From Tubiluchus corallicola (lineage: Eukaryota > Animalia > Priapulida), in the NCBI GenBank assembly GCA_030141605.1, contig JAQGDQ010000345.1, positions 124,001 to 188,000 on the forward strand: a stretch of DNA of 64,000 nucleotides, written 5' to 3'. The translations under genes and the position numbers were made by a program. The notes under the pieces are model-generated. The model saw only the letters and a program-made list of their open reading frames with translations. It was not told where the DNA came from and searched no databases. How positions within the stretch are numbered: the stretch's first letter is position 1; the number at the start of each line of letters is the position of its first letter. This document shows, piece after piece, positions 1 through 64,000 of the stretch.

Positions 1-265
1 TCTTTGACGCGAGTGAGCTAGAATAGCGTATGCAGTACAGAAAGCATCTTTGATTACTGGTGTTTGTTTACTGATCCTTGGTGACTTTGTGATTGTAATC
101 ATTTCGTCATTTGTCTCGCGCAACAAAAAAGGTGGTTCTTCAAATTTGATACCACTAGCAACGGCGATAAAAAAATCAAAAGAAACAAGTTTTACCGTAA
201 ATTTATAATAAAATAGATTGAATTGTAATGCGAGTAGGAACGGTATTGATAGGTAGCGTGCATCT

Positions 266-500
266 AGTAGACATTCAGATGTAGAGACTTCTCTCTCAAC
301 TTGTTGCGCAGCTTCTCTCTGAGAGTAAAGTTGCAACGTATGAATGGTTTGGCAACTTCTCTCGCAACTTATTGCAACATGTGAACAGTTTGGCAACTTC
401 TCTCACAACTTGTTACAGCATGTGAATGGCTTGGCAACTTCACTCAGAGAGAAGTTGCTCAACAAGTTGCGAGAGACGTCTCTATGTCTGAATGTGTACT
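266..500. mobile_element. MITE-like foldback element with ~68-bp terminal inverted repeats and internal ~40-bp tandem repeats
   Basis: The left end AGTAGACATTCAGATGTAGAGACTTCTCTCTCAACTTGTTGCGCAGCTTCTCTCTGAG matches the reverse complement of the right end (...CTCAGAGAGAAGTTGCTCAACAAGTTGCGAGAGACGTCTCTATGTCTGAATGTGTACT). The middle has about 3 copies of TGTGAAyrGyTTGGCAACTT. No clear TSD. Confidence 0.75.
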
Positions 501-586
501 GTAAAGCAAAATGTTTAACTAACCGAACCTTGATTTTTTTGTGTAGAAGGTACATGTAATTTGTTTCTTGCTTATTTTTTATTTAG

Positions 587-3500
587 GTACAAGTACTTAC
601 GCCGTATATTTCACTTTCGGCAAATGGACTTTGAATTTGCCTTGTGGCAAATGCTGTATTTGATGATAGCACCACAAAAGGTTTATAGGAATTTTCACTA
701 CAGAAAATGTAAGAGTTGGATTTTTTCAAGCTTGGACTAGCGGAAATACAATCTTAGGATAAACAGTTAAACTGACCCAGTCATTTGATTTGATGTACCG
801 GTAGTTTGCAAGCAACAATGCTGTAGGGTATTTAAAAACATGTGCTCGTGATTGTAATGGCAAATCTATAGTGCTAGCAGGATTAGGTATCCTCATCTCA
901 TGTTTCTGTAACTATCAGTGCAGGGCCAGGTAGCAACAAGTTTACTGGAATAAGAACTGGTAGATTTACTATTTGAATAATAAAATACTATTCAATTATT
1001 CTATATGCACTTTATTAGTCGTCGTTTTGGCACGAAAGAGCTTGGTTAAGGAATGTTATAGGATTATTGATTTTTCAGGGATTTTATATATATTTGTATG
1101 TTTCAGCTTTGTATTTAAACTTTTTTTCACTCTGTGGAAATATGTCCCTAAGCATTGTGCCAGTCCGGGGTGTTGTGAAAGTTTGCAATCTAGAGTATAT
1201 TCACCAAGTTTTTGTTGAATTTGCTTCATCAGTGTAATGATGCATAGTAGCTGGTCAAAGCGGAGAGAGCTGTGCTGCCTCTAAAGTCTGAAATAATCAT
1301 AACTTTCTTGTCACTGTTTTGGATGCACACAAATTATTTTCCCTGTCGAAGTGTTTGGCATAATAATCAAAAACCATTCTTTCTCAATACTGCAGCTCTA
1401 AAGTAGTTTCTGTTAGTTCGTGGCTTCACACTATACGATTCAACCAAAAACTACAATATGTGAACACAACAGCACAAACATTTTAAAAAAGTAATTCTCA
1501 CATGCTAGAAATAAATTAAGTTATCAATATTTTTGTTCAAACAGTCTTATGTAATTGTTTTTGTGCAACTGTTTTTTGTGGAAGTGTTTTTATGTCTTAT
1601 GTAACTGTCATTTTTTTGCAATTCTTGATTAGACAATTGATAATTACCATTAAAATGCTAATTAATTTCAGGTACAAAGGATCAGTATGCACGTGATGAT
1701 CCAGCTTTTCTAGTCTTACTTAGTCTTTTTCTTGTAGGTAAGTGCTAACATGTATTTTTTAAAGTGCAGTTTGCCACGAATGGCATTGTCAAATTTGCGT
1801 GCTTGTCATTTTCAGCTAAAACATTTTTGAGAAAAATGTGCTATGCAATGTTCAATGTTGTTGTTTTATTTCAGGATCATCCATAATTTTTGCAGTTGTT
1901 ATGGGCCTCAGTTTTGTTGGTTTTCTCAAGTTTGTCTTGTGGGTTGTGTTTGTAGATACTATTGGTGTTGGACTGCTGATTGCAACATTGTTCTGGTAAG
2001 CATCTTTACCACATTTATGTTAGATTTTTTATACTAGCTGGCATTACGGTTGCTTAACAAGATCACAAAACAGTCAGTCGGTGTCATCTTGTATTAAATT
2101 TATTAAAAAATGGAAGCATTAATGGATAGAATTATTAAAGAAAATGTAAAGTGTTTTAACAATGCAGACACAACTGTTGTGCCATCTAGTGTCTGTTACC
2201 AGGTCGTTTTTTACAGGGCAATTAGTAATAGATATTTAATTAAACATACAAATGCTGGACCAGATGTAGAATTGGGCTATTGCTTTGACGTTCATCTCAA
2301 TGCGTTTTTTCCACTGCTTATGATTCTGCACGTATTTCAAGCTATATTTTTACGTAAGTTTTTATCCTCTCTTTTTGAGTATTGTTTTGCTTTGGTTTGT
2401 TTTTGTGTTGATGCAGTTGGCTATTATTATATGCTATTACATTGTATTATATATAAGTGTAGTACATTTGCTGGAGCCTTTATTCCGATTTAATGTAATG
2501 CATCGCACTAATGTAATTGTGCGATGATTATATTTATAATAATTGCTTTAGTTATCATTAAACAGTTGTGCACATGCATCATAGGTCATGTTTAATGCCT
2601 TATATTTAGTTTTTTTAAATTTGCATATTATTTGTAAAAAAACTGTACATGTAAGTGGAATTTTTGCTCTTGTGCAAAGAAAATGACAGGAATATGCACA
2701 AACGTTTCTTAATAGAGGATGTCTTTTTTCAACAGTTACATATAATAATAAAATTACTGGAGACTACCTGATTCGGTTGCATTCATTACATTACAGGTTT
2801 ATTATTTTTGCAAAAATTGCTGAAACTTGTATTTTTTCTTCTTTCTTTTATGAAAGAATTGTGATAGAAAGAATTGAAAAATTTATCTTTTCTGAAACAC
2901 TCAGAAACAGAAAAAAACTGTTTGATATAGCATGTTACACTTACTTTCAGGTAAATTATTAAAATCAGAATTCTGCTCTCTTCAGTTTTTCTGTCATTTT
3001 TGTTAAATATTATTATTAAAATTGGTTGTATGTCAGAAATGATGAGAAATCTAATTGATATTTCTAGGTTCTCATTCCAACATGTGTGAACTAAACCTAA
3101 TGATACTCTTTGTTTGTTCTTTGTATTTTAGATTTCATATTATTAAACTGGTTCACCTCTAAACTATTTGGTAACACTTTATGGCTGATATCAATTGGTT
3201 ACTATATTTATATTACATTTTTAGGATACAGCGGTAAGTGAACAAAAACAATATAATATTTATAGAGATAAGATTTGCTTAACGTTTATCTATCACTTTT
3301 ACTAGATGAAGTATAAGCGATTTATAGCCTTATTTTCTGTTAATGTTTCTATCGTTATTAGTAGGTATCCAAACAAATCATTCTAATTTAACTTTCCATT
3401 GAAAAACAAATGGGCTAATGAAAACCAAGATAAAAATTAAGATTTTTGGCGATGAAAATGAGATATTGTTTTACATAAGCAGTTAAGTTCTGTGGCCATT

Positions 3501-4404
3501 CATTGATCTATTTAAAAATAGAAACAGTTTTAAAATAACTGCCAATACTGGACGTTTGATTATTATGGTACTTTTAGGAAGGCTGCTATGCTACTCATGT
3601 ATAACTTAAACAATAGTCAGGGACATAGCATTGTTCTAAAGTTAGGGGGAGCAAACACATAAAAAAGCGCTATGACACATGTAGCAATTATATGTTTGTC
3701 TATTCCACAACAGACAGTATCAGTGTGTGACAAGAATATATTATAATAATTAGATTTGGGGCAACTTGGTTCATTCAGTCAGTCAACTTTGTCAAATGAG
3801 TTGCATAAATGCACCCTTATTTAAAAAACATGGCAGGCAGGTTGGTTCAAATCATGTAATGACTTGAGAAAATTCTTCCAAGGCCGTGCCATTAAAAAGA
3901 TTGGAATTTTTTCGCACAAGTGAACTAAAAAGTTGAAAAAATTGTTGAATAGGCCCCAATTATGAAAAATGTGCTACAGGGAGCGGTTTCGGCACTGACA
4001 ATAGTTAGAAAATGTGTAGTGTAGCTGTAATTTCCACTATTCATGCAATACATGACAAATATGCTTATAATATGTTGGTAAAATCTGGTATTTTTTGTGC
4101 AAATGCATTTATACTTGCTTTAAATACTTTAATTACAGCATAATACTGCAATCTGCTTTCATGCAGGAGCATAGTCAGGTCTTTCGAGCATTGCCAGTTT
4201 AGATATTTATGTGGAACAAGCAACTGCTCAGTACTCTTAATTAATAAAATGATTATTATATTTTCAGCTCTACCACAGTTGCATAAAACTCAGATCTTAT
4301 TATATCCGATGATTGTTCTGTTTATCGCCTACATTGTCACAATTGCTGCTGGTTGGAACACCACAAACGCACTGATATACTTCTATGAATACAGGGTGGG
4401 CTAA
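587..4404 (+). CDS. UNC50: UNC-50 homolog (Golgi/inner nuclear membrane multipass protein), 5'-incomplete, 6 coding exons
   Basis: Exons 587-708, 1672-1737, 1875-1995, 2217-2353, 3132-3233, 4268-4404; all GT-AG and phase-consistent. Translation: YKYLRRIFHFRQMDFEFALWQMLYL...VYRNFHYRKCTKDQYARDDPAFLVLL...DVELGYCFDVHLNAFFPLL...GNTLWLISIGYYIYITFLGYSALP...FYEYRVG*. These are the UNC-50 family hallmark motifs. The exon with the start codon was not identified. Confidence 0.96.
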
Positions 4405-7299
4405 GCTATGATACTAACTGGACTAACAATTGCTAGTATGTGCTTGCACTGGTAGTCTTAACTTATTTATGATATTTTTGTTAGTAGGGAGTGCAACTCG
4501 GACTGCTTTTTGACAACCGGGTATACATTTTTACAACAATATTTTCTCGAGATTAATCAAGGCAAAATGGCAAATACAGTACCTGGACAGTATCTTGTGT
4601 TAATTATTTAATCAAATTTCAGTAGTTCCGTCAACTGTCATCTTCATACAATTTTACAGTTGGACCTATAGAGAGTAACCATCACTTTCGGCTGATAATT
4701 TGTGTTACAAACAGATTGAAATGCCGCACAAAGAGGAGATTGCTAGCCGCTCAAAATTTGTGGGGCAAACTATGGGTGCCACATTGTAATACAAACTCTA
4801 TGGTCTACTATTATTAGACAACAATGGGTGCCCATATTTGAAGCAAAAACTAATTTCTTCTTAGGCAAAAATAGCCCTTGAGCAACATTATTCGCAATGT
4901 ACAATGTAGCTTTCTATTTCTGTGCATGCATTGTCTCTGTTGTTAACGTAGTTTCAATGTGAAATGTCACACTACTTGATTGTTGCTAATGTCCTGCTAT
5001 ACAATATCCAAGCCACTGAATACCTTGCCAGCCATGTCATTGACACTAAACTATAGCAACTCTGCAAAAACTTAAATAAAAACTATAACTGCCAGCCATC
5101 TTCAGTTCTAAGTACTTTGCAAATAAAATAAATTAGCATAGAAATATGCTTAATTTTTCTTATTTTCTTCTGCAATACCATGATTATTAATAAAAATTCA
5201 TATATATATATAGTCAGATCTTCCGAGATGTAAACCCTACTTAGTAGTAATTATTTCCTGTGAATATGCATGCAGTTCTAATTATTTTCTTTATTATTAT
5301 CATATTTACTTACAAGCTATCCAGGTCTTTCTGAGAGGAGATTGCCTGTAATTACTAGCATTAGTTCCTTAGCTTCGCAGTAGAACTGAAGTGCTGCTTC
5401 TAGAGCTCCCAAAGAAGTTTAGTGACTGTAGAATGGTGACTTGGTTGTTACATTTACTGATACATTTTTGTTTCTTGCACGTATGTTTTTTCAATGCTTT
5501 CTCATATTTCTGCAGCCACTTTGTTGAACTTTCTTACGTCACTCACATACTGAAGTTCTGTAAAATGCATGACTTTCAATAAAGTTATAACATGTTTCTT
5601 ATAGGAGGCAGAATCTATTCTTCAGTTAGAGGCTGTTGTTCGTGGATGCATGCTGTATGTGTCTAACGGTTCAAATTAATACAGTCATACACAAATGAAC
5701 AGAAAATTATATTCCTGATGTTCATTTATATTGTATATAAAGTGGAAGCTTACATAGATAAAAATTATATCCAAAATTAGATATTTACTAGAAAAGTTTG
5801 CTATGTAATTTTGTATGCAAATAGATTACTGCAGTAAAAATCATTGGTTTTTACTCGGCTTAGTGACTTTTGCAGAGATTAAGAAATTTATGTGATTTAA
5901 GTAAGTCTGTTATATGTTTTGTTTAGCGGCTTGTTTATGTAGTTGTTGTTAATTTGATGTTCTATTTTTGCAGTTATAGAAAGCGAGATATGAAGTTCCC
6001 ATCTAGTGTACAGCTTACTCATTCAGTCTAACAGAGAATGTTCCAATTCATATTACATCCAGAGAAATAAATTAGAAAAGTAGAATAATTGTGTCCGTCA
6101 TTTCTGGTCAATCAGAAACACTTGGTCATCTTTAGCAGCACACATACAATACAGCAAAAACTGTTTTGCTTAATTATGCAGTTATGTTTATCATCAATAA
6201 GTGACAGGAATACAGTTCTGGGACTCCTTGCTAACATCTGTTATCAGTTGTATTTATTTATTTTTATATTCTGTTTGTAATAAGTTTGTGCTGTTTGGCA
6301 TAAACCGGCATTTCTACAAATGAACTGTTGCAGTCTTTTGAAAACTGACATTGTTATTAAACTTACACATCTGCAGTAAACAGTGTTTTTTGAACAAAGT
6401 AACTAAACACTGTTAAATGAAAAAGCTTCATACTTAGAGAAGTAAGTAAAAGAATGACATTTGATTGAAACTAAATGAAATGAAACAAAACTAAATGTGG
6501 TTAACAACATTTGTGTACAGAAGGAAGGGTTGTACTTTTAAGCTATGAAAGCCTGATACGAAAATGAGATAGGCTTAAAGATTTCTAGATGTATATTGTT
6601 CATTATAGCATACCTGTAGAAGCTGCAACTACAATGTAATAATGTGCTGTATGATTGCTCACTGTAACACATATAACTGAGCAATTTTTATAGTTAAACT
6701 ACAATCTGAACAACGTATTTAGATGATGATGAAATGCTAGTGAAGAAAATATTAATGATATCACCATTGAGGAAGAGTCCTGCAATGACATTTTAAAAGA
6801 AATATAATATCATTTCATTACAAAAACGTATCATTACCACACGAGAAAATAATTCATTAATTCCTCTAATTATTAATCTTTAAACATTTTTACTAAATAA
6901 AACTTTTCGAGGCTTGTGAGCTTGGTTAGAATCATAGTCTATTTAGGGTGCTGTAAATCTGTGCATCACAACAAATACTAATTCTTTGTTTTGCTGCTAT
7001 TGCTTAATATGATTATTATAAGTATATAATTAAGACATAATGTGTATTATTGATTCACCAATGAGAAACATGTCTGGCATTTATTTGCCAGTTCTCTTGT
7101 TAATTTGCATTGAGTAAATATCTACTTCATTCATACTACTAATTTTTATGACATGTAAATATTTATGTACTTAGTAAAAATATTTTCTAAATATGTGTTG
7201 ATTGCTATTGTTTTAACAAATTGGAAGAAAACGTAACATTATCTCTGTAAAACAAGCATACTAAACAAATTTAATACAATCTAATTAACCCATTTTCTT

Positions 7300-7512
7300 C
7301 TTCTTTTCATCTTCAAAGTCTCATACCGTTTGTTGTTCTAAACATTGAGGCATAAGATCTTCAACTCCTATAGCTAGATTTGGTTGTTGAACATCTTTAT
7401 TTTTCTTAGCTATCCAAGCACGTGTTTTTGGTTGCCAGGTGGTTTTTTGCAAGGTATTAAGGTTTCCTTTAAGGCAATTCTTACCGGTGTTTCACTTGGT
7501 AATCTTAATTAA
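7300..7512 (-). mobile_element. Degraded 3' fragment of an RTE-like non-LTR retrotransposon
   Basis: The minus strand reads RLPSETPVRIALKETLIPCKKPPG..., resembling the RLPxxTPxxxAL...KRPxGRP C-terminal motif of RTE-type ORFs. Frameshifted. Confidence 0.4.
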
Positions 7513-9324
7513 CCTATAATTATTCTGATTGACTCCTATCGTCTTATTTTGTAAAAACAAAGAATATTATCCATTAGCAGTTCAGTGCTTTTTATGCAAT
7601 TTGGCACACTGCAAGCTGGTTCAAAGAGTTAACTCACGGCTTGATAATGTTGATAATGCGGTGTTTGAATATTGATACTAATTATTGTGGCTGGACCCAA
7701 ATCTAGCTTGTCAAAGAAACCATTCCATTTTGTTATTTGTTGATGAATAAGGATTATGAGATTTGTCAGCGTACATGCATTATATTTAAGTATTTTGCCA
7801 TACTAAAATACCTAAAACATGTACAAAGCACATTTTAATACACGACACAATCAGCAACACTACTATGTTTGTCAAGAAGCAAAAAAGCATTCAGTATTTT
7901 TGTTGGACATGCCGACTTTTGCAGGACACTTGGTCTTTTGCTGTGACTTCAGTACCTAATTGGCCTGAGAGTTCCTCTTCTACTGCTTTTGAATTTAGTG
8001 TTTATTTGTACAGCTGCTTATATTTACTTATAATAACTATTTTTATACTAACAGAAGTCTATGCGAATGATACTTTACTATGTGAAATTCCCTCCTGAAC
8101 CCCTTGAAATTTTAAACCTGCTCTTGCAAAAACACTCCAGCTTATCATAGCCTTGCTCTATTACAGCAACTTGACAAAAATTTTCATGAAAATATCCTGA
8201 TTTATTAAAAAAATAAATCCAGTCATAATGATTGTCATTACTTAAATAATACAGAAAAATGCATAAGTACAAAAAAAACAATGGCAAGTGCAAAAAAATC
8301 CTATCATTGTCATTACTTAATCATGGTTGTTATTTAATTCATACAGATAAAAACATACGAGGCAACACCATGTTTAAATACAAAACACAAATAAATCTGT
8401 TGAAAATAGTATAACCGAGTTGTCTACGTGCCAACTTTCAGTTTTAAATTCCCAAAATTGATGCAGAGATGAATCAAATTAATTACACTCGACTGAGGTC
8501 ATGGAAGGGCAAGCTTGAATATAAGAATTTCAAGCTTCTTGATCTCCAGAAAGATCAGTAAAATGGATAAAATACTTACTGATATCAAGATGCATGCACA
8601 TTATCAGAACGCGCATTATGAAATGGCTTCTTCTTAAGCTAAACAATTGTGTACCAGTCCATTTCTCACATTGTAAATTCATAGTTACTTTATTTAGTGT
8701 AGTTATCAAGTATTTCACATATCTCCAACACATTCAACTTTAAGTTTAGCTAGCAGAAACTTTGCAAGTGCAAACTTGGCAAACATACTAGCTCGAGAAA
8801 TCTGAAACAAACGTTATTATGACCTGAATTTCCTTTTTTGAAATAAGTTATGTCCACTTTATTAAAGATGTAATAATGCGCATTTGCATTCAAATAGTGA
8901 CAAACAAATCAACACATCATTAAATTCATAATTTAACAGGATAAAACCCTTTTAAGTCTTCACTCATCATTATGTACAAAAAATTCTGTTTTACTCTGCA
9001 TGGCATCCATAAACAACACACAGCAACTTTACATAATTGGGTCAAATTAAAAACAAAATCACTACTGTATTTACAAAAATTATCTCTTGAAAACAAGTAA
9101 ATAATCCATTGTCAAAACTGTTCAATGAATCAACAAATATATTTGTCACTACAGATACAAGAAAATGTTATTTTATAATTAAGAAAATGTACAGCTCAAC
9201 AAACAGCATGTCTTTTGATTTTTAACATTAAAATTGTCCACTGATAAAACAACGGCAATGATACCAAAATAATTCATTTGATCAATAGTAAGTTACGGGT
9301 ATGAATTGGAGAAAGAAAAGAAAC

Positions 9325-9413
9325 ACTGAAAAATTGTGGACTAGTTAGGATTTGAACCCAAGACCTGGGATCAGTACTGCAAGCTGAGCTACTACTACTT
9401 GAGGGACCAGGCC
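9325..9413 (-). mobile_element. tRNA-derived SINE-like head (degenerate)
   Basis: Minus strand has GTAGCTCAG (A-box-like) and GGTTCAAATCC (Pol III B box) followed by TTTTT. Confidence 0.45.
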
Positions 9414-9727
9414 CAAGATTTCATCCTTGTAGCACACAATCCAACAGTGTCACCTTTTCTCCAACTAATTTCCAGCAATGGGTAATAATTGTTAAAAATA
9501 AACAGCACTGGTTTATAAACTCTGGCAATCACAGTCATAATCTAACTAATTAGTGATATTGTTAGTTATCAGCTCATTTTAGAAAAGTGTTGATACAATA
9601 ATTATGAGGTGAAACTAACATACTTAACAGTCATGAAAAATATTGCATACATAAAATACAAAAATCATGCAAAAATCATAAACCTATTCAAAAAGAAAGT
9701 TCAGCTCTATTTTCAACAGACTACGTG

Positions 9728-12700
9728 TCATGAAAAGTGGTTAGCTAGTTCGAATAAAGCTGTTTCACAAGTACCATACTGTCGTTTTAGCTGTTTATGC
9801 TGACAAAGAATTTGCATCATTTTTTCTATGACACTCTCCCGCTCTGCCTCAAGTTCTCTGCATTCATTTTGAGCTATAAGAATGTTCCTCAAAAGGGTTT
9901 CATTGTATGAGGTCTGAAATTCACAATATGCGCTGTCGTCCATATCAATATTCGAGTGTAATACTGCCCCTGCACCTATAAAGAAACTCATTATACAGCA
10001 AATCTGCATAATCCTCAACAAACTAATTTAATGCATTCACCAGACAAATGTTTAAAGGAGTTACTGATGCCATCAACATACCTGTCATCAATGCGGTGTC
10101 CTCATTTTCACTTACTTTTACACTAAAAAGTAAATTAATGAATATTATTTGACTAAATAATATTTCTGTGATAGATTAGTTCTACAAGCACATCAGAACA
10201 CGTAAATTCACCAGAAAAAGAGCTTTCTTCATAAAGGTACAAGTGAGTGAAGCTAAGAATGGCACAGTAGTTGGTGAAACGGTTCTATTTTTGCTCTGGG
10301 GATTTGACTCGCCATGCCGATTCTGGCTGCTCGCCTCATACAGGGAGGATGTATTCACATCATAATGTGGCTAAGTCAGGCGCCGGTCTAGCCATGACCA
10401 TTCAGTCACCTGTAGTCACCATATAAACACACACCATAGACAGTGTTTACACTACGGTTTAATATGCAATGATTACAGAAAATTATCTTCAAATTTTAAT
10501 TTTTTTACACAAACAAGGCGAATGCCGACTCAAGATAAAACTACTGTGGGAAAATGATAAATATATGAAGAGAAATAACATTCTTATAACTAATTTACAT
10601 TCATTATAAATTTTATTCACAAATACAAAGAAGGACTTTGCAGGCGAACGAAAGTATCTTCTGAAACACTTGCATCAATTGAGGTTTTATATTTTAGGAA
10701 ACAATTTGCCTGAAAGTAATGAATTCCACAGATAAGAAGCCAAAGGAAAGAAACTGGAAAAATAGGCAGCTGTTCCACATATAATAGTATCCAGAGTATG
10801 TCTAGAGAAGTAGCAAAAAACTGAGTATTACAAACAAACTTAAGAGGATTTGGGAATCGAACACATCCTAAGGAGATCTTCAACAGAAGTACCAATAAAA
10901 GAGTCGTAATGTAGTAAGTGACCCTCCTTTGAGAAAGTGCAACCTAAGCTGTGATTGCAGTACTCCGTATAAGGTCGTGTGTTTAATTTGTAAAGAGTAT
11001 TACCTTTGGGAATTAAAGGACAAGAAAACACTTTACTTGCATAAAGATAAAATAAGTTTGTCTAGAAATACCTACATACTGCCTTATTGGGCACAGAACT
11101 TGTATTAGCAGTAATGCTGTATAAAACATCAAATTTAAATTCTCGCAATAATTGTTAGGTGGTGCCATTTAACGGTAGGTGGTTTGAAACCAGTTCAGAT
11201 CACATTTCGTAAAATTTGAACGAAATCAGATGATTCGAAAGCGCACCCTTAACTAACTAAACAAAAGTATAAATTACTGTATCTTGTGAAAATGATTAAA
11301 AATACATTTGGTTGAAAATACACCCATAAAATTTTTGGTGAATCAGTGGCATTTTACTATGTGGCCTGAAGATTTTAAATTACTAAGAATTTTCTTTTCT
11401 AGTTAGGTAAGTCTCTCAAGCAGGTAAGTAATATAACCTTGTGCAGAAAATGTTTTGGAATATGCATTAAAATTGCCTTTTCTTCCCTTTTAATAAGTAT
11501 GAGTACGATGCAGGTATACCACTTCTTTTCAACACGTTCTTAGCTACAGCCGTTTTTCTCTATCTAAGATCAAGATGATGTAAGTGAATATATGACTGAC
11601 CAGAATGAATTGCTAGAAATTGCATATTTATAGCGTCTAGTCTAACATTACGATGATGAGAAAGGATGCAAGTTTTACCGTAATGCCTACAAGATCCAGG
11701 TCACACAACTGCTTAGCTGGTCAAAAAAATCTCAAGTACTTTTGAACCTATCTCTACAATTAGCATTTATTCCTAAAACATAATCAGTTTAATTAAAGCA
11801 TTACATACAGTAAAATTTCTGATATCTAATAATTAAAAAATGCAATACCTTAAAGGTACAGACGACAGAATATCGGTGTAATCAGTGTTATTTTCAAATT
11901 CTTCCGTGCCATCATTTTTAGTTACTGAAACGTTTGGTTCAGCGCAGTGAGGAAAACTCTTTCTTGCTGTTTGTTTCTTTGATTTGATTCTCCGTTGCCC
12001 GACGTGCATATTATTTTGTTCAGTCTTTACGCTTGAAGGCGTAAAAAAGGAACATGCATTGTCAGTGCTCCTGAAATTGACTAATTTAGCACCCACATGC
12101 ACAGTGTTGTTTTGCACGTTATTTAGTAAGTGTGCATCAGAGAATCCAACGTTACGCAAGTTATCAATGCTTAATAATTGTGTTGACGGTGATGCATCAG
12201 TGACAAAAGTAGACACCAAACAACTTTTAGACGAAAAAACATTTACTATTGCTTTTGTCCCTTCAGTCAAACTGTGGCCCCTAGAAATGCAAAAATATAG
12301 TCAGCTATGAAATTTTTAAAAAATAATAACACATCGAATGGGCTTTATAAAGGTCTACAAACAACAAAAAACGTCTACTAAAATTTTTTTCTTCATTTGG
12401 TACAAACTTAAATTGCACAAACAATTAATTTTCATGCATTCAAATTTAAAGCATTTTTATGCAATCTCACCACCAAAACAGAAAATAATTTGAACACTCT
12501 AGTTTTTAATCACTAAAACTTTTCACAGTATTTTGCTTATATTTAGCATGCAGCATGTATAACTGAGTACTCACCTTAATTCCAATGTTAATTATAACGA
12601 GAATTTATATATAAGCAGTAACAAGAACAAACTTAATTTTGTGAAATAAGAAAAAGAATTATAATGAATCCCATACTTGTAATTTTCCCGCTCCGTTTCC

Positions 12701-14236
12701 AATGGTTCTTGTTTTACTTTAGGTAACGTCTGTGTGTAGTTACTAGTAGCGGGTGAATTCGACTTTTCTATTTCATCAGCAGATTGCACATCGTTTAATA
12801 ACAAACATGCCTCTTGAACTGCTTCTGATACTGGTTGAATTTCTGCATCAATGTTCTTTTGCTTTTCACGACCAAGTAGCTCAGTTTGTATACACCCAGT
12901 GCCCGATTCCTTAGTATTTGCAATACCATTCTGATATACAAGCTCTAATGTAGGTGGTTCCTCCCTTGGGAAAATTTTTGCTTGTGGAATCTCATTATGA
13001 GTGAGTGCAGAAAGTCTCCTTGATGCACGGGTAGGAGTCCTGAATGTTCTGATGTTTAACAAAAGTGTAAATTAGTGAAATGTAATGTGAATGATTTTAT
13101 TTAACAAGACAATAACGGTAGTAAAATGTCATGACAAAACATAAAATCTGCTTGTAATAAATTGAAGAATACAAAAGCAGCAGAAAAGTAGCAGTCTTAC
13201 AATTTCTACATTTGACCATATGACCACATCTTGCATAAATCAATATTTCTTAGGATTTCTTATATAAGCCCTAACAGTTTCTAGATAATTTTTTCAAATA
13301 CTTCAAAAAAAACATGCTGGCTCTCTTGAATTTTAGCTTTCAAAGACATTTCCAAATATTAATATCAACAATGTTGGATTTAATTTCCATCAGTGTTTGC
13401 TCATACTTGCCATAATGTCAGATTAAGAATAAATTCAAAACTTAGCAAACTACAACAGACACAGTGCACACGATCGAAAATGTCTGCAACAAATTGTCTG
13501 AAACAGATCGTTGCTTGTATGTGTTCTCGATAAATGCTCTTTTAAATACCGACATGTCACACACAGATTTTTTATTAAACGTGTTTATTTGCAGTCTCAG
13601 GCAAACTTATTCTGCTCCCGTGTGCGGATTCGATACAAATATAATTTGCATCTGACAAAACCTGATCAGACAAATAAAAAGGGAATGTAATCACTTTCTC
13701 ACATGTTATCTAATAATTGTTTGCTAGATTACCTAAAACACAGATTGCTTCATTTAAACTAAGTAAATGAGTAAGTTTATTAAAGCAACACATTACAGCT
13801 AAAAACTGATTTACGGTGTGTACGTACAGATGGTAAAAATAATTTAAAAATTTAAAAGACTACACTAAGTTATTTAGCAAATTTTGTCTGAGATGATTCG
13901 TGTCAGACAGTTTATTGCAGACGAATTTTTTGCCAGGTACGATTTGTATAAGCATATAATTCAAATGAAATTCTGTTTTTCATCAAAGCAAGGACAAAAT
14001 CAATATTTCTATAAATGTCATGATTACCTTTCATTAATCTCTGGCTTGGATCGCTTCCCAGCTAAAAGTCTGTAATCAATACAAGAAGCTCTAAGCGACT
14101 TCCGAACTCTTCCATTTCTCATCTTGTTATTTCCATAATCGTTGTGGAAGATCATTGGAGCAGAATCTGGTAAAGAAATGTTTTCTTCGAAATTTTTGCT
14201 GGTTAACACGGTTGTAGCATGTACATCACAATCCAT
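9728..14236 (-). CDS. Uncharacterised ~433-aa, probably nuclear and largely disordered protein with H3-tail-like KQTARKS motif, SUMO motifs and C-terminal coiled coil
   Basis: Exons 14236-14028, 13048-12677, 12280-11849, 10122-10082, 9975-9728; GT-AG, phases 2/2/2/1, total 1302 nt = 433 aa + TGA. The ATG is in ACCATGG context with an in-frame stop upstream. Acceptor at 14282-83; candidate 5'UTR exon donor GTGAGT at ~18412-18417. No family recognised. Confidence 0.75.
13470..13945. mobile_element. MITE-like element in intron of the uncharacterised gene
   Basis: AAAATGTCTGCAACAAATTGTCTGAAACAGATC (~13477-13510) is inverted relative to GATTCGTGTCAGACAGTTTATTGCAGACGAATTTT (~13895-13929). Confidence 0.5.
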
Positions 14237-16749
14237 GGTTCAGTTTCAGGCAAGGAAAAATTCTATTCAGTGTTTGACCTCCTAGAAAAAAAAAATAAAA
14301 CAAAAATTGCATTTTAATAATTCACCAAATCAAAACACAAGATGCCATTTTCCAGCAGCACACTTTTAGCTAATAATGCCTAACATGCAGTAGGGCCTAA
14401 TTACTTTACAAGCTAGTGAAAGATTCATATTGCAACAGATCAACGTAATTCACAATGTTCGTATAAAATCTGCATTTTTTAATACTACAGTTATTAGCTA
14501 TGCTGCCATTTTAAAATGTACACTCTCCTCAGATTACCTAAACTGTCATATAGTCTCCTTTGAAAACAAAGCGGCATTAAAAAGATTGAATTTGGGGGAA
14601 TAGATAGAGTCATGATATGTGCTTAACAGTGAAAGTTAAGCAGCATAGGACTTGTTTAGTTAATGGATTGTTGACTGATACGAAAATTGCTTCTAGGCAG
14701 TATCATGAGCTGGTCCCAAAAACTGCTCTCTTTGAAAAAGATCAATTTGATTCACATCTGAGAGTGACTATGTCATGTCTTCCGATTCACTGTCACACCA
14801 TGAAGCATTTTTCTTAATAATTAGCTAGGTTGCAAGCATGTCTTAATCATCTACATTAACCAGGTCTTGCTGCATAGTGGGTTACGAATGCTATGGGGGC
14901 GGTCAGCCCCAAGAACACTTTTGATCTATTGTAATGTTATTCAATCAATGATGCAATGCCTAAAACAATTATTTTCCCTGACGTCACTGCTTAGTACTGG
15001 AAGTTTAACACAGTGTAATATTGTTTAGTATGTTTGTACTGTTTTATGAGTAAGATACTGACACCCAAAGTTCAGTACACATTTCTGAGTGATGTAATGT
15101 ACAGGTTGATACATAATTTTTTGTTGGCCGTTTGGGTTACAGAAACGACGAATAACAATATGGAACGATGTGTTACATGAAAAGGTTACTGAACAATAGA
15201 GAATCCATCATGCAGTCAAAGTTCAGCATGAAAGGCCTGTAATCAGAAAACTAAAAGATTAAACGTTTTCAAATTGAACTGAATAACTTAGAAATTCACC
15301 GGACAACAACTCCGCCAAACATATTAGAGCTATACGAAAGACAGCAGATGGAATGCTAGGATGATGAAAAAAATAAATTAGTATTCTATAGATAAGCTTC
15401 TGAGATATCTGCATAGATGTATGCGGGTGTTGAGTTCCTTGAGTCACTACTTCAATCACACCCTTAAGAATGCAGGCTGTCCGACACATATGAGGCTTCC
15501 ACACCAAAGTTTCTGGGCGTGATAGATTCATTATTGTTTCAGCAGGACTTTGATATAATAGATTGAACTGCACTGTTACTCACAGTTTTCATACCCCTCT
15601 AGCAAAAGCTTATGAAGCACCTTGTATGTTCAAATTCATGAATTCTGTTTTATCAAACTTAGTTATTCTGGGTTTTGTTGTTTTTTGAAGTGTGCAATAT
15701 ATATATATATATACTTCTGCATATGCTGCTAGTGTTTTATTATTTTATCTACTTAACCCCAGATATGAGTAAATCACAGTTGAGAAGTCTTGCCATATTA
15801 GCACAGCAAATGGCAGATGAACTACCATACATTTTACCAATGTCATTAAAGGTTTTGCTTGAATAGAAAAGTATGAAAAATAGCTTGTGGAACATTATAG
15901 CTATTTTTTTCACTTAAGAATAAGCATAAGTTAACAAATTTACTTGTATACATGTACATAATTTCCAGTTTTTGATATGAGTTTAACAAAAAAAAGCATG
16001 TTTCATGCATATGTATATTTTACCAGGCATGGGGCATCAAACTCAAGGAGTACAATAGGCAGCACAAGCTCAGTTTAAACAAGTACAGTTTAATTAGACC
16101 ATACTGCTAAACATTGGTCATCACATAAAACTCTGATAAACTGATTAGTTTGTAGACACAAATAGCAAATGATATCACATCTGCTGCAAGAGTGCATATT
16201 GTCAGTAATAATAGTAAATGCAAGTTAATACACTGGAATAATATAATTGCATAAGTGACATAAAACTATTTTAGCTTTGGGTATCGTGCTAACAAAATCG
16301 TTTGAAAAGCAAAATCTTAACATGCATTATGCAGGGCTTCACCTTATCATGTTAAGGTTTATAAGTTTATTGTAATATACAATATACAAAAGCAAACGAA
16401 AATATTATTTTTACAAGCACAATAAAAATAAAGTACAGCTTGTAAAGCAAGTGTTAAAAAACATCGAGTCTACAACGATATTTTTATGACGTGAAGGTGT
16501 TGAAGTCCACTGACTTATTCACCCCAATCACCCATTTATGTAGCAATAAATGGCCTACATACTTAACTTTTGTTAGCTGACTTATAAAATACAAATTAAG
16601 ACCTATTAAGGACAATTAAAATCTTAATTAAAAACAGTAAAGATTATGATAATAAAGTGACTTAAATCACTTCAAGCCATTAAACTTACTTCTATAATAT
16701 ATATATTATAATAGCAAGTAATATAGTCTCATAGTCATAATTAGTGCCC

Positions 16750-18148
16750 TACGAGAATTTATGATCTGAGCAACACAGCAGTTGTTTTGGGAATTCAAAA
16801 AGTGCATCGATAAGCCTAAAATAGAAGAAGCTATAGCAATGAGAGATAACCAAGGTGAGATCCAATAGGACCCAGAAAAAATTAAGACGATTAAAATGAA
16901 ATTGTCCGACAGGGAACAGTGCTGGGACCATTATTATGTTGTGATGCAATAAACCGGATTAATGAGATGTGACGACAGAGAGTGTAATGGGCAGGAATAT
17001 ACATGTGGGTATGTTATTATTTATTGATGATATTGTGGGAATAGGACAAGAAACCATAATCAAACAGACGATTAAAAACTGTCAAGAAATTGAAAGAACC
17101 AAAAGATTATCATTCAATATACAAAAAACACAATATATGAGAACAAACATGACACGAAAGAATAGGATTCCAGTATTATGTGAGTCACTAAGGAACGGAG
17201 AGGTTAAGGAAGCAAAGGAATACCAATATTTGGGAGATTGGTTTAATACAATAGGAAGTGAGCTGAAACTGGGAGATTGCTCAATAGGGGTTAAACTAAT
17301 GCTATACGAGCTTCTTTCAGTGAGTGCAGTGCTAAATAGTTCTGAAACATGGTCAAATTTGATAACCACTGATTGGGAGAAATTAGAAAAAATTCAAGCA
17401 AATGCTTTAAAACCTTATTTAATTTTAGCAAATCAACACCATACTGGGGATTAGTAATGTTCTATCGGAAATTACTGATTAGTAAACCAAAGAGATTAGC
17501 ATCAGAGGCACTCGAAATGCAAATAAACAGTGCACATGAAAAGTCATGGTATAATGAAGTAGTTGAGGCTGCAGAAAAACATACCATAGATGCTAATAAA
17601 GAAAGGGTGAAGGTCTTGAAAAAGTCTGAATGGAAAAAAGAAATAAAGAATAAGAATGAATGCTTTATAAGGAATGAATGTGCAGAAAAATGCAGGAGCA
17701 GCACTAAATTAAGATTTTTAAAACATACTAAGTGGAAACGACAAAATTACATAGCCACAAGCCAGAAGAGGTTAAAGATATATTGAAAATAAGACTGAAT
17801 ATGATTAAAGTTAAAGGAAACTACAAGAATGAGTTTAAGGAACAGTTATTATGACCAGTGTGTGGGGAAGATGATGATACTACTGAACATGTGCTTAAAT
17901 GTGGCAGATATGCAGAATGGAAGAAAAATTTGAACCCGGATATATTAATGAACAGTGAAAAAGGAGCATTGCTAAAAATCAGAAATCTAGTGAACGAATG
18001 CATGGAATACAGGATAAAGACAAATAAAGACATTAAAGTGGGAAAAGACAACTAAAAGATCAGCGTTACAGAAAAATAGACTTTGTGCCCTATAAAGGTG
18101 CCCGCCTCTGATAGGTGGAGAGAGTCGAGTATCGCAAGCGCAAGCGCA
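16750..18148 (+). mobile_element. Decayed 5'-truncated non-LTR retrotransposon (Proto2-like), copy 1
   Basis: RT motifs KCID (cf. KCFD), IVRQGTVLGPLL (from 16901), LLFIDDIV, EYQYLGDW, SSETWSNL and STPYWGL. C-terminal zinc knuckle (C)PVCGEDDDTTEHVLKC with TGA in place of the first Cys. Frameshifts and deletions present; hexamer tail ATCGCAAGCGCAAGCGCAA. Clade assignment is tentative. Confidence 0.85.
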
Positions 18149-19240
18149 AAAAACACGTTCATTTGTATAGGCTACACAGTATTGCCCATCACTGCTGTGA
18201 GTCAGTGCTGTATTTCGGGAAATAATATTTCAAAAATTGAATAGCAAGACGACAAACAGCAATTAAATAATTAAAATTAACAACGAAGTTACGACGAAAA
18301 GTACAATGACTACGACATAGACATATAAAACAAACAATACTATAAAAATCAATAAACACATACAATTTCTAGTCGCTTTTGTAAAAACTAACTGTAGACG
18401 GCCTCAAACATACTCACATTTATTGAGAGAGTACCAAAACAATAACATTACAATGTAATTTTTTACGAGCCTGACTGTCTGCAATTTGACGTCGTGAAGA
18501 GGCATCACTGGAAATCATTATTGAGTTTTTCTTTTTTGCCAGTGTAATCATTGTTGCACACTTCATGGATTTTAGTGACTCACACCGAACCACAAAGGTT
18601 ATGCCGGATGAAAATCAAATTGAATGATCTAGCCTGACCTGTCACAGAAAGACATGTACGCAGAAAATTATTAATTTTTAATTTTTAACAAGGACTAATA
18701 GCAAATCAATAATAGCAAAATAATAAAATTAGTTTTTAATTTTAATCCTATAATTGCAAATTTGTTATTAAAATTTTGACTTGATATTGCAAATTTTTAG
18801 CACATATAGCTGTGCTCATTACTGATGTGTCTTATGCGTAATGCTTTTTTGCGATAATAAGAATATAAAATAGATGAAAAATGCAAAATAAATAGAGCCT
18901 CTGAAATAACTTGCTATTGCAATAACACAGAAATGCAAATTTCAAAAGCTGAAATGCAGGTTCAAAATTTCATGGAGGATTTCTATTAAACAATAAAGCT
19001 AATAATGCGATTCTTACTGTTGATGGCGATGATGATGACGATGGTGACAAAGATGGTAATGATGATGATGATGATAATCTGACAATCAATCGTTTTCTGC
19101 GAATCAATAGTAGCATGTTTTAATTTTGACAGTATGAATTATGAAGACGCCACAAGCACAACAAAAGATGTAAATCGAACCAAAACCTTGGTTATCATTA
19201 ACAGTGAAAGATTATTATCTACTATTATATTAATATTCTT

Positions 19241-19276
<36 letters not shown>

Positions 19277-19734
19277 ATACGAGGCTACAGCCCGGACGAG
19301 GGCACCATTTGCGGCGATCTATATATCAAACGAAAGGTCTCGATCTAGTGTCGTGCCATTGATGGTTTATTTTTCGAATCGGGCCCACCGGGAGGAACGG
19401 GAGGCGAAAAACCTCCAAAAATGGCCATTTTTCGGCCGTTTTTTGCAAAAGTTATACGGCTGAGATGTAGAGAACGGGAACGGGCCGAGGGGGGTGCTGG
19501 GTATGGATAGATAGCCCGTTCAGCGGTGGGTGTAGTAGGCCTATTTAGAATTCCCGAGAGGGCCACGGCGCCCCACAACGGGCGTTTTCCCGGACCCAAC
19601 TCGCGATTTTTTCGAAATTTTGAAAAATGTTTGGAATGGTTTTGTTGTAATGCTGTGCTGTTGGTGCTTGTGCTATAGGTGTTGTCATCGTTGCCACCAT
19701 CATCATCATCATCATCAACATCATGATCACCACG

Positions 19735-20986
19735 TGAGGTGGTGGATTTGATGTGGTGTGGTGGTGGTGTGCTTTGTGTGTTGTGCTATGGATGGTGTGG
19801 TGGGGTGATAGGGTGTGTGGGGTGTAGTGTGGGTAGTGTGGTATGGAGTGGGTGGCGTGGTGTGTGGGTGTTGTAGTGCAGTGTGGTGTTATGGTGTGGT
19901 GCAGTGTGGTGTGATGTGGTGGAGTATTATGGTGTGGGTGGTGTGGTGTGTGGGTGGTGCGGTGTGGTGTGGTGTGGTGCAGTGGTATGGTGTGGTGCAG
20001 TGTGGTGTGATGTGGTGGAGTCGTATGGTGTGGTTGGTGTGGTGTGGTATGTGGGTCGTGCGGTGTGCTGCAGTGGTATGTTGTGGTGCGGTGTGGTGTG
20101 ATGTGGTGGAGTGGTATGGTGTGGGTGGTGTGGTGTGTAGTGGGTGGGTGGTGTGGTGCAGTGTGGTGTTATGGTGCCGTGCTGTGCGGTGTGATGTGGT
20201 GGAGTATTATGGTGTGGGTGGTGTGGTGTGGTGTGTGGGTGGTGTGGTGCAGTGGTATGGTGTGGTGCAGTGTGGTGTGATGTGGTGGAGTCGTATGGTG
20301 TGGGTGGTGTGGTGTGTGGGTGGTGCGGTGTGCTGCAGCGGTATGGTGTGGTGCGGTGTGGTGTGTAGGTGGGTGGGTGGTGTGGTGCAGTGTGGTGTTA
20401 TGGTGTGGTGCTGTGTGGTGTGGTGTTATGGTGTGGTGCTGTGCGGTGTGATGTGGTGGAGTATTATGGTGTGGGTGGTGTGGTGTGTTGGTGGTGTGGT
20501 GCAGTGGTATGGTGTGGTGCAGTGTGGTGTGATGTGGTGGAGTCGTATGGTGTGGGTGGTGTGGTGTGTGGGTGGTGCGGTGTGCTGCAGCGGTATGGTG
20601 TGGTGCAGTGTGGTGTGTAGGTGGGTGGGTGGTGTGGTACAGTGTGGTGTTATGGTGTGGTGCTGTGTGGTGTGGTGCAGTGTGGTGTTATGGTGTGGTG
20701 CTGTGCGGTGTGATGTGGTGGAGTATTATGGTGTGGGTGGTGTGGTGTGTGGGTGGTGTGGTGCAGTGGTATGGTGTGGTGCAGTGTGGTGTGATGTGGT
20801 GGAGTGGTATGGTGTGGGTGGTGTGGTGTGTAGGTGGTATGGTGTGGTGTGGGTGGTGTGGTGTGTAGGTGGGTGGGTGGTGTGGTGCAGTGTGGTGTTA
20901 TGGTGTGGTGCTGTGTGGTGTGATGTGGTGGAGTGGTATGGTGTGGTGCAGTGTGGTGTGATGAGGTGGAGTGGTGTGGTGTGGGT
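19735..20986 (+). repeat. GT-rich (GGTGT/GTG) degenerate micro/minisatellite with ~260-280-bp higher-order unit
   Basis: Marker GAGTATTATGG recurs at ~19922, 20202, 20459 and 20721, followed by the same ordered sub-blocks. Confidence 0.95.
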
Positions 20987-21032
20987 TTTGTGTTGATTTG
21001 TGCACAAAATTCTTTTTGTGGGGTTTGGCTAG

Positions 21033-21214
<182 letters not shown>

Positions 21215-22429
21215 AGCCTTGAAATGGTTATTTTAATATAAATCCCTGCTGTGAGTTGTTTAGTGCCAATAACACCTGTTTTTTTTTATCATAAATGCGC
21301 CTGCATGTACTTCTTACCGTTAAACATACACACATTAGATGCGAAATGTTACAATTGTATTGAAAGGTTGCCTTCAAAATAGTAACTTGGTAATTGTACA
21401 GTTAATATAGCAGCTGCATTCGCCAATGCAGTGCAGCCACTACATTAATTTGCATCATCACATTCCCTGCAGCAAACAACACACACCACATGTATGTATA
21501 GGTTATGCAGACATGGTTAACAAACTAACGGACAAAATATAATAAACTATTTCTCTCTTATTGTCAGTATAGTGTTGCTCTCCACATAATCTTGCCAATT
21601 CATTATCATTGTCATCATCATTATCAGAGGCATAAACATCATCATTGTCATTGTAATTATCTTCATTAATAATGTGATCATCATCATCATCTTCACCACC
21701 TCATCATTATCATCGTGTAGTTAGAGCAATTCATGAAAGACTATTTGGAAGTTCACTTTTTGCTAATGCTTTACTGGACCGTTTATATTCTAGTTTTACA
21801 AGTTTTGCAACGTGTATTATCATATAAAAGCTATGATATTTAATTTCCCTTCACAATAGTAATACAATTCTCTTAACAATTATTATTGTAAATATAGTGG
21901 CGCTAAAAAGGGCGACAGGAAGAAGTTTCGTTCATTCAGCATAATTGCTTTATATAGTATGTTCTAATTATAAATGAGTGATATTTAGATTTTCCATTTC
22001 ATCGTAATTAAATTGTGTAATGTGTGCTATCATTTTATTACTAACAGATAAATGAAGCAAATTCTAGTAATTTTTATTTGAATCACAACTTTCTGTAAGA
22101 GCAGTTAGTTTTATTACGCGGACATTATTTTTGCAACACGTAGACTATTTATTACGTTACTTTTGATAAAAGCTTTATTCAATTCTCCAAAGCATGTATA
22201 CTGGGAGAAGTAGTACCAAAAACTGTAATATAGAGCATGCAGCCTAGAACAGTGGGTCTTGCTAATTGGCATCTTTGACGATCCCTTGACGGTGCTGCCA
22301 CCGGGCGGACGTGGTGGCAGTGCAACGTTCCAGAAAAGAAGTCCCATATTAAAAAACAACGGGGTCAGACCAAAGTGGTCAGACTGTGATTTTGTCTGAA
22401 GCTTTAGGCTTGATGACACGAGTAAAAGG

Positions 22430-24229
22430 ATGTCTGTTGCTAAGGTAATTACTTTAGCAATATGTTTTTAAAATTTGCATTGCAGTATATAATTTTTTAC
22501 TTCAGAAAATCAGTCAGTTGGGGGACCCTGCAAAAATAATTTTTCAAGAAAAGTACTTGTCAAATGAAAAGATAACCGTAACAAATGTAAGACATCTAGC
22601 AGAAGACAGAGGGCATAATAAAAATAATGTTTAGAGGGAGGTTAGTATTAAATGAAAAGTAAGTGACAGTAATAAGAACTCTGTCAGGTGTAAATAGTTG
22701 AATAAACTGCAACTCTAGATTCTTCTTCTAGTACTAGAAACAAAACTGATTAATAAATGGCTAAAATATGAGAGAGAGCTACCCTGAGTCTTGTGGCTCT
22801 TGCAGCCACTGTTTTTATATTTTATAACCACATGCACCTAATTGATTTTAACCTGTGTCTTTTCAGACTTACGAAATTGATTTTGGAATGACATGTGAAG
22901 GATGTCTAGGTGCAGCGAAAAGAGTTCTTGCAAAAGTTAATGGTAACCTGTGATGCAGGCGCGGAGTATGGCAGTAGCCGAAGTAGGAGACTTCTGCTGA
23001 AGCGCATGTACTAAATTTCCGGAAAAGCAGTGTCGTACATAGGCAGCCCAATTAGGGCACTGGTAATCTCTGTCGAAAATCGAGAATTATGACAATTGTC
23101 CTGCTTCGGCTAGTGTGCTACTCCGCTCCCAACATGTGACATGTGTTTCATATTTTTAAAGCCCGCTCTGCACATGTTGATGACATATTTAATGTGATAC
23201 TAGAGTATCGCAATGTATGCAATTTCTACCTCTTTGCTCTCGAACTGGATTAAAATAATTGCCAACAAATTCTGTACAATTTGGTACAATAAATTATATC
23301 ATTTAGCATAGAATATCAACACTTAATATCAACATTTATAAACATGTATAGATGTACTCTAATGCAAACTAGTGCCTCATTTTATTCTTCAGAATTTATT
23401 TGCATTTTGAGTTAATCATAACAAATACTAATTTGTTAACTATTGTAATGTGAAACTATTTTTTCAGGCCTGTAGTGCTATTTCTATTCATGGTCAGTAC
23501 AGAGATGATGAGTTCACATAATGTCTTCTTGTCAATATTTCTGTAATGCATTAATAACATGTCTTAATTCCGTGTTATTTGTCCTCAAGTTTCCTTTGCA
23601 GCATTGTACAATAAGCCTTTTCACAGTTCCAGCGATTGATGATGATCTCGAAAAGGTCAAAGGTTAAGTGAACCAGACAACAATTTGTGCAAACTTGACA
23701 ATGCCTCGCAGCCTATGCTATTGTTATAGTAACAGTTTTAACAGCTGGCTAGAATTTTACCTAGTTCATTTTTTCTTGTTCCCAAGCAAGATCCTGCTAT
23801 TAAATCACTCTGCACACAGACTAATGCATAATTAAGTAGAGTCCACGTAAAACTGAAGGTACTAAACTGATGCAGCAGACGGTTTCGCTTTACCCACATG
23901 TCATGTGACGGTTGTAGTTAAGACTCATTGCTATGGTACACTACAGCAACTGCACGTGTGCACAACGAAACTCTGAAAAGGCTTATTGATGTACGTCTAT
24001 GCATTACCTTGCATTGCATTCTCCTTGCGTTGCAGTGAAATCCACAAGAGTGCAAATGAGTTACTGTAACAATTTCTTTCTCTTTAAAATTTTAGTTGAC
24101 CAAGTGGAAGCTGACATAGAGAAAAGGAAGTTATACATCACTACAGACATTGCACTTGATGATGTTCTAGCTGCTCTGAAGAAGACGGGAAAATCTGTTA
24201 ACTACGTTGGTGAAAAAGCTGTGACATAA
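22430..24229 (+). CDS. ATOX1: Copper chaperone ATOX1/Atx1 (HMA domain), 74 aa, 3 coding exons
   Basis: Exons 22430-22444, 22867-22942, 24096-24229 give MSVAKTYEIDFGMTCEGCLGAAKRVLAKVNVDQVEADIEKRKLYITTDIALDDVLAALKKTGKSVNYVGEKAVT*. It has the MxCxxC Cu-binding motif and the C-terminal KKTGK of Atx1/ATOX1. Confidence 0.95.
22953..23135. mobile_element. Small MITE-like inverted-repeat element in ATOX1 intron 2
   Basis: GCGGAGTATGGCAGTAGCCGAAGTAGGA (from 22961) versus the reverse complement of TCCTGCTTCGGCTAGTGTGCTACTCCGC (ending 23126). Confidence 0.65.
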
Positions 24230-27209
24230 ACGTTTCGAATTACTAATTAGTATTGTCTAATGAAAAGTGATTGTTTAAGAAGCGGGTAATGTGTGATTTT
24301 TTTTATTTCTTGTTCAGACCTTTTCGACATTAATGCTTATTCATGAGATTCATCTATGACATTATTTGCTTGGTGTCATAGTAATCTATTATAATAAGAT
24401 AACAGCTTGTACCCAGCAAATTGAAATTAATGGAAATTTAATAAGCTGATAGCTTATTCTGGTCCTTTTTTTAATACAGTAGACTCTACATAATTCTAGT
24501 CTGTATAATTTGGAATATTGTTCATTTCATATAGATTCAATAGAATAGATTTGTTTCTGTATAACTTAACGCTTAAACAATCGGAAAACTCCGTATTTTA
24601 ACTCGGTATATTGCTGTATTCAGTATATTTTAGGAAAACAGTTTACTCAAAATCCATTGTATTTGCTTTGCATATCTCGGACACGCAGAAACATTGTCAA
24701 TACAATGAATGCGGATTTCCCGTCAGTTGAGATGTAAAAAAAACAGGAAAACTAATCTATTAATACTACTGCATATTTGTGCATGTGACACGTGCAAATT
24801 GCCTTGCTTCGTAAGGAATTTATATGCCTGTAATTGATTGATTCTACCCTTTTAATAAAATGGCAAAGTGGAACACAACATGTCGAACTTTGGAGGAAAA
24901 GTTGCAAAGAAACAGGAGAAAAAATTGACAAACATCAACTTTACATCAAATTAGGTAGTGACTAAAACTCGGATTAGAAGTGAAATTGGATATTTTGAAA
25001 GAGAGAGAGAGTAGGAAGGGAGAGAGAGAGAGACTGGAGAGAAAAAGAGCGCATGGGGAGAAAGGAGAGAAAGGGTGTTATAGAGAAACTGGTAGCATTT
25101 TATTTACCTTATGTAATGTTCAAAGCAAACTGATCATGTTTATACAGATTCCAAAGTTCTGATTGCTCAGACTTCCACTGTCCATATCAGTAGGCCCTGA
25201 CAGACTGTCTTTCTCAATAAATGCAGACGGCATTTTATGCACATATGCGGTTATTTCAAATTTCACTGCTGATCATATAATTATGATAACTGGATGGTTC
25301 TTCTTGAGTTGTTGTGCGGTGGGTAAGTAACTGCCATTAGGGCTGACTGCTGGGTATTTTTTATTATGCATTATTCAAACCAGCTTGAGTCGGTCGACAG
25401 TTAGACATTTTAAAGCAAACTAAGTAATATTTAGCTGTAAGCAGGCTTATATTTCAATAAATAGCTATCTAGGCACAAGCACACAATCAAAAAATGAATG
25501 CCAGAGTATGCACCTTCGCTAAACTCGGTTTATCGCAGTATCCTGACAGTTTCTTTGGCCCCTAATCGTCCAAATTACATGGAATTTACTGTGTTAGTTA
25601 AGATGTTGTTCATGACAGACTCTGTACAATGGTAATTTTTTTAATTGTAATTCTAAACATGTCCTAATAGTAGGTCTGAGTGATGTGAATTTTGCTGCTA
25701 GATCGTATCCCTTCTCCGGGCACATGAGTAATGCGAACCACTGCAGAAGGTTCACTCTGCTCTGTGTCTACACCATCTATTGATCATACTGAGAAAGCAG
25801 TTTCTTAGCAATCAATTGCAAACTACTTGATAGTAAAGCTTTCAGTTATTCACATCCCTCTGCAGTTTGAATGTAAAAACTTTGGAAGATATTTTCCTAA
25901 TTATGAGTGATACATTTTGCAAAGACAGAATTTTGTGAAATACGAAAAATGAACTTTTCTAAAAATTATACAGGTGCTTAATTATGGGAAGTTAAGTGTA
26001 CTTAATAACAAATTGATTGAATGAGGTCAGTTATTTTATGTTCACTTTTACAATTTTCTATGTTGTTGTGTAAAATTTGTCATCAAAGTTTAAATTGTAT
26101 TTTTCTATAAAATCAATATTTTTATTAGGATAATTACTATGCTCTGTGAAATAAAAACAAAATCAAATCAAAATGGTGCTATTTACGTCACATTTATTTG
26201 CGTACATTGTATAATTTATGTTATCACAGGCTTTATAAAATTTGCCACTCTTTAAGCTTGTAATAATTACTTAAAAACTGGATATTTAAGTAATATTCAT
26301 AAGTTATAATAGTTCTACTAATAAAAACTCTACACAAATCTACTCTACATACATGCAACTACCTAAAATGGATACTATGTACAATGTAACATGTGCATTT
26401 TCGTCTATGTAAAATGTTACTGTATTTAGGCTAGTGCAAAGTACTAGTTTATAAGTTTGGTTAAACTTCAATATTGTAAATAGCTTAAGCAGAACTGCAA
26501 AATATAAACAACAAATGGAAATTTTTCAAGATTCCTAATTTTTCTGTAAGCCTTCTGGTGCCTATAGGGTAATCCAGCCCTGGCCATTACATGGGTTTTA
26601 ATATACATGTAAAATTTATCATTCAAGGAAGCTAACTGATAGCTTTGCAGGCTTACCTATTCTTGGTAAAACAAATGCTCATGTGTTAAATAACTCTACT
26701 TCGCAATTTGTTCTAATACTAGGTTAAGTACACTACAGCTTTAGCCATATAGAATAGTATATAACTTACGAATGGAATAATATTTCTAATAGTATGTGAA
26801 ACTGCTGTAAAATATAATTTAAAAATATTTATATATCACAATGAATGGAATTTTGTGCTATTAGAATCAAGATCTAATTAAACTAAAGTAATCATTTAAA
26901 ATATTACAATAATAGACTAGCTGTGCTTCAACACATGCAAACAAACAAGTAAATAAAAACATTACACATCAATAAGGCAAAGCACTTGCTTGGTTGGTTT
27001 GCGGGCTGCCAAGCATCACTTTTGCACGATGAAGTTTTTTACAGTTTTTCTACAATAATTAAGGACATTCATAAATTGTATAGATGAACCCTGGTGATAC
27101 GATTTTTATGGGACAAAGCATTTTATAACTCGCATGTGCAATATCACTGTGCAATACATACATTTTTAGACTTGACAAATTTGGTTTATGAAAGATCCCT
27201 GGAAGCTAC

Positions 27210-27367
27210 AAACGTGTTGAAATGCATCACTAGAACTGCCTATAATACTCAGTACTAATCAACTTATCCTAATTGAAATCGCCTTAAACGTGTTGAAATG
27301 TGTCACGTAGAACTACTGCCTATGTCAGATTCGTATTTAACTCTCAGTACTAATCAACTTATCCTAA
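27210..27367. repeat. Imperfect tandem duplication (~63-80 bp) in the presumed PDZD8 3'UTR
   Basis: AAACGTGTTGAAATG...CTCAGTACTAATCAACTTATCCTAA occurs at 27210-27272 and 27286-27367. Confidence 0.8.
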
Positions 27368-28479
27368 AAGGAAAATTGCCAGTCTAAACATGTTTTTCCA
27401 ATATTTTAAAAATAGCAAATAAATTACTTAAACCGAATTTGTTACTTTCGTTGCATTTTGTTTGGTCTGCCATTTGTGACAAAAATATTTTATTACAGGC
27501 ATTAATGAATAGCCTCCATGCAGAAAAAATGTGTGTTTAAAAGCTTTGCAATCAGAACCTGTGTGTTGTTTGAAAAGGCTACCAGTCATGCTACCATATT
27601 AACAAACTAGCATGCTAATTTCTGAATTTTTTAGTGTAATCTTATTGTGCACAGTAGACAAGTAGCAATAATTTTATGAGGCATTACATAGGTGCCGCTT
27701 TAATAGACTTTAGGAACGCGGTGTTTTGACCCAGTTAACTGACTGAATCTATTAACTAACGGGTGTAATGAATTACTAGTATGAATCATCACTCTTCAGT
27801 TTAGTAGGCACTGCAAAGGCTATGAGAGCTCTAAATGTTAGGTTTTATGTTTATGTTTCATTAGTTGTTCTATGATGTTTGTGCTTGTAGAGTTGCAAAA
27901 AACTGTTAGATTACTGTCACTAGCATTACAGAAGTATTGCTTTATTTATTTCCTGGTCAGGTTATACTCTGCAGTCTAAATGCCGACAAGTAGCCATACT
28001 TTTGAAAATTGTACTACAAGTTTTCATTTTCATATAAACGTATTGAAGAAATTTCGGCAAAACATCGTAGGTTTTCTTACTAACAAATTTTGTAATAACT
28101 GTGGACTTACTAGTTTTATTCCAAATTTGGCCAGAATTTTGAAAATTATCGTATTACCTGGAGTTTGGTTAAAAGCCTAACCATATAATCCAGATTTGAC
28201 TATAGTAACTAGACAGTGCTATTCTATAAATATACTTTTCTTGCGTAATTGAGATAATTTTTAATAGCGGCTGCTGCTGGAAACTAAGTGTTGACAATAT
28301 CTCAAATTGTTGTTAAGCCCAGCTAAACAACATGCCAAAAAATGTTGTCTACTCAGACAACAGCATACGTGTGTATACTTATGCAGGGTTTTAGATCATT
28401 AATGTCACCTACTGGACAACATGCTCCACCGCCTATTAAAAGCAAATTAATAACTATACAGCAAAGAAGCGAACTTGGC

Positions 28480-31400
28480 TCACGACTCTAAACCAATAAA
28501 TGTTCCACTGCTCTCAGTTTCACGGATGGAAGGCTCCTCTTCATTTGTCTCTCTCTCCAACTCAAGGCATGTCTGCAACCCTGAGCAGTAATGTAACATC
28601 ATAAGGGCTAATGCCTGGATCTTCTCATCCGATTTAGAAATGGCATTCTCGAAGCTTTCTTGTCGTTTGACAGAGCTCACCGTTTTTTGAGCTTTCACTA
28701 ACTCGTTCCGGTGTTCCGTTTCTTCATCAATGTTCACCTGCAGCTTCGATATCTTGAAAATAAAAAAAATTGCACAGAAACTATTTTTGCAGAAAAAATT
28801 TAGAAGAGAAGTAGGTTTATTAATAGTGTACCTTACTGTACTATATATACACATATGCATATATAGTAAGCTATGTATAACTCAAGCTGGTATAACTCGA
28901 ATTCTTCTGTATCTCGAACAGATCTCATGGAAGGGATTTTCCCTTCCATTTTCCCTTTAGCAAACATCGTGTAACTTGAATTATCGCGTAACTCAAACCA
29001 AATGCTATTAGAGGTGAACCAGTAATTTCATTTTTACATTTTTGTTTGATATTAGGTTACTAGTATATTGTCGAACGTTGATGAGTGACTCAATCTTGTT
29101 TTCTTACAGACATAGTCTAACTTGTACTTTCACATAACTTGAACAAGTTTTCCAGTTTCGACTTACATATAGTTTACTGTATATATATATATATATATAT
29201 ATATTACGTCACACGCGAACTCAATAGCACACTAAGCAATAAAATGTCGCATGTTGAACATAGTCATATTAACACATCTTATGTTTGTACCAACGATGCA
29301 CACTAGCTAGTAGAACTAGGTAAATACATTTTAAAAAAGCTACTGCATATTATTGTAACACTGTTTTTTTATCAAGCTATATAAGCAATATGTCAGTAAT
29401 GAAAATCGTCGGTGCTGATATTGCTGGCTAACAATAACTGATAAGGTGGAGTATGAAAAGTGAAATTAATTTTTTCGGTTATGGGTACCACGTGCCCATC
29501 CTGATCTATGCCTATTCTATTTTGGTTTTTTCTATTGATCATAATTAATTCTGGGTGTATAATGTGGTTTTATACAAATGTAAATATATATAGTTTATAC
29601 GAGCCAACAAATAAACTAAAATGTGAGGTGCATAATTTGTGAACCTAGGAATCCTCTTTTCACAGTTTTTAATATTTCATTCATACATCAAACGAGGGTC
29701 TTCAACAAAAATTTCTCATTGGTGTCTATTTTTTCAAACTGGATCAATCCAGAGAAACTGAGAGCAAAATACCCATGTTCAGGTGTTTCTTTGCTCTTTT
29801 TCGCAAAAAATAAACTTCTTAGTTTGAAAGAATAGAAATATGACAGGGGTTAAGCTAGTAATGATTCGAAAATCAGTCGACAGCAAATGTTATAGGTCTA
29901 CTTTTCCAAAACATGCCCATCCAGTTATTTCACAATTTTGCCCAAATTCTTAGTACAGTGGAACTTCGACTTACGAAAACCCTATTATACGAAAAATTCA
30001 GAATACGAATCGGGCTTCGCAGAAATTTCTGTCCCATTCAACGAAGAAATATTCAAGATACGAAAATCAAAAGTGCCGCCCGACAGGGATCCTCCCAGAA
30101 TGCATTTTGCAGCATCACGTGAACGCTTTGTTGTGCTCTTATCTCACGTGAACGGATTCAATAACCATGGGTCCGAAAAAAGTAAGTGCCAGTGGTAATG
30201 ATAAGAATAAAATGATGATGTCGTCGATGGAAGCAAAGCTTAAAACTATAGCTAATATGAAAGAGGCATGCATTTAAGTGCTATTGCAAGGGAGTATGAA
30301 CGAAACCCTTCGACGATCGGTCATTAACGAACATATTTCTTTTGGGTGGGTACAATATCTTCACTTTATACGACTGTTTGGGGGGGGGGATAGAACCAAT
30401 TACGCCATTTATAGGGTAAATCTTGTCTCATAATACGAAAATTCTAAGATACACAAGCCCCTCTGGAACGAATTAATTTCGTATCTTGAGGTATCACTGT
30501 ATAAAAAACATTGAAGTGTACGTTACGAGGTCTCAAACTCAGTTCCTTGTTCCGTAGATGAGAGAGAATTTATGAACATTTAGAACCAAATTCCATTTTG
30601 GGGACTTTGCTATGTGAATTACAGGATGCCCAGCCATTGTTATTACATTGTCAATTATAGTTTACCCACCTTATCGTTCAGCTTTTCTTTTCTCTCTTTT
30701 AGTGGTTCTTTACAGTAGAGTTCTTTTCCCATTTCTTTAGCGGCCATGGCAAGGTATTCGCTGCTGGGATCCGTAGCTTGGACTGTCATGAGCCTCTTAA
30801 TCACCTGATCTACCTCTTCTTCTGTGCTGTTTTCACGACTTAAAGTTGGCATATGTGAAGTCAAGCTGTGCTGTAATCAGCAAAATCATGGTGCAGTAGT
30901 TAGTTGGAAAAAGTTCAAGATTCGTTTATTCAATGAACTGTGAACATAACACAGATTTAGCTAATCATTGCTGTAGTATATTACACAGAACACTCTCATA
31001 ACATTTACAGGTATATGAATAACGGTTGTGCAAATTATTACAGTTTAGAGAAGTAAGATTGACTCAATTTTTTCTGATAGAGACATTTACTGCAAATTAA
31101 CAGAGGTCTGCTTGCAAAGCTAAAAACACCTAATAAACAAATTAATTTTCTTGTTGTTGAACTAACAAATTTATAGCATGGCAAACTGTCAAACTTTTAT
31201 TACAATTTTATTACTCTCACACATATTATATTATATAAAATATGTATATATATTATATATATACATCATAATAATTATTGCTATATACTTATATAATTAT
31301 AATTATAATTAATAATTTATAATTACGTAATGATGAATTATATTTGGCTAACTCAGTCACTTTTAGCTACTAAACTACATAGCGTCTTTTGTGTGAAAAT

Positions 31401-34400
31401 CATCCCTTAATATTTTCTACCCTTAACACAAGTAAAAGCGGTAAATCTTCTTCCAAATGTCTACAAAAGAGGTTGATTTAAAGGAAATGTTCACCTTTAA
31501 TGCATGCCATAATCACTTTCAAGCCCTAACATCGAACGAAGCCAACTAGAAGCTGAAACACTGAAATAATGCAAAAGTGAATAATAGATTTTGCTAGAAT
31601 ATGTTAATTATTGTTGTTTAGTTTTGCTTGTGTGCTGTTAATTTACCTTTCGAGTCACACCAGGACTTGACTGTGGGGAAGGCGGTAAACTTTTTGACAC
31701 TTGACTTCCTTGAGGTGGGGCAAGGAGCACTGGCTCTTGAGAAACAGTCCTGTAAGCAAAGGAGAAACATTGCCAAACATGCTACCCAGCAAGAAAAAAT
31801 GTAAATGCCACCACAATTACCCCCTTGCAATATATCCAACAATGCAGTTATAACCCATAACACTCTCAGAACAAACTACAACATTCAAACAAAATAAAAC
31901 CCCACGGGTCTTACAAATAAGACAGACAGCCAATTCCATTTTCCAGTACACTTCTCTTTGGAACCAATAAATGTCATGCTGTTTGGTACTATTTTTATTT
32001 CGCCATTTTAACGTTTAAAAGCTTTTTTGTTTTGTTTGCTTATTTTAAGTTCTTTTGCGATTACAATCTTAACTTTCTTTTTTTGGGTTTTTCTGCTTAT
32101 TTTCATTATGTATTAAGTCACAATGTTTGTTCAATTTGTGTCTGTATATCTGCAAAATTTTTGTTTGTTTAGCTATGTATATTTATTTTTCTTAATTTTA
32201 AATTCCTGAAAGTACTAATCAGGACTTTGTTTCAAACGAGCTTTGCTCAATCAAGTTATCCTGAATAGATATCTTTTTTTTTCTTATTTTGATAAGTTTG
32301 ACAACTGTCTGTTTATAGTTATTTGTGGTTCCTTTCATTAGTGCCAGTACTATTTGCACATAACTGCTTACTAAAATGCTGTATTGTTTCATTCTTGTCA
32401 TTATGGCCTTAGTAATCCACCATTTTCATGCTTATAAACACTGTAACAATCGAACCTACCAGAAAGTACAATATCACGTTGATGGTAATATGTAATCTGC
32501 TAAAAAAATCAAGATTCATGCTAAACCAGTCTCCAGACTTTCAAGACGATTTAGCATCACTATTCTCTGAAGCCTACAGGCTTGCACAGTGTCAGTAGAA
32601 ATTGTCATTGTTTTTAGGAAAATAGAAACAAAAATAGAAATTTTAGCTTCAGCGACTAAGCATTTTCAGTTGCCCTATCAGAAACTAAACATAAACAAGC
32701 ACTAACATTGTGCAGCTAAATTGGCTTTACTCCGAAATAATACTTAACAAAATGCTGCTGTTCATACGGCTTTCACCAAATGAAAATTTGCAAGTCTCAT
32801 TATGCAAATTAAACTCAAATTCACTTTTTGGTCGAACAAAAAATTTGAATAGAATAAATACCTCATCTCAAACTGCACAAGTGAGTAATTTTATGAAACC
32901 AAATAACACTAAAATTAGAATATTATAGCTTTCAGTCACGTTTCACACTTTAATACAAAAATAAAACCCATTAAGGCATTGGTAGTATGAAAGACAAAAA
33001 TAAACATCTTACTTCTGAGAGCCTAAGCTGTGAGTCCTGTGATGTTCAACAGGAGTCACGGGAGGTGACGAGCTTTCAGCGCTTGACGACTCGGCACCAT
33101 GCTCCAATTCCGATCTAAGCTGTGATGCTCGACCAATGACCGTGTCTGATTTAGATACAGATGGACGCTTTATACCCATGCGTCTTCAGAAAACAAAATT
33201 AAAACATTCATTATTAATGCTAATTAACACCTGTAGAACAACACGGCTGAAAATTCAACTGGCATTTTCAAAATTCTACTTTCATTTCTGATAATTCTAT
33301 TGTGTTTGTTGGCAAAAATGGCTACAAAGACAAACAAATAATAGAAAAAATTTGCTAAAGAATATAATATGTGCAGACATGTTCAACGTATATACGATTT
33401 ATTTCAAACTATTTTATAAAGCACATTCATCGGGTTAGCTATAAAACACATTCATCAGGTTAGTTACATAAAATAAATAACAAAAAAACAGTCCATTAGT
33501 AATTTAAAAAGTAGTAGTTTTTACATAAATAAAAAGTGCCATTAAGCCAAATACATTATGCCATATCGACTTTGTTTTTACGTTACAGGATCACAAGTTA
33601 TTCGCAACATATATAAATATCATTTAACTGCTGACTGACTAAAAAAGAAAATTTTTTTCTGTTTAAGTCGTCTAAATTTTAAGACATTTTGAACAAATGA
33701 GAGTTGTGCCTTGAATAATAATGAAGTTTGATTTGAAAATTTGAAAATTAAGTTTTGAAACAACAGAGTGTCACAAAATACACAAATACATTTTAAGATT
33801 ATTCATTCATATTATGTGTGTTAAGTTTTCAAATATGTAGCCTCTGAAAGATGAAGGTACGAAATTATAAAGACAATAATGAATCAAGCAGTAAAAATAC
33901 CCCAAGCAATGAGTTTGAGCTTCGCATCTTGCAAGGCATTTTCTGTGGCAAATCATATCACAAACTTGGCATTGGAATGCCACCTTGAGCCAAATCTGCA
34001 ACATCAATGTGGTGAAAACTTATTTTGTTATTGGTATAGTTAACTTCAACATTGAATTGTAAAACCACTTGGTTAACAATGTGTCCTCTATCTTCATACT
34101 CAGTAGTTTTCCATGCATAGAAACAAATGGTACCAACCAAGCAAGCAGTGCTGCTGTATTAATTAATGAAAGTATAGCAAGTCCTCGTTTTACAATGGTT
34201 CTAATGCATTCCAGCAAAATATTAAATGAAGCAATATAGGAATTTTCTTTCCATATAGAAGACAATGTAAAAGCATAGAAAAGCCTCCAAGACAAGAAAT
34301 AAATTCATAATACTTAGCTTGCAAAAACTGAGGTTTTTATGAGTTTTAAGTCTTACATTTATAAAATATTTGCTCACTAACAGACAGAATAACTACTTAC

Positions 34401-37400
34401 TGCAGAAATGATTTGCACGAAATTACAGGTAATAATTTCGTAGGCTCAGCTATTGCAACGAAATTCAGATTTCTAATTATAATTTCCTCCAATTAAACGA
34501 ACCTTTGCTAACCAGGGTGTCATTAAGCTAGTGCTTATGTACTTGATATTACATATGATACAATATCCATCACATGACATAACACTATACAATACGACAT
34601 CATGACAGTGAAAATCCAAGATGTGAAACCACTCTTGATAAGTGACCAGTATTGCAAACATCACTATTCAAATCACTAAGAAATTGTGGAAGCCAATCAT
34701 AAATGCATACATCCGACATATGGATTTATGTCGTATACATCATTCCTAAAATTAACTTATGTTTACTAAATTGTACAGATTGATATTTCATACATGCATA
34801 AGTGTAAATTCAGTGACAGCATCAAATAGTGCAATATGTTTTTTTACAAGTGCATAAAACCACTATTGCAATAAATACATTGTTTATATGTGTCGGATAC
34901 AGTAAACACCATAGCTTACCTTTTTACCACAGTAGTGACAAAGTGTTGATGAGGTAAACTGAGTACCAATAAATACGTGCTCAGCTTCTTCCTGAGACCT
35001 ACAAATCATAAAATTTATTTTATTTTAATTTAACTCATTGGCATATATAACATCAAACACTTACAGGAATTATTGCTATGTAAACTTAATTTTCTTAGTT
35101 TTTTGTTGTTGCATTCTCTCAGCCGTACATTTTAGATGGGCAACAGAAAAGTATCGAGCATGAAATACGTAATGTACCTAAACAATAGAACACAATCTAC
35201 CCAGGATATTAAAGCAGTCTTGCGATGTATAACGGCATACAGCAATACTTCAATTTTTGCTGTCACACTTGCACACGAAATGCACATTGAAACGTCCTGC
35301 CAGTTGGGAATTTTATCCACTTGTGATGTCATCACTAGCTGTGGGTCGTTAATTAAGTTAAACTAGTATTTAATGTAGAGAAACATTTTTGGTTATTATT
35401 ATTATTATTATTACTATAGGTAAAAAATTAAATGAATATTTTAACTTATAGGGAAATTACGAGGTATAGTCTGAAAAATCGAACCCATTTGCCTTTAAAA
35501 TTGAAAATAAAGATATCAAAATTAAGATAACAAAAGATAATGCATAGACAAATAACGTTTTTAAGCCTCGCCAACTAAAACCACCAATTACTTTACCTCA
35601 CAAATACTACAACTTATATGGCCTATGACTGCTGATCTGCTGAGCATGTTTAAAATATTTTTTTACATATTGTGCAAGCTAACACTATGCAATAATTTGT
35701 TATTCTCAGCTGTAATAATCTCATTTTTTGCCAAGTATTAGACTGATTAATGCAATTATGTGTACAGTGATTGTAATTACAATTCTGAGCCAACTTGCTT
35801 TACAGTTTTAGAAAACTGATATTAAAACTCCCAAATGAAAAAACACTCCATTACATTGAGCCATGTGCAATATTAATGATGACGCCGACAGCTGAAATCA
35901 CATTATACATTGACTACTTACGAAGGCGCTTCTGCTTTTTTGTCTACATGAACAAAACCGTCATCATCGCTGTCCTTTTCTTGATAGCTGACAACATCAT
36001 CTGCTATGCTGCTTAGCCCAATACGCTTTCCGGGATGATGTTTGAAGAGAACAGTGACGTCACCGTAGCACAAGCTAAGATCAAAACCAGGATGTCGTGC
36101 CAGGTTCTTCAAGCGACTGTTATCAAAAAAGCCACTTTTTAGAATAACACGATTTATTAGCAGACGCATTTTGATCCTATTCATTTCATCAGTAAGCATT
36201 AATACATAAATAAATTACATACATACAAACAAACCCCAGGACTCCAATTTTATAAAAAAAACCGATATAGTAATAACAGTGTAAAAATTCATAATCTACA
36301 TATCAAATTTAAGATTGTGGATATTTACACTGTCATTAGCACTTCTGCTTTTGGTAATTGTACATTTTTAACAGAAAAAATGTACCAGGCATCTGTTTCT
36401 ATTAAGAGAGTACAACACTTAATAAGCAACCAGATACAAATAAGCCATCACACTGTTGGCATGACTAAGTATTAAACATAAAACATTAAACATTGAGTCA
36501 TTAATAACCAAGGCAAGCAGTAGCCCCATTTACTTTTTTATATTAAATGTTTTTAATTAAAAAATAGATATTAACTATATATACTGCAATTACTGCACAG
36601 TTAACTAGGATTGTTACGTAATCATAATTACCAATTTACAAGCCTACCACCCACTTTATTTTCTACATGGCAAACAGCAAATGTGCTGCGCCAATTTTCT
36701 GGATGGGAAGTGAGCACTGTTACCACTGAGCTAGCTTGCTGGCAAAGCAATAAACAAAAGAATGCTAAAAGAAATGTACCTAGCACTGGGTCTAAGTTCA
36801 GGAGGCCAAAGGCTATATGTTTCTTGAAAGGCCGAGGATTTGGTAAGAGCACATTCCAATGCGATGTCCATTAGTGAAATAGTTTGCTGTAAAACAAGAT
36901 TATTATCATCCAAATAAAAACCAATTAATAGTTTGCTGTATATAAACTTATGTACGAAAATAAGTGTGTTTGTGGGTTTACTTTTACATTCAATTAAATG
37001 ACTTTACAGACTGTGAATTGCAATGAAATCTAGCATTCTACTGGAGTTGAATGAGGACAGTGTCTCGATCAAACTTTGACTTTCCCAACGCCTTCCCCAC
37101 AAACATTAGGCAATCTGATGTATGAGAAAATATATGCTTCAATGATTAAATACAGGTAAAATGAAAAAAGTAACATTATAATAAAAGACTTGGTTAAAAT
37201 TTTTTCTTGACAATAGAAACACATTAATTCTTCAGCTAGGTTAACACCAAAAACTGAAATAGTATTGAAATACAATGAGTATTAAACAGTGCAGAATAGG
37301 ACATACAGCCTTTATAAAGTCAAATGTAATAGTTTAGCTAGAACTAATATTCAATAAAAAAATGAGACACTATTATAAAAAACTATAAAAAGACAGTTTT

Positions 37401-40400
37401 GAAGTTGCATTGACAAAAAATCCAGAAGCAAAGATATAAAACATATACTGAGAAAACTTGCACGACAACCAAAAGAAATCATCCAAATATATTCACTTAG
37501 CTGCTAAAAACCAAAGGTTAAAGCTCAAAATTCATTTTAGCCACTATAAATGGCAGGTGCATAAAAACTATCGAGAAGATGTAGTCAACCAGGGAATGTT
37601 TTCTTATATTATCAATATTACAGCAAATGCTGCATTGTAATTAGTGAGCTTATTTCTTTATTCTGATAGCAACTCATCAATTTCACAAAACAAATTTAAC
37701 AAAAACAACAGACAAAAACTGTAAATTCACAATAAAAAAAAAGGATTACAGCACATATACTTCACATACAATATACTGCATTCTATTAAAACAAACAATT
37801 TTTTGTTCAAACAAAAGCATTTGCCAAGAATTCGTTATCCCAGCATTACGGACATCCTACTATCAACAGAATCAGATGTATAATAAGTGCTAATTTGTCT
37901 ATATGTACATTTTACTTACATAGCATGCTAAATTTTTATTTGCTTTTTTCCTGAGCAGTGTGCAAACTAGATGTCACCACCTGTATTAAAGTTGCCACTT
38001 AAACATGTATGAACAGACCCTCAGTTTTACATGCTGCTGAACTTACGTGACCGAGTAAGATGTCTTTTTCAACACTGCTGACTTTCTCTAACTTTTCGGG
38101 ATCGCTAGACCAGATGCACAAGTTCAGGTAACGATGTTCTGGTTTCACTTTCAGTATAAATGACTGGTTCCATTCCGGGTCCTAGCAGGTAAGAAACACA
38201 CAAATTCCACAAGTTGCTTATTCATAATTGTGCTAATATACTAGATAATTACAACTTAATCACAATTATAATAAAAAAATCATTTCATTTTTAAACATGT
38301 TAACACAGTAAATACTGAAATAAAATAAGAGACATATTATGACAGACGACAGAGCAATATCAAAAAAAATATATACAAAGATTTGTTAATAATCACTTAG
38401 GACAAAAAATTTGCGAAAAAATATGTAACTTCAAGCATCACGTTGGGACAGTGGCCTAAGTATTTATGTGTTAATTAATTATTAAAGTTTGTGAAAATGT
38501 GAAAATGTTTACTGACCCGGCTTGAAAACACATACTTCGTCTTCTGCATTTCCACACCCTGTTTTTCTTTTTTGTCTGGCATATCGACACCAATAGTGTC
38601 ACTAGTTTTGTTTGAATCAGCATAAGTGGGAGGCACTATCAGTGAAGTGGTATCCGGACAAGATCGACGGCGTACAGGAGGGATTTCTGAAGCATCTGGG
38701 ATATCCAGTTTGCTACCAAATGTTGACTCTAAAAAATTTAAAGAGCATAATCAGCTGCAGAACTCAGATGAAATTTACAGTCATCAGTTGTAAAGAGTTG
38801 CAAAACTGCAGCTTCTAGAAGAGTTTGCATAAATGCATTGCAGGTATCGTGTTACTTTAAGCAAAATTTAAAATATTTGAAAGGTTCTGTGAAGATCATT
38901 GAAGTTGCAACCAAATTCAAACTGCAGAATACTCAGTAAAAGATTACACAAAAGCCAAAGTAATACTTTTAAATAGATGTTTTATCTGTCACTATTTGGT
39001 ATGACAATTATACCTAAAATTTGTCTGCATATAAGTCACTACAGCAAAAAGAGAGGTTATATAATAAAATAGTTGGTAACTTATATATTGTGTTAGTATT
39101 AGTGTTAGTGTTGAATTACTGCATAACATAATTTAAAATGACATAAATGACTGTTATTTTAACTTACAGTAATTAGCAGTAACACAATAAAAGTTCAGAC
39201 AAATGTGCACAAATTAATGAATCAGTAACAAAGCACAAAAAACACAGCAACAATATTAGTGAAGAAATATAAATAAGTCAATTTATAACAGTCAAAAGAA
39301 ACATGATAAAAACCTTCAAACAGACTTGAATTTGAAGGAGATTCTGAAAAATAAAATATACTTTTAAAAAATAGCAAGTGCTGCATTTAAAATTGTTACT
39401 AAAACTTGAATGTGAATAGGCGTTTTTTTGCAGTAAGTGACTGCTATGATAGCAAGTTTTAAGGTTTAGCTGTTGTTTCAACATAATTTAGATTCGACAT
39501 AATTTATAGACCAAAAAAGTGTCTAATTTATTCTCTCTATTCTATGAGAAATATCTGGTGTTAAAAGCTGAAAATAGTTGTGGCACAATATTGTTAACTA
39601 AATGTAATTTTGGCACTGTGGACAGGTGACACACTATAGCAGCAAACCTGAACTAATGATTTAGAAATTATCACCTCATGTCAACTTACCAGACAGTGGT
39701 TTTGTTACAGCAATTGAAGATTTAGCCGTGCCTGGTGGTAGCTTCCGAAAGGACTGCGTGGGACTGTTGTTTGGTGTCGCTGGATCCCACAAGCCAGTTT
39801 TCTGACCAATGTAAAATAACGGACTTTTCCGCTGTGATGGACTAGTGCCAGCTTGGGCCTCTGCAGGCTTGTTAGATGACTGGTCACCATTTTGTGAAAA
39901 TCTGACTTCGTTGGGATTTCTCAGTTCTTGAGTGTCACTAGAAATGGCCAGCAGCTGCTTTGCAAGATCTTCAACACATTCACTTGCAAATGAGCTCGTC
40001 AAGGTAACCTGTAATGCCAAGAAGTTACACCATTGGACAATATAACAGGCACTTAAGTAATACAATGTTCCAGACACTGCATAACCACATATTAATACTA
40101 GTCTTCCTTTGAATTCCGAAAATGCTCTTACTAGTGTGTTCATCTTATTAAGTACCTGCACATTTTGACCCTTTTTCTGTTTTTCAGTTTTTTTATTTAC
40201 AGGACAAACTAGTGATTTAATTTAAAAACGAGGTGTGTACGCATATAAAGTTTGATTAGAATTATTTTGAAATTTTGTAGCTAATATCTTCTAACAAAAA
40301 TGCACGCACATAAGTATATTCCTTTTCTGTTAAACCATTACAACAATATTTTGCAGAAAATATTTTAATTTTCGCAAGAGCTTGACTGTAACATTCAGCA

Positions 40401-43400
40401 GCACATTTATACAGTTTTCTCTGAAAGTGAACAGGAAAATACCAGATCAGAAAATCTTATGATCCATGACTACATTTCGTGTAGTTGCTGTCAACTTCTA
40501 GTTTTTAGCTTGCTGCAGCGAATACTATTTAGATCACAAAAAATCTTCAAAAAAGAAGAAATGCTCAAAAATAATAACGGCATTAAAAATGGTTAAAAAG
40601 TTGCTGACAACAAAATGATCAAATTTGTTGGTATTTATAAGTCAGGAAATTGTAAAAATAAAGCTTAAATTTTACCAGGTAAAACAATAAACACGTGTAC
40701 AGGAGAGTTTTAAAAAGAGGCTGTACTACAAGCATTTATTTGCTAATTAAACTTTAATGAGCAATTAATCAACCGTTGATGAATGTCAAGAAGTTTTTTG
40801 TTGATAAAAGCACATTGAGTAAGTCTTCAGCCAATAATATATCCAATAGATTTAGCGAGTTTGAAATTACACTTATTATATTCACTGTTAAGATATTATC
40901 CTGTTTTTACTATGGGAGGTCGAGAGAATTTTTATCATAAATGTGCATCATATTTAATGTTCAGTGCCTCTAAAAGACTTATTAGTTTTGAGAGAATGCT
41001 CCGTAAACGGATAAACTTCAACCTTAACTTTATCAACAAACAATTATAAAAAAGTAGTTCAGTAACAGGCCAAATTTTTGAACCAACCCCAGTATTCAAA
41101 GTAGCCAATTCCTGTGCTGAATGAGTGGCAGCTATTTCTGATTTACGTTCTATTCTTAATATACACCTGTAAAAAAGCAAAGACATCTTTATAAATATAA
41201 AGCATAAGAACTATTTTATGTATTACTAATTGTAAAAATTTTATATATAATTTAAACGTTAAAATAGTATATAGTCGCTGTACGACTGCAAACACTCTCA
41301 TTTTTAATAGTTAACATAAAACAAAATTTATCAAAAATTTCATACAGAACTCTTACACAGGCCTTAAATAATTCATGATGAACCAAACCTGCAGAGTTTT
41401 CAAAAATATGAAAACATGGATTGTCATCATATAATATATTATACAACATTATATAATAAATAAAACTTTTGACAAAAATGTCTGACATTAAAGACTCAAA
41501 ATCATACCAACAGATATCATCATTGGTGGTGGAATTTAACGAAAGAGAACCTTACCATACTATCCCAAAACATTCCTGTACGTGTTTATAAGTTTACAAA
41601 TCATTACGTTGAATAAAGTGTTTGTTTATAATGGGCTAACTCATTACCCATTCTTCATATTCATAGATGGCTTCTTGAACATTGTTTAAGATGCCAGTGA
41701 AATATGGTCATTTAAACTCAATTTTTATTATTCAAAACAATATTAAATTTTGCAATCAGTGAACTCACCTATGCATTTATATAATGTGACTTCGGCAACA
41801 AAATGGACTGACCTGCTATTACACTCAATATGGTTATAGTTACAAAAGTTACAGTCACAGTTGAGACAAAAATTTTTACTGTTTAAACTTTACATTTCAG
41901 GCCGGTTACAATTCATTGCTGTGCACGGATAACCTTACCTATCATTGCTGCTTGTCATTAACTTAGAGGCGTGTTTAATTGTTGATATTGTTACACCATT
42001 CACAGAGACTAGGATATCACCCTGCAAAAACAAACATAAATATAAACATGCTGGAGTTTAGACTACACTTAATTACAGATTGATGGCCACCAATGAGATC
42101 CCAGAAACAGGAGTCAGGTACCTAAATATTCACTTTCCAAAATATTGTAGGCAAACTGACTTTGCCACAAAAAAAAATTTTCATTTTCTTCCAACAATTA
42201 TGTTACATATTAGTAATAACGGAAATAAGAATACCGACACAACATGTACTTGCTTAATGATGCTAATGTGTTCCAGCAAAATGTGTCGTTAAGGGAGACG
42301 TTGATATATGAAACAATGCTTTCCATAGAATCAATGTAAAAGCATTCAGTTGAATTCCCCACCCAAAGATCAATAAAGCTTACCTAAATAAAAGTGATAA
42401 ATAAGCTGCATGGGAGAATAAAAATCAATAATGCCTGGCCATGTAAAGCTTTCAGTTTGGTTGCAGAACAAAAATTAATAAAGCATGGCTTATAAATCAC
42501 GCATTTTATGATGTTTGTCCCTGACAATTTTTAACTAAAAGCTAAAAAGAACTAAAGTTTATAGTGAATATTTCAATTTGAAACATAGGTTTTGTTTTTT
42601 ACATGTAATTCTAGTCTTGGTTGCATAGACTCTTTCTGTTTTCTGTTAAAACTTCTTTTCAACACGGTAAAGCATAAGCAACATCACGCCTCACTTTAGA
42701 ACTTTGCTCTATATCTGGATTACTTTCACAAAATATGTCCAGCAACAATTTTGAAAGCTTCATGCAGATGTTTAACACTACCCATTTCTATTTAGCTGAC
42801 TTTTCTGCTCAGTACTTCTGAGAAATATTTCTAGTGTTGTCTTTTGGACAACATAAATGCGAACGAGATGACCAAGCAGTAATTGACATAGCAATGTAAC
42901 ATAAGAGAACTGTATCAGAGAAACTCCATTTCTAAGGTGTATGTGAGAAACTGCTAGTAATTAACGAGTGGTCAGCACTGAATCATCTCTGCCTGCATCT
43001 GACTGCTAAGTAGGCAAATTATTAGTGTGATTTCTGTTAATAGGGCATCTTCATAAAAGGGGAGTGCAGTAAACAAAATTTCACCTCTAACTCCAGTGTT
43101 CGTGTGTGCGAACTCATTATCCCATTCTTCATATTCACAGACGGCTTCTTGAACATTGTTTAAGATGTAAGTAAAATATAATCATATAAACTCATGGAAC
43201 CCATACTAAATTAAAAAGTCTGACAAATATTTCACTTTCACAGGGCTTGAACCCAAGACCTACTACTTTCTGGATAGCTATACTAACAATTATACCACAG
43301 AGACACTTTCACTTTTCAGCAGTAGAGCAACAGGCAAAAAATAAACTTCAAGGAAACATTTAGTCTTTATTTGACGTAGTTACATAACACCAAACTTACT

Positions 43401-46400
43401 ATTTTTATATCAGCAGTAGCAGCCGGAGAATACGGCGTAATACCTTCCACTATCACTTGTTCTTCATATTTCTCCAATACGAAAGCCTAATCAACCAAAA
43501 ATCAAACATTTAGATCCTAAATAATGCAATACAGAAAAAATTAATTGCAAAAATGCAAGGCAAGGCAAGAAACAGTCTAAGTCAAATGAACTTTGTTTAG
43601 TCATCAACAATTTTTCAAACGGTATTTAGCATAATGTTAATTCAATATTTTATACAATCAAGTAGTTCGCACAATCTCATCATATAAAACAATTTGTCTA
43701 GTGACAAGATGCATCATTACATGATACATAAAATTAATGCAATATAATTACATGCGTAAATATTTACAGAAGTTGAGCATAAATGAAAGATTATTATTTT
43801 CAAAAGTTCATCAAGTTTACACCAATGTTTGACTTTATTAATAGTGAATTCTGTCACAAAAGAATGGATATCTTGAACACAGTCAGTATATTTAGTTTCA
43901 GAACATTCTAGCAATGCATGATTAAGTTTGGTCAGCATTCAGGTCAGAAAATTACATATTCTATATATGACTGTTTTTGAACACAAGCAATAAATGTAAG
44001 CAAACTAGGGTAAACAATATATAATACTTTATAATTTATATAAAAGCATTGTTATTTCTTTTGAACACACATATCACCAAATGAGAAGCAATATTAAAAA
44101 GAAAAATGGAGAAGCCACAAAATCTCACCTTTCTAAGCAGAATTCCGATATGCTGACCAGCAGCTTTTGTTATGTGAACGTCCTGTGTCATGTAAACGCC
44201 ATGTCTTGAACTAATAAGCTCAATCCAGTCATGTTTATCTAAATTAAAAATTGAATTTCTTATCTCGTAATTGCAATTTAATTAGTGTTAGTGATGCAAC
44301 AGCAAATCTAATCATTACTGCAAGGAAAAACTTCGTACATTTTCACGGAGCGTCACAGTTTACTTTGTTGTAGGCTGGCCACAAAAAAATTGTGTTTGTC
44401 TTACCTCATGAGCTCAATAGATGCCAGTAATGTGGGAGGATTTTTTTTAAAGCTTTGTGAATGTTTAAAGATGAATTGTAGAATATTTAAAATCAGTTGA
44501 AAACAGAATTTGTTTATTTATCACTGGTTAGCAGTAATGCTTTATATTTTTAAATGCACATTTTTCATGGTTTGTTTTTTAGTTTTTTATTTCGCATAAC
44601 TAAATTATCCCATCATTATCGATTATAGTATGATCTCTTTTTGTATCGCATGAATGTATGTTCTGATAATTATGCTATAAGTGGCAACACTACTTGACCG
44701 TTAAAAAGCTGACTTGGTGGAAATGCTTTTTAGCCTCCAATACGATAATCAGCATCATACAAAATAGTAACTCTGGCCGGAAGTTAGCCATAGAAAAACA
44801 CGGCTGTATCCTCGCTGAAACAATGATGTTATAATAATTATCAAATTTTACTTTTAAGTTAAAAAATACGCTTTAATATGACTGTGTCAAGTAAGTACAT
44901 GAACGTACAAAAAAATTATAAAATTCCTGGCCGGGTGTGAGATAAAAAATATTACCTGGGCGATTATACAGAAGCAAAAGTATTTTTGTCGTCTGAATCG
45001 TATTAACACGAATAAATTTGTTATGTTATAAGGATACAACTATAACAGACTGTAATAATTATAAATGCTACTAACACGACTTACCTACTGCTACAGAACA
45101 ATACAACCTCGCTTGAGGATGTGTTTTGACTAGTCTACTACAATGTAGTATGGTCACTTCTAAATGACCAATGGTCAAGTTCGAATCACACAGCTGAAGA
45201 CTGGTAATTTTTTTCTTTGTGTGATCAGGTTTGATAAAGAATGGCTTATACCGCATCTTGTAATTTGGAAGCGTATGCTTTTTTCTTACTGTGCGCTTTA
45301 GCTGTAAAAAAATACAAAAAACAACTCGTACATAAAACTAGTACTGACAGTTTATTTATGATGAATTGACATCTAGTTCTGTAATTCTATTATCATTGTG
45401 TTATTATGTATCTCACAGTGCTTTTATGCATTGATGTAATTTGATCTTTAAGTAACAAAGTAAGTAAGTAAATTTGAGCATCAATATATTTCAATTTGAA
45501 TTTAATTTAATGTATTTCGACTTGCCTTTTATTTATATTTTAATGTATTTCAATTTGAATTTATTTGTATTTTAATGTATTAATTATTTCTGCTATGTAA
45601 GCAGTACTAAAACATAGGGTAATGCTGCATTGATCAATAATAGAAAGTATTTTAAGGTACCTCACTTATTTGATTTCCAATTTGTTTTTGCAGCTAACTG
45701 ACTAATAATGTTCAGCTTATGACAAACTTTTATTCAGTAATTGAGAATTTTTTAGTCACCATATGAAGTCTTGTGTCTTCTTCTGCTATCATGGTAATAC
45801 TCTAGAGCAGAGATTAAAACTGCTGCATCGCTACATACATTAAAAAGCAGGATATATACTGGGTGGTGCAGAAAAAATGTGCCTACATTTAGAATACAAA
45901 AGTATAGAAGCATTTGAAATACACAGTTGAATTTCACAGCATGATATTACAATACATTCACGTTTGGCTGTGAAAGTAGCAAGTTTATAGTCCTCGTGGT
46001 TTCTACTGCCATGACTGCTGGGCGATACAGTGGCAGAGTGGTCTAAAAGCAGCTGCCTTCTAAGTAGAAGATCCATAGTTCAAATCTGGGCTGCATCCAA
46101 ACTGCTTCGCATTTCCTGTTTTTCAAGTTTGGTATCAAAATTTAATTAACTGTGTGTTTCTTCCATCATTAAAAACAGCCTTGATACTAAGAATATAATA
46201 ATCACTTTAATTACAATAAAAATAAAAAAAATCAATGGCTTACAACTTGTCAAAGTGAAAAATAAGGATAAATACTGTAATACACTTACTTGACCGATAA
46301 TTAGGTTTGTCACTTGAGGGATGGGACGTCCCTGGAATTGAGATTCGACATCAAATTCCATATCTGGCTCCTATAATAAAAGCAGATAATGTAAGCAGAT

Positions 46401-49400
46401 GAATGTATTTAGCCAATAATTACAATCTGTATGTGAATAACATCCAATGAATATCCAATTTATACTTTGCAACTTGTAAAACATACAACTATGTACAATA
46501 GATTTTAAAATAATAGTTCAACCTCTGACATCACTTTACGTTCACATTTCACGTTCACTATAAGTTATAATAGCTAATACTGATTCGCTACAAATACATA
46601 CTATTTTTAATAATATAGTCATTGTTAAATGTTAGGAAAGTTCTTCGATGAATCTTAAACCTGCCATATAACTTTCACTATAGTATGACAATTGCAATAG
46701 CTGAAACTATTTGTTTTGCCTCGTATTGTAAAGTTGAATAACACTGTAAAAACACTGACAATGCCGTTTTAAAAGCGCTATCACTTCTGAACAAATGTAT
46801 TTCAAATATGAGTATTAGTCACAACATAAATTACCGGAATAATAAATAAACAAAAGTTTTTAGGTTATACTGCTGTAGATTACTTAGCACATGAGCTATA
46901 TTGGATCACGGTGAGAACCATATACCTGGTTTTGGTTACACTGATATAGAATATATGTTACATAACCTTTTAACAGTTTAACCTGTTCATGCTGTAAGTT
47001 CATTATGATCTCAATTACTAACATCCATGTAAATGCTGTTATAAGTTTAAGATATTACTAATTAAATGCATTATAATTGTTTTTCATAGAAATTATAATG
47101 CAAATAAAGATGATATATACATAAATAGTATGTAATCTAGTCTAAAATTTTATGGTGTGTCATTACTTCTAGTCCAGTATTATCAATTTTTTGCATAACG
47201 GTAAAGTAAAAAATTTAAACTATAAATACAGGGTCCAGAAAAGTAGAACACTTATTTGCCAGTGACAGGAAGTATCTGTTAACATTGTTCTTAGAAAAAA
47301 TTCTGCACAGATAAGCAGCCCGAGGGAAAAGCTAGATTAATAAGCACTTGTTATTCTTCATCTAAGAATAGCAACTGTGTCCATCTGGGCACTCTCTTTC
47401 CAAAGAGAACCAGATTCGCTAAAATACAATTCATGTGAAGTCGACCTCCGAGGGTAATTGTTACAGTGAGGTTAATAGTAACACCTGCAACTATCAAGTA
47501 AACCCCAAATATCTGCACAATTACTTGTAACTTTAAGATTCTTAACTCATGTGGAAGATACCAAGGCTGGACAAAAATTAAAAAAGAGCCAAAAATAGGA
47601 ATACTATAGTTGGTAGGATATAGGTTAGGCCTATACAGAAAAAAAACACGTGTAAGCAGTGTGCATATATTTGTACTTATGAAAGGGTACATAATCCTCT
47701 AATAACTCACCTCACAGAATGAGAAAGACCAGTGCGTGTAAGGCAACCTAGTCAGTTGAAGTCGAGCTCTGCCTCTCAAACACGCAAGCTTTACATACAG
47801 GAAAGCTGTTTTCCCTAGAACCAGATCCACATCAATGGACAGTTGAAAACCTCCGGAGTATTCCAGCTCAACGAGGATATCAAGTTCCTGTAAAATTAAC
47901 TTTATCTGTAAGAATGGTGTACCAAAATTGATGCACATTACAGTTTGCGATCTCATCAACATATAGAAAACATTTTCAGTTCGTTTAACATAATTCATGA
48001 ATTGTTTTGAATCAAAGTTTCAAAGTTTTGATTGTTGCCAAGTTTTCATATGAGACAAAATGCTGATCAATTGTTTTGAAAACGCACAAATATTCAGTGT
48101 GGTACTTTATCATATTTGTACAGGTCTATTAGCTTGAAACTTAAGGTGATGATTTACTTTCAAAGTCAACAGATCACATATTGTGATACTTTCCTAGACA
48201 GAAAGCTTATAACTTGGATCTGAAAAATATTATGTTTGTCTCCGATTTGTTGCCGTTTTACTCTACAGGGTAGATAGGGATTTTATTTTATTTTTTGTTT
48301 ATCGAGCCTTATTTTGACTAGTCCTCACATTTTTTATTTTATTTAAAAATTTATTTTTATTAAAAAATTTAGCAATTCACTAATTAATAAAAGATAAATA
48401 AAGAAAAGATTTTCTTTTTCAAATAAAACGAATAAACCAACATATGAACATGTAACTGTAAGCACCAGCACTGGGCAGTGATTATGAGATCAGTTATCAC
48501 TCGAGCAGTTTCAGCAATCAGTGTCCAAGGTACTCTCTGTACCAGACCATTTACATTCATCATATGTGAAGTAACAAGAAGTTTCCTAATATTACATAAC
48601 TTTATTATTAATTATTTATTTTTTAGAATTTTTATTTTTATTTTTACAACAGTTTTTTATAAATAGGCTTAACTTACAAAGTGAATTTATACTAAATGTA
48701 GTTGTACTACAGATAGCTTTTCAATTGCATAGGTTTTACATCAGTTTCTTGTGCTCGACTTTTATAGACTTTGGTTATCAGGTTACTTGAAAAGTGCAAG
48801 GTATAAACTGTACCAAGTCCTAAACTCACACATAAATTAAATACTTTGAGAGGCTCACTTCTGCTTTAAAAGCAATTTAGAATTTCTATATTTCGTTCAG
48901 TAGTGAAATGATTCGTTTTCTTTTGGCAATAGTTAGCCCAAATAACGATAAACATCTGCTCTTTACAACTTTGTCAGAACAATCACTATCAGATTGTTTC
49001 ATTATAAATCACAGCATGTTGGCTGCAGGAGTGTCTGACAGCTACTGGGGGTATTAAGTTTCAAGTTTGCGTGGGCAGCTAATTTTGTCTGCATTATAGA
49101 AGCGGCTGTATAAATATATCTGGTCAACAATCGGTATAAGTACATAAAAAATTTGATAAATGTAAAAAAATTTTTTATTTAGTTGGTCGGCAACCAGAAA
49201 CTAGGCTTTACATCACGCACCTCAATATGATCAGTGTTGCTGCTTAGTTGAACATTTTTGGCTGATATATATCTGATTAAAGGAAATGCATCACCAACAC
49301 TAAAATCTCGAATCTGAAATTTAAGTAAAAAAGTAAAGATAAAGAATTTTTAGTACTTTCCTTGCTACAGATACTTTTTCATTTCTGCATAACTACAGAA

Positions 49401-52019
49401 ATTGTATGGATACAACTCGTTACTTCGTTATGCTTAATTGCTTATTTTTATATATATATGCACATAAGTATGTCGGTTTTTGCAGCAATATCTTCAATTT
49501 AAGACTGCAGTTAAGTCAACTAATATGCAACAGACTCTTTAAATATAGAGAAGACAACAAACAGACAAAAGGTAACCATAGTACAGTAAAGATTTTTGCA
49601 AAAATACTGATAAGCAAAAGACTGTTAAAAAACATTGCCAATTTTTTTAGAAAACTTTTCACCGAAATTTTTGCACATCTGCATGTTTGAACATTTCAAA
49701 AAATTAAAAAATTTGTTGCTCTGACTTTGAGAACAATTTAAAACTGCAGAACTGAAAGTAGCTACCAATGAGTTGAAAATGTAAACACATTTTGAAAAAC
49801 TGTAAAAAGTTGATACAAGATATTAATACAATTAGAAAAAATATATTACAAAGGTTAATGACTAAACACAGCATTTAATGAAATTTCATTTCAAGAACAA
49901 AAACATAATTATGATCACAGTTGTCCCTTCATTTAGAGTAACTTACTTAGACAACAATTAGAATAAACTGTCATAGTTTCCACAGTTAAGGTGTTTAAAC
50001 TGTTACTCTAAATGCTTGTTCTTTGGGTTTTTCGACATTACTGCAGAAATGCCAACAAAATCTTATAATTTCGAGTAAGTGAAAAAATACTCACTGTAAT
50101 TCTTTCCAACAGTTTTCCAGCAGTTGTTTTTTGCAATAGTTCCTGAAATTCTAAACTGATCTTTTTGAGAATCCATCTGAAACGGAAGCCTAGTATTTTA
50201 TGTGTTAACAGCAAAGTACAAAAATAGCATTTTGTAGTACTACAAAGAAGAATATAAAGACTCAGATAAACGTAGTCTCTTTCTTAAAGTAAACATATCG
50301 TATTTATAAGTAAATAAGTCATACTTCTATAGTAGTTCTCTGTGTAAATATTTATTTTATTTGAATAAATAAAAAACAATAAACATATCATATTTAACAA
50401 AGTAAACATGTACTTATAAAAATTTCAATTAAATTTTATTATTAAAATACCTCATTTTTAAATCCTTTCAAGCCTTGTGGTTAGCAGTTTTTTGTATGAA
50501 TAAATTAAACTTGTCATTGAGGACTAGTAATATCATAGAACAGGAAAAATACTAACACGTAGATAGTTAGAAAAAAACTGTTTTTAGCTACCTTCTCATT
50601 TCCTTTGTTTCTTTTAGCTCTCGAAACAAGAACTGTAGCATTAAGTTGAGTGCATTACAAGATTCTCTATCATCTACTAGCTGAGTATTTTGTAGAAGAG
50701 TAACGAGCTCCTAACAAAATAATCAGATGTATAAATAAACACTATTGAGATGAGAATACGCAGTTACTTAGATTTTATTACAATAAGGTTAAGCAGTCTT
50801 ACATTACTACTGATACATCATCAACGTCATCACAACTGTCATCATCATCACCTTCTTCTTCATTATTCTAAATTTTGTACTTAACTTTGCACAGTGACAA
50901 GAAAAAGCAAATTAAAACAAAAGTTATTGTATCTTAAACTTGGATGATTAACTACCAATCCTATATTTCAATAAAAAGATGTATTCTTTTCTTTATAGGG
51001 ATTGCATCTTGAACGTAAGAAGTATACTACTACTAACCAAGGATGTATAGGATCCTGACATCCTGTTACTTTAATTGATCCGAATCTGGCAGAAATTTTT
51101 GTGGGATTTTTCACTGTTTGTATTTCTAGTTTTCTCTGTGTAAAACTACTGATTGTGCACCAATTGTAAAAATTAGAGCGGGTAAAAAAACAAATATATA
51201 TATTTATATTTACATGTTCAGTTTAATTAGCTGAATAGTTTCCATTTTTTTAAGAATTTGAAGGATTTCTATTAAAATCTTGAAAAATTTACGAAAGTAT
51301 CACTTGGTTTTTATGCCGCCACGCTTGTAGCGCAAGCAATACCAGCAATGTTCACACTGTGGTTATTTAAAGCAAATAGCGCAAGATATACTGTTACTGC
51401 TGCAAAAATGTTTGCTAAAAATTAGAATAATCTATTTCTAGTAAAAGCACATTTTGACGTTTTTTTAGCTCAAACCAAGTGCAGATTAAGTATTCAAAAT
51501 TACAGTACATCAACTTTTGCAGTGTTTCCATTTAACATTACTCAGTGACGTCCTTTCAAAATGGACAGTTGATGCAACCACATTAATAAAAGGCTAAACA
51601 AATGAAATATCGTTTACGTTAATTTGTAGATCCGGATCTGAAGCAAGTGGATCTGGTGCATCCCTACTACATTGTTATAAGTGAACAAAGAGCATTGCAG
51701 AGAAATTCTAACAGCACAGAACATTGACATTAACTGAGTGTTATAACTGAACTATCATAATGAGAGCTAATGAGCTGCATACATAAATATGATTACATCC
51801 CATGAAAGCTGCATGACTAATGCAGATATTAACCACCTCACAACACTTCAATACAACAACACAACCTACCTGTGGTAATTTGAACTTAGGGAATTGTGGT
51901 TTAAAATCTGGCTGAACCACAGATATGTTAGATAACCAAACACTAAAACATAGCCATTGAATGCAGAGAGTAAGTAGAATTCCAAGTACAAAAGATATGA
52001 CCACAATTGCGACAATCAT
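28480..52019 (-). CDS. PDZD8: PDZ domain-containing protein 8 (ER membrane-contact-site lipid transfer protein), ~1055 aa, 22 coding exons
   Basis: Exons: 52019-51870, 50710-50592, 50176-50095, 49313-49221, 47887-47711, 46370-46290, 45301-45085, 44238-44129, 43486-43400, 42021-41939, 41166-41088, 40008-39690, 38728-38517, 38181-38047, 36886-36780, 36116-35922, 34998-34920, 33995-33901, 33183-33013, 31749-31647, 30870-30670, 28752-28480. All phases are consistent (3168 nt). Domains: N-terminal TM; SMP (ESCNALNLMLQFLFREL, YSGGFQLSIDVDL, LTRLPYTHWSFSF, KKHTLPNYKMRYKPFF); PDZ (SPAATADIKIGDILVSVNG); C2 (DPEWNQSF..YLNLCIW); C1 (HVFIGTQF..CHYCGKKIWLKVAFQCQVCDMICHRKC); C-terminal coiled coil (ALALMMLHYCSGL). 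Confidence 0.95.
28864..29179. mobile_element. Tc1/mariner-type MITE in last PDZD8 intron
   Basis: Left end TAGTAAGCTATGTATAACTCAA resembles the reverse complement of the right end (CAGTAAACTATATGTAAGTCGAA). TA-rich flanks; internal ATAACTCGAA-like motifs. Confidence 0.55.
29956..30499 (+). mobile_element. Tigger/pogo DNA transposon internal-deletion derivative
   Basis: TA|CAGTGGAACTTCGACTTACGAA ... TTCGTATCTTGAGGTATCACTG|TA (imperfect TIRs, TA TSD). A frameshifted transposase N-terminus from ATG 30167 reads MGPKKVSASG...MEAKLKTI...YERGMHLSAIAREYERNPSTIG (CENP-B/psq-type HTH). Confidence 0.85.
41638..41720. repeat. ~83-bp dispersed repeat, second copy of the SINE-like body at 43111-43194
   Basis: AACTCATTA(T)CCCATTCTTCATATTCAyAGAyGGCTTCTTGAACATTGTTTAAGATG...AAACTCA is present at both sites. 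Confidence 0.8.
43111..43304 (-). mobile_element. tRNA-derived SINE-like element (head plus body)
   Basis: Minus strand GTCTCTGTGGTATAATTG (A-box-like) ... GGTTCAAGCCC (B box, 43243-53), followed by a body also found at 41638-41720. Confidence 0.55.
46024..46098 (+). pseudogene. tRNA-Arg(TCT)-like pseudogene or SINE head
   Basis: Acceptor stem GATACAG/CTGCATC (1 mismatch), A box TGGCAGAGTGG, anticodon arm CTGC-CTTCTAA-GTAG, B-box-like AGTTCAAATC. The T-stem pairs poorly, so it is probably non-functional. Confidence 0.55.
51038..51666. mobile_element. hAT-like MITE in first coding intron of PDZD8
   Basis: Left CAAGGATGTATAGGATCC versus right-end reverse complement TAGGGATGCACCAGATCC; subterminal GATCCG-like motifs at both ends. 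No 8-bp TSD visible. Confidence 0.4.
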
Positions 52020-52334
52020 AACTGAAAACTTCAGCGAGCAGTTCCTGAATTACTTTTTCAAGTTTCTGAACATATTTTCTCTCCGATGTCCCTCCAAAGG
52101 CTCCAATTTCACCAACTGCAAATTATACTTATATAAAAATGCATCTATTAGTATTACTTTTTTAGTTATTACATAGTTTGAAGTTTGCACAGCAAGAAAA
52201 AATGGAAAATAAGCTAAGAAATGCAAAATTACAAACAGACTGATTGATTTGGAAATTTATTATACAACATTACTGAAACATTCACTTACAAAGATTAGTT
52301 GAAACACGATTCATTTCATCGTTAAACAATGAAA

Positions 52335-53975
52335 CAACTCCAGATAGTTACCATCCACGTATTTTAAATGAATGTAGAACTGTGCTTTTTAAGCCTATAT
52401 ACACCTTACTGGATAGGTCTTTTGCTGATTGTCAGTTACCTGGACAATGGAAGGTGGCACAGGTTACTCCCATTCATAAAAAAGGGGACAAGTCAGATCC
52501 ATCGATCTACAGGCCAGTTAGCTTACTAAATACAATTAATAAGGTGACAGAAAAAATCATGCGGAAACATATAATGAACCATCTGATAAGATACAACATT
52601 ATTTGTGAAGAACAACATGGGTTTGTTAAGGGTAGAACAACGGTTACCCAACTGTTACAATGTTACGATGCATGGTTTGAGTTAAAAGATGCTAATAAGC
52701 CTTTTGATATAATACTACTGGACCTGAAAAAGGCATTTGATGTTGTACCTCATCACTTTCTGTTTGCAAAACTTAAAAATTGTGGTATAACTGGTTCAGT
52801 TTTACAGTGGATAGTAAACTTCTTAGAAAATAGAAGTCAATGTACGTGTGTTGATGGTTACAAATCGACTGAGTCCTTGATTACTAGTGGTGTACCGCAA
52901 GGTTCGGTATTAGGTCCGTGTTTATTTGTGGTATTTATAAATGACTTGCCTAGTTGTGTGAGTAATTCTCTTTGTCTTTTTGCCGACGACAGCAAAATCT
53001 GGTCTGAATCTGATTCTTTTACCAGCTGTAATGATCTTCAATTGGATCTAGAAGGGCTCTGTGATTGGGCAGTTGAAAATGGTATGCAGTTCCATCCCAA
53101 CAAGTGTAAGGTTGTATCTGTGGGAGCAGGATATGAGTATAAATACAAAATGTATGATGCAAGTGGCATTCCGGCAGAATTTGACTTTAGTGCTTGTGAG
53201 AAAGACCTTGGATTATTACTTGATAATAAACTAAATTTTAAAGATCACATAGCAGAAATCATAAAGAGTGCCAAACGAAACAATGCTTTAATAAGGAGGA
53301 ATTTCAAGTACCTAGATCTGCAAACTTTCAAGCTTCTATATGTGGCACTTGTGCGATCAAAAGTGGAGTATGGAAGTAGTATTTGGAATAGTCCTAGGGC
53401 ATATATAGTGGACCCAGTCGAAACTGTCCAAATGAGAGCTTTCAACATGTTACCGGAACTAATGAACTTGACGTATGAAAGTCAGTTAAAACGAATAGGT
53501 TTAACTACATTAGCTTTTAGACGTTTACGTGGCCAACTAATTGATGTATACAAATATGTATCTGGAGTTTACAGCTGTGATGATTGTCCTGTTAAATTAG
53601 AAGTACATCGTACAGCAAGATCAGGTCCTATTCTTCATAAATCAAGAACTGCACACAAAACTGGTAAATACGACTATTTTTCTTGTACGATGCCAGAAAT
53701 CTGGAATAGATTGCCCTGTGATGTGAGAACAGCAACATCTGTAAATTTATTTAAATCAAAATTAGATAGACACTATGAACATCATCCATTGAAATTTAAT
53801 CACCGTGCTAATTGGAACATGCCTATAACAAGGATGCTGGATTACATATTAAAGTGAGAAAACTTGCCAGTGGAGTCACCTAGGTGTTGATGACAATCTA
53901 TTAAATGTGCAATTTGTCGCAATTACAGTCGAAGAACTATTTGTCTCAAAAGTTATATTATAACTACTGGAGATT

Positions 53976-54019
<44 letters not shown>
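52335..54019 (+). mobile_element. 5'-truncated CR1-clade LINE with uninterrupted RT-containing ORF2 remnant and (TAC)14 tail
   Basis: ORF 52382-53857: PIHKKGDKSDPSIYRPVSLL, QHGFVKGR, LDLKKAFDVVPH, SGVPQGSVLGP, FADDSK, EKDLG, RRLRGQLIDVYK, FKSKLD. The frame extends upstream as PDSYHPRILNE. Short 3'UTR, then (TAC)n at 53976-54019. Confidence 0.95.
52382..53857 (+). CDS. Reverse transcriptase domain ORF (truncated LINE ORF2, no endonuclease)
   Basis: 491-aa open frame containing the non-LTR RT motifs (FADD catalytic). It begins mid-ORF2, so it is probably not independently translated. Confidence 0.8.
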   Translation: MLFKPIYTLLDRSFADCQLPGQWKVAQVTPIHKKGDKSDPSIYRPVSLLNTINKVTEKIMRKHIMNHLIRYNIICEEQHGFVKGRTTVTQLLQCYDAWFELKDANKPFDIILLDLKKAFDVVPHHFLFAKLKNCGITGSVLQWIVNFLENRSQCTCVDGYKSTESLITSGVPQGSVLGPCLFVVFINDLPSCVSNSLCLFADDSKIWSESDSFTSCNDLQLDLEGLCDWAVENGMQFHPNKCKVVSVGAGYEYKYKMYDASGIPAEFDFSACEKDLGLLLDNKLNFKDHIAEIIKSAKRNNALIRRNFKYLDLQTFKLLYVALVRSKVEYGSSIWNSPRAYIVDPVETVQMRAFNMLPELMNLTYESQLKRIGLTTLAFRRLRGQLIDVYKYVSGVYSCDDCPVKLEVHRTARSGPILHKSRTAHKTGKYDYFSCTMPEIWNRLPCDVRTATSVNLFKSKLDRHYEHHPLKFNHRANWNMPITRMLDYILK

Positions 54020-54564
54020 AGTAATGGCGGCACTTGCACAATGCAATTTATTACGCAAATATGAAACTAACATTACATAGATTGGCAAGTACAAAAAGAA
54101 AATTATATACAGGTAGAACTAACGATTACAATAAAAAATATTAAAAAACAGACGTACAATGTTGAATTTCATCAATTCACCTAGATAGCTGTAAATGTTT
54201 GAATAGACTTATTTCCATCAGATTCCTAGAAATCCTTATGCAGCTGATCAATCGTGCATAGGAGAATTTTCTCATTTTCGACATTACAAACTTCATTCTT
54301 CATATTTTATTTTTCATATCCCAAAACATTCATACGGCAGCTGCCATGACAAATGATTATGGCTGCATGATTAAATTCAGTGGTTTCTCACGACCAAACC
54401 ATAACAAATGAAAAAAATCGCAATGTGATTCGAGTGTGGGCACTCTAGATCCAAGGGCTATGCTAATAATTCTATCAATATTAGTGTAACTTGTTCCTAT
54501 AAATCCACATCATAACGGACCAGTGCCCGCATCTACGGAATATATTTACAGAATTATTGTATCT

Positions 54565-55439
54565 ATTGCGATTGCGACTGCGATTGCCATACTCGACTCT
54601 CTCCACCTATCATAGGCGGGCACCTTTATAGGGTGCAAAGTCTATTATTCTTTAACGCTGATCTTTTATTTGTCTTTTCCAAGTCTAATGTCTTTATTTG
54701 TCTTTATCCTGTATTCCATACATTCGTTCACTAGATTTCTAATTTCTAGCAATCCTTCCTTTTCACTGTTCATTAATACATCTGAGTTCAAAATTTTTTC
54801 CATTCTCCATATCTGTAACATCTAAGCATATGTTCAGTAGTGTCATCATCTTCCTCACACACTGGGCATAATAACTGATCCTTAAACTCATTCTTGTAGT
54901 TCCCCTTAACTTTAATCATATTCAGTCTTATTTTCAATATATCTTTAACCTCTTCTGGCTTGCATGTGTCTATGTAATTTTGTCGTTTCCACTCCTTATG
55001 CCTTTAAAAACTTAATTTAGTGCTGCTCCTGCATTTTTCTGCACATTCGCTCTTTATACAACATTCAATCTTATTCTTTATTTCTTTCTTCCATTCAGAC
55101 TTTTTCATGACTTTCACCCTTTCTTTATTAGCATCTACGGTATATATTTTTGCAGTCTCAAATACTTCATTATACCATGACCTTTTGTGTACACTGTTTA
55201 TTTGCATTTCGAGTATCTGTGATGCTAATCTCTTTTGTTTACTAATCAGTAAATTCCGATAGAACATCAACCTCCTATAGTTTACTTTATGTTTTAGAGG
55301 CCATATGCCTTTTTTCAGTTACTAATCCCCAGTATGGCGTTGATTCACTAAGATTAAATAATGTTTTTAACGCATTTGCTTGAATCATTTCTAATTTCTC
55401 TCAATCAGTTGCTGTCAAATTTGACCATGTCTCAGAACT
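54565..55439 (-). mobile_element. Decayed Proto2-like LINE 3' fragment, copy 2 (inverted relative to 17339-18148)
   Basis: The reverse complement aligns along its length with 17339-18148 (KSEWKKEIKNK, CAEKCRSSTKL, CPVCEEDDDTTEHMLRC, same 3'UTR). Tail (ATCGCA/GTCGCA)n. Confidence 0.88.
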
Positions 55440-56799
55440 GTGATAGGAATTCTTCAAAGAAATTTGAAACATTGTCCAAAAGCTGTCAAAGACTCTGCTT
55501 ACAAATCGATATTAAAACCAAAATTAAAACAGTCTTCTTCGGTATGGTAATCCAAACAGAAGCAATAGCATTTTGAAGCTTGAGCGAGTGCCATATAGAT
55601 CAAAAAGATTTGTGTGCAATTATATCACAGAGCTGTTAGTGTAACATTTATGATAGATTCTCTGGAGGGCCAAGCTTAGAACGGCAACGTTTGTGCATAG
55701 TTCAGGGAATCTTATAAGTTCATGTAGGTATTAATAGTGAGTTACCAGAGCTACCGGGTAAGGTCGAAATTCACATCAGTACAAGCTTCAGCGCTATAGC
55801 AGTCCAACAAAGATTGTTTCAAATATTCAATAATTTTGACCATGTTGAGTTATCCAGTGGATAATCTATCTTCACATATTGTGCAAATCTTGACCACAGT
55901 GAAGATTAGAATAGCAATACAAGAGTTTGACCTGATTGGATAGAAATCGTATCAATGTGCATTAGAAAGTGCTATTTCGTTGCGCATGTACGCTACAATA
56001 ATATTCCTAATGGAGAGTTGCAGTATCTACATTCAGATTCAGAGAATATAGAATATAAGTTGATGACATAGCAGGATGGGAGTAATGAACAAATAAACAG
56101 GATTGAACGTGTCTGCGAGTAGTATATTTTGAAAAAAAGAAAAATATATTTTTGGCGTCAAGAAATCTCATGCTAAAACTGGTTAATGGAAAACAAAACA
56201 TTTTTGCATTAAATGATTAAGTATTAGTAAGAGAAAGAAGTGAAGAAATTTCAGAAACAACTTGGTATAAGTACTCAAGTGAAAACATAGAAAAAAATGG
56301 CAAAACAAGATATTAATATAACAAATAGAGAAGTAAAAGTGTGTATATGATAAGAGAAGTTTAATTAATATGTAGAAATGTGAACCGAGTTTGAATATTA
56401 TAGCGATGGAAATGACATAGCATTTGTAGTTCATTACAGATGCATCTAATTTCTACTTTGTTTTGGAGAATTGAATTGAGTCAAATAAAATTTTTATTTG
56501 TCTCATACAAAGAAGAATATACAGCAAAGTGTTAGTGACAAAATAGTAATTAACAGGATCAAGAGATGGGGCAGAGAAAACCACACGGCCACCGAGCGTC
56601 CACCTCTCACTCATAATATAATGTGATAAAAGTGTAAGTTAGTGGCTAAAGGTGGCTAAAAAACATGCAGTCTGGGAGCAGAAAAAAATATCCCTGTGGG
56701 ACTTATACATGTCACATAATTATGTTGAATGTCTGATCCTGGATGCAGCAAAATTGCGAAACACAATTTCAGCTTCTGAGTTCTAAGCCTCAAAATGAG

Positions 56800-57960
56800 C
56801 CTGAGCAGTTTTGTGTAATTGGGAAAGAGGCTTTCACCATTTCGCCATTTGAATCGATCTTCCACTGAACACCAACGAAAGTTCTGGTGATTGCGCTTGT
56901 AACTTCCATTGACAATTAAATTAAAGCCTTTCATCCACCAACCTTGGCTGCCATTGGTTTCTTTTTATAGTACATAGTTTTGGCATTTTAAGCTGTAAAG
57001 GCGAGTTACCTTACCTTATGTTACCTTATGTTGTTTTGGCAAAGTTGTTCTAGCCAAATCGTGTATATATGCTCATATCCATATCCTCAAGGGAGGCCTT
57101 GTATTTGTAGACTATATCTTTCCCAGTCTAGTGCTTGTCCAACCTTCTCTTAAATACATTGACACTTGGTGCACAAATGATCGTTGTAGTACCACATCGT
57201 TGGGTAAACTATTACATGCATCTACAATTCGGTGCGAAAAATGATTCCATCCTATACACTTTTTTGATCTGAACTTATATATAACTTTAGTGGATGGCCT
57301 CTGGTGATTGATGTGGCCACCTGGGATCTCATTTTCAACTATGGGCTTACAGCTTTATCATTTATATTCGTTACGATCTTATAAGCCTCAATCATGTCAC
57401 CTCTCAGTTTCCTGCAAGCTAGTGTTGGCAATTTAAGGAACTTTAGACTTTAGTTACTAAGCTTTCTTGTCGCATATCTTTGTACTTGTTCTAGCTGATC
57501 TACATATTTGACCATTGGTGGGTGCCATACTGAGCTTGAAAACTCAGATGAATATACTATTTGTCAAAGTAGTAAAAGCTCTAGTTATTATCTCCACCAT
57601 CTTCTTAGCTTTGCTTATCTTTTCCTGGATGTGATGTTCAAATGTGAGCAACCTATGAAAAATAATTTCACCATCAAGAATCAACCTTTGAAGGCATGGG
57701 ATCAAGAATTTTTTTGCTAGAAAACTTAAAATTGTCGGAGTTAAAATCTTCGCCAACCACCACCTATCACCACACATGCATACATTTGCCGGTGCCAATG
57801 TGAAAACCATGGTTATGGTTTAATAATATACTGCTTAACAAGTTAAGTTAATTAATATACTGCTTAACAACAGAGTGAGACTATAGGCATGGTTCTGCAA
57901 GGCTAGTGTTCACTACATCAATCATAAGTTTTGTCAATATCAATCATAATTTATAGGGTG
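56800..57960 (-). pseudogene. Probable decayed fibrinogen-related domain (FReD) coding remnant interrupted by a CR1 fragment
   Basis: With frameshifts, the minus strand gives KLMIDV...GFHIGTGKC..CGD...NSDNFKFSSK [CR1 insertion] LCTIK/ETNGSQGWWMKGFNLIVNGSY.../FVGVQW. This follows the FReD order LxID..GD..NGMxFSTxD..C..GWW..NLNGxY..GIxW. Confidence 0.45.
57005..57712 (-). mobile_element. Decayed CR1-like LINE 3' fragment with TAAGG-type tail
   Basis: Minus-strand peptides HIQEKISKAKKMVEIITRAF, QLEQVQRYATRKL, RKLRGDMIEAYKIV, HFSHRIVDACNSLP and SVNVFKRRLDKH. Tail AACATAAGGTAACATAAGGTAAGGTAAC. Confidence 0.8.
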
Positions 57961-58429
57961 CAGTGGTGTCCGAAATAGCACTACCTCATGGGGCTCAAGT
58001 GAGTTGAGCACGTAGGCCCTCAAATATGCAACCAAATGGGGCCCAATTGTACCATGCACGTGCTTGCTGTCTGGGGTAATGTACGTTCATCGGCTAATGT
58101 CAGCTATCCAGTTTTTTACACTCAAATTAGGTCATGTGACCTAGACTGGCTTCTTATAGAATGTGTAAAATATTTATGTAGTATTTATACAATTTACACA
58201 GTAGTACTTATAAAATATAATATAAGTACAAGACAATAATTGAAAAAAATTTAAATGCCCTAATATTACCCTAATATACCTTATTGGCTAATGGCCACAT
58301 GCTATTCTCTACTTTAGTGACATATGTATGATGAGTGGTTTTAATTAGACTAAGTAAATTTACAACAATGATATAGTAAAAAGTATTAGTAAAAGCTAGT
58401 AACTACTTTCCAGTTTCTACATCTTTGAC

Positions 58430-58810
58430 GTAGGTTACCGTGTGCTCGCACCTTTTGCTCCGAAAAAGATAACGACTGTCAAAAAGGTTTGCAAAGTATA
58501 AAAAGTTTCGTATGTTGCTGAAACGAAATTACTTGCAGAAAAGTGAAATTTTGGAAATTTGCGGGTCATAACGGTAAAGCCTCTAATAATAATTGTAACT
58601 ACTTTTATACTGGTCACATTTTAAACAAATGACCACTTTTCCGTGTTTGTGTATCACTTTCGGTTAGATTTAAGGCATGATATTTATTATTTAATTTTGT
58701 ATGGAGTTCATCCGTGTAACAGCCTCCCTGCAATTGTTTTTGAGGCAACAAGCACCGATCAGTTTAAGGAAAGTATGATAAGCACTGGTCGCATAATCCA
58801 AGTAAATTCA
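58430..58810. promoter_or_regulatory. Candidate shared bidirectional promoter and 5'UTR exons for PDZD8 (-) and KPNA (+)
   Basis: Both CDS-start exons are preceded by splice acceptors (~52114 on minus; 63343-44 on plus). This CpG-retaining patch has a minus-strand donor GTAACC (~58433-38) and plus-strand GT candidates near 58772-58802. Inference only. Confidence 0.3.
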
Positions 58811-59939
58811 GAGTCCCAATGATTTTCAATGGGAACAAAATATTCTAATGGGTGCTTGATGAAAATGGCACAGGTTAAGTTGGCACAAGTAAAAATCACA
58901 GGAAAAAAGGGCACAAAAAAGAGTGCACCTATAAAATATGAGTTTATGGTTAGGGTCACTCTTATCGATAATTATTTTTACCTCTACCATGGCAGTTATG
59001 TTTCAATATTGTTTGTTTGATTGTTTTTTTCTGTTACATAGCAATGAGCAAAACTTACAGATTTCCATGAAACTTTGAGGATAAAGGACAAGGAATATGC
59101 ATTTTGACACAGAATCGTAGACACAGGGAGTTGATGAAAACTGCCATAATGGCCATTTTTTCACCCATTTTTTTCACAGAACTTGACGGAACACCATGTA
59201 CAAAAACACATGGGCGTTTTGTGGCGGTCTCATTGGAAAGATTATAGCTCGTTGGAAAGAGGATGATTTGACTTCAAGTTAGAGTAACTGAATCCTTTAT
59301 CACCACCAGGACAATCAACTACGAGTTTGTTCCAGGTTCCATTTCGAGAAATATCTGTCAGTCTGTTATCATCACCATAGGATTTAAAATGTAGTCAAAC
59401 CACACTAGGAATGTTTGTGCATTATTTAGTTACAGCAACATTAGTGAAGTTAAGTGGCAAATAGCACAAATGCTAATACCCCCACCAATGGATTTTGAAG
59501 TATGTGCAGTTTATAGGTCTGAAAACGTAAAAATATCATTTGTAGGTATTTATATTGAACGAAATGGAGTATTGAAAGTCTGTTTTTTGCATTTGTGTTC
59601 CATGATCCAGATAAGTAATATTGGTGACCTTGTGTTGCATGAGTCCATCAGACACGCATAATCGTAAGTTTAAATGTTAAAGATATGAAATATTATGTTG
59701 GACCTTGCTTATGCAAGTGCTTACTATGCTCTAGTACATTGCAGGATTGTTTGATTATACACCAATAAATTTTATGATTTATTATATATTCCGAAATTTG
59801 GTATTCGCTTTGTAAATATAAAACATATTTGCCTCCATTGTAAGACAATCATACCGCTAAACGGTTAAAGTTATTAATAGAAGTGGCCTTTAGTATATAA
59901 AGATACATATAATTAATGCATTTTTGAAACTGTCCTGTG

Positions 59940-60340
59940 TGGTTTGTAGTCTTACTGTAGTCTGTAGTCTTACTTAAGTTTTACTTCTGACCAGTAGGGA
60001 ATAATAGAGATCTATTGTATTTCACCTTTTGAGAACTGAGAAGCTATGTCAGATTGTTTGATGTTTGCTCATTTTTTTAAAAACATTAAAGTCAGCGACT
60101 CCTGGTGCAAGTATGATTTAAAGTGAGAAAAGTTTCATGGTTGATGTCAGTAAACCCACATAGGATGTTGAACAGCTGTACCAGTCTAACATGTCATGAG
60201 AAGAAAGTCGGCAGAGTCCAAGACATTGCTGTTTTTCGGTATAATGATAAATTGTCTAGTCCCTGGATCATATTGATTGCTGTTTCTTGTACTTGCACTT
60301 GTAAGGTGTTGATGTCTTTCTTTTCATTTTAAATTATAGG
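59940..60340 (-). mobile_element. Old CR1-like LINE 3' fragment
   Basis: Minus strand QVQETAINMIQGLDNLS...LPT...LFNIL resembles the CR1 motif VQRRATKMIPGLxxLSY..LPTL..FKIL. Short GACTACA repeats at the 3' end. Confidence 0.45.
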
Positions 60341-61049
60341 TTCCGTATCTGACATGCACAGTCTAAGTGTGGTCTAACAATAGACACATAAAGGGGTAGA
60401 ATAACATTAGATGCTGTTGATATGAGTGGTTTTGATATTAGTCTGAGTTGTTGGTTGCCTTTCTTCGCTTTACTGATAATATGAGATTATATGGTGACAG
60501 AAGTTAAGACTGGCTACAAAGATGAACTTAAAGTAGTATTGTTTGATATTGGTTTTTGCCGAATCGATACGATATTGCAAAAAATTACCTGATAAGTATT
60601 TTTTGTTTATGTGTGTGTCACCTGTAAATTCACCTGGAAGAACTGGATAAGGAGCATAGTTTTTGTTTGTAAGCCTACTCATTCCAGCTAATCCTAAATT
60701 TATACTACTTACACATTTAAGTATTGATGATGTATCTTATACTAACATTAATTTCATGTGCAACATATAGTTTAAGAAAAGTAAACTTAACCAAACACAA
60801 TGAAATTTGGTAGCTTAACACTGAGATTAAAGTTTCATTAAACTGAAATATATGCTGTTGAATTTAATTAACATCATTCTGATTTCCGACTCATTTTTGT
60901 AAAATTTAATTGTAAAATTCCAATTGATTTAGTTAAATTAGGAGCATCATGAATGAAATTCAACCTTATAAGTTAATGGCAATGTTGTTATATGAAACAA
61001 ATACAAAAAGGTTAGCACTTGAGCTTTAGCAAAATGAAGTGATAAATCA

Positions 61050-62000
61050 TTAATGATTAACAAATTCTTGAAATCAAGCAGCTATGTGTGAGTTTCATGC
61101 AGCCTGTATCTATAGGGTGTGTCATCAGCTGTGGCCAGACACATTTGACTGTTTAACAATAGGGCGTACTGGACGTATGATATCGGTATAGATTATATCG
61201 CACTGCAGACACACCTAGTTGTTCTTTATGTACTGCTATACTATCTGATATGTGTTTACCAGTCCAGCAACTATTTACAAATGTAGACACTACAGCACCC
61301 ATGCTTTTAAGCTGTAAAAATTGGTTATATCGATATATCGGGAACTGTCTGATTTTGCTAAATATCAGAGTATCAGATAACGCTAACCTAAAGACTACGT
61401 CTTGGTCAGCTGCTAGTAAAATATTATTGTTGAATCCACGTGAATGAGTTTGTATAATCATAATATTTTAGGTTAATATCAGGAAGTTGCAGTGTTTTTT
61501 ACTGCATAGAGGAAAATTACTACTGGACAATTTTATTTATCATACTGCATCTAGCTGTTTTACCTCAATTAGACATAGACTTGGGCTGCAGTTGCATTTG
61601 ACCATCCTCATGTCTTTTACCGATATGCAGTATTATTATTGCAAATGTTGATATGTTGATATTTGCTAGCCTTGTGTCTTCTAAGATGTCTGAATATGTT
61701 ATTTCCTAGCTGCTGACTAAGCTTTGTGAGCCAAACAATAAAGGGCTCCTTACTATAGCTCTAAGAAATTTTGTGGAACAGTATTTAAGATAAGACAAAA
61801 TTATGTTGCTAAGCAAGTTTTAAATCACTTGACTCCACGTGTTCTTGGTGGGCATATAAACTACTAATTAATACTTTGAGTGAGTGTATGACAATAACTT
61901 AAATAATGTTTGAAGATATCAACTGTATAAACAGTAGGAAGAAGTCCAACTTTTCAAATCTTCCTTTGGCTGTGTTTCTTTTTGCTGCAACTCCTATAGA
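61050..62000 (-). mobile_element. Highly degraded non-LTR retrotransposon C-terminal remnant
   Basis: QLGVSAVRYNLYRYHTSSTPYC...HETHT*LLD resembles the RLRLGxSxL..L...SPxC...ExxxHxLLxC zinc-knuckle end of LINE ORF2. Boundaries uncertain. Confidence 0.3.
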
Positions 62001-63456
62001 TACCTTATAGATACGTCTATAAAAATCTCTAGGCTCGATCCATCACCGGGACACCAACTTTTAGTCCCTGACACATTTGTAAGATTTTCCGCCTCTGTGT
62101 CACACATGAAGAAATTGACATTATTAAGACTATCGATACGTATATAAATGTAATAGTTTGTTGATTCGATTATCAAAATGTTTTAAGCAGGTGAATTCTT
62201 TGCAATTTTTTAGTCTTATGTTCTTATGTTACGTTGTTCTTCATATTATATATGGCAGATGATCGTACAATCTACAATACTTGAATTCACAGCTCAAAAG
62301 CTTTGTCATGAATTCCGCAAGTAATGGATGAGTGAACAGCCGAATGTCATTCATTTCCATTGACAATTGGAAAGTCAGTTCATTTGATTTCATATTTTTT
62401 CACTTGCACTTTCTTGTAAAGTTTTGCTTTTTTGTTAATCAGTTAAAAATGCATGTGCAGATGCTCTAAAAATGCATTTATTGTGACTGCAAGTAGAAAA
62501 TTTTAAAAAACACATTAACTGTCAATTATTAAAAATATTGCAAATTTGTCATATATGTCGTTTTCTGTCGTATGAAACACCCTTGCATAAAACCATATAT
62601 TAGATAATGATGAAACATGTCTGAGTTGTTGACAACCTCATGATGAGGAGGAAACACGCAATATTCCATATTTTAAGTATAGATAATATGTCCAAAGCTG
62701 TCTTGTGCAAAACCCTGTATTAGGTGAAGTAAAAAGCAAGCCTTACAAGTGTCATACAGGGAAAAATCTTATTTATTCTTGTTCTTTGCTTTCTATGTTA
62801 AGTTAATATTTTGATTTTTTTAGTTGTTACAAACACATCTCTCTGGCTTTCTGTTTCAAAATGTTGAATAGGAAGCGATGAGTGGCCATCACATTTGATT
62901 ATTGTTTAGAGTTCTCCAAACAGCTACAATGTGTTCTATAAACATTCTGTTTTGTTGTTTGAAAAAGAGAATGTTTTTGACTACCATATTGTACTAATTT
63001 ATTATGTATATAATATACACACACATATATATTTTAAAAGCACTTTGTATCTGACAATTTTAACAAAGAAAATGTATCAAAAACAAGTGGTGTAAAACAA
63101 TTAATGGGTTTAATTATTTGCTGATACCAGTATTAGCAGTGTGTAGCCTTTCTGGTGGGTGTAGTGCTGGCTATCACAAAATTCCTTCTGATACTAACAG
63201 CTCTGTGTTTTAGAAAGTTTTAGTCTAGATTGATCAGTGTAGAACTGTTGGTTTATTTGAAGCATTATGGCAGTGTAAAATCTGTGGAATCTGCAGGTTT
63301 TCTTAGCCATTAACGATTAATTGTTTTATTTCTTTTTTCTTTAGTAACAAAAAAAGAAACGAGCATTTCCTGCTGACCTGTTAGTGCAAAAATACCCACT
63401 GGCACATTGAGGTTTCACTATCCATATCTGATTTTCGATCTACTAGCCAAAATAAA

Positions 63457-64000
63457 ATGGAGAAGGATAAATTAAACATAACGAAAGGGCGGTTGCATCT
63501 TGTGAAAAACAAAGGAAAAGATCAGGATGAAATGAGAAGACGCCGCAGTGAAATTACAGTAGAATTACGAAAGAACAAGCAGTTTGAACACCTACTTAAA
63601 AGACGAAATGTGCTACTTCAAGAAGAAAGCAGTGACCTAGATTCAGACAATGATAAAACGGTTACACCAGCTACGTTAGAGACAATTATTCAAAATGCAA
63701 GCAGCGATGAACCTGGACTCCAGCTCAGTGCTGTGCAAGCAGCAAGAAAACTTCTATCAAGTGACAGAAACCCACCCATAGATGACCTGGTAAACTCCGG
63801 CATATTACCTATTTTGGTTCATTGTTTACAGTGTGATGATCAACCCTCATTACAATTTGAAGCAGCATGGGCGCTAACCAACATAGCATCTGGCACTTCT
63901 GTGCAAACACAGGCTGTTGTCAGTTCGGGTGCTGTTCCATTGTTTCTTCGTCTCTTGGCCTCGCCACATCAAAATGTCTGTGAACAGGCAGTTTGGGCTT
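63457..64000 (+). CDS. KPNA4: Importin subunit alpha, alpha3 clade (KPNA3/KPNA4-like), 3'-incomplete at window edge
   Basis: [52 protein letters not shown] (IBB domain), then [36 protein letters not shown]...[17 protein letters not shown]...[13 protein letters not shown] (ARM repeats). Open to the window end, so absent from the ORF track. Confidence 0.96.

What the first reader, a model, noticed from the sequence alone, without database searches (positions are those of the whole stretch)
11956..11976. Orphan gene encodes an exact histone H3 tail mimic (KQTARKS = H3 residues 4-10)
Seen: exon 12280-11849 of the unrecognised 433-aa protein reads RRIKSKKQTARKSFPH. KQTARKS is identical to histone H3 K4-Q5-T6-A7-R8-K9-S10, embedded in otherwise non-histone, low-complexity sequence. 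Established: shorter ARKS/ARKT/TARK mimics in G9a/GLP, ATF7IP and LIG1 are methylated by G9a/GLP and read by HP1, MPP8 or UHRF1, and the Ser is an Aurora B-type site. Inference: this lineage-restricted protein could act as a decoy or adaptor for H3K9 writers and readers, i.e. an undescribed chromatin regulator.
Basis: partly seen in the sequence, partly recalled or inferred. Interest (0 to 1): 0.8.

Follow-up and report, generated by a model that had tools for sequence, protein, structure and literature searches.

The report
H3K9-like motif in fast-evolving animal protein
A predicted animal gene with no recognised family encodes a seven-residue exact copy of the histone H3 silencing site (lysine 9), which one diverged relative keeps while nearby residues change, so it likely serves as a methylation-controlled dock for gene-silencing proteins, though a chance match inside a nuclear-import signal remains possible.

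Summary
KQTARKS lies at 11976-11956 (minus strand), in frame, as residues 296-302 of a five-exon GT-AG model of 433 aa. It equals H3 K4-S10, and likeness stops there; there is no histone fold. Chance is small per gene but not per scan: about 0.04 copies per proteome, about 20 any-frame copies per 250,000 windows. The new evidence is one diverged homologue (run X2, 83% identical here). It keeps 7 of 7 motif residues while 10 of 23 flanking residues change (Fisher p 0.038; 0.09 with exon 1 pooled; longest-run test 0.068). Flanking basic residues are also kept (4 of 4), so a nuclear-import or kinase site is a real rival. The match spans the HP1/MPP8 chromodomain footprint. Its +2 Phe fits published G9a/GLP preferences and breaks SUV39H1 ones. 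The rest of the protein has two SUMO-type sites and a predicted C-terminal coiled coil. Best reading: a likely G9a-written, chromodomain-read methyl/phospho switch on a fast-evolving nuclear adaptor (about 50%). Splicing, methylation and binding are untested; 'orphan' rests on searches with two of five exons. H3K9 mimics are a known kind, and this scan noted others on other DNA, but not this gene.

The parts
11956..11976 (-). KQTARKS, residues 296-302, identical to H3 K4-S10; the K9-equivalent lysine K301 is at 11961-11959
   Evidence: unchanged in the X2 homologue with one synonymous change
11950..11994 (-). Basic patch and motif, residues 290-304; residues 286-300 are the most basic 15-residue block (net +6); candidate nuclear-import signal; residues 295-304 unchanged in X2
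   Evidence: the import-signal reading is inference
14028..14281 (-). First coding exon: 45 nt of leader with an in-frame stop, ATG at 14236, 209 coding nt; holds a basic stretch at residues 41-64
   Evidence: an X2 contig lies on 14122-14275 at 87% identity
12677..13048 (-). Exon 2 (372 nt, frame-preserving if skipped)
11849..12280 (-). Exon 3 (432 nt, frame-preserving if skipped), carries the motif
   Evidence: an X2 contig lies on 11890-12040 at 83% identity without gaps
10082..10122 (-). Exon 4 (41 nt); skipping it shifts the frame
9728..9975 (-). Last coding exon with stop codon
9734..9937 (-). Predicted long helix / coiled coil, residues 365-432
   Evidence: single helix, mean pLDDT 88; 13 of 17 a/d positions hydrophobic in the best of 7 registers
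12706..12717 (-). SUMO-type site VKQE, residues 181-184
   Evidence: pattern scan; consensus recalled; use untested
12019..12030 (-). SUMO-type site VKTE, residues 278-281
   Evidence: pattern scan; consensus recalled; use untested

Best explanation
The window encodes KQTARKS in frame in a predicted 433-aa, fast-evolving protein, and this motif likely works as an H3K9-type switch: a G9a/GLP-type enzyme would methylate K301, an HP1/MPP8-type chromodomain would then bind, and phosphorylation of S302 would release it. Shown: the motif, its frame, the splice signals, and its retention in one homologue. Predicted: a C-terminal coiled coil that would tie the protein to a partner, two SUMO-type sites and a basic import signal, which together would make it a nuclear adaptor for silenced chromatin. 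Untested: expression, location, methylation, binding.
For: Homologue in run X2 over 30 codons: motif 0 of 7 residues changed against 10 of 23 in the flanks, one-sided Fisher p 0.038; pN 0 of 17 sites against 0.216, with similar pS (0.25 and 0.28), so the stretch does mutate. Non-basic motif residues Q, T, A, S 0 of 4 changed against 10 of 19 non-basic flank residues, p 0.08. HP1 binds H3 Gln5-Ser10 (PMC7465937 passage); MPP8 contacts Gln5, Thr6, Ala7, Arg8 and Ser10, and Q5-T6 are what separate K9 from K27 for it (PMC3192050 passages): all are matched. G9a prefers hydrophobic, R, K, hydrophilic, hydrophobic (PMC8541646 passage), which A-R-K-S-F meets. Conservation inside poorly conserved unstructured regions is the argument used for the SETDB1 mimics (bioRxiv 2025.01.21.634156, section 11). 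Exact heptamer expected 0.04 times per proteome by chance.
Against: Only one diverged homologue and 30 codons. With exon 1 pooled as background p is 0.09 by residues and 0.068 by sites; a run of 10 unchanged codons somewhere in the 30 has permutation p 0.068. All 4 flanking K/R residues are also unchanged, and F303 and P304, which differ from H3, are kept too, so the constrained unit is not the H3 copy alone. The contig may have been laid because this stretch is conserved, a selection effect that I could not remove. A scan this large expects about 20 any-frame copies, and prokaryote genomes hold hundreds. The loose G9a motif occurs in 8230 human proteins (PMC10611923 passage), and an ARKS mimic claim for SARS-CoV-2 ORF8 was disputed on localisation and effect (PMC10833455 passages). 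No chromatin domain was found in the 4 of 5 exons scanned with Pfam.
Confidence: 0.5

Rival explanations
1. The stretch is constrained as a nuclear-import signal with an Aurora/PKA-type phosphorylation site (R-K-S-F), and the likeness to H3 is a coincidence favoured by K/R/S/T-rich, A-rich codons.
For: Residues 286-300 are the most basic block of the protein; 7 of 7 K/R residues in the compared stretch are unchanged and the homologue gains one more lysine (I292K); the non-H3 residues F303 and P304 are kept; a similar R-K-S-L occurs at residues 45-48.
Against: Import signals do not need Q-T-A (established knowledge, recalled), yet these are unchanged; Q, T, A, S 0 of 4 against 10 of 19, p 0.08. 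It still needs a 0.04-per-proteome coincidence.
Confidence: 0.25
2. The motif is a chance heptamer in a fast-evolving disordered region with no special constraint; the identical run in X2 is sampling noise plus alignment selection.
For: Longest-run permutation p 0.068 and pooled p 0.09; flanks evolve close to neutrally (pN 0.216, pS 0.284); scan-wide expectation about 20 any-frame copies; about 700 prokaryote matches.
Against: The unchanged run falls on a motif named beforehand (p 0.016-0.038 against the local flanks) and holds 3 synonymous and 0 non-synonymous changes over residues 295-304.
Confidence: 0.15
3. The motif is an H3K9 mimic but acts as a competitive decoy or inhibitor: it would occupy H3K9 writers or readers without recruiting them, F303-P304 making it a poor substrate for SUV39H-type enzymes.
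For: K4-S10 match covers the N-terminal residues that SUV39H1 reads most, while +2 F and +3 P break its stated tolerance (PMC8303541 passages); F and P are kept in X2.
Against: One motif per chain; histones are so abundant that a decoy must be very abundant (argument made in PMC10833455); the target lysine is intact and fits G9a.
Confidence: 0.07
4. The heptamer is a relic of a histone H3 gene fragment or of a divergent H3 variant captured in the exon.
For: Exact seven-residue identity.
Against: Identity stops on both sides of the heptamer in the window and in X2; no histone hit in Pfam or among solved structures at E up to 10; the C-terminal exon folds as one helix, not a histone fold.
Confidence: 0.03

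Closest known systems
ATF7IP/MCAF1 K16 mimic (G9a/GLP-written, MPP8-read; PMC6172828 passages)
   Same: Non-enzymatic protein with one H3K9-like ARK[S/T] site; coiled-coil and SUMO-pathway links in ATF7IP are recalled, not from a call.
   Different: No detectable homology; the site here is internal (residue 301) and matches H3 over seven residues, against the shorter match in the ATF7IP peptide printed in the paper; no fibronectin-III domain (ATF7IP feature recalled; no Pfam hit).
DNA ligase 1 K126 mimic (G9a/GLP-written, UHRF1 tandem Tudor-read; PMC9768651, PMC10464304 passages)
   Same: Internal ARK motif with a basic residue at -5 in a flexible basic region.
   Different: LIG1 has Arg at -5, which gives over 100-fold tighter UHRF1 binding than Lys (9 nM against 1600 nM); this protein has Lys, like H3, and no ligase domains.
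G9a K185/T186 and GLP K205/T206 automethylation switch (PMC9768651 passage)
   Same: Methyl-lysine next to an Aurora-type phospho-acceptor, predicted HP1 docking.
   Different: No SET or ankyrin domain; modification would have to come in trans.
SETDB1 histone-mimic motifs (bioRxiv 2025.01.21.634156 and 2025.10.22.683908)
   Same: Short H3K9-like motifs conserved within poorly conserved unstructured regions.
   Different: Those are self-methylated in an enzyme and tested in cells; here nothing is tested biochemically and the host protein has no known family.

Membership tests
H3K9-like histone-mimic motif (G9a/GLP substrate class) | ARK(S/T) core with Arg at -1 | tested here: met
   A299-R300-K301-S302; rule
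H3K9-like histone-mimic motif (G9a/GLP substrate class) | G9a preference: hydrophobic at -2, hydrophilic at +1, hydrophobic at +2 | tested here: met
   A, S, F read against the PMC8541646 passage; sequence comparison only
H3K9-like histone-mimic motif (G9a/GLP substrate class) | Residues of the chromodomain footprint (H3 Gln5-Ser10) | tested here: met
   6 of 6 identical; footprint
H3K9-like histone-mimic motif (G9a/GLP substrate class) | Conserved above its flanks | tested here: inconclusive
   0 of 7 against 10 of 23, p 0.038; pooled p 0.09; one homologue
H3K9-like histone-mimic motif (G9a/GLP substrate class) | Lies in an unstructured, accessible region | tested here: inconclusive
   no secondary structure and pLDDT under 50 around the motif, but the fold had no alignment
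H3K9-like histone-mimic motif (G9a/GLP substrate class) | Nuclear protein, methylated at the lysine, bound by a reader only when methylated | not testable with these tools
   needs localisation, mass spectrometry and pull-down
SUV39H1/2 substrate | Small residue or Thr at +2; G, K or Q at +3 (RKST motif) | tested here: not met
   F303 and P304 against PMC8303541 passages; human enzymes' rules
High-affinity UHRF1 tandem Tudor ligand (LIG1 type) | Arg at -5 | tested here: not met
   K296 in the window and in X2; rule
Histone H3 or H3 variant | Histone fold | tested here: not met
   no Pfam hit in 4 of 5 exons scanned; no histone among solved-structure hits; last exon is one helix
G9a/GLP, SETDB1, LIG1, ATF7IP orthologue | SET, ligase or fibronectin-III domain (domain lists recalled) | tested here: not met
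   0 Pfam families at E up to 1 for exons 1, 2, 3 and 5; exon 4 (13 residues) not scanned

The most novel reading that the evidence does not exclude
A lineage-restricted, rapidly evolving silencing adaptor that carries a full-footprint H3K9 mimic on a skippable exon, tuned by F-P to be written by G9a/GLP but not SUV39H, and uses SUMO sites and a coiled coil to bring HP1-type readers to targets such as transposons.
Probability: 0.25. Interest if true: 0.65.

Novelty: new member of a known kind. Interest (0 to 1): 0.38.

Why it matters
The tested H3K9 mimics in the papers read sit in conserved enzymes and their cofactors of vertebrates and flies, and one of those papers calls the list limited. 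A seven-residue mimic on a protein of no recognised family would show that animals can recruit new proteins into heterochromatin by evolving a short motif, and it names a candidate silencing factor in a little-studied lineage. The test is a cheap peptide assay. If the motif is only an import signal, the gene is an ordinary fast-evolving nuclear protein.

Tried and rejected
No whole genome is held for this window, so paralogues, G9a and HP1 of this species could not be checked; inside the window the protein matches only its own five exons. No RNA holder listed; X2 is RNA only by guess and no contig joint across an intron was listed, so expression and splicing are neither shown nor excluded. Homologue searches: exon 3 against longer proteins 0 of 308 candidates and against similar lengths 0 of 6; exon 5 against longer proteins 0 of 52; these are weak blanks. 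Exon 5 against 1.84 billion representatives gave 1 hit, a seven-repeat protein matched over 27 residues by summed weak stretches, rejected. ESM Atlas: recognition 1610 and 2005, below the 2300 mark, only unnamed or scattered clusters, rejected. Solved structures: none for exon 3 or the 21-residue motif peptide; designed 'Pizza' repeats for exon 1 arise from summed 4-bit stretches; 4 hits at E near 1 for exon 5; all rejected. Fold search with the low-confidence exon 3 model: 0 of 255 matches at E up to 0.001. Two-copy complex of the C-terminal helix: no answer, score 0.15 under the 0.32 mark, no evidence either way. Earlier findings near this place or like exon 3: none. Literature: eight searches; in the listings I saw no title or abstract describing this protein or a seven-residue K9 mimic in an invertebrate orphan, but only 30 of 105, 19 of 22 and 15 of 117 papers were listed. 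No supplements were read; lists of mimic candidates in those of PMC10611923 could bear on how common long matches are. An antisense open frame at 11951-12310 was not pursued; the minus-strand frame has the splice signals.

Full report
Observation. The 21 bases at 11976-11956 on the minus strand read KQTARKS. They lie in a 432-nt exon, 12280-11849, with a pyrimidine-rich AG acceptor (14 of 18 pyrimidines, the highest of 13 AG sites nearby) and a GT donor. The ATG at 14236 follows an in-frame stop in the same exon (sequence). Exons are 38-40% G+C, introns 26-34%. H3 residues 1-10 are printed as ARTKQTARKS in PMC5415848 (passages), so the match is K4-S10. It ends there on both sides.

Chance. The window has one match to the degenerate pattern and 0 of 100 shuffles have any. 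From the protein's own composition the heptamer is expected 0.04 times per 1e7 residues, against 186 for ARKS, 15 for TARKS and 0.7 for QTARKS. In random DNA of this composition about 20 any-frame copies are expected over 250,000 windows. A scan of prokaryote genomes for a subset of the codon spellings gave 121 stretches in 11 of 64 parts, about 700 in 596 Gb by the tool's estimate; the frame is open across the 140 bases in 35 of those 121. So the match is unusual for one proteome but cannot by itself be told from chance in a scan this size.

Relatives. No genome was held and protein searches with exons 3 and 5 found no credible homologue (details under Tried and rejected); exons 1, 2, 4 and the whole protein were not searched in the large collections. 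Two runs could be laid. X1 is close: 5 differences in 312 bases over exon 3, none in the motif (3 non-synonymous, 2 synonymous). X2 is diverged: one contig lies on 11890-12040 with 26 differences in 151 bases and no gaps, another on 14122-14275 with 20 in 154; these were the only 2 X2 contigs laid on 11780-14330 and both fall on predicted exons. The tool lists differences only away from contig ends, so I compared the 30 interior codons (residues 285-314; 17 of the 26 differences) and 28 codons of exon 1 (10 of the 20). In the 30 codons the proposed frame has no stop (2 of 6 frames are stop-free). The motif has 0 of 7 residues changed and one synonymous change; the flanks have 10 of 23 changed (one-sided Fisher p 0.038). 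By sites, pN is 0 of 17 in the motif and 0.216 in the flanks, pS 0.25 and 0.28. Residues 295-304 carry three synonymous and no non-synonymous changes. Against this: exon 1 changes 6 of 28 residues, and pooling it gives p 0.09; a run of 10 unchanged codons anywhere in the 30 has permutation p 0.068; all 4 flanking K/R residues are unchanged too; and for non-basic residues alone the contrast is 0 of 4 against 10 of 19, p 0.08. The contig may also have been laid because of this conserved stretch. Whether X2 is an orthologue from a related species or a paralogue is not known; it shares 3 of X1's 5 exon 3 alleles, which suits an outgroup (inference).

Anatomy. Pfam found nothing in exons 1, 2, 3 and 5. 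The last exon folds as one helix over residues 365-432, mean pLDDT 88, with 13 of 17 hydrophobic a/d positions in the best register: a predicted coiled coil. Exon 3 folds with pLDDT 35 and no structure around the motif, which is uninformative without an alignment. The motif closes the most basic block of the chain (residues 286-300, net +6). Two SUMO-type sites (residues 181 and 278) and a second basic R-K-S-L stretch at 45-48 are present; there is no canonical PxVxL or PIP box (these consensus patterns are recalled). Exons 2 and 3 can each be skipped in frame, so a motif-less isoform is possible.

Mechanism. The match covers what readers and writers of H3K9 touch. HP1 binds Gln5-Ser10 (PMC7465937, one passage), and MPP8 contacts Gln5, Thr6, Ala7, Arg8 and Ser10 and rejects the K27 sequence because of positions 5-6 (PMC3192050, passages). 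G9a wants hydrophobic-R-K-hydrophilic-hydrophobic (PMC8541646, passages), met by A-R-K-S-F. SUV39H1 tolerates only small residues or Thr at +2 and prefers G, K, Q at +3 (PMC8303541, passages), which F-P fails. UHRF1 binds LIG1 tightly because of Arg at -5 (PMC10464304, passages); here it is Lys. In G9a and GLP the residue after the mimic lysine is an Aurora B site that blocks HP1 (PMC9768651, passages). I therefore commit to a G9a/GLP-written, chromodomain-read switch on a nuclear adaptor, at about 50%. These rules come from human, mouse and fly proteins. The main rival, at about 25%, is an import signal with a basophilic kinase site whose H3 likeness is coincidental; pure chance takes about 15%, a decoy about 7%, a histone relic about 3%.

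Comparison and novelty. H3K9 mimics are known in G9a, GLP, LIG1, ATF7IP, WIZ and SETDB1 (PMC6172828 passages; bioRxiv 2025.10.22.683908 passages; bioRxiv 2025.01.21.634156 passages and section 11). This protein is not a member of any of those families, nor a histone. It would work like ATF7IP's site. Caution comes from the looseness of the motif class (8230 human proteins, PMC10611923 passages) and from the disputed ORF8 mimic (PMC10833455 passages). Earlier notes of this scan report H3-tail mimics in other genomes and suggest a priapulid or other non-arthropod invertebrate for this genome; these are unchecked and are not used as support.

Verdict. A real motif in a plausible gene, with weak but pre-specified evidence of constraint. 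Interest 0.38.

Noticed in passing
window 588-4404 (+): UNC-50 gene, convergent with the studied gene; one exon hit Pfam UNC-50 at E 2.7e-14; the other exons were read by eye.
   Followed up: partly
window 28480-48019 (-): Exons at 28480-28881, 39676-40221 and 47699-48019 resemble PDZD8 (recalled; no Pfam hit for these pieces). It lies upstream on the same strand and could anchor a synteny search.
   Followed up: no
window 14045-14116 (-): Basic stretch at residues 41-64 of the studied protein, of the R-K-S-x-R...Y type seen in nucleosome-binding proteins (resemblance recalled, not tested; not covered by the listed X2 differences).
   Followed up: no
window 52277-53857 (+): 526-aa open frame with reverse-transcriptase motifs, LINE-like (family recalled, not scanned).
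   Followed up: no
window 16966-17786 (+) and 55004-55318 (-): Decayed reverse-transcriptase element upstream of the gene (Pfam RVT_1 E 0.009, below cut-off), with a related piece at 55 kb.
   Followed up: partly
window 19545-21285: Long CAC/ACC-rich tandem array followed by an ATA/ATC triplet run; gives several spurious open frames and very high depth in X1.
   Followed up: no
window 18417-18640 (-): Possible upstream non-coding exon ending in a strong GTGAGT donor and holding a short upstream open frame (read by eye).
   Followed up: no
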